A DNA stretch of 64,000 nt from Ylistrum balloti. Its lineage: Eukaryota. Below are positions 1-64,000 of this stretch, in pieces. The notes under the pieces were generated by a model. That model was given only the letters and a program-made list of their open reading frames with translations, was not told where the DNA came from and did not search any database. The DNA lies in assembly GCF_031769215.1 (NCBI RefSeq), contig NW_026782393.1, forward strand, positions 434,001 through 498,000. Reading direction: 5' to 3'. The translations under genes were made by a program, and so were the position numbers. The first letter of the stretch is position 1, and each line of letters begins with the position of its first letter.

Positions 1-4
1 TGAG

Positions 5-52
5 ATAAATAAATAAATAAATAAATAGATACATAAATAAATACAAAATAAA
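5..52. repeat. (TAAA)n microsatellite
   Basis: Imperfect ataa/taaa run at the window start. Confidence 0.8.
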
Positions 53-1418
53 TGAAGTAAAGTAACTGCTCCAAAATTCATTTCAGAGCGGAGGAAATAC
101 AACCGGTACCGCAGACATCTTGAAATAAGTAAATAAATAAATAAACCAGTACTATTTTTCGCGCGGTGACACATTGAATTGACCTCTGTATATTGACATT
201 CATAATAAAATGTTTCCATTTTTCATTGTAGATCGTAAGCTAGTAAAATGTTAAGATCTTAGGAGAAGATTTAAGAAGACTCTGGAAACGATTTTTCCCA
301 ACGAAACATACTCTAACCTTGTCTTAAGGTTTCCAATACAGAATAAAGTTCCAAATATAACGGAATCATAGTTTTATTGTACAAACTGTGCCAGTGCCAG
401 GAAACAAATTAACTTCATAGTTAAATGGATCATTATTCTGTACTATCGACATGAGGCACATCTTTTGTGGGCCAGAATTAAAGGTAATACGTATGGATGT
501 CACACCGACTCTCTAGAATCTAATAAGCCCACAGGAGGACGACATTCGGTAACATATTTTCAGTAAAAGATATCATGATTATGTTAGTTATATAGTACGA
601 TTTCTTTAGAAAATCATGATTTAAGACGGGACAAAAGACACACAAATGAACACATTTTAATACAATTTTAGAGTAAGATACAGCCAAACGATTGATTAAA
701 CTGCATAACAGCTATGTCGTTCTTTTAGGCTAAGGGCCGATTATTGAAGTCTAGGAAGCAACGGAGAAAATCCTTAGGGATCGGAAGAAACTAAAAAAAA
801 AAAAACTAGACAGGAGGTGCAATAAAAGAATAAAAAGATCTTTCAAATATCAGATAATTTTAGAACAGCGTTAAGCAAATGTGTATATTCTGAGCCGTGC
901 CACTATTCGAATGAATTAAAACGTGACATGCAGGATACGGCAAACTCCAGGGACTACAAGCAGTGCCTATCACTTGCTATATCTAAAATATTGTACAAAA
1001 GACACACAAGTAAATACGATAACCCCTATGTAGCTAAGTAATGATAAAAATATAATAATTCAAGCTTATTCTACCGATAACTGTAATATTAGTAAACATT
1101 CTGATAAGATAATCATTTTGATATACTGGTTATTCGGTTTTAGTTCTAGTTATAATCGTAGTATACTTATGATACTTCCAGCAAACTAATAATCCAAGTT
1201 AATTGATATCCCTAATATATTCAAAGCCCTAGTGCATGGACGTTTGTTTTCCTTATATGGATATGTACATACTCCATGTTTTATTTTCTTGGTACTTGAC
1301 TATTTTGCGCCACATATCTTTTATTGTTTGGTTTTTCTACTTTATTTATTTCTATATTTTCATCATAGTTTATTCCAGATGCAAAGACATGAATAAGTAA
1401 TCATAAAAACAGACTTAC

Positions 1419-1978
1419 GTCTTGTTTGCCATCAACGAACGAGTAGAAAATGTGAATGGTACCACGTCCATCGAACCCAGGCAAAGATTCTTTTTCGAAC
1501 ACCTCGACCATGTGACCTTTTGGCTGCACCCCTCTGACTATTCCGTAGACAACGTTACAAATAGGACATACTGGTTTAACACTGAAGCTATTTTTGGCAC
1601 ATGGCAGACACAGAACATGATGGCACTTGTTTAACTCCGTCCTTTCCTTTAGATCAATCTTTTCTAAACAAACTGGACAGTTTTCATCTGCTGGGTAACT
1701 CTTTACCATCTGTGACTTTACTGAATATCTTTCCATAAACGATTCATCCTCTCGTGTTTCTTTTTTCTCTGTTCTAAAATGGTGATTATGTTTCACTTCC
1801 GGTACAGAGTGAAGTTGTAGGCGCGTGATGACACTTTGAATTGTTTTGACAACACTTCGGTCAGGATGGACGATGTAAAGCATTCGTACACAGGGATTGT
1901 CTGCAGGATTTACGGAAAACTTCTGGATCTGCGTACATAGAAGGTCGATGACAAAATCCCTAGAGGCACCATTTCGTC
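1419..1978 (-). CDS. DTX3/DTX3L-like E3 ligase, coding exon 2: end of macrodomain, RING-HC finger and start of the Deltex C-terminal (DTC) domain
   Basis: Acceptor ttttcacattacag (AG 1980-1979); donor GAC|gtaagt (GT 1418-1417); 560 nt, phase 1 to phase 0. C3HC4 RING CPVCLEKIDLKERTELNKCHHVLCLPCAKNSFSVKPVCPIC, followed by DTC-type YGIVRGVQPKGHM and SLPGFDGRGTIHIFYSFVDGKQ. The rest of the DTC domain was not found in 1-1418, so it presumably lies left of the window. Confidence 0.9.
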
Positions 1979-2139
1979 CTGTAATGTGAAAACATATCAG
2001 ACATATGTATATTCCAGTACGCTTCATCCCACACGCTCGCCAACCCCGACATAATTCCCACATTAATTCAATTAGGGGGTCAAAACAGTTTATTTATTTA
2101 TAGTTTATTTATTTAGGGACTCACTCTCGTCTGACTTTT

Positions 2140-2330
2140 GGAAACGTTGCATTCTCCCTTCACTAACGTAGGTGTCTAGGGTTCGATTTCTAGAAAGGTA
2201 GAGACTATATACCACGTTCGACCACGTGTGTTTTCCACAATTAGTTTCCTCACAAAGTTAGACCCTCTTACGCTTCTACACGGAGCAACAAGAGAGGTTA
2301 ATATAAATTGGCAGTCAAACATCAGTGATT
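2140..2330 (+). mobile_element. Decayed tRNA-derived SINE-like fragment in the DTX-like intron
   Basis: B-box-like gggttcgatttc (~2178-2189) followed by a body resembling mollusc SINE cores (recognised from memory, not searched). Confidence 0.4.
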
Positions 2331-2691
2331 GACTTCTAGGATTCTGAATGGAAAGGAAAACCGTGAGGATGACATGGCTAAATAGCAGTTAGACGTTTCA
2401 AGAAAGGAAGAACCCAGCAACCAAGAACAAATTATTATATACCGGAATATATTCATTCCAGGTTATTTTCGCCCTTGTTCCATTATACACGAATTCGCCT
2501 CATGTTAATTGCGTTCACTAAGAATTATATAAAAAGGTGTAACAAATATTTGACCCTCTCCCCCATCTTGAATTCGCCTTCCCTTTCATGGACGAAAAGG
2601 GCAAAAAATATTAAAAATGCCCCTGTATACAGTGCTCTGCGTTTCATCAGTACAGTCAAACACTTAATTACAGAGTTATAAATTGATTTAC

Positions 2692-3931
2692 CAGTGCCAA
2701 GAAGTGGAATCGCCATAGAATTGAATCCCAGACAGTCGACCCGTTTCAAAAGTCTGCACAAGGCTTTGCTAAAATATTGACACCATGCGTCCTGGTCTAC
2801 TTCCCTTATCTTTGGAATGTTAATATGTGCCACGTTCTTACACTTCAATCTGCCTGCTCCGGGCGTGAAGATGAAATGCCAGGGTTTCAAAATCCCAATC
2901 ATGTTACTTGCTACCAGTTTTTGCTCTTCATATTTTTCACCTCCCTTGTGTGCTAGGTTTTTGGCCACCATACCAAACCCTTGAAGTGATTCATCCTCAC
3001 TCGACACGACAATGTCCACATCCAAATTTGCCATATCGCATTCTGTCGTGTTTACGCACAACTTCCATACAGGTGTCTTGGGCTTTGCCCCGTTATGATC
3101 GTTGGATTCTGCGGATCTGTTCAGAAAATTAACGGAAGCAATACTTCCGCTATGTCTATTTCCGCCTTGTTCATTTTCCTTGGATTTTTTATCTACGCCG
3201 GGTTGTTTGGATTCATACCCAGGAACACGTATTTCAGGACTTTCTGTCGTGCTGTGTTCAGTAACGCTGGCTATATCTTCATCTTCAGTTTCTTTCGGTC
3301 CTTTAAGGTCATACACAGGGACAACCACTCCGCGTTTCCCAGTCTTGATTGGGTCAGTATTTCCGGGTGTATCTTCGACGTAAGCATCTTTCGAGACTTT
3401 GAGATCAATCAACCTACTATTTCCCGACAGGTTCGGTTCAGTTAATCCAGATTTTACTCTGGCTTCGTGTCCTTCCGAATGATTTGGCTCGTGCTTGGTA
3501 TCGGCTTCCGTACTGGTATTACATTCAAACTCATTTTCGTTTGCTTTTTTCTGACCAGTCGTTATACTGCTATCTAGCGTGTTGCATGGTGTTATGCTGG
3601 ATTTGCCTTCAATTTCTGTCTCTTTCGATCTCGTTGGGTCATGCCCAAAAGTAATCTGTACATAATTTCCTATCGGGGTTTTTGCAATATTCTTCGATTT
3701 AACTTCAACTTTGGTTTCATGACCAGGAGTAATTTTTAAACTCCTTCCAAATGTGTTTTCTTTTGTCTTGCTGGAATAATCTTTTGCTGATTGTTGGTTG
3801 CGTCGAACCTGTTCAACACCCGGACATGTTTTGCTGTACCCGTTTTTCTTCTTCACCAATACAGAAAGATATGAAGTTTTTTTGCTCTTTGTTCTCTGCA
3901 CATCCTTTTCTGGCAAATTTTTACTTGCCAT
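2692..3931 (-). CDS. DTX3/DTX3L-like E3 ligase, coding exon 1: long low-complexity N-terminus plus macrodomain
   Basis: ATG 3931 has an in-frame stop just upstream and a tag/cag acceptor at 3960-3955 (5' UTR intron). Macro-like motifs DIVVSSEDESLQGFGMVAKNL, FTPGAGRLKCKNVAHINIP and SMAIPLLGTG. Donor ACT G|gtaaat (phase 1) joins in frame to the exon starting at 1978. Confidence 0.85.
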
Positions 3932-4085
3932 ACTTTTCGGGCGAAAAATTCAAACTGCTAAACAAAAAAGAATACATTTAAATGTGAACTTAGTAATGTA
4001 ATCTACTTTACATTAATTGTATAATTTTAGCATAGTCCGCATTTTTATCTAGTAGAAAACAAAAGAAAGAAATGATTTTAGCTTA

Positions 4086-4610
4086 TACGAGGGCTGATTT
4101 ATAAGTTTTTAGCAATATTTTGGAGAAGCAGGTGTGTCCTTTTTCAGCTCTTCTATTCCTTGACTATTTAAGGCTTTGTATCCAAAGACTGGTGTCACTT
4201 GGTCTGTTAATGTCAAAAAGATAGCATTCTAAAGTAATCTTTTGCATAAGACAGGTTAAGACCTAAGGATATCCATACAGTTATGTTAAAAACACCAAGG
4301 AATAATGCCCTTTTATAAAATACAGTGAAAGAGTGGGTGGCGGAATTTCAGCGTGGCAGGCAGAGCCTTGGGAATGATGCACGTCCTGGAAGGCCTGTCT
4401 CTGTTGCAATCACAAAATTGGCCAATAAAGTCCTTTATAATGGTATGGCTGACAGGTGAGTTACAGCGGGATTTTAAGCCAGAACAGCTGGAATTTCACA
4501 GGAAAGGGGACATTCCATTCTTACGGAAGATCTTGCAATGATAAAACTCTCAGGCCGTTGGACACTAAAACTTCTGACAGCTGATCACAAGCACACCAAA
4601 CGGATTTGCT
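4086..4610 (+). mobile_element. Truncated, decayed mariner transposon (5' TIR and N-terminal transposase)
   Basis: Starts TA+CGAGGGCTGATTTATAAG. Translation with stops NTVKEWVAEFQRGRQSLGNDARPGRP...GISQERGHSILTEDLAMIKLSGRWTLKLLTADHK matches the mariner HTH region and the WVPxxL motif. Confidence 0.85.
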
Positions 4611-5165
4611 AATCTGAACCTTTCAAAGGTAGATCTTTCGCACACTCCTACCACTGTTAAACATGCCAGTAAACTGCCATTTTGCAGTTCGGATAAATTT
4701 CTCCTCGATATTTTAGAGCTGATGACATGAAAACTCTACTTCCAGTTTGGTATTGTCCGTAGTGTATGCATCACGTACATGATTTAAAGATCATGGCAGA
4801 CAGATATGTATGTCAGGTTTTTGCAATTTTACCGATTCAAATTTTTGGCCGAGTGTATATAGACGATAAATTTATAGTGAATTCTCCGTGCCCAGCAAAT
4901 TTAGAAAAGTTAAAAGACTAGACAACACGAAAAATTTTAAAACATTAGCACATTCATTTCTTCTTCACATGTATTACATAGATACGTATTGTGATATCAT
5001 TCGAATCTTTTAAGTTTTATTTTCTAAATATGTGTATATATATGTATATATTTCTAAATGAAATTTGCCTTTTTATAAACTTAATTGTAAATGTTGAGAT
5101 AGGTTGTCTCGAATTTGGAATATGTGAACATAATCTTAATTCAAAATCAAATTCGATGAAACAAA

Positions 5166-5333
5166 CTATGAACAAGGGAAACATTTTCACGGAGACTCCA
5201 GAAAATATATAAGGAGAATAAGATACAATGTTCCGGAAGAGTTAGCGTCTTCTGCTTCATGGATGACATCCGCCATGTAAAACTTGATCAATCCTACTAT
5301 AAAATGTCACGTTCCCAAATGAGAACAAGGTAA
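5166..5333 (-). repeat. Dispersed repeat, probably a Penelope-like element terminal fragment (copy 1)
   Basis: Clearly similar to 14614-14769 (shared tatgaacaa, ggagactcc, tgttccgg, caaatgagaacaaggtaa). Its reverse complement resembles 17865-17890, which lies downstream of the PLE RT fragment. Confidence 0.55.
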
Positions 5334-5515
5334 ACAAACATACCTTTCATTAATTAAATAGAATAATTTTTCCTTAATATTTCACCCTTGTTATTTCGAG
5401 TTTGAATGACGATTTCGTAAACATGCATTTTTTTCGTGTTTTACTTGTACTCATTCTTGTAGACACATCACCTCATTACGTTAATTTTAGTTTTAATCAT
5501 TAAAGATTGTAATAT

Positions 5516-5739
5516 TTAAGGGCGATTCACTAGGCACAATATTTAATTTTAGAAGAGATGGGGAAGGGGAAAAAAAGAAAAAAATATGTGAAAAGTATCA
5601 AATTGTTGAAAACTGAAAATGTGATACTTGGCAGTGTTTGCAAACAATAATTAAGATTTTACACGACGTCTTGGTTTCAATATGGATTTTTTTTATATAC
5701 TTATCGCTAATTTAGAATGATTGTCCCAGTGAACTTTAA
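5516..5739. mobile_element. Possible degenerate TTAA-flanked MITE (Kolobok-like)
   Basis: ttaa...ttcactaggcacaat at the left versus attgtcccagtgaac-t-ttaa at the right; imperfect inverted termini. Confidence 0.3.
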
Positions 5740-6776
5740 TTCTTCATTACCGATCTTTCCACTCTAATGTATAAGACAAAAGCATTGGACTTCAAACATT
5801 TTCATAATGGATTGCCATGATAGATTCCAATTTTATCAATATGATTAGCATTTTTAAAGTACGTACTTGATGATTTTAAAAATTTCTAGAGCTAACTTAT
5901 CTTTCTAAAACACCTTTTATCTTATAATATTGCAGATTCATGAAATATGTACCAAGGTCTCTGAAATTGCTTGTTATATCAAAATTTGTTAATGCATACG
6001 CCAATCAAATATCAGTGCTAATGGCGCGTATATTTAATTGATCAATTTGTGTGTTATTTAAACATGTAACGTATAGCATGAGAAACAAACTTAGTAGGAT
6101 AGATTTTCGATCGGGAGTATTCATTGTGATAGATGTAAGCATATATATTTTTTTAAATATTTTTTTCAATTTTTTTCAAATTGGAAAAAAATGCAAAATA
6201 CAGGCACAAATGTACCTTTAAAATATCTTGAATTGAAATCAGTTCCATTATTTCCTTTTTATTTCAAACATTTGGTTCACTGGCAAAAATTGAATTATTG
6301 AGAATGACATCACTGGCAGTATTAAATTATATGGATAAAATAATCCACCAAAACAAAAACTTCCTGGATCCTTTGTTTACTAGCCAACGTTGAAGGTAAT
6401 ATGAACTATAATAATAACGGTTATCTAAAAGAGGAAATTAATCATTTCCTGTACCAAGGTAGCCTTAAGAGCAAAGACAGATTTTCTTATATAATGCATA
6501 TGTTACACTATTCGTTTACTTAAAAATATCATTTCCATTTAATCATAAATAACCGATAAATATCTTCGCTGTCAGTCTATCGTTTGTGTGTATGTGCAGC
6601 AGACTCTGTCGATCTGGCTATGTTGTTTATGGTTGTACAGAGAATACGTTATTCATTGTTGAAAATAGCAGCGGCTCAAATATCTTTCACAATAGCGAAC
6701 AAATAACACTATATGTACACAGTGGAAAGTAAATCTACAAAATTACAAATTAAAAACAAAAATGTATCTATACATA

Positions 6777-6915
6777 CATTTGATTGAGTAGATCCGTCCG
6801 TTCCTCCTGGATTAAGTCTAGTTTCGGTTTTACAGCTAGATAAGTACTATTTAAACTTCCGGTTCATACATATATGACCTTCTACTACAATATGTACTTT
6901 GCTGTGACGTGGCAA
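6777..6915 (-). promoter_or_regulatory. Putative promoter/first non-coding exon of the DTX3L-like gene, with ISRE/IRF-E, ETS and CRE-like motifs
   Basis: AGTTTCGGTTTT (6820-6831, one mismatch to ISRE), ACTTCCGG (6855-6862), TGACGT (6905-6910), and a minus-strand donor aat|gtatgt at 6777. Confidence 0.45.
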
Positions 6916-9900
6916 CGAAAGCGGAATTAATATAAGTAAATTATTGCTAAAACATATATCATAATTTGGACTTTATTCGGTATATAGAAGTGAAATAATA
7001 TTAAGTACTTATATTAGTTCGTCTCGTTAATGTAAAAATGGTAGATGGTATGGCATTGGTACATCTATAATGGTAATAGATGAGGACGATAAAATTCAAA
7101 GGCAAATTGTGTAACATAGTAACATAGAAAATGGTCAATGGGCTTCGTCTATATACTCACTGTCCATATTGATTCATGAAAAGCAAGATCTGCATTGTTA
7201 AGTTGTAATATATTAACGTCACTCAGGTGTGTACGTTGAGTTTTTAAATACAGTTGGAAAGGCATTCCCTTATATATGGTGTTATGTTGATTTAGATCAC
7301 ATTGTAACCAACAAGACTCCTAAGCTCTTCACAGCACGCTAATATACTGAGATGTGTTATTGTTTTCCGTCTCGTAATTTTCGTTGTAAAATAATAATAA
7401 TGTACAGTCTTGATAAAAGGGCGGAACGCCACAAAATTTCCATTTTCCTTACATGTGGTTTTTAAGATATCTTAACATTGTTCCACTCATCTGAATGAAG
7501 AAACATGTCTTGTTTATTAAAACTAGCTTAATTTTTCCGTTATAGAGGGTTACTGATGAATAACATGATATAACCTTCCCAGAATGATTCGAAGTCTTGA
7601 TGTATCGAAGTTTTTTTTGTAGTCCCTTGAGCTTCGAAACATCGAAGTTTGACTCTCTTTGCTCAATAAAATGTAACAAGCAGAGGTTTATCGCTAATAG
7701 TTGTCAGATGCGAAAAAATAACTGTGTTAACTTAATCCGTCTTTTAAAATTGACACAGCATAAGGCATTAGATAATGTTGTAAGAAAATACCATTGGCAA
7801 ATGTGCAAAATCTTAATCAAAGCCTCCAAATAGACGAAAGTAGTGGAAAAGATAAAATTCACCCAGAGACCCTTGAAATAGTACAATGATAATAAGTGTT
7901 TCGGAAGGCTAAATACTTCTGCGTGATCCAGGACAGCCGCAAAGTAAATCTTAACATACGTAAGTAATGTCGTTCAAAAATGAGAACAATTTTTTAAGAA
8001 GGCAAAAACATTTTATTAAATACATAATATACAAAGCCATTTGTATGCAATCATGTCTGCTTCGCTTACTTGACGGAAATATAAGTCACAAGCTAACATA
8101 AATTAGTAGGAAATTTCAATATTCTCATATGTCACTCAATCTCAATGTATTTAAACACTAGTATTTAGGATGAATTTGATGACAATTAGTTCAAAAGTAC
8201 CATCGAAATGGTAGGATAGCCAGGGAGAGTTTTACGTGCTGTTTCTGATATTTTTTTAAATATATTTGATGGGCACTTGTTGATGAACTCTTTAGAACTC
8301 GAGATTAACTTATAGTGTCAATAATTTATTGCTTCTTAGACAAATGAGTGTTTTTGTAACGCTGGGACAAATCTGTGTGACCTGTTGATTCCGCATTAAA
8401 AATCCATTCCAAAGATGAATTAACCCGTTCTGTACTCAAATGCTTTGGTTACACCATCAGTTGAGGCTTAATGATCTGGTTTTTACTGAAATGCAGATTG
8501 TCAGTTTTGCATATTAATATATTAAAAAATGACAATTCAGGAATAGGTGGAGATACTGTAATCCATTACCTGTTATATCTTAAAATAAATGAATTTGTTC
8601 TCTTCAAAGCATTGAAAGGATAGGCATAAAAATTAAAATTGTTACAAAACAATCGTGAACCGTTATTATGTTAAAAATACGCTAAATTGCTATACCACGT
8701 GTGGAATAACATGCATGTTTAAACGACAGTTGGAGTGATTAATTGATGTCTTGGAAGTTGAAATACATCCTCCTGTTGGGGTGAAATCAGACATTATCGA
8801 TACTTATTCCTTAAATTGTTTTCATATTTTCCCATGTTTCACTTGACCTGTCATTGATCGGTATAAAATGATTATATGGAATTTTGAAAAAAATTGATTT
8901 CAATCTAAAAACAAAATACTATAAAGTATTAAATGTTAGTATATGCTTTCATTCGTGGTTTAAGCTCAAGATGTCCTTTCTTTCGTTTATGGTTAAGTTT
9001 TACTAGAGCTGGAATTTCATGAAAAGCGTGGTTATACTTCCTTATGAAATCAATTTGTTATGATATCAGTCGTTGTCATCACAGCAAAGGTGCAGAAGTA
9101 TTAATTTCCTCTGTTGCTTACAGTATACATGTATTGATGCAACGACTGGTTCATCTCAAATTGATTATATTTCTAACCGCTGTTTGCTTCATGTACTTAC
9201 AAGGGAGTAATTATCAGCACGATCACAATGTAGTACATGGCCACAACCGTTCCTTCCTACATGACGAAAACAACCGGTGACTGTGACTATTTATGGCTTA
9301 ATGCCTGAAAACTACAAAAACATTATCCCTGAATAAATGTCACTGATATCTTATAGTCAAAAGTAAAATTCATTGAATTGTGTTATATAATGGTGAATCA
9401 ATATAAAATTATGCTGACAGGGTAGCTGAGAGGGGGCGAAGGACCAATACTGTTAATAGATAAGACTCAAAAGAAATGACAGTAAACTGATAATATAAGA
9501 AGTTTGGAACGAGTTGATGATTAAAGTTAATCTCGAATTAGATCATAAATCAGTTCAATAATCCAGGAGGATTCAGAGCAACAGAGTTTTAGTGCAAACT
9601 GTTTGAATGGAACGCATCTCTATCGTAGTGGATGGTACATACGTTGTAAAATGATAATGTAGATGTATAAATTAGTCTGAAATATTGTTGTTAATCGCCT
9701 TAAGCATTTGGCAATATTCCCTATCATTATCACTATTTTTCAATGCATGTCACGTATTGGAAACTATGACGTCACAATGGAAACAATGGGAGCATTCAAC
9801 TAGTCACAGCTACAAAAGGTCATATCACACGTGTGTCATAGCAAAAAAAAATTAATGGGTGCTAGTAGGCGCTTTTTCATCTAAAATCACTTCATATATA

Positions 9901-10205
9901 ACATACTCTCCAGAGCAAAGGGGATGACGTATCTTTCCGACTGATAAGATAACGACAGCACCACATGTGGTCTCGGCTCCTGAATTAATACAAATCACCC
10001 AAGATACACGTCAAATTGCATACGATTTATTAATTTGAATTTTCATCCGATACTGAAGCGAATCTACAAATCAGACCTAGAACTATCCATGACATACTGA
10101 TGTAAATCTACAACTAAGTTCTAGATCAGTCCTATTAGAATAACTATATATCTCTAGGTTCACCATAAAAGCAGTCAGTTTTCTCCATCTAATCAAGATA
10201 CCAAA

Positions 10206-11459
10206 CTATTTGTTATACACCAATATAAAACCAGCAATCAGTCCGATCACAACCATTTCGGAGGTTACAAACAGAACATTGTCAATGAAAGTAACAATGT
10301 CACCCTTTTCAAGATCCGTTTGGTCATCAATAAAGCGTTTTATATTCTTGTAGTATTTCGGATCATTGTTGAAGTCCTCTGGCACGTTGTCTGTGGGGGC
10401 GTTTGAAACCACTGATTCTATATTACAGATTTCACGATCTTTTATCTTAAATCGCAAAACAATTCGTTTCAACCATCCTGGAAATTGGCTCACACTTGTT
10501 TTTGCATCCCAGCGTAGACTGAAAATTGTTAGTATTATCAGTACACAGCTGAATAACATTGCGACAAGTAGAAAGTAGGAAATTCCCGCCATCGGTTCGG
10601 ATACCTTTGGCATACTATCACTAACGATTGTCATGTATACAGCCAGAGACAGAAACATGGTGATGCTGTAGGAGATTCTCTCACCAGATGCGGCCGGCAG
10701 GAGAAACACAAATGGATGCAGGAAACACAGTATATACACGGGCATTATCATGGAAAAGATGAAGTATACTGATTTTCTTGTCAAAGAAATTTTATACTCG
10801 ATGACACTGCTTTCATCGCTTTCAGGCATGTTTGCTGAGATACTCTCAACATTCCATTCACCATTTGGGCTTAAATACTGCATGTTGTATCGTGGTTGTA
10901 AGAATGAAAGCTGTATTTCTGAAGCAACATAGCCCCATGGTACTATCAATAAAGAACACTTCTGTGAGTCGTTAGGGAAATTTGTCATATCAATTTCACA
11001 AGTTGATCTTATCATCTTTCCTGGGTTTACAAGAATGTAACCGGAATTATAAATTCTTGCATCAAAATCAGAGATATCAAATTTTTCCATGTTTGCCGAA
11101 GAGGATAACAGAAAAATTTTCGGTGCCCAAATCTTCGAAGAATTCACCATTACAGTTTGTATACCGCCATAGTCGTCTGGTTGCCAAGACAACCTGAAAT
11201 CCTTCCACAGCATATTGAGTCCTCCACTCAAAGTTATAGAACTAGCCAGTTCGTCAACATCGAGAATGGAGAAAAGAAAAAGAGTCGTGTTTACTAGAAC
11301 TGTGTCCTCCAAGTTCCTAGCGGGACGTAAATCTCTACTGTAGTTAGAGAAGATATTATCCATCAGTCGAGTCATGTGCTCGAAGGTTCCGACAGCATAC
11401 TCTATCGGGAGGCACTGTAATATCATAACTAGGATAAGGAGGGATTTATTTACCTTCAT
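10206..11459 (-). CDS. nAChR-like Cys-loop ligand-gated ion channel subunit (non-alpha type), single coding exon, 417 aa
   Basis: First ATG is at 11459 (the track start is TTG). Signal peptide; Cys-loop CEIDMTNFPNDSQKC; four TM segments; cation-type SGERISY before M2; no vicinal cysteines in loop C. AATAAA at ~10031-10026. Confidence 0.93.
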   Translation of the reverse strand: MKVNKSLLILVMILQCLPIEYAVGTFEHMTRLMDNIFSNYSRDLRPARNLEDTVLVNTTLFLFSILDVDELASSITLSGGLNMLWKDFRLSWQPDDYGGIQTVMVNSSKIWAPKIFLLSSSANMEKFDISDFDARIYNSGYILVNPGKMIRSTCEIDMTNFPNDSQKCSLLIVPWGYVASEIQLSFLQPRYNMQYLSPNGEWNVESISANMPESDESSVIEYKISLTRKSVYFIFSMIMPVYILCFLHPFVFLLPAASGERISYSITMFLSLAVYMTIVSDSMPKVSEPMAGISYFLLVAMLFSCVLIILTIFSLRWDAKTSVSQFPGWLKRIVLRFKIKDREICNIESVVSNAPTDNVPEDFNNDPKYYKNIKRFIDDQTDLEKGDIVTFIDNVLFVTSEMVVIGLIAGFILVYNK

Positions 11460-12941
11460 TCTCAACTGTTTTAAGCTTACTACCTTAAGATGCCACTCTG
11501 AATAGGATTTTCGATATCATCCGACAACGAGAGTCACACTTGGTTCACTTCATATAGGCTCCTAAAAATGGATGAAATGCATTGAATAATATTTAATTTA
11601 ATTTAAGAATAGATATAGAATATTTTTTCAATTATATCACTATGATGACCGTAAAGTTTCCCCGTAATTTGCATCAACTTGCATCTTTTGAAACCTCATG
11701 TTACGAGTTTGTCCGTCAATTGACATTTTTCAGGAAAATTGTGATGATTGGAACAAGCCCTTAAATATCGGGAACTGAAACATGTACATACCCAAGGTTT
11801 GGGATGTTGGTAAGTAATTTCACGATCACAACTAATTTCATATCACACAAGAAAACAACTAAATGGTAATAACGGTCATTCTATAACAAAATGAATAATA
11901 TCTGAACTGGAGCAATATTACTAACCATTTTAAACGGTATCAAGATGAAGATTTATTCAAATATGGACTGTTACTGACCTTGCGGTAACAAAAAGGTTCG
12001 GCTGATCCTACTTGTCTACAGGCCATAACGAACGATAAGTTACAACCCTATCGAATGAGAAATCAGTTTCGGCTTGATCGCTATCTTTATGGGTTGCCAT
12101 GGAAGCAACAATAATTATTATCAAATAGGATTTCATATCAAATTAATTACTTTCACATTCAGAATCATGAGAATAATGTCAAAAAAATATTCAGAATCAC
12201 AGAGGGACTATTGTTAAAATACACTCTGAATTAGACAGCAGAAATCATGATAAGATTATTTCCTGTAGGAAAAGATCGAGATGATCGGCTAATGTAGAAG
12301 AGCCTACGAAATACGTTTTTTTTTTTTTTTTGTCATAGAGTTTCCATGAGGGTACCAGTAATCTTGAATTTGTAGTGCTGAGTGCAATTTTAAACGACTA
12401 CTTTGTTTAATTTATATTGCTCAATGGAAATTTGAAGAATGATGAATAAAACAGAAAAGGAAGGAAATGTAGAATGGACATATCGCTTACGGTCTTATAT
12501 GCGCATGATTTCTTTTTCTTTTATTCAATATAGCGTAGTAAGTATGCTAATTGTAAGCTCTTAGCTAAAATTCATTGTGATATTTTCTTAGCTTTGGAGT
12601 GTTTTAATGTGGAATATATTTTACTGGTTGTTTCGGGATACGACTAATACCATTATTATGGGGGCACACAAGTTAAACCTCCCGTATGTTGTTCAGTGAT
12701 TTAGCCACCAACTTCTTCAATGAAATCCTTCCTTAAAATCTTAAAATGATAAAATAAACATGACAATCTTATCCTAAAAAAGAGACGACGTCGAAGTTGC
12801 TGTTTGAACAATATTACGATGTCACCGCAACATTAAAATGAGTTATGATAATCTGCTCCATGTTTTCAAATAGACCAATATGTTGCCAATCACTTGCATG
12901 CTATTGGATGACTTATCTGCTCACCTACTCAGTATGATAAA

Positions 12942-14210
12942 TCATCTGTAAAACCTAATAGCAAATCCACTAATTAATCCAGTAACTACTATTTCCGTGG
13001 TCACGAATAAAGCATTGTCAATGAAATCGACAACGTCTTTCTTTTGTAGATCCGTCTTTTCATTCACAAAATGGTTTCCTTTGTCCTCAGATGCAATGTT
13101 GACATCGGGTTCTTCAGACATGTTTGAGCTAGAGTTATTTGCGATAGAATTTTTGTGAGCGAGTGATTTATTACAAAATATTTTCTTTTCTTTTTTCTTC
13201 AATCGCAATACGATTATTTTCAACCATTTTGGAAATTGCTTCGTATCAGTAACTGCATCCCAGCGTAGACTGAAAATTGTTAGTATTATCAGCACACAGC
13301 TGAGTAACATTGCGACAAGTAGAAAGTAGGAAATTCCCGCCATCGGTTCGGATACCTTTGGCATACTATCACTAACGATTGTCATGTATACAGCCAGAGA
13401 CAGAAACATAGTGATGCTGTAGGAGATTCTCTCACCAGATGCGGCCGGCAGAAGAAACACAAATGGATGCAGGAAACACAGTATATACACGGGCACTGCC
13501 ATTGACATCATGAAATATGCTGACCTTCTTGTCAAAATGATAGTATAAACGAGAGCACTGGTTCCGTTTTCATGTTCAGGAAACTTTCCCGGTGAGATGC
13601 TATCAACATTCCATTCACCATTTGGGCTTAAGAAACCGAGATCGAAGCTTGGGTCAAGATAGGAAAGTTTTATTTCTTTAGTGTAGTATCCCCAAGCTAT
13701 TAGAGACATATGACATGTCTGTGAGTCGGTAGGGAAGTTCGTCATATCAACAACACACGAACACTTAAACACCTTTCCTGGACTCACAAGCATTACACCA
13801 TGATTGTTTATTCTGATGTCAAAATCATTCATACTCAACCTTTCTATGTCTGCTGTAGAAGAGAACTGGAAAATTTTCGGTGTCCAAACCTTAGATGAAT
13901 TCACCATTATGCTCGGTATGCCACCGTAGCTGTCTGGTTGCCACATTAGCCGAATATCTGTCCACATCACATTTATTCCTCCACTCAGAATAAGAGACCC
14001 AGCCAATTCGTCAACGTCATGAACGGTGAGAATATAAAATGATACGTTAACAACAACTGAGTCCTCCCATTTCTTGGTGGGACGTATCTCTGTTCTATAG
14101 TTAGAGAACATGTCGTCCATCAGTCGAGTCATGTTTGCTATGTTACCAGTCACGTGTAGTATCACGTGACAATAAGATATTAATAGAATGATGATATCTG
14201 CTCCTTTCAT
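12942..14210 (-). CDS. nAChR-like Cys-loop ligand-gated ion channel subunit (non-alpha type), tandem paralog, 422 aa
   Basis: Signal peptide; Cys-loop CVVDMTNFPTDSQTC; M1-M4; SGERISY; no loop-C CC motif; colinear with the 10206-11459 paralog. Confidence 0.93.
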   Translation of the reverse strand: MKGADIIILLISYCHVILHVTGNIANMTRLMDDMFSNYRTEIRPTKKWEDSVVVNVSFYILTVHDVDELAGSLILSGGINVMWTDIRLMWQPDSYGGIPSIMVNSSKVWTPKIFQFSSTADIERLSMNDFDIRINNHGVMLVSPGKVFKCSCVVDMTNFPTDSQTCHMSLIAWGYYTKEIKLSYLDPSFDLGFLSPNGEWNVDSISPGKFPEHENGTSALVYTIILTRRSAYFMMSMAVPVYILCFLHPFVFLLPAASGERISYSITMFLSLAVYMTIVSDSMPKVSEPMAGISYFLLVAMLLSCVLIILTIFSLRWDAVTDTKQFPKWLKIIVLRLKKKEKKIFCNKSLAHKNSIANNSSSNMSEEPDVNIASEDKGNHFVNEKTDLQKKDVVDFIDNALFVTTEIVVTGLISGFAIRFYR

Positions 14211-14613
14211 TCTGAGAGGCTGTTACGTCTAACAAGATGTCAATACTTTGTGGCGGATTTACGACGACAGAATAGACCCACCTACCTCTAAAAAGAAAAC
14301 AAAAGTAATGTTTTAAGTCCCTGCGTTATTGAAACGATCTCAGCTGTAAGTCGCCTGATGTATGTCTTCAACTTTACTGACAAATCCTGTATAGACGAAA
14401 TAATTGTTATTTGAAAATTATTCTTATTTTGCTTTGCAACGTTTAAGTGTTATAAAATGTTTTATGGTTTTTAAATATATTTATGGAAAGAGAACCCAAA
14501 CAACAAGTAAAATACCGATAATGCAACAGAATGTTCATTCCAATTCAATGAAATTACTTGGCAATAAAATATCAATAAACTAAACTAAACTAATTCAATG
14601 AAACCAGGGCAAA

Positions 14614-14769
14614 ATATGAACAAAGGAATGATATTCTTGGAGACTCCTGAAAAAGTACAAGGAGAATGAGAGCAGGTGTTCCGGGCGAGTAAGTGTCTTC
14701 AGCTTCTATGTTGACACCGGCTATGTAAATCAAAGTAAGCAATGTCTAACTCAAATGAGAACAAGGTAA
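14614..14769 (-). repeat. Dispersed repeat, probably a Penelope-like element terminal fragment (copy 2)
   Basis: Similar to 5166-5333. Confidence 0.55.
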
Positions 14770-17389
14770 TGAAGGTGTCGGCTAGGTATTAATCGTCTCG
14801 AAAATTTTGATGTATGAATGTATTTTTATTTGAAAAATTATTATTTTTACGATAGTATCCATCATTAAAGTAAGCTACTCCTTAAAACATTAACACATAG
14901 AGGCTACTATTTAGTAAATAGAAATATGCAGTATATTCGAACTAAAATGTTGATACACAAAAGAAATCGTTAAACTTAATTAAGTGGTCGGCACTTTATG
15001 ATCTGTAAACAGTCTGTTGTTTATTACGTTCTATCTACCAAATTGTGGCTAATATTGTTTTCTTGTAAAACGTGTGTAATTTAAAAAAAACTTTTCAAAA
15101 ACTGCACAAATGATGAAAATTGTGTAATCAGTTGTTCTGTATTAGGAATAGTGATAAGAGGCCAATTACAGGACATTAAGGTATCCCAGATCAGGTTTTG
15201 TCCCATGCTCATCTGTTATCTTAGTATATATTTAATATTATTCAAAGTATCAAATAAAGGACAAAAATAAATAAACGAATAAAATAAATTTAGTTTATAA
15301 TTTAAAAAATCATGTATTGTATCACCAAACTACAATATAATACAATGTACATATAAATTGTATTCACACTGTCGATCACCCTTGCTTAACAGCTATGTCC
15401 AGATTCTATCTCACCCTGTTAAATATATAGCGGAGTAGCTTTTTCTATATCAATATCCATTATGTAAGACTAAATTTGTAGTTAGTTTACATGAGTATTT
15501 TTTATATTCGAATGAAATGAAGTCGCTTACCTTCTGATTATCTGCTGGTTTTTGCAAGAATTCCTTTCGGCATCATTTCAAAATGCTTCTTTAAACAGAT
15601 ATGTCCACCAATCAGAGGCGACCAATAATCAATTAGCTTTACAAACTGTGTCTACCACACGTTGCTATCATCACTTTAAAACTGATATCGACTAATTTTA
15701 TTTGCTTTATACGACTGTCTGTTAGTATGATATCGGGATCACTTCTAATGTGGTTGGACGAAAGATTCTACAAATAACTCACAAGTGAATGGCACCTTTT
15801 CATAATTTAGAGTGAGATACAGTAGAGCCAAACAATGAATTAAACTAAGGACCTGAATTCTGAAGCCTAAGAAGCGACTAATGAAAAATGTGATCAAAAG
15901 GTAAATCCAAATCTAGACAAGGAGATGTAGCAGACCCATAATTGAATAAATAAATATGTCCTTTCGGGATCAAAATGGGTGTAGTGGATTAAATTTGTAA
16001 CATTTCTTAGCACCATCCTTGTAAAGAACAAACGTATAACATTTTGCAGGTCGGTAGTTTTACTTTAGAATACTTAAGCTTGCTCGTTCACTAATATTCA
16101 TTTTTGTTTTACACAACCATTAAGTTTTTTGAAGAACACAGAACTATTGTGTTCATAGACATGGTGTGATTCAACAAGAAGCCTTTCATCACCGAGACGT
16201 TGAATAACAATTATAGTGTTGTGTGTAGACACACCTTGAATTACAAATAGTATGTTGCAGAAAGTGCCATTTAATTTCTATTGCAAACAACACGTTTGCC
16301 TGTCAAGATGACAAATGGGGCGTTTTCTTCTTTGTTTAAATATGTCTGCTTCTGTAGTCCAAAAGGTATCCAGTTGCAATCATACACTTATAGTTCAATT
16401 GTTTGTATAACCCTGTGGTAATGGAACATTTTGAGTAGGACTTTACAGAATCAAAGTTATCACATCAGAGTAAACACCACACAGTGACAACCATGGGTAT
16501 AATTCTCCATTCAGTCTCTAATATGGTATAATGAGGCATACCGGAACAAATTGTTTGAGATCAAAGTCAGCCCCTTTAGTTGCATACAATTTACATCAAT
16601 GAAACTAAGACCTTACATGGGGCTCTTGAATCAAATCATATTATGTTACCTTAATGTAGTATTGACATTGTTTCACGACAAATTCGAAAACAAATATATT
16701 TATATGTCGACGTTTGAATAAAGACAATGGCGTCAAGAACACATTAAAACAAAGGCTATTTGATATGTCAATTCGAATGTCCCTTCGTCAGGCCCACTTA
16801 TAACTTCTATCAGTGTACAATGCTGAATGATGGGCGTTATAACAATGTGGTTAAATCGGCATTTCGATTTAATGTGATTATTTAGCATATACATTACAGT
16901 TTACACTTATATGTTTATTTCCCATATGTAAATTTCCCAATCCTAGTAGTAATAAACATGTTACAGGTAATTCATATTCAAGTAATTATTCCAAATACCA
17001 CATAGATAAATAGTAAAAAGTATTGTCACTTACATCCGTATGCTATGACGTCACCTCACCTAAATAAAAAAAATCGGGACTTTACACTCAGAATTACGTA
17101 CTTTGAGAATTGCTTGGTCTGACAATAACGTATCCCTTGGTGCTTAATGTAGTCCCATTGACAAATGAAAAGCAATTCAAATTATAATGACACTATGAAT
17201 TATCTAAAGGGAAAAAGGTTAGGTCCAGATCTTCGACTAATATAGATATGGTGTCATTTCCATTAGTGTTAACAGGTATTATAGGTTATCGACCTTGCAA
17301 TGTAAACTGAAATACAATTACTTGTTTGTTCAGCAATAAATTCTTGTGTTAAACGCATATTCACCAGATCAATGTGGAGCAATAGTCAT

Positions 17390-17890
17390 TTTACACTGTC
17401 CACGCCTCTTTCATGGATGACTTTGTTTTCATAAGAGGCTGCATTTATCGAAGAGCTTATCAAAGCAGGTTACAAAGACGTTGCGAAAATCTCAAATGTC
17501 ACTCGACCATGTTAATCCCACCAGAAATGTAAATTAAGGAAAAGACAGACTTTTCTATATCAGCCGCTTATCTCGACCTTTTCCTACAACGAAACCAACA
17601 TGGACAGCTTTCCACCAAGCTGTAAGATATGCCTGATCATGGATTTCTATTTCCGATTGTAAATTGTCCATTACTGTAAAGCAATATTTCTGCATCCCAA
17701 ACCTGTCGCTATAATTATAACACTGGGAAATATTATATTACTTTGTGCGATATGAAGTTTGTGTTTGATGCTCGTTAGTATATCTGGTGATTCCTACTGT
17801 TAACCTAGTTCTCAAATGTAAACATGGCATTACTTGCTTGGACTGACTGAGAACCAGAAGTCGCTTCTCCCTCCGGAACACAATTTATCA
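17390..17890 (+). mobile_element. Penelope-like retroelement reverse-transcriptase remnant
   Basis: Translation with stops TLFS*EAAFIEELIKAG...PEM*IKEKTDFSISAAYLDLFLQRNQHGQLSTKL*D...FPIVNCPLL*SNISAS matches the PLE RT pattern ELEIKDTT..SASYLDL...GRLSTKLYDKRDDF.FPIVNFP.L.SNIP. Confidence 0.85.
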
Positions 17891-18899
17891 TGAGTCTCTG
17901 TGTAAAATCTTTCTTTTGCTCATACTTTACTATAGTTTCAAATTTCAAGTTTTGATTAACAGGTTATACTCATATATAATTATTCGCCCCCTCACTAGTT
18001 CGACAAAGGGAAGTAATTCTTGGTATATAGCCGATCAGAACACCTCGCAAGGGTATTCCGAATGTGAGTTTATAGAATATCGATAGTCAGCACCATCGGA
18101 AGAAGCCATTGATACCTATTACTATCATTGATTATGTTTGAGTGGTCTGTCTAAAGCACTGGGATAAAATAAAACAAAGTAAAGCTATGATCTCTGTGTA
18201 CATTGTAAATGTGTTATTGATTTGTATTGTATCCTATCTTGTTTCCTGATGGGTTTTATATTTGGTTTGGGTAACGTCCATTTTGAATAATATTTAGGTT
18301 CGATTCATTTATCTCTAAGGCCCATCAGATATATCCAATTATTTCATTTATCATAACATGCGAATGTAGAAGATGCGAACAGTTTGACAGTCCAATATAT
18401 GCATACCATTAAACTAAAATATCACACTTATTCCCGTTGCAACAAACTATGGTCAAAAATGTTTTTCTTTTAAGTTAACTGCAGTTCCTCCTCGACAGAA
18501 AATGTAAGATCCTAGGTGTCATCATCAACTTCATAATTCCTGTCAAGTACTTTTAAGTCGCTTTCAGCTTCGCAAGCCATTTGATTCCACCAAAGGCCCT
18601 GCTGAGAATAAACTGATGATATTCTAGTTCACTTGACACCGTTCGACCCCGCCTAAGCATTTGGGTGTCAAAAATGGTCAAGATGTGCATAATAAATCTA
18701 TCTAATTTTCAAGTATTTTTTAAATAGAAATAAACAAATTTTACTCAAAAATGCATTTTTTTTACATAAACTATCGTAACCATTACCCACTTAAGACAAA
18801 ATGGGTGACTCTAGGGTACAGAAACTGAGCACACAGTGTATATTTTTTTCATATTTCAATCTGTTGGTCATTCCCTGATCAGGCCCCTGAGAAATGTAG

Positions 18900-19070
18900 G
18901 CTGTGTAATTCACTTTTCTGTTTTGTCTTTGGTAATGGAAGGCTTCCACAAAATTTAATTGAAATTGGTTTTGGAGTTCAATTGTTTACGGACGGACGGA
19001 CGATGCACGACGCCGGACAAAAAACCATTGTCATGTTTCACTTGATACGAAACTCAAGTGACCTTAAATC
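18900..19070. mobile_element. Helentron-type non-autonomous element (HINE) end fragment
   Basis: (ggac)n microsatellite followed by the hairpin tcacttga-tacgaaac-tcaagtga. Confidence 0.55.
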
Positions 19071-19089
19071 TACTGCATTGTTGTTTTAT

Positions 19090-20280
19090 GTTTATGACCT
19101 ATGAGGAAATCTTGTACTTAACATCTCCTTCAGGTACAATGACTAACGCGAAGAGATGAAAACCATGTTCCGAACAAATTTTGAAAATCTACTTTGGAAA
19201 ACTAAATATATCAAAGGAAATGTCAGCGAAAACCGATAGTGTTCTACCAGTGACATTTTAGACGTTGGCAATCATTCAGGGACAATTACTCTCAGCGCTG
19301 GATTGGTTGTTTCCACCAATTCCCAATTGTCATAAGAACCTTAGAATATCAGTGTAACAGAGACCATTATTTATTTCAATGCCTCCGCTAGGAATCGAAT
19401 CCAGGACCCCTGACTTACTATTTATTAGCCGAGTGGAATATTGCGGTTAGTATTTTACCAAGGTTACATCAGGGATAACACATGATATCGGGAATTCCTG
19501 AAAGATTAGGAGACTTTCCTCATTTCTGTTATTATGTACTCTAGATAACGGAGATGTTTGGTTCGGAACAATTCGACGTGTGATGAAATGCCTCTAATTG
19601 TTCTGAAGCAAGGTCCGTCCTGACAGCAACAAATATAGATGCTGTCTATGATCAGGCCGTGAGTTGTCATTTTTAGTAACACTATTGAAGACGGAAAATT
19701 TCATTCCTGAATTGTATATTCAAAACTGCAGCAAAATCTAAAGGGGAAACATTTTGTCATGCACGCGATCATGGGCTACAATAGAAGCTTGCCGAATCAG
19801 AAAGGGGTGATTTATTATTTCATTCTGCTGGCCTTCCCATGTATGTTTTCTTTCTTCAATGTTCAAATGCTCTGTATATTGCAAATAGTTTTGAATTTCC
19901 TTCTATGCTAACACGTTCCTAATCAATCCACTCTCGTTGGCAGCTTTCCAATTCTCCAAATTAGATCCACTACACGTGGAAACTGGGAAGATTGTTAGGA
20001 GTCGTCCTATTGGCACGAGAGAAAGAAATAGTGCTCACAATGTCGAGTCTGGCGATTTCGTCCTGTATGCCCGTCAATGTTCCATAGTCGCGGCAGAATT
20101 CAGCACTTTTGGAGGATGTTTTAGACTAGTTCCAGAATACCATTTACAAAATTTCAATGAGACAAAATACTGTGATATAGAGTAGGTTCTCAAAATCTGA
20201 GCGAGTCCCAATGGAAAAGTGCAGTCCAGGACTCAATTATCATTCCAAAATATCCCTGATAATTCTAGAATTCCTTTGAG
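19090..20280 (+). pseudogene. Heavily decayed third nAChR-like paralog, in the opposite orientation
   Basis: Colinear remnants in different frames: ILDVGNHSGTITLSAGL (19255), LDNGDVW...C (19541-19591), IMGYNRSL..IYYFHSAGLPMYVFFL (19768-19857), ISFYANTFL (19895), IVLTMSSL (20028). Spacing matches the intact paralogs. Confidence 0.7.
19380..19420 (-). mobile_element. tRNA-derived SINE head fragment inserted in the pseudogene
   Basis: Reverse complement contains B-box-like GGATTCGATTCC within agtaagtcaggggtcctggattcgattcctagcggaggca. Confidence 0.5.
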
Positions 20281-21104
20281 GTCTCAAAATAAGTCAAATT
20301 CACTAATCTATTAGATAAAAAGAAAGTTTCAATTTTAACACGGAAACACAACAGATACGTAAGGGTGTAACGAGACAGGGGTATGTAATGATGGTAAATG
20401 TTTCTCAACGTGCACCTTTCCTGACCACAGATATGTTAACTTCGAGGAAAAAGCAGATTTACTATGAATTCATGGTCTGGGCAATGATGCATCTTAATTT
20501 GATCACAATTCACTGACTAGCAGGTTACCCAAGGTCAGGATTCTGGTATCTATGCTTTCTCATGAAACATGTTTTGTACTTTTAATTCATTAGAACACAC
20601 ATATAGAAGCACATGTATATATATATATTTTTAAGTATCCGGTATCGAAATTATGAAATTATTGAAATGATGCGGTAATTATATCTCCTTACATTTCGAC
20701 TACTTCGGATTGCACGATCGTTTGATTAAAGTTTTTGCTTTATCAAATGTTTGTGCCAATAGCAATATTGTAAAAGGGACACTAAAAACTGTAGACTGAC
20801 ATTTCTTTGATCTCATCAAAATAAAGTCCATCCAAATAAACCCAACCACCATTTTCAGACTTAACTAATTTTTTCTAGCTGCCGGGAACAACACAAATCA
20901 AAGTCCAAGGGAGATAACTCTTACACAGTAATCCCATTCCTGTGCCGACTAAATCTCTCGAAATTTTTATTTAGCATATTCATTACTTTGAACAGGGTTA
21001 GTTCGTAGTTTGCCCAGCTAAGACTTTTTTCTTTTCTTTTACAATCCAGCAAGATGAAGGTACATCTATAAAAACCATGTTGTTTTGTAGTCAGCCAAAA
21101 TACA

Positions 21105-21450
21105 ACAAGAGTGCCGTAGACACTGAACTCCGCCACAAAATATAAAGGTCAAGATTGGTCCTTTTAATTATCGCTTTTTACATGTCTGTATACATTAGCT
21201 CAAAATGAAGTCTGTGAGACCAGTAAGCTTAGCTGGAAGAGACAGGGACCCGAGATCATAAATCTTACAAAAATCAAAGAACCGAAAAATCGTCCCTTTA
21301 TGCACATCTACCCGTTGTAGTAGCGATATTGAGCAAGTTTCATGAAAATCTGACGATTAGTTCAGGAGTTGCGTTCACAAGAAATGGATGTACAGACAGA
21401 CGGAGAAGATGACGCCAATATACGACCGTCTCCGGCAGCGTATAAAAAGA
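21105..21450. mobile_element. Helentron-type non-autonomous element (HINE) remnant
   Basis: Starts aacaagag, carries the caagtttcatgaaaatc / ggagttgcgttcacaag core and (agac)n, and ends cgtataaaaa. Confidence 0.55.
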
Positions 21451-21784
21451 ATTGTAGTTGAGTGTACAGGTTACCTAACAATCCTCACATAGTTGGATTT
21501 GGTTTTAGTAAAGGTGTATATTTGCAGTTTCATTGATAACTTTTCCTCTCGAAATCTACTACATATAAATGCATTACTACAATTCATGTTTTTTTTCCAT
21601 GGATGTCTATTTTTGTGGATCAAAAGTTGCTATAATTTCAATGCTTATGTAATACCAACAAAATCAATGATTTTACATATGTCAGCTCAAGTAAAACAAA
21701 AACGTACACTGTTTTCCCATCAAAGGTGACCTTTATTAATTTAATGTTTTGCCACCAAGACAAGACCAGTCCCTAAATTCACAT

Positions 21785-21993
21785 CTAAATCATCCTCCTG
21801 AGCAGGGGGTTAATCTGTGTGTCCCGACAGCCGAAGTCTCCACCATCGTTGTAGTGGTTGTATTTCCTTCTCCAGCCACCGTTGGGCGTGTTCATCTTAA
21901 AGTGCCACATAAAGTTTGTTGCAGCTTTGAAGTTGGGTCCGACAGTGTAGATCTCATGGATCAGATCTTCCATACAGATGATGCCATATTGAC
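21785..21993 (-). CDS. RPL7: 60S ribosomal protein L7 (uL30), exon 6
   Basis: Acceptor ttcttctgtag; (G)[68 protein letters not shown]; AATAAA at 21737-21732. Confidence 0.97.
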
Positions 21994-22528
21994 CTACAGA
22001 AGAAGAAGAAAAAACTATTTTGATGTATCTATAAGTTATTTTCAATCTGTTCTGATGTGGTCTCATGTCTTTGAGCGAGAAACTCTACCTTAATTACTTT
22101 GGTACAAATTTTTTTTTTTTTGAAGAGTCAAGGTCCATGATAAAAAAAAGTGACAACTATTATGACAAAACACTCATTTGTTGTTCTGACAAGTAGATTT
22201 TGCGGATGGACGAGTGATTTTTATTGGCGACTAGTCGGTCAGATGAGTAACTAATGAGTATCTAATAATGAAAATCACAAAAAATGTTCAGTACATCACC
22301 AGGAAAGTTTGTAACTGCCGGACACAACAAAGGAGTTTCTTGTCCAGACATGTGCTTTTCGCAAGGATATATGTTGGATCCGAGTGTTCAAATTGAACAT
22401 TCCAGATAAACTATTAGATAGCAAAATAATTTGGGATGTAAACAATAAAGAATGTCTATTAAACTCCTAAAATCTGTTTTTATTGTGGTATCCCTTCGAT
22501 ATCAATTATCACTTCTTAATTTACGTAC

Positions 22529-22638
22529 CTAATTGTTTCTCGATGATAGAGTTGTCAGTAAGTGGGATTCTCCTACCATCAACCTTGGCATAACCACGCT
22601 TGTAAACAAGCTCTTTCACACTCTTCAGGTTTGGGTAT
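22529..22638 (-). CDS. RPL7: 60S ribosomal protein L7, exon 5
   Basis: ttgtttcag acceptor, gtacgt donor; [36 protein letters not shown](G). Confidence 0.97.
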
Positions 22639-23041
22639 CTGAAACAAAAGATGATACAAATAATTGTACATCAAAACAAAAAGGATGCAATAATTTTAAA
22701 TGATATCCTCCAAAGGGCTGTACCTATGTAATTTTACATCCAGGGAAACTTTAGACAGAACTCTTTCCTAAAACTTCCTCAAACTAAATACTATAAAATT
22801 GAAATTGCTTGAATTATGTACCAAAACAATCCACATTTAAATAAAACAAGAAACCCAGTAACAAATATATATACTTTATAAACAAAACTGTGCGAGTTCT
22901 GAATGAATTTATGACATATTCAAGATATCCTTTTCTTTTCTAGGAAAAAAGGTCCATAAAGAATTTTTTTATGTAATACCATGTCCTACAAAACGATTTA
23001 CTTCTGAACAATTCAAAATTTACATCAAGCTATCAATTTTC

Positions 23042-23118
23042 TTGTTCATCCATCATAACAAAATTGAGTCATCACTTTCATTAAGAAGACATTTGGTACT
23101 AATCACGTAGATGAACAA
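23042..23118 (-). ncRNA. Intronic box C/D snoRNA candidate, copy 1
   Basis: Host-sense 77 nt: terminal stem TTGTTCATC/GATGAACAA, C=GTGATTA, D'=ATGA, C'=GTGATGA, D=ATGA. Confidence 0.7.
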
Positions 23119-23707
23119 AATGTGTTGAAGCCAAGTAACAAGGCATTCTTCCCATATATTACATCTGAAGGTCCTTCATGTGTTTCTCTGAATCTTGTTT
23201 CTAAAGTGATCAATCTACCATTTATTTTGCAATTCCTTTTAAACTTTATTGCTGAAATAATTGATCACAAAATGTACAATTCAAGTATTTTTAAAAATTC
23301 TACCAGTCCCAACCAAATTCTACAAAGACAGGACATGTAGATTTATCACAATTTCAATGCAAGAAGTTTGATTTGGAAATCTATCTACAGGAAGAAAGCA
23401 CACTAAAACTCCAGTACCCTTATCAAGTATATTTATGTAGAAAGCAAATATAATAATACCAATAATAGGTTATTTAAATTTTTTTGTGTAGGTTTGAACA
23501 TTCAACAGAAGACATATGCATTTATATATTTATAGCGAGTTTCAAAATAGTGAGTTTCAAAATATTTAAAACATGACTGTTAAAACATGCCAAAATGTTA
23601 TTATCAAACAATTCACTTTACTATTGCTGAATATATGCTGGGTCTTCATCAGATATTTGCTGGTAAATAATTTTCTCTAATATTCTCTAAGCTGTGCAAT
23701 ATTTCAA

Positions 23708-23790
23708 TGTTTGTTCATCCATCATAACGAAATTGATTCATCAGTTTCATTAAGAAGACATTTGGTGCTAATCATGTAGATGAACAAACA
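23708..23790 (-). ncRNA. Intronic box C/D snoRNA candidate, copy 2
   Basis: Same architecture with a 12-bp terminal stem TGTTTGTTCATC/GATGAACAAACA; 5 differences from copy 1 over 77 nt while the flanks are unrelated. Confidence 0.7.
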
Positions 23791-24096
23791 TGCGAACACA
23801 TAAGAAACTATATTATCAAAGGTGATCTATTAAATGAAAGAATACATCTGTTTTGCTTTCAAATCTTCAAAATGTAGTACCCACATGTGATTTGTTTTGG
23901 AAAGCCTGCTCAGACATTTTCCAAAAACGTAATGGAGCAGATAACAAGACTTTACTAGGAACGAAATAAGACAGTAAATGATCTGGAGCTTGCATGCTTT
24001 CTGACACGCATAGCCCATGTAGACTTCAATCACTAACACCTCAGCATAAGTTTTTAGTGATACTTGCAGTCTTAGCATAGGTTTTGTGATACTTAA

Positions 24097-24837
24097 AGCC
24101 CCAATATACGTAACATTCACCAAAAATTTAGTGTAGAATCACACATAATTATTGAGATATTCTCTAAGATGTAGTTAAAATTAAGTTATTCAAACAATAG
24201 TTACTATGACTTTGTGCATAAAGTATTGATATATGAGCAGTTGAAACTCACTATTTGTAAACACACCTCCATTTTAAACACCGCCATCGAAATTACGATT
24301 GTTGCCGAACCACGTCGGAAAGTTCATGACCTGATCTTGCGAGAGTTGAGGTTTCTACTTATAGAGGAAGCACATGCAGATATGTCTACGGTAAGTTTTG
24401 TTTACAAACATGGTTTGCGAAGTCTTGTCGTAGACTTGAGGTATTCCTGTGATAAACATTCAGTTTTTGGGAAATTATTAGAAGGAATAATTAGTTTAGA
24501 AACGATACGACGCACAATTATAACGTAAGAATTCAGAACTGGCCTGATGTATGATTGAAAAAAAGGAAGCGACTGGTGAACGTCTGTATTGTGTCTGCCA
24601 TGTTTACACACGCAGAATATGCGCATGCGCAATGTCATCGCTACGAGCGGTAATGTATGAACTATTGTGGGTCCCACATTGTTTATTTTCCGATTTTTTC
24701 AATTTTTATTTAAATTGAAAACAGTCAGTTTTATTTTCTTTAATTAAAGGAAAGTTTTTGTTTTGTTACATATATTACGGGGAAAATAAGATAAATTTTG
24801 TTTTTTTTTTCTAGTGATTTTTACATATATTGGGGCT
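24097..24837. mobile_element. Non-autonomous DNA transposon with TTAA target-site duplication (Kolobok-like), 741 bp
   Basis: TTAA|AGCCCCAATATACGTAA ... TTACATATATTGGGGCT|TTAA: 17-bp TIR with one mismatch, AG...CT termini, TTAA on both sides (24093-24096, 24838-24841). Confidence 0.85.
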
Positions 24838-24868
24838 TTAAATCTGTCTACAGATTTCAAACACTTAC

Positions 24869-25006
24869 CCCCATGTAATAAATGGCTCAGCAATTCTAAG
24901 CATGTTGATCGTGGCTTTGTTCAGGCGAATGAACACACCATTGTTGATCTGTCTCAAGCGGAACAACTGCATCACCTTCCTGGGTCGTGGATGGACTCCG
25001 TTGATA
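24869..25006 (-). CDS. RPL7: 60S ribosomal protein L7, exon 4
   Basis: ttttttag acceptor, gtaagt donor; [46 protein letters not shown]. Confidence 0.97.
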
Positions 25007-26308
25007 CTAAAAAAGATATTTATATTCAGATATATTTCATTGATTATTTATTTTCCATCAATAGATTATCAACAGTGATTATATTTCTTAGTTATTTGGT
25101 AATCAATATGATTCAATAATCAATAGCAACAAGTTTCTAGAACCACTGCCATCCTGACCCAAATCTTAAGGTGACATATGCAGTTTGGATCTGTCGCGTT
25201 TTGGAAATTTTTAAGACCACTATGTAAATCAGGACACTGGAAGTAACTTAAGACTTTCTATGTGGTAAGAGACTGGAGGTTTTAGAGGTTTTTGCATGTA
25301 ATTTCCTAGACTTTCTATGCGGTAAGACACCAGTTTTAGAGGCTTTTGTACATACTTTCCTAATATGATTCTTAGAGTAATTAGTTGAATATCAACAAAG
25401 TTAAGAAAAGGATGGGATTAAATACTTTATCATAGTGAAGATTACAAAAAACATGTAACAATCCCTTTCATTTTGGCCTGGTATTGCATAGGAAGTCAAC
25501 AAGATTCTTTATAAAGAAATTGCTATAACTTGACATTTATCTTATTCTAAACTAATAAAACAGTTAAACGAGGTTTTCACATGTATTTATATGTAGACCC
25601 TGTGTAGTAGTGATGGGATGATCATAATACATATAATTATTACAATATAATTACTTAACTATTTAATCTCATCTGATGCAATAATCAATTGTAGTTTTTC
25701 ATAACTGGTACCTTGCCTTAACATTTGCTTGTTTTTTTAGTAAAAACTAAATTTCTATTGTGCATAATAAAAATGCTAATTGCCAATGATATTCCTTCAT
25801 ATGTTAATTCTTGGCGAGTTATTTTTAGGTTAAGTTTTACAAAATAAAAATACTGCAAGGGGGAATACATTAATTTTCTATGAATATTGAATACACAGTT
25901 AACCGATTGTGAAATCAATTGACTACAACAAGAAATCTAGTCGATTTTAACTGGTAATCGATCAAGGATTTTCATTGATTTCCCATCACTATGATAATTT
26001 AATCAACTGATTGAATATAGTATTTATAGCTATCTATGAAATGGGCGTAATCAAAATATGTAAACAAAAATTCGAGAAATGCTTTTCTCGTGAGTGAACA
26101 ATATTCAAATTGACCCTATAATTATCAAAATTGTCGAGCAAACTCAATCAAGAAGATAAATCAACCTTTTGCAACTTAAATCAGCAGAATTTCTTGAAAC
26201 TTAATGCAACAATATTTTTTTGTTTTGGGTTGTAGATGAAATAAACATAATTGAAGCAGTGAATGGTATTGTTTGATCTTTGTACTATAAAAATGGATTA
26301 ATCTGTAC

Positions 26309-26475
26309 CCTCGTATCCTCACAACGAATGCCAGTTTGGGTTCATCAGGGACGTAGAAGTTGTTGTGTTTCCTAGCCTCTCTATGGAGACGGATGGTATC
26401 TTTCTCCATGGCCCGGTATTCTTTGATGTATTTCTCAGCTCTTTTAAAGATAGCCTGTTTCTTTGCAGCCGTTTT
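26309..26475 (-). CDS. RPL7: 60S ribosomal protein L7, exon 3
   Basis: ttttcttag acceptor, gtacag donor; KTAAKKQAIFKRAEKYIKEYRAMEKDTIRLHREARKHNNFYVPDEPKLAFVVRIRG. Confidence 0.97.
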
Positions 26476-27544
26476 CTAAGAAAATAATAAATGTAATATT
26501 TTTCACTTAAAAATATCATATGATAAAATTATATCAAGATTTTATGCACAGAAGAAATGTGTCTCAGTACAGATAATAAATAAGCAAAGATCATAAAACA
26601 AAACAGAGGTAGGCTATGCCAATTTAATGAAATGCAATTATGTAGTCTCAAGAACATTTTAGATGTCACTATTAATCCTGTATCTGATGAGAACAAAGTT
26701 ATTGATGGGATTTGTTACAACTGTCAAGATTTTGTAATGGTAGCCATCACAGAAATGTGCTGGTAACTGTGGTTGTTTGCAGCTTCTAGTTGGAAAAATG
26801 AAGTGATTATATTTTGTTGGCAACCGTCAATGGCTTTGATAAGTTGGTAGATTTAAATTCAACAGCACTTAAAAATAAAAAAAACACACAATAGAAACTA
26901 AAAAAGGTCGGCAAATTATCTTACAATTGAATTATCTTGGCAATAGTCTATTTTCTTGGGGGAATCCCTGTTCTTTCCCAACCACGAGAAACATTCTCGT
27001 TACAGGCCTTCATATCATTAATTCACCAATGCATTTTCTTTACAACCAGTCATGATTTAGGTTTCAATATGCAAGCATCGCTTGGTATTTTATATCCAAA
27101 CTCATATCAGACTACCTTCAAAACAGCCATGCAGTCTTGCTTTATGAAAGTTGTACACCACTCCCAGCAGCAAACAACATGGAGAAGGGCAAATAATTGA
27201 ATTTCTGATTGCACTGGAGGCAAATGAAAACCCAAATGCATCGATAATATAGTGTATCTCAAAAGTATTTATACTTTTTCAATGCATAATATTAAAATGG
27301 AGTCCACAAGTACCCATGTATACAATTCCTTCTCCGTCCACTCAACAGGAATGCATTTTTTTATATTCTTTCACATATAATACAGTGCCTAATGTCAATC
27401 TTTGCAAGTGTCGCTAAAATTTCATGCTTTTATAATGAGGAATTCTGCAAATCAACCAAGACAAGATAAAACACAAAAATGCACAAAGAACTATTAGTAT
27501 TCAGACTCCCTTTATGTCTCTTCAGCCCCTTTTAATCTCTTTAC

Positions 27545-27647
27545 CTTTTTGCTGAGAATAGCAGCCTTGGCCCTCTTGGCTCGAACTTCTTCATTCCTCT
27601 TCCTCTTTTTCAAGAGGGTCTCTGGCACCTGCGGAACCTTCTTTTTT
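27545..27647 (-). CDS. RPL7: 60S ribosomal protein L7, exon 2
   Basis: tttttgcag acceptor, gtaa donor; KKKVPQVPETLLKKRKRNEEVRAKRAKAAILSKK. Confidence 0.95.
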
Positions 27648-28205
27648 CTGCAAAAAGAATAAATTCTTCAAAACTGATTGGAAGATCCGATACACATTTA
27701 AATTATTATTCATTGAATTTTTTTTTTATTCATTCAGTATGTTAATTATCAGACAATCCTTAACCAGAATACATAAGTTTGTAACCCACGTATTGGACTG
27801 AAGAATATGGACTTTGTGTGTAAATCATCTATTGCCGTAATCTGTTTAAACGGTTCTGCAAGATAATGTTCACCACTACACAGAATGAAAGTTGCAGACT
27901 AATGGCAAACTACGAAAGACCATGTCAGAGAAATGTTAACACAGCGTTACTATCGAGAAATTTGAGTTATTCACGACAAAATAAAGAAGTTATATTAACA
28001 ACATTTTGATGTAGACGTCGCCATGTTGACATGACGTACAATTTTGTGACGATTATAGTACAATTATAACATGTTGAAGTAAATATACTGATAATACATG
28101 TTGTTTTAATACTGAACTGTGATGGGAAATGAGAAAAACATATAAAACTCAAGTTCTGACATGGATGATATCGGATTGAAAATGCATAGCGCTTGCTTCA
28201 CATAC

Positions 28206-28216
28206 GTTTCCGCCAT
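28206..28216 (-). CDS. RPL7: 60S ribosomal protein L7, exon 1 (coding part ATG GCG GAA AC)
   Basis: Donor gtatgt. The six exons (11+103+167+138+110+209 = 738 nt) join into an open 245-aa RPL7. Confidence 0.9.
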
Positions 28217-28507
28217 GATGGCCTATTGAAAAGGCCGCTTCAGATATTTAGCACACAAACTTCCGGTATAAGAAAACACTTATTTTGTGATAATCTTTTG
28301 ATTTTGTAACAACAAAAATTATTTTACTTAAAAAAGATTTTTCTCTTTTTCATCAATAAACTACTTCTCTGAAGAATTGTTTTTTTTTTTAATTTATTGT
28401 CAATGTTGTTAGCGAACCACTGATTTTAGGGTTAAAGGTGATAGGTCACGTTGACTTATAGGCAACAGCATGACAGGTGCGTTGAACTGTCAGTCTCAGT
28501 CGCGACG
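28217..28507. promoter_or_regulatory. Bidirectional promoter region RPL7 / RDH10-like, with TCT (5'TOP) initiator, ETS site and nuclear-receptor-like half-sites
   Basis: Only 291 nt between the divergent ATGs. Minus-strand CCTTTTC (28234-28228) fits the TCT consensus YC+1TYTYY. ACTTCCGG at 28259-28266. GGGTTA-a-AGGTGA-t-AGGTCA-cgt-TGACTT at 28429-28457. Confidence 0.8.
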
Positions 28508-28854
28508 ATGGAGAGGAAGGTAGAAAGGATGGATTCCACTGCAGACGACAGTTCTGAAACAGAAACTGTTTTAAGTATTCTGAAAGATTTGATGACATGC
28601 TTAAAGCATGTTGTAGTTGCATTGTGTGTGAGTGTATGGAGATTTTTCATTTCACCGCCAAGAAAATGTGTAAAAAATGAAATTGTACTAATCACAGGTA
28701 GCGGATCGGGGATCGGCAGACAATTAGCAGAAGAATTTGCTAAACTTGGAGCAATTCTAGTTCTTTGGGATATTCAGGAACGGACAAATTTAGAGACAGC
28801 AGAATTAGTTCGACAAGCTGGCGCACAATGTTATTGTTACATTTGCGATGTTGG
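28508..28854 (+). CDS. RDH10: SDR16C-family retinol dehydrogenase (RDH10-like), exon 1
   Basis: N-terminal hydrophobic anchor, Rossmann motif VLITGSGSGIGRQLA, LVLWDI, YICDVG|gtgagt (phase 2). Orthology within SDR16C is inferred from sequence plus the RPL7 adjacency. Confidence 0.85.
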
Positions 28855-31562
28855 GTGAGTTTTGTATATATGTAATTCCATCAGCTTGTATACGTTTAGT
28901 GTATTTGGTAGGCGAGTAGAAATGATTCCCAAACTATGCTAGAGGCCAACGTGACGAAATGTCAAGTTGTTAGCATGTCATGCCATAGTAACAGCACAGA
29001 ACAAATTGACCTGTCAACCCTCCCATGATGGTATGGTTTATTGTTCATAATTTAAACAGCCTCGCCAACCTCTAGGCATCCGATGTCTGGTATAATCAAG
29101 GGTGACGGGGAGGATGAAGTGTCATCAAAGGAAAAAATGTATAACCCACTATGTTGTATAGAGTCAGGGACGCAGATAAAGAGTATTTTGACTATAGTAG
29201 GACCAAATTGATTTGAAAATACTGATTGAAAGTTAAGAACTATAAGATTATTCTCATTTTGTTTACACAATTTAAGCATGCAGGTCATGATATGTGAATT
29301 GGCAACACTTTAAATACGCACAGGGACAGTCTGCACAATATCGCTATTTCTATGTGGGAAGGAAAATAGTTATTGTGTGGCTGAATTGGTTTTTCTGGAT
29401 ACACTCAGTTGACATTTAATGTTGAATTTTGCTCAGTTGGTAAAGCCACAGCTAAGTCTTAATTTTTCCCTGTTAGGTCACTCTGTAGGAAAAGATGTTA
29501 CCAAATTTTAAACAATTAAAAATTTCATGCAATACAATCAAAATCTTCAAAAGTGTTGTTGTAGCCCTACTTTTGAATGACTAATACCTTTTAAAAAATA
29601 CACTTTAAGTTGCTCTGTCTTGTAGACGCATTGGATATTTGAAACAATGATTGTTTGAAAAAGATATACTGTTAATTCTTTTCAAATTTGAGGCCTAGCA
29701 TTGCAAGTCTCCCTCATGCATAGAAGCATGTGTGACACTGGTGCCCAACTAAACCCCCAAATGTTGTATCAATAGCCTTTATTGTAATTTTGGGAATCTC
29801 TAGAAAAGTTAGGAATTCATCTGATTTATACTACAATATTCCCAGCTAGAAAGGCCAAAGTATGGGAGTGGACTTATTCCAGGATAATGAAATAACCAAG
29901 TGTTAGGTTTTAGGGGGAAAAGCCCCTTTCAGAAATGTAGTGGAAATAATAAATTGAGCAATCGAGGTAAACATAAATTGAGGCGTGATGAAGTGAGACA
30001 AGACTGCTAGGGGACACCAGGCTAAGGGCACAACTCAATGTTTTTTTCTTTATGAATATAGATATAGAACAGTGTATTTTGGAAGAATTTAGCTATGAGC
30101 TTAAAGATGATTGGGTTTAATAAAATAAGAACAAATTCTTTAAAATAATGTTTATTAAGGAGAAAGAGGAAAGTTTATGTAGAAAATTGGGAATTTTGGT
30201 CCAATTTTGAGAAGGGATACTCCTTTTGAGCAGAAAAATGAACCAGATTGGATTGTGATAAATAACAGTTTGTAATTTAGTTCTATTAAACAACAATAGT
30301 TATGGATGGACACAGGTGGAATCATATCAGTTAGAGCAGTAGTGGTCACATTATGGTCCATAATCCACTATTTTGCTTGACAAGTGTTGAAGTTGCATTT
30401 CAGTAAATTTTGTTCAAGAACAACTCATTTCATCACCCCATGAACTTGACCAAAGCAATTAAGATTAAATGCTTAAATGAGGTTGCTATGACCTTGACCT
30501 GACTTTGACTGCCATTACTAAAAATCTTAGCATAATACAATAGGTTTTTGGACCATATTTAAGTCACTTATTCATGTTTGGACATCAAACTTGAGAAATT
30601 GATACATTTTTGAAAAAAATTACATGAGATGGTGATGTATTGCATACTAAAATAGAGCTATGACTTCTACTTGATCTGTGACCTTGACAGTGAGAGAAGA
30701 TTTTTATCCCCTGAAATGAGAGGATTGTGTTTGAGTTCAAATGCATCACAAATACAGGGATGTGTCCCAACCTGTTTTAACTGAAATAAAAAAGATCAAA
30801 ACACCAAAAAGTAGAATGATGATAAGCAAACTGTTCACCAATAACAATTTGTTGCTGGACACAAGTAAAAATAAATGTTGACCGTTTGGATTATTTCAGG
30901 TAAGGTTCAACATGACAGATCTTTTTGCTTGAGCTAAAATTTATGTATAAGTGATAAACTGCATAGATAAAGCGGATTTTCTTACCATAACTACAACTTC
31001 TTTTAATATCTTTACATTAAAAACAACACATCAAAATTAACACAAGGAATTCGTATTGAACTGTGCATTTTTGTCATTTTGAAGTCACTTATAAATGTTG
31101 ATAATGATTAATTCAAGTTAGCAATGAATTATTCTTTATAACACAAGTTTGTGTCAGTTTATGAATATGGCCATCAGACAGCATGGGAAGCACAATGTTC
31201 TTGGAGACTCTTAGTGACAAGGGGTCTAAATCCTGAAGCAGCACCATGTAGCATGAAACAAGAGGGACATTTGTGTACATTGAGAATGCCAGGTTTAACT
31301 TGTGAGAGTTTTGGTATGCAGCCAATTCACAAAGGGAGTACTGTTCATGTACATGGGCATCTCAGTTGGTATAATTCTTTAGTCCAAAATATAGAAGTAA
31401 ATAGTTCTTGATACTTTCTGGTTTTTTGTTAAGCAATGCTCAATTTACTTAGATAAATGATCACTTAGCATACCCAGGGTACACTTGTTAAAAATGTTCT
31501 TTTTCAGTTTTTTGATACAACTCTGACATAAATTTCTAAGACTGGATTTTCTTCTCTTGTAG

Positions 31563-31728
31563 AAATCGTGATGATGTTTACAAAACAGCCAGAAGAGTGA
31601 AACAAGAAGTTGGTGATGTGACTATTTTAGTAAACAATGCAGGTGTTGTTAGTGGAAAAAAATTGATTGACATTCCCGATCATCAGATAGAAAAAACAAT
31701 CAATGTCAACCTACTGGCACATTTCTGG
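31563..31728 (+). CDS. RDH10: RDH10-like, exon 2
   Basis: cttctcttgtag acceptor; NRDDVYKTARRVKQEVGDVTILVNNAGVVSGKKLIDIPDHQIEKTINVNLLAHFW|gtaagt. Confidence 0.9.
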
Positions 31729-31885
31729 GTAAGTAAAATACCATATATTAAAATTCTGCTAATCAAGGGGAGACAAATATAAGTAAAGTGAAACACCTTC
31801 TGTTAAATTCTGTGTAACTTGGGGAGAGAAATGTTTGTAGAACAAGAATCAATGACAACTTTGGTACAAGAATCTGTTTCAATTT

Positions 31886-31961
31886 ACTGGCACATTTTTG
31901 GGTAAGTAAAATACCATATATTAAAATTCTGCTAATCAAGGGGAGACAAATATAAGTAAAG
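31886..31961 (+). repeat. Local duplication of the exon 2 3' end and splice donor (copy of ~31712-31791)
   Basis: tactggcacattt[c/t]tgggtaagtaaaataccatatattaaaattctgctaatcaaggggagacaaatataagtaaag occurs twice. Confidence 0.9.
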
Positions 31962-33639
31962 CAAGAACCCGTTTTAATTTACAGACGCATTTTGGGTAGA
32001 TTTATATACACATGTGAAAAAAGAAAAAAAAACACATGAAATAATGTTTTGTTAGTGGTAATGAAATTTAAGCAAATCAATTTATATCTTACTGGCTTGT
32101 TATTGGATAAATGAAAAATTAATTACACCATTCTGGGTAAATAGGTGAAAAAAATGTATTTAGAAATTTGTCACTAATACTGTATTGTTCTTTGTGAATG
32201 TGGCATGGTGTTATTGTTATTGTAATAAGGTTTTTTCAGCAATTGTTGTTCAGGTTTTGTTGCATTTCATTTTTCTTGCATTTTTGACACTACAGTGTAT
32301 TATTTCATTTACACAGGCAAAGATTGATGTGTAATTTTAAAATTAAAAAAAAAACCCAAAAAAGTAATGAATTAGCAGAAATATCATTAGCACTTGATAC
32401 GTTATGTTCTCACCGCAACTCAGGGTTAGTCATTGTTGTCCATTTTTTTTTGTACCAGGATATAGGTGTAATCGAGACCTATCCCTACCCTCGTTGTCGT
32501 CCAGTTTTCTGTATAATTGGTACAACAAAACCTATCTCTCTCACACCAGTGTTGTTTACAACAGTTCAAGGTCATCCTTCTTGTTTACTGAAAATAAATT
32601 TGTCGAAAGGACAGAGTATAATGGTTGTTTATAACATAGCACATCTAACACAAAGTCAGGGGATTGGTTTGTGCTTTTACAGCAATACCTACGGATAGAC
32701 CATGCATTATGTTTTTTTTTTATCATCATTCCTCGAAAGTGAAATGAATTTTAGGGTAATCAAATAAACTTTATGAATAGATGTTAATCTACTGTATTAC
32801 ATTTTCCCAGTGAAACATAGATTAAATCATTGATTTTGCAGACTAACACTAATAAAAAGGCAGAACACAAATCGTCTTATCAGATTGACAAATCATGAAG
32901 CCTTGTACAAAACAAAAAGAACTCCAGAAACCTGAAGGAGTTGTTTACTACAAACACGACCTTCAGTTCCATCTGAAGTCAGCAAACAATGCAACTAAAA
33001 TGACCTTATCAGAGATCAAACCCGATCCCCAACCCAATGTCTTGAAAGTGGAGCTAGACATTTCAAGAGGATTGCTGTCATCAATAGCGACAGCTGGGTT
33101 GCCAACATATTTTCAGGCAAATTGCAACTTGTAGCAGGTTAAACACTCAATGAACGTATTGCAGCAAATTTTGTCTGTTAGTTACATGAATAAGTAACAT
33201 TTTCTATGTGAAGTTAAAAATAAATTGACATTGAAATTGATATTTGTGTCTACATATTTTTAACAATTTAAAAAAAGGACTATATTTTGTCATGTACTGT
33301 GAAGTTATAATGAGCGAGTTGTATCTGCAAAAAGTTACGTTAGCTTTGTCCTTTTATATCTGTCCTAAAATTGCCTATAATTTGGCTATTTTGCTTGTGA
33401 AAATGTAATAATTATACTCAAGGGATAAAGAAAAGCAGGGTAAAATTTGAAGGTGATTCTAGGCAAGAAGTTGAGTGTTATGTTCAATATTTTTAAGTAA
33501 CATTGAAGATTAATTCATACAGAACAAACTGCAAAATCAACGATTTGTATCGGGTTAGTGATTCAGGAGTAACTGAAGGGAATTGAAAGAGAATTCTGTA
33601 ATCTGAAATCGAAATGAACTGATTGTAGGAGCTGGCTAG

Positions 33640-34543
33640 TCAATACCGGGTATGTCCCCCATTCGCTTTCTCCACAACCCTGATTCTCTTAGGCATGGAG
33701 TTCATGAGTGAATTTATCCTCCTCGTTGGGATGTTGGCCCATACTTCCAAGAGGGTTGGTCTCAGTTGGTCCAGAGTAACGGGGAGGCTGGCGTCGTTGA
33801 ACCTGTCTATCCAGCTGGTCCGACAAGAGCTCAATAAGGGATAGTTAGGGGTTGGAATGTGAGGTTATTTAGCTGCAGTAATGGGACAACATGGGATCGA
33901 AGGATCTCATCGCTATACCTAACGACAGTTAAATTTCCCGCTACAGCAACCAATGTTGATTTAACTCCATATGAGATTTCTCCCCACACCATATCCGATC
34001 CATCCCAAACCTATTCGTCTCTACTACGCAGCAGTCGGCAAAACATTCACTATGATGTTGGTATACATGATGTCAATGGTCTGCTCATAACAGGGTGAAC
34101 CGGAACTCATCAGTAAACAACACCCATCTCCACTGCCTTAGGGGAATATTCTGGGGGCATGTGTCACAATCCAAGCCATACAACACTGGCGATGAGCAGT
34201 GGAAGGGGGCAGACCTACAAACGAGTGACGTACCCGCAGATCAACTTCCCGCAATCATTTCTTAAAAGTTTTTGTACAGATAGGATGGTTGTGGTACGAA
34301 GGACAGATTCAATGGCAGTAAGGTGCCAATTGTGCAAATGCGCGATGTTGTGACATTGTGACATCACACGCGGACGGCCATACCTAGGTCTGTCAGCAAC
34401 CCACCCATTTTCCCTTAGACATCTAGCAAGATGTTCTATAGTGCAAATATGGACAACGAAATGTCTGGCAACTGTATTTACCTTTATCCTTGCATAATCA
34501 TTGCAATGGCCTGCCCCCTCTGAACTTTCGACAGCCGTGCCAT
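33640..34543 (-). mobile_element. Decayed Tc1-family transposase with an internal deletion
   Basis: MARLSKVQRGQAIAM...VARHF...ADRPRYGRPRV; WRWVLFTDE; VWGEISYG...GNLTVVRYSDEILRSHVVP; LIELLSDQLDRQV; C-terminal WANIPTRRINSLMNSMPKRI...ANGGHTRY*. The QDNA.PH segment is missing. Confidence 0.9.
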
Positions 34544-35179
34544 TGTTTAATGCTATCAGAAATTAATCAAAACATTGGAAAATGATGTGTCTTTATGAAT
34601 ACTACCTAACGGTATGACGAATAGTGTAACTCAATGTCACAACACTGCTGTGCATGAGATTTTCCCATTTTGTGCTTTCCTCAAAAGGCATTATCACCCA
34701 ATACAATAATGCAACGTTTAATACAGGGCCATGTGAACTGTAGCCTAGAGAGTTGCCAGACCAATTTTCATTGTTTTTAAACAATGCAAATAATGAGTAT
34801 ATAATATTTAATAGTGCCTTCAGTAATAACAAATATAGTTTTCTTGTGTCTCTAATATTTGACACACTTGCGACATATATAATTGTTATAACTAAAGACA
34901 CAATGAAATATCCTCTATGTATGCAGAATTCAATTACTATATAGCAGCGGATGTAGACATTACAAAATGGCAAGGATGCTAAAAGTAGATAAAATTCAAT
35001 CATTACTTTGGATCTATACTGTCTAGCTGACATGTTGGTAAACTGTAAACATCCACCCTCGCACACTTCTCTGGGGTCTTAATTCACTTAAGGATGTATG
35101 CAGGCTATCTCTTGTTAAAGGCCATTATAAAAGATGAGACCATTATAACAGCTTCTGTTATGAATCATCATCTGACATC

Positions 35180-35810
35180 CATTTTCAGCTAACGTGGCCG
35201 ATGGACCGCTTATGCAGCGGTGCGGCATCTGTAATCTGTCCGCCATTGTCTATCTGACTTCAACTTTTCCATTTAAGCAACTTCTGCTCAATAACAAACT
35301 GACCAAATGGCATGGTTGTGGCTGATGGCCTGCTGGGATGAAGTTTGACAAAATTTGTGAAAAGAAATAACCTTGACCCATATTCAAGGTCACATGGGTC
35401 AAATTTGTTGAAACCTTTCAATAACATCTTCTGACTAATCAAAAGTCTCAAAAGCTTTTAAAAAAAGAAATGAATCATATTCAAGGTCACAGGGGTCAGA
35501 TTATCAGAACCTATAAAAGACTCCTTCTGGTAAATGAAACTTCGGAGAAGCAGGATATTTGGTGGAAAGGTGTTTCTAGGTCAAAGCCTTCAAGAAAAAA
35601 AAATTACATTTACCTTTGATCCAAGTGATAACTGTCCCTGTTATGAGTTGAGTATTAGAAGTATTTGTTATAGAAATTGATAAGAATTGATTAGATATGC
35701 CCACTTTCAATACCCAGAATGAACATGTTATACAAGCGATAAACACTGATTCATTTTTGGTGAATATTGAATACCAGGTGAGCAATGCATGTCCTTTGGG
35801 CCTCTTTTAA
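35180..35810. mobile_element. Helentron-type HINE remnant
   Basis: gaccttgacc/caaggtcac cores and an end resembling caggtgagc...gggcctctt. Confidence 0.5.
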
Positions 35811-37740
35811 ACTCACCTTGGGATAAGGGGAAATAGATCAAAGTCTGTAAAATCCATCTCCTTGTGTAGGAATGTCAAGATAAGTTCAAATTTTCGTCTG
35901 AAGCATCCTTAAGTGAAGAAAATAAATTTTTGTATAAATGGTTGGTCTCTGCACCCGGGGTAGGGACTACTGACAAACCTATTGGAATGAAGTCCAACAG
36001 ATTACTGACATTATCATTATCGGTAGAAACCTCACCAACAGCAATGTAAATGTCAGACTCTGTACTGGAAAATCTCTGATAACAAAGCTCAGTAAAAAAA
36101 CCTTCAAGTGGCTTAAACCTTCAGCAATGGTCAGGACAAAGTGGGCCATACAGATGAAAATAACTACAGAAGAGTCATTGAAGAAGGAACCCGCTAAGAA
36201 CATCAGCAACATCAAATATGCAATACACAGCACAGTAGCTATACTTCATTTAATGCCTGTTACATCCTTATAAGGGTAAAAACTATTAAGGATGTCACAA
36301 AAATATACATATGAATTTAATTTTCTTTTTTTTTTTTAAAGACTTAAAATGACTATAATGTATAAAAACACTCTGAGAAAATGATATAAACATTCTATTT
36401 TCCAATAGTATGTTACAAAACTAAGACTTTCTGTTAATTACTAAAATTAAAAGTCACTGCAACCATTTTTTATTGATATCTAAAAAATAAAGAATTTATA
36501 TTAGACAGGAAATCGATAGATGACGAAAGATGAAGGAGGATCTTGGACTGAATATGGATTCAGAATTTGCGAAGCTGCTGCTTGACTGGTTAGCTTAACG
36601 TTAGCCCTATAATTATAACGTATCACCCTGTCATTGATTATAATCCAATATCCAGTGTTTGACGCGTGAATATGTTATGAACAACACTACTAAAAGTGTT
36701 ATCTGATAAATGTTGAATGAAAATAGGTGTGTTATTAGCTTGAATTCACAAAGATTGATTGTTAAAAATTATATATTACAACACTATAGAATCATTTACT
36801 GCAAACAAGAATTAGCAGAAAGGCGCAAAAGCAAGTGTCATACATAAGACATGTGCGTTTGTTTACACTTTCCTCGTAATCCATTTTTTCTTTGCGGCGG
36901 AAGTAAATGACTTCGTGACATGACAAGTCATGTGACCCACTAAGCTTTCTTCGTAATAAACCAAGCGTGAACATGTTTATAAACAATAGTCAAGACAAAC
37001 AATGGTTTATATATATACAAAAACAACAAATTTGACGTTATGCGTGCGTGTTTTATTATTCATTAGCCGAATTCTCCATTTCCTGATGTTGAAATCTAAG
37101 GTAATAGCTGCTTTAAAAACATCAGTGCATGTTATACATAACTTGTTCTCTATATTTGAAGCACAGAGATTGCCTGATCAAAGGTGACAGGAAAAATTTC
37201 TCTATCATCCAATACACATTGCCATTAGTTTTTCAATATACAGTCCCTAGACAGATGTTGTATGGTGTCCATTTATAAGGTGTGAAACAGAAGATATAAC
37301 GACACCGGATCAATAAAAAGGATGTTTTTTTTTCATTTTTTCATTACATAGATCCATTTATATGAATATAGATATAATATCATAAAAGCCTTGATATCGC
37401 TTATACAAAATGCTTTTTAAAATATTTCTTTATTCCTAATTGGTTTACAATGTATCACATTACAGGTAGCCATAACACTAATATAAGATATTGGGGCCTC
37501 GTTAGTACAGAAACTACCGAAACATAGAATTTATTGTTGAGGTCTAACAGTGGTGATATATTGGCACTAACAAGTGAGCAAACTTAAGGCTCCTGGTTCC
37601 AGGCTAAATATATTCAATAACAGACATTTGATATTGATATATACCCACATAAGGTGATTTTTATTGTTTAAACCAAAAAAAAAATGAACATTGAATGATG
37701 TTGTATATTGTTAAAAATGTAATGTTGTATACTGTAAAAG

Positions 37741-38003
37741 TTGTAATTTTTGAGGGACTCTTGTTTTTCATTGTTATGCTCTATACTGCAAAAGTTGTAA
37801 TTTTTGAGGGACTCTTGTTTTTCATTGTTATACTCTATACTGCAAAAGTTGTAATTTTTGAGGGACTCTTGTTTTTCATTGTTATGCTCTATACTGCAAA
37901 AGTTGTAATTTTTGAGGGACTCTTGTTTTTCATTGTTATACTCTATACTGCAAAAGTTGTAATTTTTGAGGGACTCTTGTTTTTCATTGTTATGCTCTAT
38001 ACT
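37741..38003. repeat. 54-bp minisatellite, ~5 copies
   Basis: Unit ttgtaatttttgagggactcttgtttttcattgttat[g/a]ctctatactgcaaaag; the two variants alternate. Confidence 0.95.
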
Positions 38004-38734
38004 GCAAAAGTTGTAATTTTCAAGGAGAATTGTTTTTCACCAATATGTTGTATACTGTAAAAGTTGTATTTTTCATCAATTTCGATTCAATAATTCAAAA
38101 ATTCAATAAAAACAGGTACATGTAGTATGAATTTAAACATAGCACATTTTCTAAATAGGAGATTGTTTTCATCTCATAAACCATGCTTATATTGAAATCT
38201 CCCAATATTTGCAAAGTTGTAACCAGAGCCATATCAAAGTGTTACAAAATGGCTGTTAGAAAAATTTGGTAGCCATTTTATACTGGGCAATTTTTCCATT
38301 GATTTATTCCAGTTTTTTGTGAAAACAGGTAGAATTTCAACCATCGAAAAAGAATGTATATATTTATATTTATCACATAATCTGAATGTTATCCAGTGAA
38401 CTTGCCCATTTAACATTTTTGCATATCCAGTATATGCCACTTATGTAGTATACCCTGGAACATTTTTCATTGGCTGTGTCAGTCAGAAATGTGGTGTGAT
38501 GTCATAATATGGACTATGATATGATGTTATGACTAGTATATGGCTGATCAAAATTGCTGCCTCAGTTGTCATAATGTAACTTTTCTGAGTTTTGTGATAA
38601 AAAGAATTTGGCTCTTTAAAATTGTTTTCGTTTTTTGTGAGATTTTATGAAACTCATCTTGCTTAAAGGTTGGCAAAAATAAAAACTTCAAAGACTTCTT
38701 TCATAAAATCTCAAGAAATGAAAACTCATTATGA

Positions 38735-39285
38735 TATTAAATTTATACTATCTGAAGGGAGAGCATATAGTCACCACTTTGTCAGTCCGTCCATCTGTCA
38801 GAATTTTGTCCAGAACACAACACAAAAAGATATAAGAGGTATCAACATGGATAGATCACAGCAAAGAGAAAAACAGTGCACAAGAACTATCAATCTCTTT
38901 TGCTTCATTTAGGAGTTATTGCCCTTTGTTATTTTTCATACTTAAATTTTGTCCAGAGCATTACACTAAAACGATAAGAGGTATCAACATAAATTTTGCT
39001 AGGTAGATAGATCTCTATGAGAAGGAGGACAGTGCACAAAAACTATCACTCTCTTTTGTGCAATTTAGGAGTTATTGCCCTTTGTTATTTTCATACTTAA
39101 ATTTTGTCCAGAGCATTACACTAAAACGATAAGAGGTATCAACATAAATTTTGCTAGGTAGATAGATCTCAACGAGAAGGAGGACAGTACACAAGATTCA
39201 TAACACTCTTACTGCCCTTTGTTATTTTTCATACTTAAATTTTGTCCCATTCTGGGAACATAACCTGTCTCTGATGGCCCTTGTT
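38735..39285. mobile_element. HINE-like element with ~155-bp internal tandem repeats (~3 copies)
   Basis: gtccgtccatctgtc near the left end; repeated ggagttattgccctttgttattttt...aaattttgtcc core at 38911, 39067 and ~39210. Confidence 0.7.
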
Positions 39286-39351
39286 ATATATATAAGTATA
39301 TTGATGATTTTGTTTTAGAGAGAATTATACTGACAAGTTCCCGTTTATGTT

Positions 39352-39533
39352 TACAGCGAAACCTATCTATAGAGGTCACTTAAGGGAGAAGGGAAAAGTG
39401 GCCTTTATACACAGGATGCCTATACTTATAGGTTCAATTACTATGAATCGCATTACATAGAGAGCCATCAAAGCAGGCTTTATAGACTGGTGGCCTATGT
39501 ATAAAAGTGGCCTTTAAGAGAGGTTTGACTGTA
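39352..39533. mobile_element. Tc1/mariner-superfamily MITE with TA target-site duplication
   Basis: Left end TACAGCGAAACCTATCTATAGAGGTCACTT versus the reverse complement of the right end TACAGTCAAACCTCTCTTAAAGGCCACTT. Confidence 0.8.
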
Positions 39534-39718
39534 AATATCACGGACTCCTTTATTATAACTTCCTTTCTCCTTGACAAAGTTTCCTTTATGAACTTCTCTT
39601 GAGAACTAGTATAGAATACAAGATTGTAAACATCTGAAAGACATTGTAGTCTGGGACTCTCATGAAAACCCAAGGAATTCCTAAAATACAATATATCATA
39701 TGTTTGTTTCTATTTCAG

Positions 39719-39963
39719 ACTGTCAAATCATTTCTGCCTACGATGATGAGGAGGAATCGGGGCCATGTTATAACAGTGGGAAGTTCGACTGGTTTAGTAG
39801 GACTTAATAAACTCACAGACTATAGTGCATCTAAATTTGGAGTGGTCGGCTTCTCCGAGGTGCTTAATTACGAGGTGATCTATGGCGGCTATGATGGGGT
39901 TAATACAACATTAATCTGTCCCTCGTTTGTCAATACTGGACTATTTCACGGTTGTAAAATGAA
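39719..39963 (+). CDS. RDH10: RDH10-like, exon 3 (catalytic Ser and YxxxK)
   Basis: tttctatttcag acceptor; TVKSFLPTMMRRNRGHVITVGSSTGLVGLNKLTDYSASKFGVVGFSEVLNYEVIYGGYDGVNTTLICPSFVNTGLFHGCKM(K)|gtaagt (phase 2). Confidence 0.92.
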
Positions 39964-40040
39964 GTAAGTGTTTTTATTTATTTTGGTAAAGAAATGGGAT
40001 TTTACCTGGAATTACTTCAATTTCTTAATTTCGGATGTAT

Positions 40041-40274
40041 GTTAATGCTGTATATTGTAACATATTCCTTAATTGATGACGACACAATATTTACAACATG
40101 ACAATGTTGATGAAGGAGTTAATGCTGTATATTATAACAAATTCCTTAATTGATGACAACACAATATTTACAACACGGCAATGTTGATGAAGGGGTTAAT
40201 GCTGTATATTGTAACAAATTCCTTAATTGATGACATTACTATATTTACAACACGGCAATGTTGATGAAGGAGTT
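40041..40274. repeat. 77-bp tandem repeat, 3 copies
   Basis: gttaatgctgtatatt... recurs at 40041, 40118 and 40195. Confidence 0.95.
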
Positions 40275-41049
40275 GATACATAGTCCTATCTCAAATATTA
40301 TTTTCGTCATTATGGTTTGAAATACACATTGTATAACACTTTTGTATAAACGCATATGTGTGGTATTTGTTCAATTTTCATCATCACCAACACGTTAAGA
40401 ATTGTCACTTTGATTTCTGTGACTGAATACTTCTTCAGACTTGTTACTGTAGTCATTGTCATAGAAGTGTGTAGGAGGAACACAAAAGATTTCCATTCAT
40501 ATTGAGTGACATTGACATCTATGCTGCAACCTTGTAGCCTATATAAAAAGGACAGTTTTTGAGTCATTAATATACAGAATAAATCCAACAATCTAAATTC
40601 AAGTGTCCAGCTGAATAATTTCAATCTCGAAATTCAAGGGATCGTGAAAAATAATTAGACTTATCCAAAGTTCAAAGGTTGACTTATCCTGAATTTGATT
40701 ACTGATGGATGGAATAATGGCTACGGTAGAACCCTACACCATGGTACAGTGTAATTCAATCTGTTATTTGAAAGGGCAGTAAATAAACAGAAACAAATAA
40801 GTTTCTATTTTCTCGTTTTATTGTTTCTTCATCCAAATGACAAAACATGTAACAGCAATATCAACAGCATATGAACTCACCGTCCTGCATATGTGTACAC
40901 TCAAAGCACAAATAGATCATATATTTTACGAAATGACGATAAAGCGAAATTAAAACTATGAATGAAAAACGCACTTTGTAGTTAACGTAATTCAATCTCG
41001 CATCAAGTTTTCTTTGTAAACCTTTTTCCAGCAACTGATCCAGCAATCG

Positions 41050-42347
41050 CCCCAGATTTTACTCTGGGTCCTTCACTAGATTGCTCAATTGACCCTATTC
41101 TTCACTAGATTGCTCAGTTGACCCTATTCTTTACTAGATTGCTCAGTTGACCCTATTCTTCACTAGATTGCTCAGTTGACCCTATTCTAGCTATCCCCCC
41201 AGGTTTTACTCTGGGTCCTTCACTAGATTGCTGAGTTGACCCTATTCTAGCTATCCCCCAGGTTTTACTCTGGGTCCTTCACTAGATTGCTGAGTTGACC
41301 CTATTCTAGCTATCCCCCCAGGTTTTACTCTGGGTCCTTCACTTGATTGCTCAGTTGACCCTATTCTAGCTATCCCCCCAGGTTTTACTCTGGGTCCTTC
41401 ACTAGATTGCTGAGTTGACCCTATTCTAGCTATCCCCCCCAGATTTTACTCTGGGTCCTTTACTTGATTGCTCAGTTGACCCGATTCTTAACTAGATTGT
41501 TCTGTTGACCCTATTCTTCACTAGATTGCTCACTTGACCATATTCTAGCTATCCCCCCAGGTTTTACTCTGGGTCCTTCACTAGATTGCTGAGTTGACCC
41601 TATTCTTTACTTGATTGTTCAGTTGACCCTATTCTTTACTTGATTGCTCAGTTGACCCTATTCTAGCTATCCCCCAAGGTTTTACTCTGGGTCCTTCACT
41701 AGATTGCTCAGTTGACCCTATTCTAGTTATCCCCCCAGGTTTTACTCTGGGTCCTTCACTAGATTGCTGAGTTGACCCTATTCTAGCTATCCCCCCAGAT
41801 TTTACTCTGGGTCCTTCACTAGATTGCTCAGTTGACCCTATTCTTTACTTGATTGCTCAGTTGACCCGATTCTTAACTAGATTGCTCTGTTGACCCTATT
41901 CTTCACTAGATTGCTCAGTTGACCCTATTCTAGCTATCCCCCCAGGTTTTACTCTGGGTCCTTCACTAGATTGCTGAGTTGACCCTATTCTTTACTTGAT
42001 TGTTCAGTTGACCCTATTCTTTACTAGATTGCTCAGTTGACCATATTCTAGCTATCCCCCAAGGTTTTACTCTGGGTCCTTCACTAGATTGCTGAGTTGA
42101 CCCTATTCTTTACTTGATTGCTCAGTTGACCCGATTCTTAACTAGATTGCTCTGTTGACCCTATTCTTCACTAGATTGCTCAGTTGACCCTATTCTTTAC
42201 TTGATTGCTCAGTTGACCCTATTCTTCACTAGATTGCTCAGTTGACCCTATTCTAGCTATCCCCCCGATTTTACTCTGGGTCCTTTACTAGATTGCTCGG
42301 TTTACCCTATTCTCAACTAGATTGCTCAGTTGATCCTATTCTCCACT
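41050..42347. repeat. Mosaic minisatellite of 29-bp (A) and 31-bp (B) subunits
   Basis: A = cttcactagattgctcagttgaccctatt, B = ctagctatccccccaggttttactctgggtc, in irregular A/AB order. Confidence 0.95.
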
Positions 42348-44017
42348 AGAACTGTGGGTAGATTGGAAATATGTTATGTTGAGAGTGATGTGATTAAATC
42401 ATTGCTGGTTATTTATGATGAAATTCTGGCTTTGATACATATCTCTACTCAAAGTGTCAACCTTTACATATTAGAGTAGTACCGCTACTAAATCAACACT
42501 TTCATTTCTTATCGTTCCTAAAGATGCATGCAACCAAGCTAACTACACACGTTTCTGATCCATTATGCTGCGTTTACATGAGCAGTTGTCATGTCTTGTG
42601 TAAACATGCTACTTATTTACATGTAAGTCACTGTTAGATAGGTGACACTGATTAAAAAGCTATCTTTTAATTAGATAATTGAACTGTTGATTAATTGTCA
42701 GAGACCAAATGGTTTGTTTGCGGAGGTCCGGAACGCCGTAATTAGCCATGTGTTATGCACAGGTAACTTTCTACTCTGTGTATATATTGACCGATTTCTT
42801 CAGAAGTTTTGACAAAAATTCATTTCTAGACAATGAGTAACATTTTTATTGATTTACAACTGAAGGAACGGAAAAATCACTTCGACTCAAGCGAAATTTC
42901 GACTCTATGAAATTAGAGTCATCCAGACTAAAATTACAAAGATATAGAAGGGAAAAAATCGGGACTTGAAAATAATTTCGACTTAAGTGGAATTTCAACT
43001 TCAGTGATTTTGAGACAAGTTTCAACTGTATATCATCAAATACTACATTTTTCATGCAATATTGGTATAACCTGCTTCATTCCTGAGTTTAATTGTTCTT
43101 TAAAAATCAAATAATGAAAACTTTTCAGATGGTCAGTATTTTATTAATGCTTCTTTTGGCAATACAAATTTGGTATCGCATGAATGTCATTTAGCAATTG
43201 CAGTTTTCGAAATTTGATGGTGATGTTAATGTTGCTCCAATCCCTGTCTTGTGACTTAAGGTTAAATGCATATGAACTGAAAATGTCACTATGATGTTGA
43301 GAGCAATATATATCAACGATATCAGTGTCTATAGAACCTGTACCAGGTAGAGGATGATAAGACATTGAATAAAAAGTGGCGTATTTTCAACAATAAAAAA
43401 AAGAAATCAAAGATGCAATACATGTCCATATGACCCTCTGTTTAGTTTGTTTGAATTTGACAGAGTTTTTTGCCCAATAGAAAAATAAAGAGACACACAG
43501 TAAATCTTTAACATCCTTAGTCTTTTCATATAAAAGGATTTTGACAAAATGTTGTTAAATTCATCCTTCAATGAATGAACTTAATCTACTTTCAAGGTAA
43601 CATAAAAACCAAAAAACTGTTACGTTTGATCATTTAACATGGGATTCATAAAGTTATTAAATTTGTTTAAGTGGATAATCTTTATGTATCCTGACAAGGA
43701 CTCAGAGGTCAAAGGTCTTTTCTTACAATATGGTGAGAATAATCAAGAAATCTGGGTCATATTTCACCAGTATCATTTTCTGACAAAGGCTTTCATGTTG
43801 ATTTTTTTACACATTCTTCAAATGAATGACCTTGACCTAGGTTACCAGGGTAAAATGTTTTCCAGTGATGTTATATCGTTAAATGTGTAGCATATCTAGA
43901 TTTTCAGAAATACATGCACAAAGTGAATCTTCTTGAAACATTTAGGATATTGTATGGTTTAGGTTGAAAGTGCCATGTTTGGTGTTATTGTAACACAGTG
44001 ACGTAACAACACATAAC

Positions 44018-44872
44018 TGTTGGTAATAGTCATGTTTATTTAGATGTTAAATAATAGTCATGTACAAAGGCAACATCTCATCAACATACTCATATATTCA
44101 CTCCACTTCGCGTTGTGTCTCATAAAACAGTCTCTGTATCAAAACTCTCCTTGTATAAAAACAGTACTTCTAGGTATATATTAACATACCCACTCGTTAT
44201 GCTATCCATTATGGTATAACCTGTCTGTGAGCTGGTCTATGGGGCTACCTAGGGCCCATCTATTGGGGTGTCCCAACCCCTTCTCTAAGCCATCTATGAC
44301 TGTGCAGTCAGGTATCCAAACTCCTTCTCTAAGCCATCTATGACTGTGCAGTCGAGTGTTCAAACCCCTTCTCTAAGCCATCTATGACCAGGCAGTAGAG
44401 TGTTCAAACCCCTTCTGTCCTTTCCCCAGAATCTAGCTTCTATTTATCTCATCTTGACCGATTCTGTCCCGCTATCCCCTTATATGGACTTCACTTGTTG
44501 CAAGCTGATATAATTTTTGAAGTATAACCATCCACGCTCGAGGTGCGAGGTTGGGATTCCCCCTGCTTAGTTTGTAACTGGAAATAGCCCTTGACAATTA
44601 CTCTAACACCTAGTGGTCACTGTCTGAATGGGTAATTGCGTAAGTTAAATTATCAAGGAAGCTACGCCCGTTCCATCTGATAGTATAATTTACACCACAT
44701 GCTCTACAAACCCTGAGCTACTGCACTCCTCGCCTATCACCAGTAATGATTAGCCTATTTAATTGATCTACTACAGAACCATGACTTCGCTACAGTGTCT
44801 TACTTCCCAATTGTAATCCTACAATAAATTGAATAAATCAATATGTAAATATCAATACCTTATTGAGTAACA
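44018..44872. mobile_element. Possible solo-LTR-like insertion containing a 44-bp x3 repeat (44279-44415)
   Basis: TGTT...AACA termini, TATAAAA at ~44154, two AATAAA near the right end, higher GC than the flanks; no matching TSD seen. Confidence 0.3.
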
Positions 44873-46691
44873 TTTTTTTCATTTTTATTTTTAACATGGA
44901 TGCCATATTTTGAAAATGATCTGATATTTGAAATGGCACCCAGTAACCCAGACCAGTTTGTTGAACATTTTAGCAGCTGATGAGATGGCTTAAGATAAAA
45001 TCTGCTTAAATACTACAAAATTACAAAAATCGATCTTTGGTGATGGTTTTAACAATACTTAATGAATCAGGATTGGTCTTATTGTGGTGAAATGGATGGC
45101 TTTGAGAATATATATGTCCTAACCTGTAGGTGTTGCATGCAAATATGGATGAAGCTTACTTTTCCTGCCTTCATGATCCAATATATTATCAGTACTTAAT
45201 TAAGTAGTGGAGTTAGAGTTATCTTTTCTTGTCATATTATGATATATGTCTTCACAAGCCTTAATCAAACACATATTTATCATGAAGTCAGGGCTAGGTT
45301 TTCAGAAAAAAAAAGTCAACTGTTGTTTCCGTAAAATCAGCATGGAATTAAATACTTAACTACAGTGGCTCCAGTACAGAATTTCCCATCATATTTTAAC
45401 TACTAATTCTAGACTTTTCAAGGCAAAGTTAGTCACAAGTCCAATATGTAATCTATGTAATTCCGAAAGAGAATCAATTACCTAGCTTCTTTGGGAATGT
45501 CACGAGGTTCAAATTTTCTTGCAATCACTTGAGACACTTACTGATGCGCTATTTATACCATTTTCTATCAATAAACAATCATTTCTGTTTTGAATTACAA
45601 GTCACTATAGTCCTAACTACAGAGTTGGTAATGAAAAAATTCTAATGATTAAACACTACATCTATAAGACAAGGTGTCTCCATAGTTCATTAAATATCCA
45701 TACCCTTGTAAAGGCTAAAAATAACACCCAGGATATGTTATTAAACAAAGATTTTTTTTTTTTTTTTTTTTAAATCATTTCTTCATACAAATGAAATCGT
45801 ACAAATGTTATCTGAAGCTGTCTGGGGGGAATTAACTGCAAGTAACTTTATTTACTAGGGTCTTCTATAAGTCTAGTTATACAGTCAGTTATAGTAGAAT
45901 TTCCAATAACTTGTCTTATGTCAAAATTGAAATTATGCAGGCCATTAGGATAAAAATCCAATCGAATATATAAATTGCTATACAGTCAATTGTGGTAAAA
46001 TTGTCAATGAATTTAGAATTTGTAATATCTCAACCTGCTTGGGCTATTATACAGTTAATTGTTAATTATACAGAGTAAAATTTAAGATTTCAGTTGAGTA
46101 CATAACTTGTATTTCATTTCCTACACCTGTACTTTTGTTCAAATATCACCAGTCTGATAAGATTTAACCTATAAATGATGAATAATTCTTAGCAGGTTAT
46201 AAAATATTATATCAACGTCACCCACATTTACATTAATTACAACCACTTATGGTCACTTCACACTTATTCTCTACCCTACCTCCAAATAGCAACCTAGGTC
46301 ACATGACCTGATACTCAGACAACAGATGTAAACATGCAGACCAAATTACCTATAGCAATTATAGTCATACTAGTTCCAACTCGCAGTTCTGATCAGTTTA
46401 CTTTCAGGAATTAACAATTTCTGAAAATTTATATCTAAAAGAACATTCTTAGTGAAGGATAATTAGTAACTTCAATATTGCAAAAATGATTCTTAAATGG
46501 AGATGAACATGGGTGGCAAATGCATGGGAAGTAATAGGCACTTAAAATGAAAACGTAAAAAAAGTTCAATATGCAAACCGAAAAAGCATCAAAGACACAT
46601 ACTGTAACTTCTAGTATAGCTAGGTAACTAGCTGGTTTGTGTTTGACATATTTTATATGCAACCAAAAGGTTTAACTCTAAAAATCATCCC

Positions 46692-48356
46692 CAAAGAACA
46701 AGAATTGTAAAACGTCTACAGTTCTGCTATTCAAAGGCACATCGTACTGTGTCCACAAAGAACAAGAATTGTAAAACGTCTTTAGTTCTACTATTCAAAG
46801 GCACATCGTACTGTGTCCACAAAGAACAAGAATTGTAAAACGTCTTTAGTTCTACTATTCAAAGGCACATCGTACTGTGTCCACAAAGAACAAGAATTGT
46901 AAAACGTCTTCAGTTCTACTATTCAAAGGCACATGGTACTGTGTCCACAAAGAACAAGAATTGTAAAACGTCTTTAGTTCTACTATTCAAAGGCACATGG
47001 TACTGTGTCCCTAAAGAACAAGAATTGTAAAACATCTTCAGTTCTACTATTCAAAGGCACATGGTACTGTGTCCCCAAAGAACAAGAATTGTAAAACGTC
47101 TTCAGTTCTACTATTCAAAGCCACATCATACTGTGTCCACAAGAACAATGAATTGTAAAACGTCTTCAGTTCTACTATTCAAATTCACATCGTACTGTGT
47201 CCACAAAGAACAAGAATTGTAAAACGTCTTCAGTTCTACTATTCAAAGGCACATCATACTGTGTCCACAAAGAACAAGAATTGTAAAACATCTTCAGTTC
47301 TACTATTCAAAGGCACATCGTACTGTGTCCCCAAAGAACAAGAATTGTAAAACGTCTTCAGTTCTACTATTCAACGCCACATCGTACTGTGTCCCCAAAG
47401 AACAAGAATTGTAAAACGTCTTCAGTTCTACTATTCAAAGGCACATCATACTGTGTCCCCAAAGAACAAGAATTGTAAAACGTCCTCAGTTCTACTATTC
47501 AAAGGCACATCGTACTGTGTCCACAAAGAACAATGAATTGTAAAACGTCTTCAGTTCTACTATTCAAAGGCACATCATACTGTGTCCCCAAAGAACAAGA
47601 ATTGAAAAACGTCTTCAGTTCTACTATTTAAAGCCACATCGTACTGTGTCCACAAAGAACAAGAATTGTAAAACGTCTTCAGTTCTACTATTTAAAGCCA
47701 CATCGTACTGTGTCCACAAAGAACAAGAATTGTAAAACGTCTTCAGTTCTACTATTTAAAGCCACATCGTACTGTGTCCACAAAGAACAAGAATTGTAAA
47801 ACGTCTTCAGTTCTACTATTTAAAGCCACATCGTACTGTGTCCACAAAGAACAAGAATTGTAAAACGTCTTCAGTTCTACTATTCAAAGGCACATCGTAC
47901 TGTGTCCACAAAGAACAATGAATTGTAAAACGTCTTCAGTTCTACTATTCAAAGGCACATCGTACTGTGTCCACAAAGAACAAGAATTGTAAAACGTCTT
48001 CAGTTCTACTATTCAAAGGCACATCGTACTGTGTCCACAAAGAACAAGAATTGTAAAACGTCTTCAGTTCTACTATTCAAAGGCACATCGTACTGTGTCC
48101 ACAAAGAACAAGAATTGTAAAACGTCTTCAGTTCTACTATTCAAAGGCACATGGTACTGTGTCCAAAAGAACAAGAATTGTAAAACGTCTTCAGTTCTAC
48201 TATTCAAAGGCACATGGTACTGTGTCCACAAGAACAATGAATTGTAAAACGTCTTCAGTTCTACTATTCAAAGGCACATGGTACTGTGTCCCCAAAGAAC
48301 AAGAATTGTAAAACGTCTTCAGTTCTACTATTCAAAGGCACATCATACTGTGTCCA
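46692..48356. repeat. 64-bp minisatellite, ~26 copies
   Basis: Unit caaagaacaagaattgtaaaacgtcttcagttctactattcaaaggcacatcgtactgtgtcca, head-to-tail with no unique spacers. Confidence 0.97.
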
Positions 48357-48999
48357 ATAGCTTATAACAACTAGTCAAACAACAGTCAGGCCTATGCCTA
48401 CATATACATGGATTGTTTATATGACAATTTTAGTGCACTTTGGCATTCAAGTTCTTGTCAGCATTCAGTGGTTCCTTCAAAACTACATGTTGATGAGGAA
48501 AGAACCGCAAATTTTGCAACAAAGGAATAGTGATTTACTATTTTGAATATTTTCCTAATTCTGTTTAATTTCTCAGCTATTTAATGGTACTGTATTCTTA
48601 CTATTTTTTGTATACGATACGAAGAAAAAGAGATCCAACGTCCTGTCTGGTAGATTCAATAACATTGGCAGTCTTCCTAGTATGGATTCCTTGTGGAATA
48701 CAGGAGTCTGGTTCAAAGATGTGTAAACAGCAAAAATAGAGGACTAGGAAACATGTGTAGGAATAACATGTGTAGTTCTGGTATTTTGAAAAGTTACTCT
48801 GTTCTGAGGACGGAATACCTAGTATGCCGAAACATGTCAGCAATTAAACAGTTTTAATTCTTCCTGTGTGTTGTCTGGTCCTCCATACTTGCTATGGTTT
48901 GTATAATATTTAACAATTTTCCTCCATCAGTGGCATAGCTTTTGTGCACGCATGCTCAAGAATGCGAAAAATATGTGCCTGTGATTTTTGGATTTTTTA

Positions 49000-49860
49000 T
49001 CATTTATCATACAACTGGCTATTTTGGATAGTTATTGCCCCAACGATTTATCTCTGTAGATTCAACTTTTTATACAATGGTAGTGTAAGAGATGGAATTT
49101 ATACTATGTTTATGTTGTGTTTTGCAAAAGCCTGCTGGCAACCAATGTTTAAACCAAGACTGCTCAATTTGGCTTGTGATGTAAATCCTTTGTCAGCCAT
49201 CAGTGCATTACATTTTTCAATATATATTAGCATCAAGTAGTTTCTGCAACAAAGAAAAACAATCCATTCTGAGATGTTGTTTCCAATTCTGACAAGGATC
49301 CAATGAAAATATTGCTCACAATCACCAAATCGAGTCATTGGGTCACAAACTACAAGTGTTTTTAGAGAAGAAGATTTATGATATATATATATGATGTAGT
49401 AGTATTTCTCCACCAGTACAATACTTTCCTGAGTGTCATCAACTGATGTCCCCATTGCTGTCTTTGTGAAATTGCTTGACCAGCATTGTTTCCCTGTAAA
49501 AATAAGATAACAAAAAATAAATTTATCAAGATAAGATTAAATGTGATTTATAAACTAATCAAAAGACAATTAAAGCAGATATAATTTCCGAAGATTGATC
49601 ATTCACACAATGGATGAGACTTTTTTGTCAACCATTTTGATATATTAATATGAACTATTTTGTGTAATTATGAACAGTACCTATTAAAACTCCTGTTATT
49701 GTACCCCATTTCTTAATGTAAAGTGCAAGCAATAGAATAAAACAACCTAATATTGAATGTTTATGGTGTCCACAAATTACCTTTCACAAGAGGATCATGT
49801 TTTCCATTTGAAAATTTGAACATGGACTTTAAAATCAAATTTAACAGATCTCAAAGTAAA
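49000..49860 (-). mobile_element. Decayed ISL2EU/PIF-Harbinger-like (DDE_Tnp_4) transposase with an apparent spliceosomal intron
   Basis: Motifs SVDDTQE..VLVEK (cf. IIDCTEIFVEKP), LKTLVVCDP and ALMADKGF. Donor gaaag|gtaatt at 49780 and acceptor ttttacag at 49494. Confidence 0.7.
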
Positions 49861-49928
49861 AAATGAAATATGTATCATTTGATAAGAAATATTTGTGAAA
49901 TGTAATCGAGTACATAAACATGTTATAA

Positions 49929-50608
49929 TTTAACTGTACATGTAAGCTGATGTACAGGTGTTTGGAATTCTGACTGACAAGTACGGTTTTAAATTTAACT
50001 GTACATGTAAGCTGATGTACAGGTGTTTGGAATTCTGACTGACAAGTACAGTTTTAAATTTAACCGTACATGAAAGCTAATGTACAGGTGTTTGGAATTC
50101 TGACTGACAAGTACAGTTTTAAATTTAACTGTACATGAAAGCTGATGTACAGGTGTTTGGAATTCTGACTGACAAGTACAGTTTTAAATTTAACTGTACA
50201 TGAAAGCTGATGTACAGGTGTTTGGAATTCTGACTGACGTGTACAGTTTTAAATTTAACTGTACATGTAAGCTAATGTACAGGTGTTTGGAATTCTGACT
50301 GACGTGTACAGTTTTAAATTTATCCGTACTTGAAAGCTAATGTACAGGTATTTGGAATTCTGACTGACGTGTACAGTTTTAAATTTAACCATACATGAAA
50401 GCTGATGTACAGGTGTTTGGAATTCTGACTGACAAGTACAGTTTTAAATTTAACTGTACATGTAAGCTGATGTACAGGTGTTTGGAATTCTGACTGACGT
50501 GTACAGTTTTAAATTTAACCATACATGAAAGCTAATGTACAGGTGTTTGGAATTCTGACTGACAAGTACAGTTTTAAATTTAACTGTACATGAAAGCTAA
50601 TGCACAGG
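49929..50608. repeat. 65-bp minisatellite, ~10.5 copies
   Basis: Unit tttaactgtacatg[t/a]aagctgatgtacaggtgtttggaattctgactgacaagtacagttttaaa. Confidence 0.97.
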
Positions 50609-53029
50609 AATTCTGATTGTGAATTTAAAAACATACAAAATGTACATGTAATTAAGTGATATCCTAATTATATATTTTTCAGTTTACAGTCAGAAATTCA
50701 AGCACCTGTGATATAGTGAGTTGATTTAGATAATGATCAGGTCCTCAAATTGTACCTAGTTACGGTGCAGTACAGAGCAATGACAGCCCACCTTTATCTT
50801 CTTCTTCATTTTGACCTGTATAAGGTCTGGAGAATTGGCTGTACATTATTACATCGTCCTTAAATCAGAGCAAGTGGGTTACTCTCGTCAGAAATGTTTG
50901 TTTACACTAAATCTCCAAATGCTATAGATAAAAACCCAGGAAATCATGCTTTTGTTGCTCATCCTATCAAAACAGCCTGTTATGCTGGCCCTGTGTTTGC
51001 TGTTTTCAACATTTTCGATCATCAAATATGACATGTTTGATGTTTGTAACACAAGAATACTCTTCCAAAAATTGGCAGCATAACTGGATCAATAGCATGA
51101 TATGGGCCTTAACATACTTTGGAACAAAAAACTTGTTTATTGGTGTTTCTTGTAATCATTTGTGAGTTCGGTCTTCCACATGCCTTCAATCACCTGCACT
51201 TTTTTCTAAGATTGTTTTGGTTTAGAGAGAGGATGAAACACCAAATTGTTTAGCATTATATCAAGTAACCTTCTGTCGCTGATGCAGGTTCCCCATTATC
51301 ACATTTTCACCATTGTCAGATTGGTTTCGTTTGTTTCTCTCGCTGCTCAAGTCCAACGAGTTGTTGGCAGTAATGGATGACAATCACACTCCGATTCTAA
51401 TTGACCAGATTCGTTTAACAACCGCGTTGCTAGTCACAACTTGGAAGGTGAATACATTAATGATGTACAACCCTATTCCAGGTTATCTCTCTCATATGAC
51501 ACAAATGTACATGTGATATTGAATTATGTATTAGTGAATTCATTATTCGGAAGGTACCGCGGTGAACTTATGCTTAAGTCCAACGTTTGTCGTCAATAAA
51601 TTTCTTAAAATAACATTATTCCTTTATCACTCTCACTGCAATTGAAATCAATTCATTAAAATTCTTTTGATTAACTTTTTCTATGGAACTAAGCAATTTG
51701 TTGTTAAAATTTTTAACGGGGAAGAAATGTCCTGCTTCATCAAGTTTAGTTTCCGCCTGGTTGACCAGATGAGATAAAGATAGTTATTTATGTATGTTGT
51801 ATATATGCTTCCCTGTATCCTACCACTGTACAGCTATAGCCAAATCTATACATCAAGGACATCGGGCCTTCAATTTTGACTTCCTCTTTTTTACAGATAT
51901 GTACAGCAAATTTCAGTTTCTTGATGCAGTCCCAAAGCCTTACTAGACATACAAACTGGTTCAAGGATAGGGTTTTTCAAATCTAATAATTTTAGGTTAC
52001 ATGGGTGACTTAAAGTTCAAAAACAGATTCTTATTCTTAAGATATGATTTTCTTTATCTTTTTTTCAGCTATAAAAATGTCAGAAACATACCAGGAAATA
52101 TGATGTTCATCATTATGAAAAGCTGTTAGTTTGTTATCCACAGGAATCTCTATAGTATTAGCCTGCAGGAATAAAAAGGTAATCACTATTACACGTTACT
52201 TTTTTTGATAATTAATATCACAACAAAGATTTAATCAATACAACAGAGATAAATCTACTTGTATGACTAGAAAAACATATTGATATTTATTTTTGCTGTT
52301 TCCTGATTTTTTTTTCATTATTTCAATTTAAAAGAATTAAACAAATGAAGTTAAGCTGACTATACTTTTGTTTCTGTAACCTTGGTATAGATTTTCGGTA
52401 TCATGCACTTAAGCCCCTCCCCAGATACATGAGGGGTGGAAATTGGAAAGATAAATGCAAATATCTAACTCAAGGACTTTGTAGTTTATGTAACTTCATG
52501 GGTTGCCTCTTCCAGAAAGTAATGGGCAGATATATATGTCTACATTTTGAGCGTGAGACCTTGAGGAATATTACAGTTTGGTTGGTTATGAAATATTTTG
52601 TGAGCTTCAATGTGATGTTATTCATACTGAGCAAATTTCACTGTAAAGTTTGCCTTAATATCATAGTTGTGTTGGTGCAGTTTCATTGGTTGAATGAAAA
52701 TAATGTCATTTCAATTTGGATCCCAGGGGATGTTAAACACAAGATAGACAGCAAGATAAGACAGTACAATTAGTGGTTGCACTCAGCTGACAGATTGACA
52801 AATAAAATGGCGTGAGAAACAGTTTTTTTTTATTTTGTAACTGAAAATACATTTAAAGAAAGTCATGCACTGTTCAAAATTTTGTAATTTCCTTTAACCA
52901 ATGAATCGGTGATGAGAAAAATCAATAGATATAAATGTATTGTTTATTTCTTTGTGATTTAACAGATTGTTTTTATGTTTTACTGCATTTGTCCCCCCAA
53001 CCACTCTCCATGAATAGCCAGGGTCATTT

Positions 53030-53200
53030 TAGGCATGGAATTTAGAAGCTGGTGCTACCTCATTGAACAACATACTGGAGGCCCATAGCATAGCAACCTG
53101 AACAAGTCGTTAAGATAATGTATGTGTCTTGCTTAAGGACATGACCATGACAGCACAGATCAGTTCATTTCTCAGCTTCCTGAGAAACAAAAACCTGCAC
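53030..53200 (-). mobile_element. SINE fragment (same family as the 55061 copy)
   Basis: Reverse complement has catgtccttaagcaagacac and atgttgttcaatgagg, similar to 55195-55285. Confidence 0.5.
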
Positions 53201-54125
53201 AGGAAGTGAACATTGAAACACATACCTCAGAGCTAAATACCTGAGTTTAGGCAGGTCAACACTTTTAACTAAATGAATTATGTTATAAAGTGTAATTTCC
53301 CATAACCGATCCTTCACAAAATTTATCTCCTCTTGAAACTGAATGAATTGAGGATGTACACAATGACATTCTCTTTATTATCCCTCATAATTCGGAATAC
53401 TGGTCCAATTTTATATCCCAAACCATTTAAGCATTACTTCTGAAAACCAGCCTACAATATTAAGTACTTTCAGTTATTTGACTTGAAAATCAATTAGGCA
53501 TGTGCCCTTTTGGACAAATGGACCCTTCAATAGGTGACCAGGTTCGACCATGTGTAACATTGGTCAGTCAGACCAACATGACCAGGCCAATGTGTTGTCA
53601 CAATTTGTATTCATGTCTAATTTTTTTCTTCTCACTTTGCAAGAACATTTTTACTGTGTGAAGTTTCTTCTGTATTCAGTTGTACAGGTACAATATCGAT
53701 GCCCAATGCAAACAGAAATTTTAATGTAGGGTACAGCATGGAATTAGATCTGCAATTATATTCAAGTCCAGATCAGTGAGCTTCCTTAACACCTGTTGTC
53801 GTCTGAATGGTCAGTTTGGAAAAGATCGCTGTAATTTAAATGTTAAAAAAAAATTAGCCTAGATGTAAATAAATTTTATAAAACAATCTTTTTAATAATG
53901 AACCATTGCAATAACATAACATGAGTTCCTGGGATGGAAATGTAATTTGGCAATTTTGATAATATTTTATAGATTTTAATTTTTGACCACTTAGTACAAT
54001 AATTAGTTTTGTGAAAAGCATTAAATTCATTTGTTAAAATCTGTTAACTTAAAGTTGTTGTGATTATATTGAAGAAAATATACTAGATTAGTGTTTGTCT
54101 TTACTATCCTATTATCATACCACAC

Positions 54126-54390
54126 ATCACCAGGAAAGCTGTATTTATCATGAAATAAGGGAGATGGGCCCAGGACAGAACAATATCATATTGTCATTCC
54201 ATATATCACCAGGCAAGCTGTATTTATCATGAAATAAGGGAGATGAGACCAGGACAGAACAATATCATATTGTCATTCCATATATCACAAGGCAAGCTGT
54301 ATTTATCATGAAATAAGGGAGATGAGCTCAGGACAGAACAATATCATATTGTCATTCCATATATCAACAGGCACAGGACAGAACAATGAT
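54126..54390. repeat. 79-bp tandem repeat, ~3.3 copies
   Basis: atcac... recurs at 54126, 54205 and 54284. Confidence 0.95.
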
Positions 54391-55060
54391 ATAATTCTTG
54401 TGATTTCTGATAAAACTGCATTAGATGTGGATTGACATTTTTGAAATCTTGTTATAAGATATGTTAACATCTTATATCATAAAGAAAAAAAAGACCCTTA
54501 TCACCCATAAAACAGCTTTGTATTTACAAGATGTTAACATATTTCCACTGGTATATAGCCATTATCAGGACAAGGATACTTTTATAGGTTAAAAATGGGC
54601 GTTCATACATCCCATAATGATTCATGTCTGTGATGATCACTTTACACATGTACTGAAGATCTTCCTTTAAAAATACCATACACACTATAGATTGCTGTGT
54701 TACCACTGCAATTACTTTGGTGAATTTCTGTTGACACAAACGTAGTTCAGATTATTGTAATGTGTTGTCTGTTTCTCTATTTTAACTTTGATATTTTTAA
54801 TGACTTTGTAATTTAATTTTTGATTGCTGCTTCTTATCAGATACAGTCTAGTTGGTAAGTATTTACCAGGGTGTTTATTTGCTATATAATCACTATCGTT
54901 AAAGATAGTGTAAAAACCAAGTAATTAAATCTAATTGGCATATATTTAAATGGTTATAAGTTCATAATGAATTTTTTCGAAATTGATCCATTAACAAAAC
55001 ATGATGTTGCTTTTTTCTATGAACGCAATACTATATATTACTATAGGGAGGGGAAGGAGA

Positions 55061-55365
55061 GGGACGATAGCTCAGTGGTAGAGTGTTGACCTACATAACC
55101 TTAGGTGATGACACAGGTGCACGGTTCACTGTGCTCAGTAACAATGATATTTGTTTTTCTGTGGAAGCTGAGAAACAATCTGGTTTAAACTGCCATGGTT
55201 GTGTCCTTAGGCAAAAAATATTTCACTCCTATTGCTGTTGATGGCTTGGGATGTGCTTCCTACGAATGTTGTTCATTGAGGCACATGCTGCTACAGGGAG
55301 ACTGTACCTCAAAGTGACCCTGGCTATTCACATGATGAGGAATTCATCAAACAAAACCACAAACA
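55061..55365 (+). mobile_element. tRNA-derived SINE
   Basis: A-box head gggacgatagctcagtggtagag, core gtgtccttaggcaa, A/C-rich tail; no cloverleaf 3' half. Confidence 0.65.
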
Positions 55366-55495
55366 TTACTTTATTCAAAAGATTTTTTATCTTATAATTT
55401 TTAAAAATTTATTTTTTTATTTCATACATAACAAAAATACCAAACAGCATACATACCTGCTATCACACACCAAATAATATACATGCATAAGGATG

Positions 55496-55636
55496 NNNNN
55501 NNNNNNNNNNNNNNNNNNNNNNNNNNNNNNNNNNNNNNNNNNNNNNNNNNNNNNNNNNNNNNNNNNNNNNNNNNNNNNNNNNNNNNNNNNNNNNNNNNNN
55601 NNNNNNNNNNNNNNNNNNNNNNNNNNNNNNNNNNNN
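55496..55636. other. Assembly gap (141 N)
   Basis: Run of n in the sequence. Confidence 1.
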
Positions 55637-58600
55637 AATCATCATCATGAGGAGATAAAAGATGGTGTTTGATAATGATGACATAGGGTATACAGATGAA
55701 CTATCCAAAGTATTTTTATTCTATATATAGAGAATACATGGTCAGTGTATTTTGGGAAGGGTGAAGATAGACAAAAGTGGCAATCTTCTGGTAAGCTCTT
55801 CTCACAAGCCAGAATGAAGCTAATATTTTAAGACACTGGTCAAGTATTCTATTTATCATGTAACATTGATTGAAAATAAGATCATCAAAACTTCAACAGT
55901 TTTCCTGTTCAATCTTTGTGTACCTCATGTAGATTTTACCCGGAATTTTGCCTGATGACAGACGCCAACATAATTGCTCCGCATGGAAAAACAGTTCCTA
56001 ACTTCAATGAATATGGCAAAGATTTCATGATTTTTCTTAGATATATTTTATCATTAAAACATTTAAAATCACTTATTTCAACAGTTGTTTATATTGTTAA
56101 ACCATATATTAAAGTAAATCTGTCAAATTCATGCATGTATTAAAATATGTTTGTCTTCCGACCCTGCCAGCAAAAAAATATATGGTGAGTGTATTCTGAC
56201 AGTGGCATTGCCTGTTACAGGTAAAAAAGATCAAGATCATGTCACGTGGTCTCCCATTCTTATTGAAATATAAAAAGAATAAAACATTTATGTATTTGAA
56301 ACATATTGTTGTCATAAAAAGCTGGGAGCTTGAATGACAGTCTCAAAAAGTAACACATTAAACTGAAACCGATGGTAACAATGGGTTGCATGACAAACTC
56401 CCTGACAGTACAAATGCTTTTTGTAACATGAATACTTGAGGCCGGGAATTTGATCTCTGTTTGTGACCGGTGAGAATGTCATTTTTAGGTCAGTCAGAAG
56501 TTCATTACTACGGTTTCCAGGTCAAGTTTGATTTCATAGTTGTTTTTCACAAATATTCATATTGTCATTTAAAAAGAAAAATGAAACAGGTTTTTTTTCA
56601 TGCATGAGTTTCCAGTAAATCAGGAGGACCTCTTTATGTTTCAACCTTATTGTCATTTGTACAAGAAAAAACATTGGACCTCTGTGTCCTTTTATAGGGG
56701 GTTTTAGCTCAGCTGACCAAAACCTCATGCCATTTTACCCTGTGTTTGGGGCACATTAAGGGGTCAAAAATTGGTTAAGTTTGAGGCAAATTAAAATTGT
56801 TTTAAAGAAATAAACATTTCTATTTAGTATTAAATTACACTTGATTATTGACATTACAAGATCATATCTCAGTATTCAGAATTACAGCAAATGGTGATTA
56901 ATAACTCTGCAGATATTCATAGTGATTATATTAAGTCGTCTGCAGACAAAGGACCTTTTATATACAACATCCTTTAACTTTGGTGGGATTGATGAAAAAA
57001 AAAAAAAATATGTCTCCATTTTGGCTCAAACGCAAGTGACCATTCACTCACAATTAAGCCAAATACTCTTTTTACTTGACAAAAGGAATTTTCCCAATGG
57101 CAAGGCTTATAAGGTGACCTGTATTCTCTCAACTCCTTCATTGCTCTCTTTTTCACAAGTTTTTACCTCCGAGGACAACAATAACCCAGGGTCCAATCTC
57201 TAAGGAAACATATCAGTCTCCTATAGCTTACTTGGCGCTGTCAGTATTACCATATCTGCAATCGGAACAAATACCAAAAAAATGTCCTTTCCTCTCTGTA
57301 ACTTAACTAGTGACTTTTCAATTACAAAGCAAATACTGCTTGACTGAGGAAATTTCCCACGAGCCGAGTCTTGTAACCAGGTGACCTAAGCTTTCCATTT
57401 CTACACTCTTCCTTCTTTAAAAGTCTTCACTTCTATAGACTATCACAACTTAGGTTTGATACATTTGTATCTTAAGTAAACGTGCTCTGCCTCTGCTGGT
57501 GCTCAAACTAGCAACCTTTCATTTGCAAGTTAAACATTCTCTCCCGCTGGACTAAACAGAACTTTCCATTATACCCACCACTTCTACACATGTATGATCA
57601 ATTTTGCCTTGATGGTTCATATTATCACGTGAACATCCAGATTGTGATTCATTTATGAAACTATAATAGATATAAGAAAAAAAATGAGTAAAAAATTCAG
57701 ACATTCAAAACAGGTCCTTTCAATATATATATATTACTGATGTTTGATTTATCAGAGTTTACATATAAAGAGAATAAAAATGAATGTTTGAAAAAAAATC
57801 ATCTTAATCAACATATAATCAGCTTTTTTTCAGTTCACTGTTACTGATATTATATGCCAAAAGTACATTACTGCTTAATCGGGGCTGGGCTTATTGAAGG
57901 ACAATGAAATAACTTTTGTCATCCTTTCCACTCATCACTCAATAAGGCATGGACGGGTTTATTACTAAACCTGCATTGATTGGCTCCATATTTAAAGTAG
58001 GTTCTAATAGAATGGCTGATCAGGTAAAAACAGCCAAGCTAAACCCATAATGGGATGACAGATTCATTATCTGATTAAACTAAGCTGTGAGAATTACTTT
58101 ACAATCACGCATCCTTGTTCATCATCTGTGCATAGTAACAAGTCGGTATCAGTCCGGTAGTTATGTGAAATCAGATATTTTTCTGTGGATGAAATTTCAG
58201 CGTTTTCAGAAAATTGCCATTTCTTTGACACATGATTTTTATTGATTTATGATATTAAAAAAATCAACTAAAATTCATGTCACTGTTTAGTAGTTTATAT
58301 TTCGTAGACTTAAAAAATTAATTGTCAGTTGTAAGAATTCGTAGATCAACAATGAAATACAAATTCCATTAAAATAAAACAAGCACAGAAAGGAATGATG
58401 TACAGTATCACACTGGCAGTTTATCGTTTAAAGGGACATCACGATAAAAACATTAATTTTTGTTGTTATTGATCGTACGTGTTCCATTTATGTGTCTATA
58501 CTGTCCTGATACTCTCAGTTGATTTCCAATGTCCAGTTTGACCACTTCTGTGATTCGGGGAAACCCCTCTAAAATTTAGCTCTGTTAACATTACATAATA

Positions 58601-59299
58601 GATTTGAAAACAAGGCAAAACATGAGCACATGATGATGATCAGAGTAGTGGCACATTAATAGAAATCCCTTTTTTCAGGACCAGATTTTTGTTATAGGTG
58701 TGGCAAATGATATTTGATAACACTAAGTGTAAGAATTATGAAATAAGTGACATTAATTGCCAACATTGTCACAACGGATTCAGGTGGGAATCCATTTTTA
58801 TGCTCTTATGGGAAGCGTATAGTTGTAACATCTGGTAATTTATTGACAAGTTGTGCCTGCCTGACAACAGTAATAGATGTTGTTGAGCCTCACTCTCGAG
58901 TTGTTGTCATGTCTGACGGTCTACGAGGAAACATATTTATAAGAAATACGACGAACACAACAATAGTCACTACCTTGTCTGTCCATCTGTCTGTTTGTCT
59001 TTCTGTCTTGGTATATATTTATAATGATAAAAAAAATTAGAAAAAAAAATTAACGTGATGTTGCTTTAAAATATCTTCTGCACAACTGTTCTTGTAAGTT
59101 TGATATCTTCCATGGAGGTGTATTTCATGTAAGAATTTTAAGATTAAATGTGGCAGCTGTGGTTTCTGATTGGCTGAGACAGTTGAGCCTGTAAATTTAA
59201 TTTTATTGAACCAGTTTCAAATCATGGGGAATACATTTTTTGTCAATTGAAAGATATTTAAATCAGTTTTCTGTTTCCCATTGGCAGAGAAATTTGCAA

Positions 59300-59500
59300 C
59301 AGCCCCTGTAATAGTGACAGCTATATCCTGTGTCACATTTGTGTAGACATTTTTTCCCAGTCCCTGTAATAGTTACAGCAATTTCCTGTTTCACACTTGT
59401 GGGGAAATTTGTAACCAACCCTTTAATAGTTACAGCAATTTCCTGTTTCTTGTTTGTGGAAAATTTTCTGACAATTCCTGTAATGGCAGTTTCCAAGTTT
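59300..59500. repeat. Degenerate ~58-bp periodic repeat (cctgtaatagttacagcaatttcctgtttc), probably MITE interior
   Basis: Motif recurs at ~59304, 59362, 59420 and 59477. Confidence 0.6.
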
Positions 59501-62500
59501 ACCTCTTTCAGACTCATTTTCTAAATATTGTAAATGTTATACAGCATTTTTCAATAAAAAATTGTTCAACTTATAACTGAGTTCCTATATCTATACCACT
59601 ATATATAGAAAGTATTAACTTCTAGCATTAAGTTTATCACACATCTCCATGCTCTTATTCAATAAGATTATACGGACTTTACAAATGAATATGTGTATCA
59701 TAGAATGTCACACCGGAATTATTTTGCAAAGATTAGCATGTTCAGTGGGATTTTTTGTTTATTTTTATTTTTTCGAAATCACAAAGGACATCGATGTTGT
59801 AAATGTACTAAAGGATTGCAGTCTTCTTTACAGTACCTTTGTTGTCATGGAGATAATTTTTATAAAGAATCTCTCAGACTTGCTCGGATATCAGAGAGGC
59901 TATCATGTATACACAGCCATGGAAGGCTCGGTTTTTTGTTTGGAGTGTAAATTATCTTTATATAAGTAAATTGTGTATTGTAACTTATGTAATTTACCAA
60001 ACAATCTTGTGAGAGAAATAGCTAGCATATTTATATTATCATAGACTTTATAGAAATTTTCTCACTTAGGTACTATCCTTCTCTTAAGTCTACATTATGA
60101 AAAAGTGTTAAAATGGGATGTCTCTCTTGAAATCATCCAGTCGTTAAAAATTGAATAATTGAATTTTCACAATTTTTCCAAACTTGATGACACAATGGAA
60201 GAATCTCATCTTTTATTTTTATTTGTTAAAATTTGTTAAAATTTTTCTGAGGTAAAAGATGACTGTTTCTATTGTAATATTATGTGTTGACTGGATCTTA
60301 TAAGTAGTTGATAAACAAACTTTATATATCTTCAGGGTTTTTTTCACTGGTTTGGGATGGAGCAGTTCTACTTGATTTGAGGCAGAAAATGAGTGAATTT
60401 GGAAGGAAAGTTTGAGGCATAAATTTTAAAAAATTGGCTAATACGAGTATCTTTAATAATTTCAGTAGGGCCAATAAATGAGGCCAATTATTTGAAACCA
60501 AAAAGTCTCAAAAATGCCCTGATCTTGATCATTCTTTGTTCTACTTGAGGCTATACACAAAAGCATTGCACTCATTCTGATTTTGGTATAACGTTGCTAA
60601 AATTACTTTTGATTTCAACAGTGATTTATCGGCTTACCTGATCTCTTAATGTTTTTTCATTACTTCTATTTAGCCAGTATTATTTGCCATTACTGAAAAC
60701 AGAAAAAAAAAATCATTTGTCTGGAATATTTCTCACTCTTTGAAGAAACTGTTTGTTTTGAACTTGCCATCCCTAGTAAAAAAATTTGATCAAACTTATA
60801 AAAAAATTACATCTTAGTTTAACATAAAAATTTAGGTCAATTTTTATCTTTACCCTTATTTGGCAAAAACTTCCATATTGGCGAAAGATAAATTGCAGAC
60901 AATGATTTCCCGTTGTATAATAGTGAGCATAAATGGAGCTCCACAGAGGCTGCTTCAAAGCAAACCCTTAAAATGATATTTGCAGAGTAAAAAATTTCAT
61001 GCAGTCTATCAGTCATGAAGTTGTTGTATGAATGTGGAAAGTCCCAATAGTATGTTTTGCCTTTGGCAGATAGCAACATGGCGGACATAGAAAAAAAAAC
61101 CCACCCCAGAACCCCTCTGTGAATAGGTATTCAGACAACCTCCCCGCAATTAATTTCATGAAATATTTTATCAATAAATTAGATAGTAAATGCGCCTATG
61201 AGACGGTTCTACATTTGTGCAACCTGCTTTACTATCATTCATATAACGATATTAATTTACTTGGCACTGACAACTTATACAAAGCCAGGTATCATTGTGT
61301 TCAGGAAACAGATGTTCTGATTATTGTACAAGTTTTTTTGGTTTGAGTAGGAAAGTACATTGGTGAAGCCAAGGTCAAAGAACCAGGGTTTCACCACGAG
61401 TGGGAAATATGTGGGGGAAACAAATCGATTTAAAGACAGATGAAAATCAATGAATTTAATTAATCACGGTAATGAATGGCACCAAGATCAGACACAAACA
61501 AAAGAAATGATATTATCCGTGAACATTCATTAGCCAAATGTTTTAGGTTCATTTGTTCGGCAGTTCTTCAATGTTATACTGTACCATATTTACCAGGTAA
61601 AAATCCAGAGGATTATTACATTGAAAATGAGCAAAAATCAAGGAAGAGCTTTTCTATATTCTCAACAGTTTAGTCTTTGCCTTCACATGTCAAAGATTTC
61701 TTGTCTCACCTAGGTTTCCGAGGAGGGAATTCCGCTTTCATAATTACATTTTTTGTACGATGTCATTCATATTCCATCAATGTTTAGTGGTGGGACAGTA
61801 ACACATATATAAGAGAAGCAAAGGGGTAATAGAAAAATAACCATTTATCCTTTTCTATATGAGATCTAAATCCTTATGAAAAGAAAATTAGGTCAAAAGT
61901 GCCAACTTTATTATCTTCCCTGCTGGGTTGAGATTCCTACGAGAAAGATTCAATCAATGACTCGATCAGTATGCACAGTAGGCCAGATTTTTAGAAAGTA
62001 GTAAAAGCTTAATACATTATAAGACAACAGTTGCCTTTCAGCTTTAGGAAAACATGTGACAGATATAGGTTACTGTGACTGATTATTGAAATGCCAAGAA
62101 TAATTGCTCGTACTTATTGTGACCATTTAAGATCGAGGAATGTAATGGATATATTTCAAAATATGGAATGATATTTTAAAATGGATATTTGTAATTATTC
62201 ATTAAGCTGACTATTCGCTGTAGAACTGGAAAGATGAAGATACATATAACAGTTTAACTGGTGGTCAGCTGGTAATTTGTAATCTATGACAGTGTCTGGA
62301 GTGAAGTGTATTTCCAGCTCAGATTAATATCTACTTTCGTACAAAACTGTGTATGTGATATCAGAGATGAGGGTCAGTACTTCACCAAGATGTTCATTTC
62401 ATGGTCAATTATTTTGTAGTGAAAAGGCAGGTGTGTTTTATGTTGTATACAGATGAAGCTTGACCAGGGATGGTCAGTCAGGTGTGTGATAAACTGTCTA

Positions 62501-64000
62501 GACAGGGCCAAACTGACCGCATATTCTTAAGACAGCTAGGATGGATGGTTGACTACTTTTTATTCTAAATATAAACACTACAAATATACTGTAATATTCA
62601 GGCCTGTTTCCTTGGACTCAATATACACCATATCTGGAGTAACTTTGTCATGATGTTCTGTTGACATGGTTAGAAGTGTAATGACTTGTTCAGTGTGCTA
62701 ACACTATAATTTCAGCTTCATTTCTGTACTATCACACAGAGGCTGACATGAAAAATCACAGCCAGACTCGACACATGCAGCACATAATATATACATAGGG
62801 AGGATACACTTGAATGACTTTACATGTACGACATTAAGCAATGTAAAACCAAACCTAACATTTATAGCTGTATACATTCATATGCTGCTCTTCCATGCAT
62901 AAATACATAAACTCAAACATTAAAAAGTGACTCATAACATAACTGGTATGTTGAATACAAAAGTATACAAGAGAAGACATCTCTGATAGCTTACATTTTA
63001 CAGAAATTACAACATTTCATAAGCCACCCAGTTTAGAGTATTGACAAGTCATAGTTGCTTGTGTTATCAGATTCTTCGGTACAATTTCTGGCCTGCCATT
63101 TATTTATGGAGGAAGGGTGAGGGTTGTTACCATCCTTTCCTATCCTGTTCTAAATTACCATTATTTGGAGTATATTTCTATGTACTTGGTTCAATCATAT
63201 GCCAAAGTACCATGTAATGTCCATTTCTACACCTGATCACATTTTCTGGTTCTTGTTATTCATATCTGTTACAAACATTTTCTAGTTCAAAGATTAACAT
63301 ATAATGACATGATAGCTGCTTATAGATGATTTTGGAATAAAACCAAAATTCTGTTTGTAAATCACATTAGCATGGATGTAGTTATAACATCAGCAGCCAG
63401 GAGTTACTGAGGAAACAGAGATTGTCCAGCAGCCAGTTTAGGACTCCAAAGGGGATGATAAAAAATATTGATCTAAGGAATTTATAACCTGTTAAGTGGT
63501 TTACAATGTTTGCAAAGGAAGGCACAAGTTGATATCTGTATATTCATACAACATTGATGAAGATACACTATGTTCTGTAGTGAATTTTGACTCACAATAA
63601 GCCTATGCTTTGGCATATAAACATAATTATACCTATTACTGTTAAAGAGTTCATTGTTTTGTTATAAGCCCATCCCCCTGACTTTGATTAAGAAATGATG
63701 TGTGGCCTCCTTTGGCATATTGCAGGATAATGATAGTATTTATTCAATATTTTTTATGCTCTTTCTTTGTCAAGGTCTGCACGTATAGTGTTACCCTCTC
63801 CAATCATTACATCATAATTTTGTTTCTGACAAAACTCTTTCATGGATACAAATACAGAAGTGTAATTTGAATTGCTTGGTTGTGTATTAATAATAAAGTC
63901 ATTTATTTGACTTTGAGAATTTTAATTTTAAAAAATAATGAAAAAAAATAATCTGACCAATTCATGTTATTTTCCTTATTGAGAATTGGTTTATCCTAAA

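What the first reader, a model, noticed from the sequence alone, without database searches (positions are those of the whole stretch)
1419..3931. Single-chain macrodomain-RING-DTC protein: an ADP-ribose reader fused to a Deltex E3 ligase
Seen: the two exons splice in frame into about 600 codons with a disordered N-terminus, a macrodomain, a C3HC4 RING and the start of a Deltex C-terminal domain. Known: vertebrate DTX3L has no macrodomain and gets macrodomains in trans from its partner PARP9, and Deltex RING-DTC modules can ubiquitylate ADP-ribose. Inference: this gene hard-wires reader and ligase in one polypeptide. The macrodomain looks non-hydrolytic, with VSSED in place of the NAAN motif and GTGRNG in place of the GIF/YG loop.
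Basis: partly seen in the sequence, partly recalled or inferred. Interest (0 to 1): 0.72.

Follow-up and report, generated by a model that had tools for sequence, protein, structure and literature searches.

The report
Scallop macrodomain-RING-DTC (DTX3L-like) ubiquitin ligase gene
This is a real, intact scallop gene for a Deltex-type ubiquitin ligase that carries its own ADP-ribose-reader-like macrodomain, but this fused layout is common in invertebrates and already annotated, so it is an ordinary member of a known family.

Summary
On the minus strand, window 3931-2692 and 1978-1419 are two coding exons that join in frame. Two more exons lie 126-343 and 1269-1344 bases before the window start. 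All three introns are GT..AG.

The spliced product is letter for letter the 697-aa NCBI model LOC132557215 of the scallop Ylistrum balloti. It has a poorly conserved, probably disordered N-terminus (1-284), a macrodomain (~292-475), a C3HC4 RING (514-554) and a complete Deltex C-terminal domain (563-694).

- **Macrodomain:** it folds confidently (pLDDT 88.6) and is closest in structure to macroH2A1.1, then PARP14 and PARP9 macrodomains. SSED replaces NAAN and GTGRNG replaces the G-hydrophobic-aromatic-G loop. By a published rule this predicts a reader, not a hydrolase.
- **RING-DTC:** it is most like DTX3L, and the catalytic His and Glu are kept.

The architecture is not new. Macro-RING-DTC proteins are annotated in many molluscs and a sponge, and Atlas clusters are labelled Cnidaria and Nematoda. 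This genome has at least five further loci of this kind. A 2026 preprint says DTX3L lost its macrodomain when PARP9 arose.

No RNA run was available, so splicing rests on homology. ADP-ribose binding and ligase activity are inferred. The scan's index held no other note on this family. Interest is low to moderate.

The parts
2692..3931 (-). Coding exon 1: start codon, N-terminal low-conservation region (residues 1-284) and the first two thirds of the macrodomain (to Thr413, plus the first base of Gly414).
   Evidence: Translation. Macro hit on this exon alone at 27.8 bits. Donor G|gtaaat. Gene model check. An in-frame TGA lies 7 codons upstream of the ATG (read).
3080..3931 (-). Coding for residues 1-284: K/S/E/T-rich, probably disordered N-terminus. 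Only the first ~30 residues (KKTSYLS..KKK) are shared among the four scallop (pectinid) proteins.
   Evidence: 73% polar, charged, Gly or Pro residues against 52% in the macrodomain. Identity to orthologs is 7-23% with many gaps. No Pfam family. Four of the 5 nonsynonymous differences in the second DNA data set fall here; the fifth (S493L) is in the macro-RING linker.
2692..3058 (-). Macrodomain, N-terminal part (residues ~292-413), including Asp299, Val-Asp306, the invariant Ser310-Ser311-Glu312-Asp313 (NAAN position) and Gly320.
1979..2691 (-). Intron 1 (713 nt, GT..AG). It splits the macrodomain inside loop 2, within the Gly414 codon (GTG|RNG).
   Evidence: The joined sequence aligns without a gap to orthologs, including a transcript-like contig.
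1419..1978 (-). Coding exon 2: end of the macrodomain, linker, RING, and first 38 residues of the DTC.
1794..1978 (-). Macrodomain, C-terminal part (residues 414-475): loop 2 GTGRNG, the helix DFVIDLLC and the strand YIVHPD.
1689..1793 (-). Linker (residues 476-510), predicted disordered.
   Evidence: AlphaFold2 of residues 285-697 gives pLDDT below 50 for residues 473-493 and 501-509, and 50-70 for 494-500. Identity to orthologs is 9-52%.
1545..1688 (-). C3HC4 RING finger (residues 511-558). Zinc ligands are C514, C517, C532, H534, C537, C540, C551 and C554.
   Evidence: Pfam zf-RING_2 at 513-555. All eight ligands are invariant in 10 orthologs.
1419..1532 (-). Start of the Deltex C-terminal domain (residues 563-600). 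The remaining 94 DTC residues, plus the last three residues and the stop, are encoded by exon 3 (C536:433874-433657, 126-343 nt before window base 1) and exon 4 (C536:432731-432656, 1269-1344 nt before window base 1).

Best explanation
**What it is.** This is an intact four-exon gene of the scallop Ylistrum balloti (NCBI LOC132557215). It encodes a 697-aa Deltex-family E3 ubiquitin ligase whose RING-DTC catalytic module is of the DTX3L type. The module is preceded in the same chain by a poorly conserved, probably disordered N-terminus and by one macrodomain of the macroH2A1.1/PARP14 kind.

**Where it sits in the family.** It belongs to an orthogroup shared by scallops and mussels. That orthogroup lies inside a widespread invertebrate Macro-(Macro)-RING-DTC family, which is the form of DTX3L that does not depend on PARP9.

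**Proposed mechanism.**
1. A PARP mono-ADP-ribosylates a target. The genome encodes several macro-PARP-like loci that could do this.
2. The macrodomain binds that ADP-ribose without removing it. It is held to the ligase by a flexible linker of about 35 residues.
3. The RING recruits E2~Ub.
4. The DTC pocket positions an ADP-ribose 3'-hydroxyl next to His662 and Glu688. Ubiquitin is then transferred onto the ADP-ribose, or onto nearby lysines.

**Shown versus inferred.**
- Shown: gene structure, domain content, the macro fold, conservation of the catalytic and zinc residues, and distribution of the architecture.
- Inferred: ADP-ribose binding by the macrodomain, lack of hydrolase activity, ligase chemistry, and any immune or stress role.
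For: **Gene model.** Four exons with GT..AG introns give a product identical to the NCBI protein.

**Domains.** DTC scores 189 bits at full length, Macro 34.8 bits (cut-off 22) and the RING is present.

**Macro fold.** AlphaFold2 gives pLDDT 88.6 and pTM 0.84. Foldseek's best match is macroH2A1.1 (E 9e-15, TM 0.75/0.82, rmsd 2.0 A), followed by PARP14 macro1/2, PARP9 macro1 and YmdB. The orthogroup profile scores 54.7 and 50.5 bits against PARP14 macro1 and macro2.

**Purifying selection on the macrodomain.**
- It aligns without a gap over 184 residues in all orthologs.
- 36 columns are invariant, including SSED, Gly320 (aligned to macroH2A1.1 G224, whose G224E mutant appears in papers on ADP-ribose and macroH2A1.1 found) and loop-2 Gly412/Thr413/Gly417.
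- The one exonic difference inside the macrodomain in a second DNA data set is synonymous. All 5 nonsynonymous differences fall in the N-terminus or linker.

**Reader rather than eraser.** Loop 1 has Asp in place of Asn/Ser, and loop 2 has Arg-Asn in place of the hydrophobic-aromatic pair required for hydrolysis. The tree places the domain outside the clade of catalytic-like NAAN/G-I-F macrodomains, across a branch with 96/92 support.

**Ligase module.**
- The best solved relative is DTX3L DTC (E 3e-54).
- Identity to vertebrate DTX3L is mostly 49-57%.
- His662 and Glu688 align with DTX2 His582 and Glu608, the residues needed for ADP-ribose ubiquitylation.

**Expression of the architecture.** Ortholog P0006 sits as an uninterrupted 768-codon ORF on a 3-kb Logan contig of run SRR23320462, which looks like a transcript.

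**Candidate writers.** PARP catalytic exons lie next to macro exons on contigs C842, C182, C141 and C146.
Against: - No RNA data exist for this species in the index, so the 2692/1978 junction rests on GT..AG sites, on gap-free homology and on the NCBI model.
- No ligand binding or activity was tested.
- The acidic residue that contacts adenine in other macrodomains (macroH2A1.1 Asp203, mapped by my own count back from G224) is not fixed in the orthogroup. That column reads D, E, G or S, with an acidic residue one or two positions away.
- The invariant Glu312-Asp313 pair has no counterpart among the solved macrodomains and paralogs I aligned here. It could mean a different ligand or chemistry.
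- The position of this macrodomain relative to the 'second macro' clade of the paralogs is unresolved (89/64 support).
- An immune role is only an analogy with DTX3L/PARP9/PARP14.
Confidence: 0.8

Rival explanations
1. The macrodomain has lost nucleotide binding altogether. It would then serve only as a structural or protein-interaction module, and substrate recognition would rest on the DTC pocket alone. macroH2A1.2 and macroH2A2 are macrodomains of this kind, by my own knowledge.
For: - The Pfam score is weak, 34.8 bits against about 89-107 bits for the first macrodomains of paralogs in the same genome.
- All four NAAN positions are replaced.
- The adenine-contact acidic column varies within the orthogroup.
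- macroH2A1.2 and macroH2A2 structures are also close Foldseek matches, at ranks 19-20, 28 and 34.
Against: - The pocket-lining elements are the most conserved parts of the domain: invariant SSED, Gly320, Gly330-Gly331 and Gly412-Thr413..Gly417.
- Loop 2, GTGRNG, nearly copies the GSGRNG of ADP-ribose-binding macroH2A1.1.
- Every ortholog keeps an acidic residue within two positions of the adenine-contact column.
Confidence: 0.2
2. The macrodomain is an active hydrolase that uses a non-canonical acidic pair, Glu312-Asp313. The protein would then both write ubiquitin and erase or trim ADP-ribose or ADP-ribose-ubiquitin marks.
For: - Glu312 and Asp313 are invariant from scallops to mussels and sit at the position of the catalytic Asn.
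- PARP14 macro1 and PARP9 macro1, which are hydrolases, are among the closest sequence matches.
Against: - It fails the published residue rule at both loops.
- It lies outside the catalytic-like clade in the tree.
- Its loop 2 matches the non-hydrolytic macroH2A1.1.
Confidence: 0.12
3. The locus is a mispredicted or decaying gene. The two ORFs would be adjacent by chance, or be remnants of a pseudogene, and no single macro-RING-DTC protein would be made.
For: - There is no RNA evidence for this species.
- Five of six exonic differences between the two DNA data sets are nonsynonymous.
- Some paralogous DTC hits in this genome carry stops inside the six-frame match.
Against: - A 2094-nt ORF is intact across four exons with canonical splice sites.
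- Every junction aligns residue for residue with orthologs from other scallops and mussels. Their DTC is 66-83% identical and their macrodomain 33-62%.
- The nonsynonymous differences avoid all folded domains.
- An ortholog is present as a transcript-like uninterrupted ORF.
Confidence: 0.03

Closest known systems
Vertebrate DTX3L-PARP9 heterodimer
   Same: The RING-DTC is of the DTX3L type. The best solved relative is DTX3L (3pg6, E 3e-54), and identity to bird, reptile, amphibian, fish and mammalian DTX3L is mostly 49-57%. Like DTX3L, it has Arg at the DTX2 Ser568 position and an aromatic residue at the His594 position. Both systems combine macrodomain reading with DTC-based ubiquitylation.
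   Different: Here the macrodomain is in cis and single. DTX3L obtains two macrodomains in trans from PARP9. No RRM or KH-like DTX3L N-terminal domains (PF21717, PF21718, PF23222) are detected. No PARP catalytic domain lies in the protein or on the contig.
Invertebrate Macro-(Macro)-RING-DTC proteins (predicted, uncharacterised), in molluscs and a sponge, with Atlas clusters labelled Cnidaria and Nematoda
   Same: The domain order is the same and the DTX3L-like RING-DTC is the same. This genome has at least five more such loci, on C312, C118, C672, C254 and C341.
   Different: Most paralogs carry two macrodomains. The first has the catalytic-like signature NAAN plus G-[ILV]-[FY]. This orthogroup has one macrodomain with SSED and GTG(R/K)NG, a short linker to the RING and a long disordered N-terminus.
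DTX1/DTX2/DTX4 (WWE-WWE-RING-DTC) and RNF146 (WWE-RING)
   Same: An ADP-ribose or poly-ADP-ribose reader is joined in one chain to a RING ligase. The DTC His/Glu pair is conserved.
   Different: WWE domains bind iso-ADP-ribose.
macroH2A1.1 and PARP14 macrodomain 2 (non-hydrolytic ADP-ribose readers)
   Same: The fold matches (TM 0.74-0.85, rmsd 1.7-2.5 A). Loop 2 (GTGRNG) resembles macroH2A1.1's GSGRNG, and the strand IVHPD resembles PARP14 macro2's LLHPS. The glycine aligned to macroH2A1.1 G224 is kept.
   Different: Sequence identity is only 19-25%. Loop 1 begins with an invariant Ser-Ser-Glu-Asp that neither has. The protein context is an E3 ligase, not a histone or a PARP.

Membership tests
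Deltex family E3 ligases (RING-DTC) | Full-length Deltex C-terminal domain above the Pfam gathering score | tested here: met
   PF18102 scores 189.1 bits (cut-off 25) over residues 563-694, covering profile positions 2-133 of 133. phmmer to DTX3L, DTX2 and DTX1 structures gives E 3e-54, 4e-43 and 4e-41.
Deltex family E3 ligases (RING-DTC) | RING finger with eight zinc ligands directly upstream of the DTC | tested here: met
   The ligands are C514, C517, C532, H534, C537, C540, C551 and C554, all invariant in 10 orthologs. zf-RING_2 scores 28.2 bits against a cut-off of 27.3. The DTC begins 8 residues after the last RING cysteine.
Deltex family E3 ligases (RING-DTC) | His and Glu required for ubiquitylation of the ADP-ribose 3'-hydroxyl (DTX2 His582 and Glu608) | tested here: met
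   His662 (WNDVHHKT) and Glu688 (EEELAAKG) align with them. His662 is invariant. Glu688 is kept in all orthologs except one model with an aberrant C-terminus.
Deltex family E3 ligases (RING-DTC) | E2-dependent ubiquitin transfer to ADP-ribose or ADP-ribosylated substrates | not testable with these tools
   This needs an in vitro ubiquitylation assay.
DTX3L orthologs in the strict (tetrapod) sense | N-terminal RRM / KH-like D1-D3 domains that mediate oligomerisation and PARP9 binding | tested here: not met
   P0001 has no hit to PF21717, PF21718 or PF23222, which are listed for most vertebrate DTX3L hits.
DTX3L orthologs in the strict (tetrapod) sense | RING-DTC closer to DTX3L than to DTX1/2/4 | tested here: met
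   187 bits to DTX3L against 151 and 144 bits to DTX2 and DTX1, although the DTX3L chain lacks the RING. No rooted tree was made.
Macrodomain (PF01661) | Sequence match above the gathering score | tested here: met
   34.8 bits against a cut-off of 22, residues 313-423.
Macrodomain (PF01661) | Three-layer alpha/beta/alpha macro fold | tested here: met
   The AlphaFold2 model has pLDDT 88.6 and pTM 0.84. Foldseek finds 272 PDB matches at E<=0.001. The 50 best shown are all macrodomain chains, or carrier fusions and designs built on them, and the top one is macroH2A1.1 at TM 0.75/0.82.
Macrodomain (PF01661) | ADP-ribose binding | tested here: inconclusive
   The pocket glycines and loop 2 are conserved and resemble macroH2A1.1. 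The adenine-contact acidic column varies, and all four NAAN positions are replaced.
ADP-ribosylhydrolase macrodomains (MacroD, PARP14 macro1, viral Mac1 type) | Asn/Ser and Gly flanking loop 1, and a hydrophobic-aromatic pair in loop 2 (rule in PMC10221186) | tested here: not met
   The Asn/Ser position is Asp313 and loop 2 reads Gly-Arg-Asn-Gly. The domain lies outside the catalytic-like clade.
Macro-PARPs (PARP9/14/15) | PARP catalytic domain in the same protein | tested here: not met
   P0001 has no PF00644 hit. No PARP exon lies anywhere on contig C536.

The most novel reading that the evidence does not exclude
The invariant Ser-Ser-Glu-Asp that replaces NAAN in this scallop-mussel orthogroup may not be mere decay of a hydrolase site. 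It could be a new recognition or catalytic motif. For example, the macrodomain could be tuned to bind or process the ubiquitin-ADP-ribose hybrid mark that its own DTC writes. The protein would then be a self-contained writer-reader, or writer-editor, of that mark.
Probability: 0.1. Interest if true: 0.65.

Novelty: new member of a known kind. Interest (0 to 1): 0.27.

Why it matters
Ubiquitylation of ADP-ribose by Deltex ligases was shown only in the last few years. How the mark is targeted is still studied mainly through the two-protein DTX3L-PARP9 complex.

A natural single-chain version could be a convenient minimal system for asking how macrodomain reading and DTC writing cooperate. This one is short, has one reader-type macrodomain about 35 residues from the RING, and is conserved from scallops to mussels. 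It also documents the pre-PARP9 state of DTX3L in a lophotrochozoan.

The architecture itself is already in public annotation and has been noted in a preprint. The gain is therefore an additional, well-delimited example and an orthogroup-specific motif, not a new principle.

Tried and rejected
**RNA evidence.** The look-up of sequencing runs (kind rna) on all four exons plus introns returned one run of unrecorded kind. When laid, its contigs run straight through the introns, so it is genomic DNA. The few 'joints' lie in a high-copy repeat in intron 2. It gives no support for or against splicing.

**Word-index search, exon 1 alone.** It found only the protein itself. This was an effect of the length window (227-723 aa), not of rarity.

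**Word-index search, macro region of the full protein.** It found only scallop relatives: two of the orthologs already seen and a macro-only 481-aa fragment. The mussel orthologs came in through the RING-DTC search.

**Assigning the macrodomain to the paralogs' first or second macro.** Motifs favour the second. One paralog's second macrodomain has VSSQD, LLGTGK and IVHRD. The tree leaves this unresolved (89/64 support), so I do not claim it.

**Adjacent PARP partner gene, as with DTX3L-PARP9.** There is none on the contig.
- The 10 kb downstream holds no ORF that looks like a gene, only tandem repeats and short ORFs that I did not scan.
- The next gene upstream is a Cys-loop receptor.

**Two-domain AlphaFold2 model.** It gave pTM 0.69 with a disordered linker. 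Without coordinates or an error map I draw no conclusion on macro-DTC contacts.

**Literature.** I found no functional study of any macro-fused Deltex.

**Searches not used.** I did not run the exhaustive representative search, because the claim does not rest on absence of relatives. No complex prediction was run, because no protein-protein binding is claimed.
Full report
**1. What is in the sequence**

The window is G000:C536:434001-498000. The matching NCBI protein names the species, Ylistrum balloti.

On the minus strand an ORF starts at the ATG at 3931 and runs to a donor site...ACT G|gtaaat, at 2692. An in-frame TGA lies seven codons upstream of that ATG. A second coding block starts behind acag| at 1978 and ends at CAA GAC|gtaagt at 1419.

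Scanned separately, exon 1 hits Pfam Macro (27.8 bits, cut-off 22). Exon 2 hits zf-RING_2 (30.6 bits) and the first 37 positions of DTC.

The gene does not end in the window. A six-frame search of the assembly with the DTC family found the remaining DTC on the same strand just before window base 1. I read the splice sites there.
- Exon 3 is at C536:433874-433657.
- Exon 4, with the stop codon, is at C536:432731-432656.

A script joined the four exons. It found GT..AG at all three introns and a 2094-nt ORF. The product is identical to P0001, the 697-aa NCBI model 'uncharacterized protein LOC132557215 [Ylistrum balloti]'.

**2. Domains**

Pfam on the whole protein:

| Domain | Residues | Score |
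|---|---|---|
| DTC | 563-694 | 189 bits, full length |
| Macro | 313-423 | 34.8 bits |
| zf-RING_2 | 513-555 | 28.2 bits |

*N-terminus (residues 1-284).*
- It has no family hit.
- It is 73% polar, charged, Gly or Pro residues.
- It is 7-23% identical to orthologs, with many gaps.
- Only the first ~30 residues are shared among the four scallop proteins.

This fits a disordered region and supports the chosen start codon.

*Macro fold.* AlphaFold2 on residues 285-490, with 36 related macrodomains as alignment, gave pLDDT 88.6 and pTM 0.84 with the expected strand-helix order. Foldseek's top PDB matches are macroH2A1.1 (E 9e-15, TM 0.75/0.82, rmsd 2.0 A), then macroH2A1.2, YmdB, PARP14 macro1/2 and PARP9 macro1.

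*Macro to DTC.* A model of residues 285-697 (pLDDT 76.9, pTM 0.69) predicts the stretch between macro and RING (residues 473-509) to be mostly disordered.

**3. The macrodomain pocket**

By sequence the domain is about equally far from PARP14 macro1 and macro2, macroH2A1.1, PARP9 macro1, PARP15 and YmdB.

*Loop 1.* VDIVVSSEDESLQGFG lines up with PARP14 macro1 VDVVVNASNEDLKHYGG and macroH2A1.1 SDAVVHPTNTDFYIGG. So SSED sits on NAAN. Gly320 sits on macroH2A1.1 G224, whose G224E mutant appears in papers on ADP-ribose and macroH2A1.1.

*Loop 2.* GTGRNG matches macroH2A1.1 GSGRNG, and IVHPD matches PARP14 macro2 LLHPS.

*Hydrolase rule.* A published analysis of macro-PARPs states that hydrolase activity needs Asn/Ser and Gly flanking loop 1 and a hydrophobic-aromatic pair in loop 2. 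It found that only macro1 of PARP9/14 meets this (PMC10221186). This protein has Asp313 and Arg-Asn.

*Doubts about binding.* The column aligned to the adenine-contacting Asp (macroH2A1.1 Asp203 by my count back from G224) reads D, E, G or S across orthologs. An acidic residue always lies within two positions. PARP14 macro2, which was crystallised with ADP-ribose (3q71), has the same shifted arrangement. I rate ADP-ribose binding likely but unproven.

**4. The ligase module**

The best solved relative is the DTX3L DTC (3pg6, E 3e-54), ahead of DTX2 and DTX1.

I mapped DTX2 numbering through the 6y22 chain. The offset of 387 is consistent for four named residues:

| DTX2 residue | This protein | Note |
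|---|---|---|
| His582 | His662 | proposed catalytic residue for the ADP-ribose 3'-OH (PMC7615817) |
| Glu608 | Glu688 | proposed catalytic residue (same source) |
| Ser568 | Arg648 | Arg in DTX3L too |
| His594 | Phe674 | Tyr in DTX3L |

The last two positions confirm the DTX3L flavour. All eight RING zinc ligands are invariant in orthologs.

**5. Relatives and distribution**

A search with the RING-DTC region returned 145 proteins at E<=1e-10.

*Proteins that carry Macro+RING+DTC.*
- Other scallops: Mizuhopecten, Pecten and Argopecten, 72-77% identical in this region.
- Mussels: six Mytilus species.
- Oysters and pearl oysters, clams, Solemya and a freshwater mussel.
- Two gastropods.
- The sponge Oscarella.
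- One EukProt transcript.

*Vertebrate DTX3L.* It follows at mostly 49-57% identity and lacks the macrodomain.

*ESM Atlas.* It holds Macro+RING+DTC clusters whose commonest labelled phyla are Mollusca, Cnidaria and Nematoda. These labels are leads, not a checked census.

*Orthogroup.* An HMM of this macrodomain separates a tight group scoring above 300 bits from everything else at 57 bits or less. The group holds four scallop proteins, six Mytilus proteins and one unlabelled transcript. Within it the macrodomain aligns gap-free with 36 invariant columns, including SSED.

*Paralogs.* Most other mollusc members have two macrodomains.
- The first has NAAN and G-[ILV]-[FY], the catalytic-like signature.
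- The second is degenerate.

*Tree of macrodomains.* A maximum-likelihood tree recovers the orthogroup (100/99), the catalytic-like clade (93/90) and most second macrodomains (94/90). A branch with 96/92 support keeps the orthogroup outside the catalytic-like clade. Its relation to the second-macro clade is unresolved.

*This genome.* Macro exons lie upstream of DTC exons in the same orientation on C312, C118, C672, C254 and C341, so there are at least six such genes. PARP catalytic exons sit beside macro exons on C842, C182, C141 and C146. These are candidate macro-PARP writers. None lies on C536.

**6. Is it expressed and functional?**

No RNA run of this species is indexed. The only run that holds the stretch is genomic DNA, because its contigs pass through the introns.

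Indirect support:
- All splice sites are canonical.
- Every junction aligns residue for residue with orthologs.
- Ortholog P0006 is an uninterrupted 768-codon ORF on a 3017-nt Logan contig of run SRR23320462, across positions where this gene has introns. That looks like mRNA.
- Of six exonic differences between the two DNA data sets, the five nonsynonymous ones (N30K, P86L, V91A, V202M, S493L) fall in the N-terminus or linker. The only one inside a folded domain is synonymous.

**7. Comparison with what is known, and novelty**

- DTX3L has no macrodomain and pairs with PARP9 (PMC10955461 abstract).
- RING-DTC modules ubiquitylate ADP-ribose (PMC7615817).

But the principle of a cis reader plus RING-DTC is already general. 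Ahmed et al. note that four of five human Deltexes have a second ADP-ribose-binding device, either tandem WWE domains in cis or a partner (PMC7442474).

The specific macro fusion is also known. It is annotated in public databases for many invertebrates. [quoted passage not shown]

I found no functional study of any macro-fused Deltex. The scan's own index held no other note on this family in this genome.

I therefore file this as a new member of a known kind. The modestly new element is the scallop-mussel orthogroup with a single SSED-type macrodomain and a short linker.

**8. Verdict**

| Question | Verdict |
|---|---|
| Observation | confirmed, and extended to a complete four-exon gene |
| Biochemistry | untested |
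| Interest | 0.27 |

Noticed in passing
window 620-1016 (inside intron 2 of the gene): An interspersed repeat. A DNA search of the assembly found more than 40 copies on other contigs at 67-86% identity. The DNA run's contig depth rises from about 12 to about 1000 over window ~765-960. This is probably a SINE- or MITE-like element.
   Followed up: partly
L019:9088-9957 (C536:431488-432357, about 300 nt downstream of the gene's stop) and L019:1-2535 (C536:422401-424935): Two tandem-repeat arrays, seen as periodic ORF translations. One has a unit of about 8 aa, or 24 nt (YYRCYLIL). The other has a unit of about 15 aa, or 45 nt (TVIQTQTQLNWSYLL). Apart from these arrays, the 10 kb downstream shows only a few short ORFs (80-94 aa), which I did not scan.
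   Followed up: no
G000 contigs C312:750461-756807, C118:129280-135801, C672:36084-40848, C254:647949-652942, C341:1191215-1196122: Five further loci where Macro exons precede DTC exons on the same strand. Three of them have two macro exons, and the first scores 89-106 bits. This is a lineage-expanded Macro-Macro-RING-DTC family. Some hits carry stops inside the six-frame match, which may be introns or decay.
   Followed up: partly
G000 contigs C842:113712-148166, C182:510714-536765, C141:989815-1048686, C146:1225929-1231795: Clusters where PARP catalytic exons and several macro exons lie together. These are candidate PARP14-like macro-PARP genes, possibly tandemly duplicated on C842 and C141.
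   Followed up: no
L016 3341, 4368, 4928, 5260, 5275, 5442 (window 1741, 2768, 3328, 3660, 3675, 3842): Six exonic single-base differences between the assembly and the contigs of the one public DNA run. Five are nonsynonymous, and all of those lie in the N-terminal region or the macro-RING linker. One is synonymous, inside the macrodomain.
   Followed up: yes
P0005 (Argopecten irradians ortholog): The public name 'DNA ligase 1-like' given to this ortholog is probably a low-complexity artefact of its K/E-rich N-terminus. Its Pfam content is Macro + RING + DTC.
   Followed up: partly

What the first reader, a model, noticed from the sequence alone, without database searches (positions are those of the whole stretch)
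10503..13495. Gene conversion has homogenised only the pore (M1-M3) of two otherwise divergent Cys-loop receptors
Seen: 10503-10744 and 13254-13495 (offset 2751) differ at only 4 of 242 nt, 3 synonymous and one F/L. The flanking extracellular domains and M3-M4 loops differ at many amino acids and most third positions. Near-identity at synonymous sites cannot be explained by protein-level purifying selection, so recent ectopic gene conversion is the simplest explanation. Inference: the cluster diversifies its ligand sensors while keeping an identical, co-assembly-compatible channel module, a variable-sensor/constant-pore design.
Basis: partly seen in the sequence, partly recalled or inferred. 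Interest (0 to 1): 0.85.

Follow-up and report, generated by a model that had tools for sequence, protein, structure and literature searches.

The report
Gene conversion homogenises scallop receptor pores
Two neighbouring, otherwise very different nicotinic-type receptor genes of a scallop carry an almost identical 242-base channel-forming segment because one gene's segment was recently copied into the other (gene conversion); related genes in three other scallop genera show the same kind of copying, and it is a well-known type of process found here in a new gene family.

Summary
Window 10503-10744 and 13254-13495 differ at 4 of 242 nt (3 synonymous, one F/L). They lie inside two intact, intronless, minus-strand Cys-loop (nAChR-like) genes: A at 10206-11459 and B at 12942-14210. 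Synonymous divergence is 0.05 in the tract against about 1.0 on both sides.

It is not an assembly artefact. In four independent individuals from two studies, the tract assembles as its own 242-nt contig. Its depth is 1.6-2.1x the flanks in three of the runs. All four unique flanks join it.

It is not nucleotide-level constraint. Between scallop species the same segment is as diverged at silent sites (pS 0.5-0.77) as the rest of the gene.

Paralog pairs in Mizuhopecten, Pecten and Argopecten show the same M1-M3 dip. In Pecten and Argopecten the ECD tree groups genes by orthologue and the TM tree by species; each data set rejects the other topology (AU p<0.001).

The best explanation is recent, recurrent interlocus gene conversion confined to the M1-M3 module.

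A neutral, homology-limited process is enough to explain the pattern.

This is a new member of a known kind. The closest precedent is TLR1/TLR6.

The parts
10206..11459 (-). Gene A: an intronless Cys-loop (nAChR-like, non-alpha) subunit of 417 aa from the ATG at 11459. The mechanical ORF starts at a TTG at 11465.
   Evidence: The ORF is listed. Pfam finds Neur_chan_LBD (1.5e-44) and Neur_chan_memb (8.9e-15). The Cys-loop CEIDMTNFPNDSQKC is read directly from the sequence. It aligns to solved nAChR alpha1 over residues 23-335 (E=3e-46). By position it corresponds to the Mizuhopecten 419-aa gene next to the Macro-RING-DTC gene.
12942..14210 (-). Gene B: an intronless Cys-loop (nAChR-like) subunit of 422 aa, lying upstream of A in tandem.
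   Evidence: The ORF is listed. Pfam finds LBD (6.6e-41) and memb (1.1e-15). It is 57% identical to A overall. By position it corresponds to the Mizuhopecten 428-aa gene.
10503..10744 (-). The converted tract in gene A: 242 nt encoding the second half of M1, M2, the M2-M3 linker, M3 and three further residues.
   Evidence: It is 98.3% identical to 13254-13495, while the rest of the gene is 66% identical. Tract pS is 0.052. In four individuals it assembles as a separate 242-nt contig with exactly these ends.
13254..13495 (-). The converted tract in gene B.
   Evidence: The evidence is the same as for the A copy. The unique B-side contigs end at 13283 and start at 13466, so they overlap the tract by 30 nt (k-1) in all four runs.
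10542..10701 (-). The span holding the four sites that differ between the two copies: 10542, 10553 (the F/L site), 10659 and 10701, paired with 13293, 13304, 13410 and 13452.
   Evidence: The tract contigs of four individuals carry different combinations of the A and B states: TAGA, CGAA, CGGG and CGGG, against TAGG for window A and CGAA for window B. The differences therefore behave as segregating variants, not as fixed paralog-specific sites.
11460..12941 (.). The intergenic spacer between B and A. It shows no A/B similarity outside the coding regions.
   Evidence: blastn of each gene against the window finds similarity only inside the CDS. One 2571-nt contig of run X1 spans 10715-13283, which confirms the tandem arrangement in another individual.

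Best explanation
Two tandem, intronless nAChR-like genes lie 2.75 kb apart and have been separate long enough for silent sites to reach dS of about 1. They recently exchanged a 242-nt internal segment by interlocus (non-allelic) gene conversion. This is homologous repair in which one paralog served as template for the other, without crossover.

The tract is confined to M1(half)-M2-M3. Purifying selection on the channel keeps that segment the most similar stretch of DNA between paralogs, so it is the only part that can pair. Conversions there also change almost nothing in the protein and so are tolerated.

The process is recurrent in this receptor subfamily across scallops. One by-product is that lineage-specific pore substitutions end up in both paralogs.

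What is shown: the mosaic, its reality in independent individuals, the absence of nucleotide-level constraint, and recurrence with tree incongruence in other scallops. What is inferred: the repair mechanism, the homology-limited reason for the tract's location, and the absence of any need for adaptive maintenance.
For: - The dS contrast is 0.054 in the tract against 0.94 and 1.14 in the flanks, and the tract is flanked by divergent sequence on both sides. That pattern needs a non-crossover patch, not unequal crossing-over.
- Independent individuals support it. In all four runs the tract is a 242-nt contig, and all four unique flanks overlap it by k-1. Its depth is 1.6-2.1x the flanks in X1, X4 and X5. 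One contig spans from A's 5' part through the spacer to B's 3' part.
- Between species, TM silent divergence is 0.5-0.77, similar to the ECD. The segment is therefore not protected at the DNA level. There is no Rfam element in it.
- The same dip appears in other scallop paralog pairs (TM pS against ECD pS / post-M3 pS). Mizuhopecten: 0.189 against 0.547/0.450. Pecten: 0.171 against 0.627-0.684/0.544-0.558. Argopecten: 0.317 against 0.639/0.735. A Pecten paralog 350 kb away also shows it, with TM pS 0.32 and a 73-nt exact run.
- The best segments cover nearly the same codons, 229-336.
- The ECD tree groups orthologues with support 100 and 98, while the TM tree groups by species. In AU tests TM rejects the orthologue topology (dlnL 42.2, p=0.0003; third positions only, p=0.002). 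ECD rejects the species topology (dlnL 54.9, p=0.0006).
- A and B share six derived residues in the otherwise near-invariant module: H in FLHPF, S in SYSITM, I/S/S in MTIVSDSMP, and S in IFSLR.
- GC3 is higher in the TM tract than in the flanks in all 11 genes, which is compatible with GC-biased conversion.
Against: - For the window pair itself, tree incongruence cannot be shown. The ECD also pairs A with B, weakly (support 57-62). The case for this pair rests on the dS contrast and the reads.
- The donor and the direction of transfer are unknown.
- Logan contigs merge variants, so I could not phase the tract copies. I cannot prove that the same polymorphisms sit in both genes.
- One run (X3) shows the tract contig at about 1x depth, not 2x.
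- Higher GC3 could also reflect the codon composition of membrane helices.
Confidence: 0.85

Rival explanations
1. Selection-maintained concerted evolution. Conversions of the pore module are favoured and retained because A and B must share an identical channel module, for example as partners in one heteropentamer, while their ligand-binding domains diversify.
For: - The same module is homogenised repeatedly in four scallop genera, with similar boundaries.
- Six derived pore-module residues are shared by A and B.
- The module contains M2, which lines the pore, and M1 and M3, which contact neighbouring subunits. It excludes the peripheral M4. This assignment rests on general pLGIC knowledge and the alignment.
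- The same argument was made for TLR1/TLR6 (PMC2077338).
Against: - There are no expression, co-expression or assembly data, and no RNA run was found.
- ECD dN/dS is about 0.36 and gives no gene-wide sign of diversifying selection.
- The module is near-invariant as protein across the whole subfamily even without conversion, so conversion adds little at the protein level.
- The location is predicted equally well by homology-dependence: unconverted TM identity is 75-82% against 53-67% for the ECD.
- From general knowledge, nAChR assembly depends strongly on ECD interfaces, which are divergent here.
Confidence: 0.2
2. Assembly artefact. The tract was collapsed or copied between the two genes by the assembler, or A and B are mis-joined haplotypes.
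For: The window comes from a scaffold-level assembly with gaps (141 N). Near-identical repeats of 242 nt are a classic place for errors.
Against: - Four other individuals from two studies give the same graph. All four unique flanks overlap the tract by 30 nt.
- Tract depth is 1.6-2.1x the flanks in three runs.
- A 2571-nt contig links A to B across the spacer.
- A and B differ at pS of about 0.5 outside the tract, far too much for alleles.
Confidence: 0.02
3. DNA- or RNA-level constraint. The tract holds an embedded functional element, such as an RNA structure, a regulatory element or extreme codon preference, that keeps silent sites identical without any transfer.
For: The tract has somewhat higher GC3 than the flanks.
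Against: - Silent divergence of the same codons between species is 0.5-0.77, as high as in the ECD.
- There is no Rfam match at E<=0.1.
- The TM tree groups by species, not by gene.
Confidence: 0.02
4. A third-party donor. Both A and B (or one of them) received the tract from another paralog elsewhere in the genome, rather than from each other.
For: - Conversion between paralogs 350 kb apart is seen in Pecten.
- Scallops hold dozens of related genes.
- The direction of transfer is unknown.
Against: - No other protein in the searched collection carries the window's pore signature; the next best is 84% identical.
- The only other receptor remnant in the window (19091-19371) has no detectable TM part.
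- This would still be gene conversion, so it is a variant of the main explanation.
Confidence: 0.1

Closest known systems
TLR1/TLR6 domain-restricted gene conversion in mammals (Kruithof et al. 2007, PMC2077338)
   Same: Both involve tandem paralogs whose ligand-recognising N-terminal part groups by orthologue, while a conserved C-terminal functional part groups by species. Both show independent conversion events in several lineages covering nearly the same region, and conversion limits divergence of one module only.
   Different: The protein family here is a pentameric ligand-gated channel, not a TLR. The tract is far shorter, 220-310 nt against about 900 nt. The genes are intronless, probably retrogene-derived, invertebrate genes. 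Boundaries vary by about 12 codons. The window's event is so recent that the remaining differences look polymorphic.
Expanded, intronless, tandemly arrayed nAChR genes of molluscs (Jiao et al. 2019, PMC6896357)
   Same: A and B fit that description. They are intronless LBD+TM subunits in a tandem array in a bivalve, with pseudogene relics nearby.
   Different: That paper explains the arrays by retroposition plus stepwise, lineage-specific tandem duplication. It does not mention gene conversion or concerted evolution: both terms have 0 occurrences. The present data show that part of each gene evolves in concert, which can mimic lineage-specific duplication in trees.
Cephalopod chemotactile receptors (nAChR-derived sensory channels; reviewed in PMC11526382)
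   Same: Both are nAChR-like subunits of molluscs with divergent ligand-binding domains on a conserved cation-channel scaffold. They form homo- or heteropentamers, and the ligand pocket varies among paralogs.
   Different: I found no evidence that the scallop genes are sensory. Membership was not tested. No gene conversion is reported for the cephalopod receptors in the literature I searched.
Conversion-spread adaptive substitutions in ion-transport paralogs (newt Nav channels, bioRxiv 10.1101/2021.03.25.437018; frog ATP1A1, bioRxiv 10.1101/2020.08.04.234435)
   Same: Non-allelic conversion copies substitutions between paralogs of a membrane-transport protein, so derived residues appear in several paralogs (titles and abstracts). 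Here six derived pore-module residues are shared by A and B.
   Different: In those cases the copied residues have a demonstrated adaptive role in toxin resistance. Here no function is known for the shared residues.

Membership tests
Cys-loop / pentameric ligand-gated ion channel, nAChR-like subunit | A Neur_chan_LBD extracellular domain followed by the Neur_chan_memb transmembrane region | tested here: met
   Both Pfam domains score above their curated cut-offs in A and B.
Cys-loop / pentameric ligand-gated ion channel, nAChR-like subunit | The signature Cys-loop: two cysteines separated by 13 residues, with an FP.D core | tested here: met
   A has CEIDMTNFPNDSQKC and B has CVVDMTNFPTDSQTC (translations, alignment).
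Cys-loop / pentameric ligand-gated ion channel, nAChR-like subunit | M1-M3 helices with a cation-type M2 (-1' Glu, 9' Leu, outer-ring acidic residue), plus a C-terminal M4 | tested here: met
   The alignment to solved muscle alpha1 places SGERISYSITMFLSLAVYMTIVSD on [24 protein letters not shown]. M4 is inferred from the hydrophobic C-terminal FIDNVLFVTSEMVVIGLIAGFILVY.
alpha-type, acetylcholine-binding nAChR subunit | A vicinal Cys-Cys at the tip of loop C and a full aromatic box | tested here: not met
   There is no CC in the loop C region of A or B. The loop A tyrosine position aligns to Leu. The source names such as 'alpha-2-like' on relatives are automatic. The ligand is unknown.
Interlocus (ectopic) gene conversion tract | An internal segment with significantly lower silent divergence than both flanks | tested here: met
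   dS is 0.054 against 0.94 and 1.14. Fisher p=9.6e-7. Permutation gives 12 of 100,000 and 0 of 20,000.
Interlocus (ectopic) gene conversion tract | Low divergence is not due to constraint on the DNA: the same segment diverges normally between orthologues or species | tested here: met
   TM pS is 0.5-0.77 between species and 0.05-0.32 within species.
Interlocus (ectopic) gene conversion tract | Tree incongruence between the tract and its flanks | tested here: inconclusive
   This is met for the Pecten/Argopecten genes (AU p=0.0003 and 0.0006). For the window pair itself the ECD also weakly pairs A with B (support 57-62), so no incongruence can be shown.
Interlocus (ectopic) gene conversion tract | Both copies are real in the genome, not an assembly artefact | tested here: met
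   Four individuals give a 242-nt tract contig. It is at about 2x depth in three of them, and all four unique flanks join it.
Interlocus (ectopic) gene conversion tract | Donor, recipient and direction identified; shared polymorphism phased to both loci | not testable with these tools
   Only merged short-read contigs were available. Phased long reads are needed.
Recurrent domain-restricted conversion of the TLR1/TLR6 type | Independent events in several lineages over the same region | tested here: met
   Best segments cover A-codons 241-321 (window), 233-336 (Mizuhopecten), 230-333 (Pecten) and 229-320 (Argopecten). The TM tree groups by species.
Recurrent domain-restricted conversion of the TLR1/TLR6 type | Homogenisation is maintained by selection for shared partners or co-assembly | not testable with these tools
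   No expression or functional data were available.

The most novel reading that the evidence does not exclude
In the greatly expanded bivalve nAChR-like family, the M1-M3 channel module evolves in concert across linked paralogs, and selection keeps it that way. New pore substitutions then sweep through several subunits at once while ligand-binding domains diverge freely. That would be a modular 'one pore, many sensors' receptor array maintained by gene conversion. It would also mean that many 'lineage-specific expansions' inferred from full-length trees are partly conversion artefacts.
Probability: 0.2. Interest if true: 0.7.

Novelty: new member of a known kind. Interest (0 to 1): 0.5.

Why it matters
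- It gives a clean, recurrent example of domain-restricted concerted evolution in a ligand-gated ion channel family. I found no report of this in the searched literature.
- It is a practical warning. Trees of the massively expanded mollusc nAChR genes that include the transmembrane region will pull paralogs of one species together. That overstates lineage-specific duplication and misdates it. The ECD and TM regions should be analysed separately.
- It offers a natural experiment for channel biology. Two subunits with the same pore module but ECDs with a nonsynonymous difference (pN) of about 0.27 can be compared directly. Six lineage-specific pore-module residues, four of them in or next to M2, can be tested for effects on conductance or gating.
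- It bears on whether conversion tracts are set by homology alone or by selection.

Tried and rejected
- A third paralog in the window as donor. tblastn and blastn with A and B find nothing else at E<0.01. At relaxed thresholds, and with Mizuhopecten P0010 as query, only an N-terminal relic appears at 19091-19371, with stops and no TM part. It cannot be the donor.
- An embedded RNA element. There is no Rfam match at E<=0.1 in 10100-14300.
- Other genes with the same pore signature. A region-limited protein search on residues 236-325 returned only A and B above 84% identity. I saw no other proteins of this species in the collection, so this says little about the rest of its genome.
- Expression. 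No RNA run holds the stretch, so expression is untested.
- My first ECD distances and tree for the Pecten gene P0013 were inflated, because two frameshifts put about 90 codons out of frame. I rebuilt the codon map frame by frame and repeated the tree and AU test, and the result became stronger.
- ECD third positions alone cannot discriminate the two topologies because they are saturated.
- A decayed receptor fragment in Argopecten (L003, about 7378-7875) is 87-88% identical to its neighbours over M2-M3 and about 66% beyond. I judged this too weak to count as conversion into a dead copy.
- A word search of earlier scan notes for conversion in Cys-loop genes found nothing.
- I did not identify the species. 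It is a pectinid distinct from Mizuhopecten yessoensis, Pecten maximus, Argopecten irradians and Ylistrum balloti.
Full report
**What is there**

The window carries two intact, intronless genes on the minus strand. Gene A is at 10206-11459 (417 aa from the ATG; the mechanical ORF starts at a TTG at 11465). Gene B is at 12942-14210 (422 aa).

Both genes have the Pfam ligand-binding and transmembrane domains of neurotransmitter-gated channels, well above the curated cut-offs. Both have a canonical Cys-loop. Both align to solved nicotinic receptor subunits over about 310 residues (E=3e-46).

That alignment places the cation-channel M2 pattern SGER...L...D on SGEK...L...E of muscle alpha1. It also shows that loop C lacks the vicinal cysteines of alpha subunits. 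The two genes are therefore nAChR-like, non-alpha, orphan subunits.

The closest relatives are all from scallops: Mizuhopecten, Pecten, Argopecten and Ylistrum. None is more than 59% identical, so the source is another pectinid.

The locus is syntenic with Mizuhopecten. There the order is RPL7, an inverted receptor (P0010), a 428-aa receptor (P0004), a 419-aa receptor (P0003) and a Macro-RING-DTC gene. In the window the matching order is B, A and the DTC-like ORFs at 1401-3931. A decayed relic of the inverted third gene lies at 19091-19371.

At offset 2751, window 10503-10744 and 13254-13495 differ at four of 242 positions. Mismatches at 10502 and 10745 bound the tract. Three differences are synonymous and one changes F to L.

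| Region | pS | pN | dS |
|---|---|---|---|
| Tract (80 codons) | 0.052 | 0.005 | 0.054 |
| Extracellular domain | 0.535 | 0.271 | 0.94 |
| After M3 | 0.587 | 0.350 | 1.14 |

The rest of the gene is 66% identical at the nucleotide level, and there is no similarity outside the coding regions.

I then restricted the test to codons that encode the same amino acid in both genes. There, 3 of 73 differ in the tract against 47 of 151 outside it (Fisher p=9.6e-7). A maximal-segment permutation reaches the observed score in 12 of 100,000 shuffles of silent codons, and in none of 20,000 shuffles of all sites.

The tract starts at the conserved M1 proline and ends three residues after M3.

**It is not an assembly artefact**

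Five public runs hold the stretch. I laid the contigs of four of them, four samples from two studies, on 10100-14300.

- In every run the tract is a separate contig of exactly 242 nt with the window's boundaries.
- The unique flank contigs end at 10532 and 13283 and begin at 10715 and 13466, so each overlaps the tract by 30 nt (k-1).
- In run X1 a single 2571-nt contig runs from A's 5' part through the spacer into B's 3' part.
- The tract contig has 1.6-2.1 times the depth of the flanks in three runs and about 1 times in the fourth (X3).

This is the graph expected if both genes carry the same tract in tandem.

The four sites that differ between A and B in the window appear in other combinations in the tract contigs. 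Window A reads TAGG and window B reads CGAA. The four individuals read TAGA, CGAA, CGGG and CGGG. The differences therefore behave as segregating variants rather than fixed paralog-specific sites.

One caveat applies. Logan contigs keep one path per bubble, so the copies are not phased.

Other variants in the runs include an in-frame 6-nt deletion in A's M3-M4 loop and a mix of synonymous and conservative changes. These are consistent with live genes.

**It is not constraint on the DNA**

I built codon maps for nine, and later eleven, genes from the window and four fetched loci.

Between species, silent divergence in the same 80 codons is 0.5-0.77, as high as in the ECD. The region has no Rfam match. 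Silent sites of this segment are therefore free to change, and the identity within the genome needs a transfer of sequence.

Because divergent sequence flanks the tract on both sides, a single unequal crossover cannot produce it. A non-crossover conversion patch, or an equivalent double exchange, can.

**The same thing happens in other scallops**

Within-species paralog pairs show the same dip.

| Pair | TM pS | ECD pS | Post-M3 pS |
|---|---|---|---|
| Mizuhopecten P0003 / P0004 | 0.189 | 0.547 | 0.450 |
| Pecten maximus P0005 / P0013 | 0.171 | 0.627-0.684 | 0.544-0.558 |
| Argopecten irradians P0006 / P0007 | 0.317 | 0.639 | 0.735 |

A Pecten paralog about 350 kb away (P0009) has TM pS 0.32 to P0005, with a 73-nt exact run, against 0.55-0.76 to genes of other species.

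The best high-identity segments are as follows.

| Pair | A-codons | Length (nt) | Identity |
|---|---|---|---|
| Window A / B | 241-321 | 242 | 98.3% |
| Mizuhopecten | 233-336 | 310 | 92.3% |
| Pecten | 230-333 | 310 | 94.8% |
| Argopecten | 229-320 | 275 | 92.4% |

The region is the same in all four, the boundaries vary by about a dozen codons, and the window's event is the youngest.

Maximum-likelihood trees disagree in the expected way. The ECD groups (Pecten b, Argopecten b) with support 100 and (Pecten a, Argopecten a/c) with support 98. The TM tract groups genes by species.

AU tests confirm the conflict.

- The TM data reject the orthologue topology (delta lnL 42.2, p=0.0003; third positions only, p=0.002).
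- The ECD data reject the species topology (delta lnL 54.9, p=0.0006, after I corrected the reading frame of the frameshifted Pecten gene).

For the window pair itself the ECD also weakly pairs A with B (support 57-62). Whether the pair duplicated after the split from Mizuhopecten, or was homogenised over its whole length earlier, is not resolved.

**Why the tract sits where it does**

The M1-M3 module is the most conserved protein segment of the whole subfamily. In unconverted comparisons its nucleotide identity is 75-82%, against 53-67% for the ECD.

Homologous repair needs similar DNA. Conversions that extend into divergent flanks are both mechanically disfavoured and more likely to be harmful. 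That alone predicts tracts confined to this module with roughly recurring ends.

GC3 is higher in the tract than in the flanks in all eleven genes. This is compatible with GC-biased conversion, but it could also reflect the codon composition of membrane helices.

A and B share six residues that differ from every other family member at otherwise near-invariant positions. Four of them lie in or next to M2. Conversion has therefore placed lineage-specific pore changes in both subunits.

Gene conversion is supported. The 'variable-sensor/constant-pore design' and 'co-assembly' readings are not tested.

- ECD dN/dS is about 0.36, with no gene-wide sign of diversifying selection.
- No RNA data were found.
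- The neutral, homology-limited model explains the pattern.
- From general knowledge, nAChR assembly depends strongly on extracellular interfaces, which are divergent here.

I give the adaptive reading about 0.2.

**Comparison with what is known**

The phenomenon matches the TLR1/TLR6 case closely. There, independent conversions in nine mammals homogenise the same C-terminal region while the ligand-binding part groups by orthologue (PMC2077338).

The genes themselves fit the expanded, intronless, tandem nAChR genes of molluscs described by Jiao et al. (PMC6896357). That paper explains the arrays by retroposition and stepwise lineage-specific duplication and does not mention conversion.

Searches combining gene conversion or concerted evolution with Cys-loop, nAChR, scallop, mollusc or chemotactile receptors found no prior description. 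The library is limited to open-access papers and preprints.

I therefore rate this as a new member of a known kind. It is solid and recurrent, and it carries a useful methodological warning for trees of this family, but it is not mechanistically new.

**Limits**

- The species was not identified.
- The tract copies were not phased.
- The donor and direction of transfer are unknown.
- The pseudogene status of Pecten P0013 rests on two frameshifts that could be assembly errors.
- Other paralogs of this genome could not be examined.
- The N stretches in the window were left untouched.

Noticed in passing
window 19091-19371 (+): A decayed relic of a third, inverted receptor paralog. Mizuhopecten P0010 matches two collinear pieces (E=1e-4) with in-frame stops, and no TM part is detectable. 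Its position between gene B and RPL7 matches that of P0010 in Mizuhopecten.
   Followed up: partly
window 11651-11791, 12215-12355, 12638-12778: Three short stretches of the B-A spacer have 3-10 times the contig depth of their surroundings in all four runs, with many loose ends. One surrounds a poly-T run at about 12316-12333. They are probably dispersed repeats.
   Followed up: no
window 10309: An in-frame 6-nt deletion polymorphism in gene A's M3-M4 loop (codon 384) appears in runs X3 and X5. Several non-synonymous variants occur in A's ECD, at 10962 (Q/H) and 10971 (N/K). The variant at 10971 is seen in all four runs.
   Followed up: partly
L002 (Pecten maximus LR736855.1) 2936-4132, minus strand: Receptor P0013 needs two frameshifts to be read, with about 90 ECD codons in another frame. 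Its M1-M3 is nevertheless intact and 95% identical to its neighbour P0005. It is either a pseudogene whose pore module is kept fresh by conversion, or the frameshifts are assembly indel errors.
   Followed up: partly
L003 (Argopecten irradians CM084278.1) about 7378-7875, minus strand: A truncated receptor relic with no ECD, a frameshift and a stop. Its M2 to M3 stretch is 87-88% identical to neighbouring genes, while the rest is about 66% identical.
   Followed up: partly
L005 vs L002 (Pecten maximus, about 350 kb apart): P0009 and P0005 share a 73-nt exact run and TM pS of 0.32, although their ECDs are only 57% identical at the nucleotide level. Conversion apparently reaches beyond immediate neighbours.
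   Followed up: partly
L004 (Mizuhopecten) 10001-16344; protein P0078: An annotated 306-aa product joins the TM half of P0010 to a hAT-family dimerisation domain (PF05699). This is a possible transposon capture or an annotation chimera.
   Followed up: no
window 37664-38079, 40982-42380, 46560-48460, 49788-50737: Four large tandem-repeat arrays with periods of about 54 nt, 29/59/118 nt, 64 nt and 65 nt. They are unrelated to the receptor genes.
   Followed up: no

What the first reader, a model, noticed from the sequence alone, without database searches (positions are those of the whole stretch)
10206..14210. Receptors lack the acetylcholine-binding signature: candidate chemosensory Cys-loop channels
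Seen: the Cys-loop and loop-B Trp (VPWGY, IAWGY) are kept. Loop A has no Tyr (WAPKIFLLSS, WTPKIFQFSS), and loop C has neither the vicinal Cys pair nor the first Tyr and differs between paralogs (SANMPESDESSVIEY vs PGKFPEHENGTSALVY). The M2 entry SGER is cation-type. Known: nAChR-like genes are greatly expanded in bivalves, and cephalopod chemotactile receptors are ACh-insensitive nAChR derivatives. Inference: these may be environmental-ligand-gated cation channels rather than synaptic nAChR subunits.
Basis: partly seen in the sequence, partly recalled or inferred. Interest (0 to 1): 0.72.

Follow-up and report, generated by a model that had tools for sequence, protein, structure and literature searches.

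The report
Scallop orphan nicotinic-type channel gene pair
Two neighbouring single-exon scallop genes encode nicotinic-receptor-like cation channel subunits that have lost almost the whole acetylcholine pocket; they belong to a bivalve-wide gene expansion already described, and a chemosensory role is still untested.

Summary
Two intact intronless genes on the minus strand (10206-11459, 417 aa; 12942-14210, 422 aa) encode complete Cys-loop receptor subunits. Against canonical references they keep only the loop-B Trp of the five-residue acetylcholine aromatic box. Loop D Trp is Gly, loop A Tyr is Leu or Phe, and loop C lacks both Tyr and the Cys pair and is about 5-7 residues shorter. The pore is cation-type (-1' Glu, 9' Leu, 20' Asp).

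Both genes are under purifying selection (extracellular-domain dN/dS 0.34). A 242-nt pore tract has been homogenised by gene conversion. The genes lie in a scallop-only clade nested in a bivalve-only clade of at least 111 proteins with the same losses, apart from the canonical nicotinic rows I could include.

This class is published: Jiao 2019 (PMC6896357), De Gieter 2023 (PMC10338036), and MolluscaGenes 2026 (PMC13174522), which already raises the non-acetylcholine and chemosensory idea. This scan also found it elsewhere in this genome (s1-258787, s1-238081).

I found no link to cephalopod chemotactile receptors. Verdict: a new member of a known kind; the chemosensory reading stays speculative (about 0.2).

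The parts
10206..11459 (-). ORF1: intronless Cys-loop receptor subunit gene, 417 aa from the first ATG (the ORF listing starts 2 codons earlier at a TTG, 11465). Hydrophobic N-terminal stretch that looks like a signal peptide, extracellular domain, M1-M3, short M3-M4 loop, M4.
   Evidence: ORF; Pfam LBD and membrane domains; AlphaFold2 model with mean pLDDT 89.9 and the expected strands and four transmembrane helices; best solved-structure matches are nicotinic alpha subunits, Z about 30.
12942..14210 (-). ORF2: tandem paralog, 422 aa, 57% identical to ORF1.
   Evidence: ORF; Pfam; BLASTP 57% identity, E 1e-176.
10503..10744 (-). M1-M3 gene-conversion tract in ORF1: 242 nt with only 4 differences from ORF2.
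   Evidence: Difference map. dS is 0.07-0.09 in M1-M3 against 0.87 in the extracellular domain.
13254..13495 (-). The matching M1-M3 conversion tract in ORF2.
10794..10847 (-). Loop C region of ORF1 (ESISANMPESDESSVIEY): no Tyr190, no Cys pair, Tyr198 replaced by Ser, hairpin shortened.
   Evidence: Alignments to canonical subunits.
10929..10943 (-). Loop B of ORF1 (VPWGY): the one aromatic-box residue retained (Trp149 equivalent), plus Tyr151.
10605..10688 (-). M2 pore helix of ORF1 (SGERISYSITMFLSLAVYMTIVSDSMP): -1' Glu, 9' Leu, 13' Val, 20' Asp.
   Evidence: Family alignment; alignment to alpha1 M2.

Best explanation
These are two functional, tandemly duplicated subunit genes of the bivalve-specific, intronless nicotinic-receptor-like expansion.

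Shown:
- Each encodes a complete pentameric ligand-gated channel subunit with a cation-type pore.
- The ECD-TMD coupling elements are intact: the beta1-beta2 DVDE motif, the Cys-loop FPxD motif, the pre-M1 Arg and the M2-M3 Pro.
- The orthosteric site has lost four of the five acetylcholine aromatic-box residues on both faces.
- Loop C is shortened.

Inferred mechanism:
- The subunits assemble into cation channels, as homomers or with sister paralogs. These channels are not gated by acetylcholine at a canonical site.
- A different ligand gates them, contacting the retained loop-B Trp in an enlarged, more aliphatic pocket.
- The extracellular domains of the paralogs diverge, most at loop C in this pair, and tune ligand specificity.
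- The pore module M1-M3 is kept nearly identical by strong purifying selection and repeated gene conversion.
- Whether the ligand is environmental or endogenous is not known.
For: - The ORFs are intact although the duplication is old. ECD dS is 0.87, and no similarity remains outside the coding sequence.
- ECD dN/dS is 0.34 (Nei-Gojobori, JC-corrected). A Fisher test on rounded difference and site counts gives p = 8e-9 against neutrality.
- M1-M3 dN/dS is about 0.07 between species.
- Pore and gating motifs are conserved across the family.
- The aromatic-box losses are shared by 111 bivalve relatives, while the loop-B Trp is kept in 99 of 111. The loss is therefore old and the genes have been maintained since.
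- The binding loops A-F are as constrained as the scaffold when pooled (omega 0.20 against 0.19). They are strongly constrained in the Mizuhopecten pair (omega 0.13 overall; loop C 0.07) and in the Pecten/Argopecten orthologs (omega 0.12 overall; loop C 0.31). This argues that the loops still matter.
- The genes fall in scallop-only (SH-aLRT 99) and bivalve-only (97) clades, apart from the canonical rows.
- The position next to the Macro-RING-DTC gene is conserved in Mizuhopecten.
- The model is confident and has the nicotinic fold.
- Published context: PMC6896357 (intronless tandem expansion; only 13 of 132 oyster genes keep a complete principal site) and PMC10338036 (Alpo4, a lophotrochozoan orphan insensitive to acetylcholine).
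Against: - There is no functional or expression evidence for these genes.
- Jiao 2019 reports that intron-poor members are more often silent (<1 RPKM) than intron-rich ones.
- The loop-B Trp is kept in most nicotinic subunits whether or not they bind ligand, so it is not diagnostic.
- A short loop C without the Cys pair is also typical of non-alpha subunits.
- dS between species is saturated, so selection estimates are rough.
- No test for positive selection on pocket sites was possible.
- My tree had no vertebrate or molluscan canonical beta subunits.
Confidence: 0.55

Rival explanations
1. Peripheral chemoreceptors. The channels sit in water-exposed sensory epithelia (mantle edge or tentacles, gill, larval foot) and are gated by environmental chemicals, a bivalve parallel to cephalopod chemotactile receptors.
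For: - The features recall those reported for chemotactile receptors: intronless, in tandem, nicotinic-derived, acetylcholine box lost, cation pore (PMC11526382).
- Loop C evolves almost neutrally between the two window paralogs (omega about 0.96 over 20 codons).
- Gene turnover at the locus is fast. Copy number and orientation differ among four scallop genera.
- Jiao 2019 finds bivalve nicotinic-like expression highest in gill.
Against: - No tissue data are available for these genes.
- No cephalopod protein appeared among the nearest relatives in a profile search.
- No chemotactile receptor structure appeared in the 60 listed of 373 PDB sequence matches or in the top 50 fold matches.
- Pooled binding-loop omega is 0.20, so there is no sign of diversifying selection.
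- Three subclades of the local cluster have 1:1 orthologs across scallop genera. That is more conservative than typical chemoreceptor birth-and-death evolution.
Confidence: 0.2
2. Non-binding accessory (structural) subunits. They co-assemble with canonical alpha-type scallop subunits in acetylcholine-gated heteromers, as vertebrate beta1, beta3 and alpha5 do.
For: - No Cys pair, a short loop C, and no binding residues on either face.
- The pore and the coupling elements are conserved, as an assembling subunit needs.
- The best sequence matches are canonical muscle and neuronal subunits.
Against: - At least 111 such genes were retrieved across bivalves, about 65 of them from scallops alone, far more than canonical partners would need. 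In oyster only 13 of 132 genes keep a complete principal site (PMC6896357).
- Binding loops are under purifying selection about as strong as the scaffold in two of three pairs. This is unexpected if the loops were idle.
- The family forms its own clade, separate from the canonical rows.
Confidence: 0.15
3. Silent or decaying retrogene copies with no present function.
For: - Intron-poor bivalve members are more often unexpressed (PMC6896357).
- A neighbouring paralog has decayed in this window (19091-19371).
- A Pecten maximus neighbour (P0013) is frameshifted.
Against: - Both ORFs are intact after dS of about 0.9.
- ECD omega is 0.34, significantly below 1 (p = 8e-9).
- All gating and pore motifs are intact.
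Confidence: 0.05

Closest known systems
Bivalve/lophotrochozoan expanded intronless nicotinic-receptor-like genes (Jiao et al. 2019, BMC Genomics, PMC6896357; 'molluscan-specific families' in De Gieter et al. 2023, PMC10338036)
   Same: Single-exon genes in a tandem array; full LBD and transmembrane architecture; most lack the alpha-type Cys pair and the principal binding residues; lineage-specific clades. The nearest relatives are annotated scallop proteins at 52-59% identity.
   Different: Nothing essential. Added here: the complementary-face Trp is also lost family-wide, and the pore module is repeatedly homogenised by gene conversion in three scallop lineages.
Cephalopod chemotactile receptors (CRT1 and others; van Giesen 2020, Allard 2023, as summarised in PMC11526382 and bioRxiv 10.1101/2025.03.03.641191)
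   Same: Nicotinic-derived, intronless, tandemly expanded, acetylcholine signature lost, non-selective cation channel type.
   Different: No evidence of common descent beyond the nicotinic superfamily. No cephalopod sequence appeared among the nearest relatives. No chemotactile receptor appeared in the listed PDB sequence or fold matches. The reported chemotactile-receptor pocket is aromatic and hydrophobic (Y58, W122, F124, F192) and under positive selection; here the box positions hold small or aliphatic residues (Gly, Leu, Ser) and no positive selection was seen. Sensory expression and ligands are unknown here.
Alpo4, orphan nicotinic-like receptor of Alvinella pompejana (PDB 8bx5; PMC10338036)
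   Same: Lophotrochozoan, homopentameric, no loop C Cys pair, insensitive to acetylcholine and serotonin, ligand unknown. It scores like alpha7 against ORF1 (E 1.7e-41).
   Different: Alpo4 keeps the aromatic residues (F103, W159, Y199, Y205, W65). The scallop proteins keep only the loop-B Trp.
Canonical non-alpha nicotinic subunits (vertebrate beta, gamma, delta, epsilon; echinoderm 'beta-2-like' rows P0191, P0193)
   Same: No vicinal Cys pair; cation pore; loop-B Trp present.
   Different: The canonical non-alpha rows examined keep loop D Trp, loop A Asp89 and Tyr93, and both loop C Tyr (or Phe for the second). They lie in a different clade.

Membership tests
Cys-loop (pentameric ligand-gated) receptor superfamily | Extracellular beta-sandwich domain with a C-x13-C Cys-loop, followed by four transmembrane helices | tested here: met
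   Pfam PF02931 and PF02932. The Cys-loops are CEIDMTNFPNDSQKC and CVVDMTNFPTDSQTC. The AlphaFold2 model has four transmembrane helices and matches nicotinic structures at Z about 30.
Nicotinic alpha subunit | Vicinal Cys pair (Cys192-Cys193) at the tip of loop C | tested here: not met
   Neither ORF has a Cys in loop C. The hairpin is about 5-7 residues shorter than in canonical subunits.
Acetylcholine-binding nicotinic receptor (either face) | Aromatic box: loop A Tyr93, loop B Trp149, loop C Tyr190 and Tyr198, loop D Trp55 | tested here: not met
   Only Trp149 is kept. Tyr93 is Leu or Phe, Tyr190 is absent, Tyr198 is Ser or Thr, and Trp55 is Gly.
Cation-selective Cys-loop channel | -1' Glu in the M1-M2 linker with no -2' Pro / Pro-Ala-Arg motif; 9' Leu gate | tested here: met
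   The sequence reads SGER-ISYSITMFL(9')SLAV(13')YMTIVSD(20'). Selectivity itself was not measured.
Bivalve intronless tandem nicotinic-like expansion (Jiao 2019) | Single coding exon, tandem arrangement, placement in a bivalve-specific clade | tested here: met
   Uninterrupted ORFs lie 1.5 kb apart on the same strand. They fall in a scallop clade (SH-aLRT 99) inside a bivalve clade (97). All named relatives in the profile search are bivalves, apart from one canonical barnacle subunit far down the list.
Cephalopod chemotactile receptors | Membership of the chemotactile receptor clade | tested here: inconclusive
   No cephalopod protein was retrieved among relatives. No chemotactile receptor chain appeared in the listed PDB matches. 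No chemotactile receptor sequence was available to put in a tree. MolluscaGenes (PMC13174522) reports a 'CR-like' clade that includes bivalves; whether these genes belong to it is unknown.
Cephalopod chemotactile receptors | Expression in peripheral sensory cells and gating by environmental, poorly soluble ligands rather than acetylcholine | not testable with these tools

The most novel reading that the evidence does not exclude
Bivalves independently turned a retroposed nicotinic receptor lineage into an ionotropic chemoreceptor repertoire. Tandem paralogs diversify their ligand-binding domains, while gene conversion keeps a common pore module so that the paralogs can co-assemble. This pair would be one such tuning unit, expressed at the mantle edge or gill.
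Probability: 0.15. Interest if true: 0.75.

Novelty: new member of a known kind. Interest (0 to 1): 0.3.

Why it matters
Bivalves carry 100-200 nicotinic-like genes whose ligands are unknown. Showing that any of them is an environmental sensor would reveal a second, independent conversion of a neurotransmitter receptor into a chemoreceptor, after the cephalopod chemotactile receptors. It would also give a molecular handle on settlement and feeding cues in farmed shellfish.

This pair adds little beyond the published class. It is a clean, compact test case: two intact paralogs with divergent binding loops and a near-identical pore. They are suitable for oocyte expression singly and together.

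Tried and rejected
No tissue or stage information was obtained.
- Placement relative to cephalopod chemotactile receptors: I could not obtain a chemotactile receptor sequence. The van Giesen 2020 and Allard 2023 papers are not held. The three word-based protein searches returned only scallop, cnidarian/deuterostome and bivalve proteins. The PDB sequence and fold lists are filled with canonical receptors. I can therefore only say that no special closeness was seen.
- Canonical vertebrate and molluscan beta subunits could not be added to the tree. The outgroups were cnidarian alpha9/10-like, ACR-16/alpha7-like, annelid, echinoderm and hemichordate alpha10/beta2-like rows, and one 5-HT3A-like row.
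- Positive selection on pocket loops: only pairwise Nei-Gojobori estimates were possible. dS between species is saturated (>1.5). No omega above 1 was found.
- Orthology of ORF1 with P0003 and ORF2 with P0004, suggested by conserved position, was not recovered. Paralogs group by species even in an ECD-only tree, though weakly (88/88). Independent duplication and concerted evolution cannot be separated.
- The big representative search (search of protein representatives) was not used, as the family was not in doubt.
- The protein atlas search added nothing.
- The N run at 55496-55636 was left untouched.
Full report
**What is there.**
- The minus strand of the window carries two uninterrupted ORFs, 10206-11465 and 12942-14210. 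They are among only five ORFs over 150 aa in 64 kb of AT-rich sequence.
- Both match the Pfam ligand-binding domain (E 1.5e-44 and 6.6e-41) and the transmembrane domain of neurotransmitter-gated channels.
- The ORF listing starts ORF1 at a bacterial TTG. The first ATG is at 11459 and gives a 417-aa protein. Both proteins then begin with a hydrophobic N-terminal stretch that looks like a signal peptide.
- The database gene models for this genome (P0001, P0002; assembly GCA_031769215.1) start at an internal Met and omit that stretch.
- The two proteins are 57% identical.
- An AlphaFold2 model of ORF1 built with 70 relatives is confident (mean pLDDT 89.9). It shows the beta-sandwich, four membrane helices and a short M3-M4 loop.
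- Its best solved-structure matches are muscle and neuronal nicotinic alpha subunits, followed by 5-HT3A (Foldseek E about 1e-30; VIA-align Z about 30, 25-28% identity).

**The binding-site observation.**
- Kept: the Cys-loop, loop B Trp149 and Tyr151.
- Lost on the principal face: loop A Tyr93 (Leu in ORF1, Phe in ORF2), the conserved loop A Asp89 (Lys), loop C Tyr190, and the Cys192-Cys193 pair.
- Lost on the complementary face: loop D Trp55 (Gly).
- The stretch that holds the loop C hairpin, from the Trp of GEW to the pre-M1 Arg, is 24 and 26 residues against 30-31 in canonical subunits.
- So one of the five aromatic-box residues remains, and neither face is canonical.
- The pore is of the cation type: -1' Glu, 0' Arg, 2' Ser, 6' Thr, 9' Leu, 13' Val, 20' Asp, and no Pro-Ala-Arg motif.
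- The coupling elements are present: beta1-beta2 DVDE, Cys-loop FPxD, pre-M1 Arg and the M2-M3 Pro.

**Relatives and phylogeny.**
- The word-based protein search found 86 relatives. Nearly all are annotated scallop proteins from Mizuhopecten, Pecten, Argopecten and Ylistrum, at 38-59% identity.
- A profile of the more distant members retrieved further proteins. Every named one is from a bivalve (Mercenaria, Mactra, Pinctada, Saccostrea, Crassostrea, Ruditapes, Mytilus, Potamilus), apart from one canonical barnacle subunit far down the list. No gastropod or cephalopod protein appeared.
- In a 93-row maximum-likelihood tree (quick search, SH-aLRT support only), ORF1 and ORF2 are sisters (98).
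- They sit in an 8-row and then a 15-row scallop clade (98, 100), in a 65-row scallop-only clade (99), and in a 76-row clade of bivalve and unnamed metagenomic rows (97).
- The canonical cnidarian, ACR-16/alpha7-like and deuterostome alpha10/beta2-like rows lie outside.
- Across 111 family members, none has the loop D Trp or Tyr93, about one has a Cys pair, and 99 keep the loop-B Trp.
- The losses are therefore ancestral to a family spread across the major bivalve lineages. They are not a peculiarity of this pair.

**Selection and gene conversion.**
- Between ORF1 and ORF2 the extracellular domain has dS 0.87 and dN 0.30, so omega is 0.34. A Fisher test on rounded counts gives p = 8e-9 against neutrality.
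- No nucleotide similarity survives outside the coding regions. The duplication is old and both copies have been kept by selection.
- M1-M3 is different. Its dS is 0.07-0.09, and a 242-nt tract (10503-10744 against 13254-13495) has only four differences.
- Between species the same region has saturated dS (1.1-3), so this is gene conversion, not synonymous constraint.
- The pattern recurs in the Mizuhopecten pair (dS 0.22 against 1.01) and in the Argopecten pair (0.32 against 1.55).
- The binding loops A-F, pooled over three independent pairs, have omega 0.20 against 0.19 for the scaffold.
- In the window pair the loops evolve faster (0.44 against 0.29), and loop C is near neutrality (0.96 over 20 codons, which is noisy).
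- In the Mizuhopecten pair loop C is tightly conserved (0.07). There is no sign of omega above 1.

**Locus history.**
- In Mizuhopecten the same arrangement is found: two same-strand paralogs followed by the Macro-RING-DTC gene.
- In Pecten and Argopecten the neighbouring paralog is inverted, and Argopecten has a third, truncated copy.
- The Pecten neighbour P0013 is frameshifted.
- In the window a faint remnant on the plus strand (19091-19371) resembles the P0010 subclade (E 1e-4).
- Although ORF1/P0003 and ORF2/P0004 match by position, paralogs group by species even in an ECD-only tree, with weak support (88/88). Independent duplication and concerted evolution cannot be told apart.

**What is known already.**
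- Jiao et al. 2019 (PMC6896357) described 99-217 nicotinic-like genes in bivalves. They are mostly intronless or intron-poor and lie in tandem arrays.
- In that study only 33 of 132 oyster genes have the Cys pair and only 13 have a complete principal site. Expression is highest in gill.
- The authors suggested that LBD diversity broadened ligand specificity for monitoring the environment. They also noted that intron-poor members are more often silent.
- De Gieter et al. 2023 (PMC10338036) placed Mizuhopecten and Pecten genes in 'molluscan-specific families'. They solved Alpo4, an annelid orphan insensitive to acetylcholine, and drew the parallel to chemotactile receptors.
- The MolluscaGenes preprint (PMC13174522) resolves 15 clades. 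It finds chemotactile receptors mostly in cephalopods, reports a 'CR-like' clade that includes bivalves, and proposes that divergent clades may add an ionotropic arm to chemosensation.
- This scan has also reported the same class elsewhere in this genome (s1-258787, s1-238081), and the pore conversion at this locus (s1-244094).

**Interpretation.**
- Most likely (0.55), these are functional subunits of cation channels gated by something other than acetylcholine. Divergent extracellular domains provide tuning, and the pore module is shared and kept alike by conversion.
- Whether the ligand is environmental (0.2 as a separate reading) or endogenous is open.
- An accessory-subunit role in acetylcholine-gated heteromers (0.15) is not excluded. 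It fits poorly with the size of the family and with the constraint on the binding loops.
- Silent retrogenes (0.05) are unlikely given the selection signal.

**Limits.**
- No chemotactile receptor sequence and no canonical molluscan or vertebrate beta sequence could be included in trees.
- dS is saturated between genera.
- The assembly gap at 55496-55636 was left as it is.

Noticed in passing
window 10503-10744 and 13254-13495; L002 (Mizuhopecten), L004 (Argopecten): Gene conversion confined to M1-M3 recurs independently in three scallop lineages. Within-species dS in M1-M3 is 0.09, 0.22 and 0.32, against 0.88, 1.01 and 1.55 in the extracellular domain. Between-species dS in M1-M3 is saturated.
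   Followed up: yes
window 19091-19371 (+): A weak translated match (E 1e-4, aa 13-108) to P0010, a Mizuhopecten member of the same local cluster, plus weaker collinear hits up to 20245. This is probably the remnant of a decayed, inverted third paralog. Pecten and Argopecten have an inverted neighbour at the corresponding place.
   Followed up: partly
window 11378-11459 and 14133-14210; database models P0001, P0002: The public gene models for both genes start at the internal Met of 'MTRLMD'. They omit the hydrophobic N-terminal stretch (28 and 26 residues) encoded in frame upstream from a proper ATG.
   Followed up: partly
L003:2882-3957 (Pecten maximus): The neighbouring paralog P0013 ('LOW QUALITY PROTEIN') does not translate cleanly from the genome: its length is not a multiple of 3 and a naive translation has 13 stops. 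It is a pseudogene or an assembly error.
   Followed up: no
window 1401-3931 (-); L002:15177-21260: The Macro-RING-DTC (Deltex-like) gene lies next to the receptor pair in both this genome and Mizuhopecten. This conserved synteny anchors the locus.
   Followed up: partly
window 55496-55636: A run of N (assembly gap or masked stretch).
   Followed up: no

What the first reader, a model, noticed from the sequence alone, without database searches (positions are those of the whole stretch)
21785..39963. RPL7 head-to-head with an RDH10-like gene: the same arrangement as human 8q21
Seen: the divergent ATGs are only 291 nt apart. Known: human RPL7 (minus) and RDH10 (plus) are adjacent head-to-head on chromosome 8q21. 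Finding the same pair in an apparent mollusc implies microsynteny kept since the bilaterian ancestor, coupling the rate-limiting retinol-oxidation enzyme of retinoic-acid synthesis to a ribosomal-protein promoter. It also supports RDH10 orthology over SDR16C5, DHRS3 or HSD17B11.
Basis: partly seen in the sequence, partly recalled or inferred. Interest (0 to 1): 0.75.

Follow-up and report, generated by a model that had tools for sequence, protein, structure and literature searches.

The report
Ancient RPL7–RDH10 head-to-head gene pair
In this scallop the ribosomal protein L7 gene and an RDH10-type retinol dehydrogenase gene start 291 bases apart on opposite strands, as they do in limpet, chiton, pearl oyster, shark and human, so the pairing most likely dates back to the bilaterian ancestor and helps show that the mollusc enzyme is an RDH10 ortholog.

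Summary
A complete 6-exon RPL7 gene lies on the minus strand (ATG at 28216, stop at 21785). A 5-exon SDR16C gene lies on the plus strand (ATG at 28508). Exactly 291 nt separate the two ATGs.

Exons 4 and 5 lie about 6.8 and 8.8 kb beyond the window, so the gene spans 44 kb and encodes 341 aa.

The same head-to-head RPL7 neighbour sits next to the orthologous gene in a pearl oyster, a limpet and a chiton, and next to RDH10 in a shark. A published table lists RDH10-RPL7 as a divergent pair in human.

No RPL7 lies within 10 kb in octopus, a nemertean, two acorn worms, a lamprey or one Xenopus laevis homeolog. Two SDR16C genes that did not group with the RDH10-type clade, in starfish and Lingula, also lack it.

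Protein trees put the scallop gene in a lophotrochozoan clade that groups with vertebrate RDH10. Support varies with sampling (55 to 95% bootstrap), and the rival RDHE2 grouping is only marginally rejected (AU p 0.11 and 0.037). Synteny therefore adds independent weight.

Verdict: this is a real, ancient, repeatedly lost gene pair of a known kind. Functional promoter coupling remains untested.

The parts
28206..28216 (-). RPL7 coding exon 1 (ATG plus 8 nt, then a GTATGT donor)
   Evidence: Read directly from the sequence. The limpet, chiton and shark RPL7 genes have the same tiny first coding exon.
27545..27647 (-). RPL7 exon 2
   Evidence: Matches Pfam Ribosomal_L30_N at E 3.3e-7, 30.9 bits, just under the curated cut-off of 31.6 for this 38-aa piece. 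Splice sites read.
26309..26475 (-). RPL7 exon 3
   Evidence: Open frame and GT..AG borders.
24869..25006 (-). RPL7 exon 4
   Evidence: Open frame and borders. 77-88% identical to the shark and chiton RPL7 exon by tblastn.
22529..22638 (-). RPL7 exon 5
   Evidence: Open frame and borders. 70% identical to the shark exon.
21785..21993 (-). RPL7 exon 6 with stop codon (21785-21787)
   Evidence: Matches uL30/L7 chains of solved ribosomes, E 3.9e-34. Only one copy in the genome.
28217..28507 (.). Divergent intergenic/promoter region, 291 nt between the two ATGs. It holds a TCT/TOP-like start motif for RPL7 (C at about 28233, giving a 17-nt leader), an ETS-type CCGGAAG site at 28260-28266 and an AGGTCA half-site at 28443-28448.
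   Evidence: Motifs read from the sequence. Pyrimidine-tract start motifs stand in the same place in limpet, chiton and shark. The RPL7 start site is inferred, not measured. The SDR start site is unknown. A contig of another individual spans the region.
28508..28854 (+). RDH10-type SDR exon 1: N-terminal hydrophobic anchor, TGxxxGxG cofactor motif and the acidic residue after beta-2
   Evidence: Pfam adh_short. 88-89% identical to residues 1-115 of the Pecten and Argopecten proteins. GTGAGT donor.
31563..31728 (+). SDR exon 2 (NNAG motif and the Asn of the catalytic tetrad)
   Evidence: Pfam adh_short. 87-93% identical to the scallop proteins. Splice borders read.
39719..39963 (+). SDR exon 3 (catalytic Ser and YxxxK)
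   Evidence: Pfam adh_short, E 3.6e-16. 96% identical to the scallop proteins. Splice borders read.
39964..64000 (+). First 24 kb of SDR intron 3, which runs on past the window. Exons 4 and 5 are at window-equivalent 70775-70900 and 72755-72896 (L013:6775-6900 and 8755-8896). The intron holds an assembly gap at 55496-55636.
   Evidence: The own-genome search places the C-terminal exons downstream on the same contig and strand. They are colinear with residues 254-341 of the scallop proteins. The gap was left untouched.

Best explanation
The window holds the scallop's only RPL7 gene and, divergently transcribed from a start codon 291 nt away, an intact 341-aa membrane-anchored SDR16C enzyme. That enzyme belongs to the lophotrochozoan branch of the RDH10 lineage.

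The head-to-head pair was inherited from the last common ancestor of protostomes and deuterostomes. Polyplacophoran, gastropod and bivalve molluscs and jawed vertebrates kept it. Several other lineages lost it.

Inferred mechanism of retention: the two 5' ends are so close that their promoter regions abut or overlap. RPL7 has a TCT/TOP-type start and an ETS site within 50 nt of its start. Almost any rearrangement breakpoint between the genes would damage an essential, highly expressed gene or its neighbour. The pair therefore survives where the spacer stays short, and can be broken once the spacer grows or the SDR duplicates.

Shown here: the gene models, the adjacency in five species including this scallop, and the tree position. 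Inferred: the start sites, promoter sharing, any co-regulation and retinol dehydrogenase activity.
For: Gene models:
- Canonical splice sites throughout, 245-aa and 341-aa products.
- The SDR model is colinear with annotated scallop orthologs.
- TGxxxGxG, NNAG and the N-S-Y-K residues are all present.

Adjacency, head-to-head:
- Pinctada, Patella, the chiton Liolophura and the shark Heterodontus, next to RDH10.
- RPL7 exons were confirmed by tblastn in those loci.
- Human: RDH10-RPL7 is listed among divergently paired genes (PMC12672016), and the gene order is TERF1, RPL7, RDH10 (PMC3297573).

Controls: the starfish and Lingula genes, and the scallop's own E2-type paralog on another contig, have no RPL7 neighbour.

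Trees:
- Vertebrate RDH10, hemichordates and a lophotrochozoan clade form one group. Support is SH-aLRT 95, FastTree 97, 94/96 and 95/97 after four long-branch rows were left out.
- All five scallop exons, placed separately, fall inside the mollusc clade (95/84).
- In 10 alignment columns vertebrate RDH10 and the mollusc clade share a state that both E2 groups lack, and the scallop has all 10.
- Two introns shared by the starfish and Lingula genes are absent from the RDH10-type genes.

Chance estimate (inference): with roughly 2x10^4 genes, a given ortholog would have the same immediate neighbour in the same orientation in two scrambled genomes about once in 10^4 to 10^5 tries.
Against: - No RPL7 within 10 kb upstream of the RDH10-type gene in Octopus, Tubulanus, Ptychodera, Saccoglossus, lamprey or one Xenopus laevis homeolog. 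Ancestral retention therefore needs at least five or six independent losses or spacer expansions.
- Deep tree support is sensitive to sampling. It drops to 55% bootstrap when a rogue nemertean row is included.
- The rival grouping with vertebrate RDHE2 is not rejected (AU p 0.111) or only marginally rejected (p 0.037). The groups tested were named after the trees had been seen.
- No RNA run was available, so start sites, co-expression and splicing in this species are unverified.
- Spacing of 1.9 kb in the chiton and about 5 kb or more in the pearl oyster argues against an obligatorily shared promoter.
- Amphioxus, sea urchin, annelid clade-A and cnidarian loci could not be examined.
Confidence: 0.8

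Rival explanations
1. Convergence: RPL7 and an SDR16C gene came to lie head-to-head independently in the mollusc stem and in the vertebrate stem, by chance or because ribosomal-protein promoters tolerate or attract divergent neighbours.
For: The linkage is missing within 10 kb in all sampled lineages that branch between molluscs and gnathostomes: nemertean, two hemichordates and lamprey. It is also missing in octopus.
Against: The same two orthologs stand in the same orientation with the same exon-1-to-exon-1 geometry in four molluscs and a shark. The chance expectation for one specific pair is about 1e-4 or less (inference). Hundreds of other ancient 5'-5' pairs are known to survive with patchy loss (PMC3514665). 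Hemichordates have tandemly duplicated the gene, and cephalopod genomes are known to be reorganised (PMC9023564, listed). Both explain loss.
Confidence: 0.05
2. The scallop gene is not a one-to-one RDH10 ortholog. It is either RDHE2/SDR16C5-like, as NCBI names its relatives, or it descends from the undivided RDH10/RDHE2 ancestor. In that case RPL7 linkage is ancestral to the wider SDR16C subfamily and says nothing specific about RDH10.
For: NCBI names the mollusc orthologs 'epidermal retinol dehydrogenase 2-like'. Raw identity to vertebrate RDHE2 (44-50%) is no lower than to RDH10 (42-46%). AU tests give p 0.111 and 0.037. The backbone is a polytomy in the 70-row careful tree.
Against: Molluscs, an annelid and scallops themselves each have two deep paralogs. 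One falls in the clade with RDH10 and one in a separate E2-type clade. Every tree topology obtained joins the first clade to vertebrate RDH10. Among the vertebrate loci examined, RPL7 was seen only next to RDH10, and no vertebrate RDHE2 locus was examined. Shared derived residues and intron pattern also favour RDH10. The higher identity to RDHE2 is explained by the long stem branch of vertebrate RDH10 (0.5-0.6 changes per site).
Confidence: 0.12
3. Functional coupling: the pair is kept because a truly shared bidirectional promoter gives the retinol dehydrogenase a housekeeping or maternal baseline of expression tied to ribosome biogenesis.
For: Only 291 nt separate the ATGs in scallop, 435 in shark and 888 in limpet. 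An ETS-type site, common in bidirectional promoters (general knowledge), stands between the genes. Conserved 5'-5' pairs are enriched for short spacers and co-expression (PMC3514665). One Xenopus rdh10 homeolog is strongly maternal (PMC8834563).
Against: No expression data for this locus. Spacers of 1.9 kb (chiton) and about 5 kb or more (pearl oyster). Many lineages separated the genes without losing either. Vertebrate RDH10 is spatially restricted and RA-regulated whereas RPL7 is ubiquitous (general knowledge).
Confidence: 0.25

Closest known systems
Human/vertebrate RPL7-RDH10 divergent gene pair (8q21.11)
   Same: Same two orthologs, same head-to-head orientation and sub-kilobase spacing. 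The shark has 435 nt ATG to ATG. The human pair is listed among divergently paired genes.
   Different: The scallop protein lacks the vertebrate-specific insert after the second beta-strand region, and its gene has 5 rather than 6 coding exons. Its third intron is 30.8 kb long.
Conserved ancestral microsyntenic pairs (CAMPs) of Irimia et al. 2012, e.g. HSPE1-HSPD1
   Same: An unrelated gene pair kept adjacent across protostomes and deuterostomes, 5'-5' orientation, short intergenic distance, patchy loss.
   Different: I could not see whether RPL7-RDH10 is in their list, because the supplement is not held. No co-expression evidence exists here, unlike HSPE1-HSPD1.
Mollusc RDH10 studied functionally (Tritia ToRDH10, bioRxiv 10.64898/2025.12.01.691671)
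   Same: A mollusc SDR16C gene assigned to RDH10 and tied to retinoic-acid-like phenotypes. Presumably the same clade as the scallop gene.
   Different: That sequence was not compared here, and the passages I read do not mention synteny.
Epidermal retinol dehydrogenase 2 (RDHE2/SDR16C5)
   Same: Same SDR16C fold and motifs, 44-50% identity, and the name database pipelines give to the mollusc proteins.
   Different: The scallop has a separate E2-type paralog on another contig. The window's gene groups with RDH10 in every tree and carries the RPL7 neighbour, which the starfish and Lingula loci examined lack.

Membership tests
Ribosomal protein L7 / uL30 (cytosolic) | Ribosomal_L30_N plus L30 domains, full-length protein of about 245 aa | tested here: met
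   Exon 2 matches Ribosomal_L30_N just under the curated cut-off for this 38-aa piece (30.9 vs 31.6 bits). Exon 6 matches L7/uL30 chains of solved ribosomes, E 3.9e-34. The model is 245 aa.
Ribosomal protein L7 / uL30 (cytosolic) | Ribosomal-protein-type promoter (pyrimidine-tract TCT/TOP start, very short leader) and single functional copy | tested here: inconclusive
   The motif and a 17-nt inferred leader are present, and the same layout is seen in limpet, chiton and shark. The last exon is single copy. The start site itself was not measured because no RNA run was found.
SDR16C family of classical short-chain dehydrogenases | TGxxxGxG, NNAG, catalytic Asn-Ser-Tyr-Lys and an N-terminal membrane anchor | tested here: met
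   All motifs can be read in exons 1-3. Pfam adh_short matches each exon. The nearest relatives are all SDR16C proteins.
RDH10 (SDR16C4) orthology group | Groups with vertebrate RDH10 to the exclusion of RDHE2/SDR16C5/6 and HSD17B11/13 in a phylogeny | tested here: inconclusive
   Every tree joins the clade to RDH10. Support is 94/96, 95/97 and SH-aLRT 95, but 55/94 with a rogue row. The AU test of the RDHE2 alternative gives p 0.111 and 0.037. DHRS3 was not in the trees.
RDH10 (SDR16C4) orthology group | Conserved genomic neighbourhood with vertebrate RDH10 (RPL7 head-to-head) | tested here: met
   Scallop window, Pinctada, Patella, chiton and shark RDH10. Absent at the starfish and Lingula loci.
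RDH10 (SDR16C4) orthology group | NAD+-dependent all-trans-retinol dehydrogenase activity | not testable with these tools
   The acidic residue after beta-2 fits NAD(H) preference, but this is inference from the sequence. An enzyme assay is needed.
Conserved ancestral microsyntenic pair (Irimia et al. 2012) | Orthologous pair adjacent in both protostome and deuterostome genomes, orientation conserved | tested here: met
   Four molluscs including this scallop, a shark, and human from the literature, all 5'-5'.
Bidirectional promoter pair | Divergent start sites less than 1 kb apart | tested here: met
   291 nt between the ATGs bounds the distance between start sites.
Bidirectional promoter pair | Shared regulatory elements or correlated expression | not testable with these tools
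   No RNA run holds the locus. The only run found is DNA contigs.

The most novel reading that the evidence does not exclude
The RPL7-RDH10 divergent pair is a bilaterian-wide regulatory unit. A ribosomal-protein-type bidirectional promoter supplies a constitutive or maternal floor of retinol-oxidising capacity. Lineages that broke the pair (cephalopods, hemichordates, lampreys) rewired RDH10 control. If so, the 291-nt scallop spacer would be a minimal natural bidirectional promoter linking growth state to retinoid metabolism.
Probability: 0.2. Interest if true: 0.6.

Novelty: new member of a known kind. Interest (0 to 1): 0.42.

Why it matters
The linkage gives a sequence-independent anchor for calling the mollusc, nemertean and annelid clade RDH10 orthologs. 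Databases currently label them 'epidermal retinol dehydrogenase 2-like'. This matters for arguments about how old the retinoic-acid synthesis pathway is outside chordates. It also adds a clean, easily testable example to the set of ancient 5'-5' gene pairs: a housekeeping ribosomal gene next to a developmental-metabolic enzyme, with natural variation in spacer length from 0.3 to about 5 kb or more and several independent break-ups to compare.

Tried and rejected
- RNA evidence: the run search found no RNA run. The single run found is low-coverage DNA contigs, useful only to confirm contiguity.
- Rfam at gathering threshold found nothing in the window.
- The hemichordate homolog search was swamped by bird RDHE2 clusters. 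It gave no amphioxus, sea-urchin or cnidarian RDH10 candidates, so those lineages could not be surveyed.
The Owenia clade-A gene (P0398), found late, could not be examined.
- The supplement of Irimia et al. 2012 is not held. The supplements of the 49-genome microsynteny paper do not name either gene.
- A tblastn hit of the C-terminal guide at 63829-63894 was rejected as chance. The real exons 4 and 5 lie downstream of the window.
- The pearl-oyster RPL7 annotation (297 aa, no pyrimidine-tract start) looks wrong at its 5' end, so its 4994-nt spacer is only a rough figure.
- The AGGTCA half-site near the SDR start was considered as a retinoid response element. It is left as a note, because a single hexamer is expected by chance.
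Exons were used one by one by reference. Full-length placement used database proteins of two other scallops.
- No contig taken for human was met, and the N gap was left untouched.
Full report
**What is in the sequence**

The minus strand carries a complete RPL7 gene.
- Coding exons: 28216-28206, 27647-27545, 26475-26309, 25006-24869, 22638-22529 and 21993-21785.
- All introns are GT..AG, and the CDS is 738 nt, 245 aa.
- Exon 2 matches Pfam Ribosomal_L30_N at E 3.3e-7 (30.9 bits, just under the curated cut-off of 31.6 for this 38-aa piece).
- The last exon matches 60S L7/uL30 chains of solved ribosomes with E down to 3.9e-34.
- The last exon occurs only once in the 649-Mb assembly.
- Seventeen bases upstream of the ATG there is a pyrimidine-tract TCT/TOP-like start motif. 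A CCGGAAG ETS-type site stands some 30 nt further up.

- Exons in the window: 28508-28854, 31563-31728 and 39719-39963. Each matches Pfam adh_short.
- They carry TGxxxGxG, NNAG and the Asn-Ser-Tyr-Lys residues.

**Correction to the coordinates**

The gene does not end at 39963. A search of the window's own genome with a clam ortholog (P0004) found the C-terminal exons on the same contig and strand, beyond the window. I fetched that stretch as L013.
- Exon 4 is L013:6775-6900 and exon 5 is L013:8755-8896, all with canonical splice sites.
- The CDS is 1026 nt, 341 aa, and the gene spans 44.4 kb with a 30.8-kb third intron.
- Exon by exon, the model is colinear with the annotated 341-aa proteins of Pecten maximus (P0393) and Argopecten irradians (P0392) at 72-97% identity. 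The residues I predicted across the three split codons match them.
- This validates the model and shows the window comes from a third scallop species.
- A DNA contig from another individual bridges 28115-29082, so the junction between the two genes is not an assembly error.

Exons were used separately by reference.

**Is the arrangement shared?**

I looked at the genomic surroundings of twelve relatives. The flank was 10 kb, genes were as called in the public records, and I checked for uncalled RPL7 exons with tblastn.

| Species | Gene type | RPL7 head-to-head upstream? | ATG-to-ATG spacing |
|---|---|---|---|
| Pearl oyster Pinctada | RDH10-type | yes | about 5 kb or more (RPL7 5' end poorly annotated) |
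| Limpet Patella | RDH10-type | yes | 888 nt |
| Chiton Liolophura | RDH10-type | yes | 1918 nt |
| Horn shark Heterodontus | RDH10 | yes | 435 nt |
| Octopus | RDH10-type | none within 10 kb | - |
| Nemertean Tubulanus | RDH10-type | none within 10 kb | - |
| Ptychodera | RDH10-type, tandem duplicates | none within 10 kb | - |
| Saccoglossus | RDH10-type, tandem duplicates | none within 10 kb | - |
| Lamprey | RDH10 | none within 10 kb | - |
| Xenopus laevis, one homeolog | RDH10 | none within 10 kb | - |
| Starfish Asterias | outside the RDH10-type clade | no, unrelated neighbours | - |
| Lingula | E2-type | no, unrelated neighbours | - |

- Limpet, chiton and shark all show the same tiny first coding exon and a pyrimidine-tract start.
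- For human, a published table lists RDH10-RPL7 among divergently paired genes (PMC12672016, Table S8). GWAS papers give the order TERF1, RPL7, RDH10 on 8q21.11 (PMC3297573 and PMC7385356).

**Orthology**

Database pipelines call the mollusc proteins 'epidermal retinol dehydrogenase 2-like'. Trees say otherwise, but not overwhelmingly.
- Lophotrochozoans have two deep paralog clades. The scallop has one of each: the window's gene, and an E2-type gene on contig C26 that is 82% identical to an oyster E2-type protein.
- The window's clade contains molluscs, the nemertean Tubulanus and the annelid Owenia P0398. It joins vertebrate RDH10 and a hemichordate clade in every analysis.

| Analysis | Support for the joint RDH10-type clade |
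|---|---|
| Quick tree, 70 rows | SH-aLRT 95 |
| FastTree, 91 rows | 97 |
| Careful tree, 65 rows, five scallop exons as separate rows | 94/96 |
| Careful tree, 70 rows, rogue long-branch nemertean (Lineus) falls inside the group | 55/94 |
| Careful tree, 66 rows | 95/97 |

- In the 65-row tree all five exons fall inside the mollusc clade (95/84).
- The 66-row tree leaves out four long-branch rows: P0227, P0362, P0053 and P0119.
- Forcing the clade together with vertebrate RDHE2/SDR16C5/6 costs 23.1 lnL (AU p 0.111). On the cleaned set with full-length scallop proteins it costs 17.3 lnL (p 0.037). These groups were named after the trees had been seen.
- Ten alignment columns carry a state shared by vertebrate RDH10 and the mollusc clade but not by either E2 group. 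The scallop has all ten.
- The starfish and Lingula genes share two introns that RDH10-type genes lack.
- The literature already accepts invertebrate RDH10 orthologs in amphioxus (PMC3184775) and Platynereis (PMC5821490). A snail RDH10 knock-down has been reported (bioRxiv 10.64898/2025.12.01.691671).

Sequence evidence therefore leans towards RDH10 but is sensitive to sampling.

**Interpretation**

If gene order were scrambled independently, one specific ortholog would have the same immediate neighbour in the same orientation about once in 10^4 to 10^5 tries (inference). Hundreds of other ancient 5'-5' pairs are known to persist with patchy loss (PMC3514665). I therefore read the pair as inherited from the bilaterian ancestor (confidence about 0.8). 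It was kept in at least three mollusc classes and in jawed vertebrates, and broken or stretched in cephalopods, a nemertean, hemichordates and lamprey.

The likeliest reason for persistence is mechanical. With abutting promoters there is almost no neutral place for a breakpoint next to an essential gene. Real co-regulation is possible but untested. The spacer varies from 0.3 kb to several kb, and no RNA data were available.

**Novelty and limits**

I found no paper that reports this pair outside vertebrates. The pair list of Irimia et al. is not held, so I could not check it. The finding is a new, well-supported member of a known class of conserved gene pairs, of moderate interest. It is useful mainly as an orthology anchor for RDH10 in lophotrochozoans.

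Noticed in passing
window 33640-33992 (minus strand): Two adjoining open frames in SDR intron 2 read like the C-terminal part of a Tc1/mariner-type transposase. Probably a decayed transposon copy.
   Followed up: no
window 37695-38060: A 121-aa open frame made of a repeated unit of about 18 residues, that is, a minisatellite of about 54 nt inside SDR intron 2.
   Followed up: no
window 55496-55636: A run of 141 N (assembly gap or masked stretch) inside SDR intron 3. Left untouched.
   Followed up: no
G000:C26:421181-424945 (loci L002, L007): The scallop's second SDR16C gene, of the E2 (RDHE2-like) type, 82% identical over one exon to an oyster E2-type protein. It lies on a different contig from the single RPL7 locus.
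   Followed up: partly
L022:984-2432 (chiton Liolophura, RPL7 gene): The C-terminal two thirds of RPL7 exon 4 is repeated about ten times at 145-bp spacing next to the real exon. This looks like a tandem array derived from an exon.
   Followed up: no
L015:5007-10000 (Pinctada intergenic region): The spacer between RPL7 and the SDR is several kb and holds an AGGTCA-rich tandem repeat. The annotated 297-aa RPL7 has a doubtful 5' end with no pyrimidine-tract start.
   Followed up: partly
L018:3126-5769 and L026:1-8645: Hemichordates carry tandem arrays of the RDH10-type gene (at least nine paralogs in Glandiceps on one chromosome). This may be how the RPL7 linkage was lost there.
   Followed up: partly
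window 28443-28448: A single AGGTCA nuclear-receptor half-site about 60 nt upstream of the SDR start codon, with imperfect half-sites nearby. One hexamer is expected by chance.
   Followed up: no
The Rfam search of the whole window at gathering threshold found no family match.
   Followed up: partly
proteins P0151-P0171, P0392, P0393: Public annotation names the whole mollusc RDH10-type clade 'epidermal retinol dehydrogenase 2-like' or 'SDR16C6-like'. Tree and synteny suggest that these names point to the wrong vertebrate paralog.
   Followed up: yes
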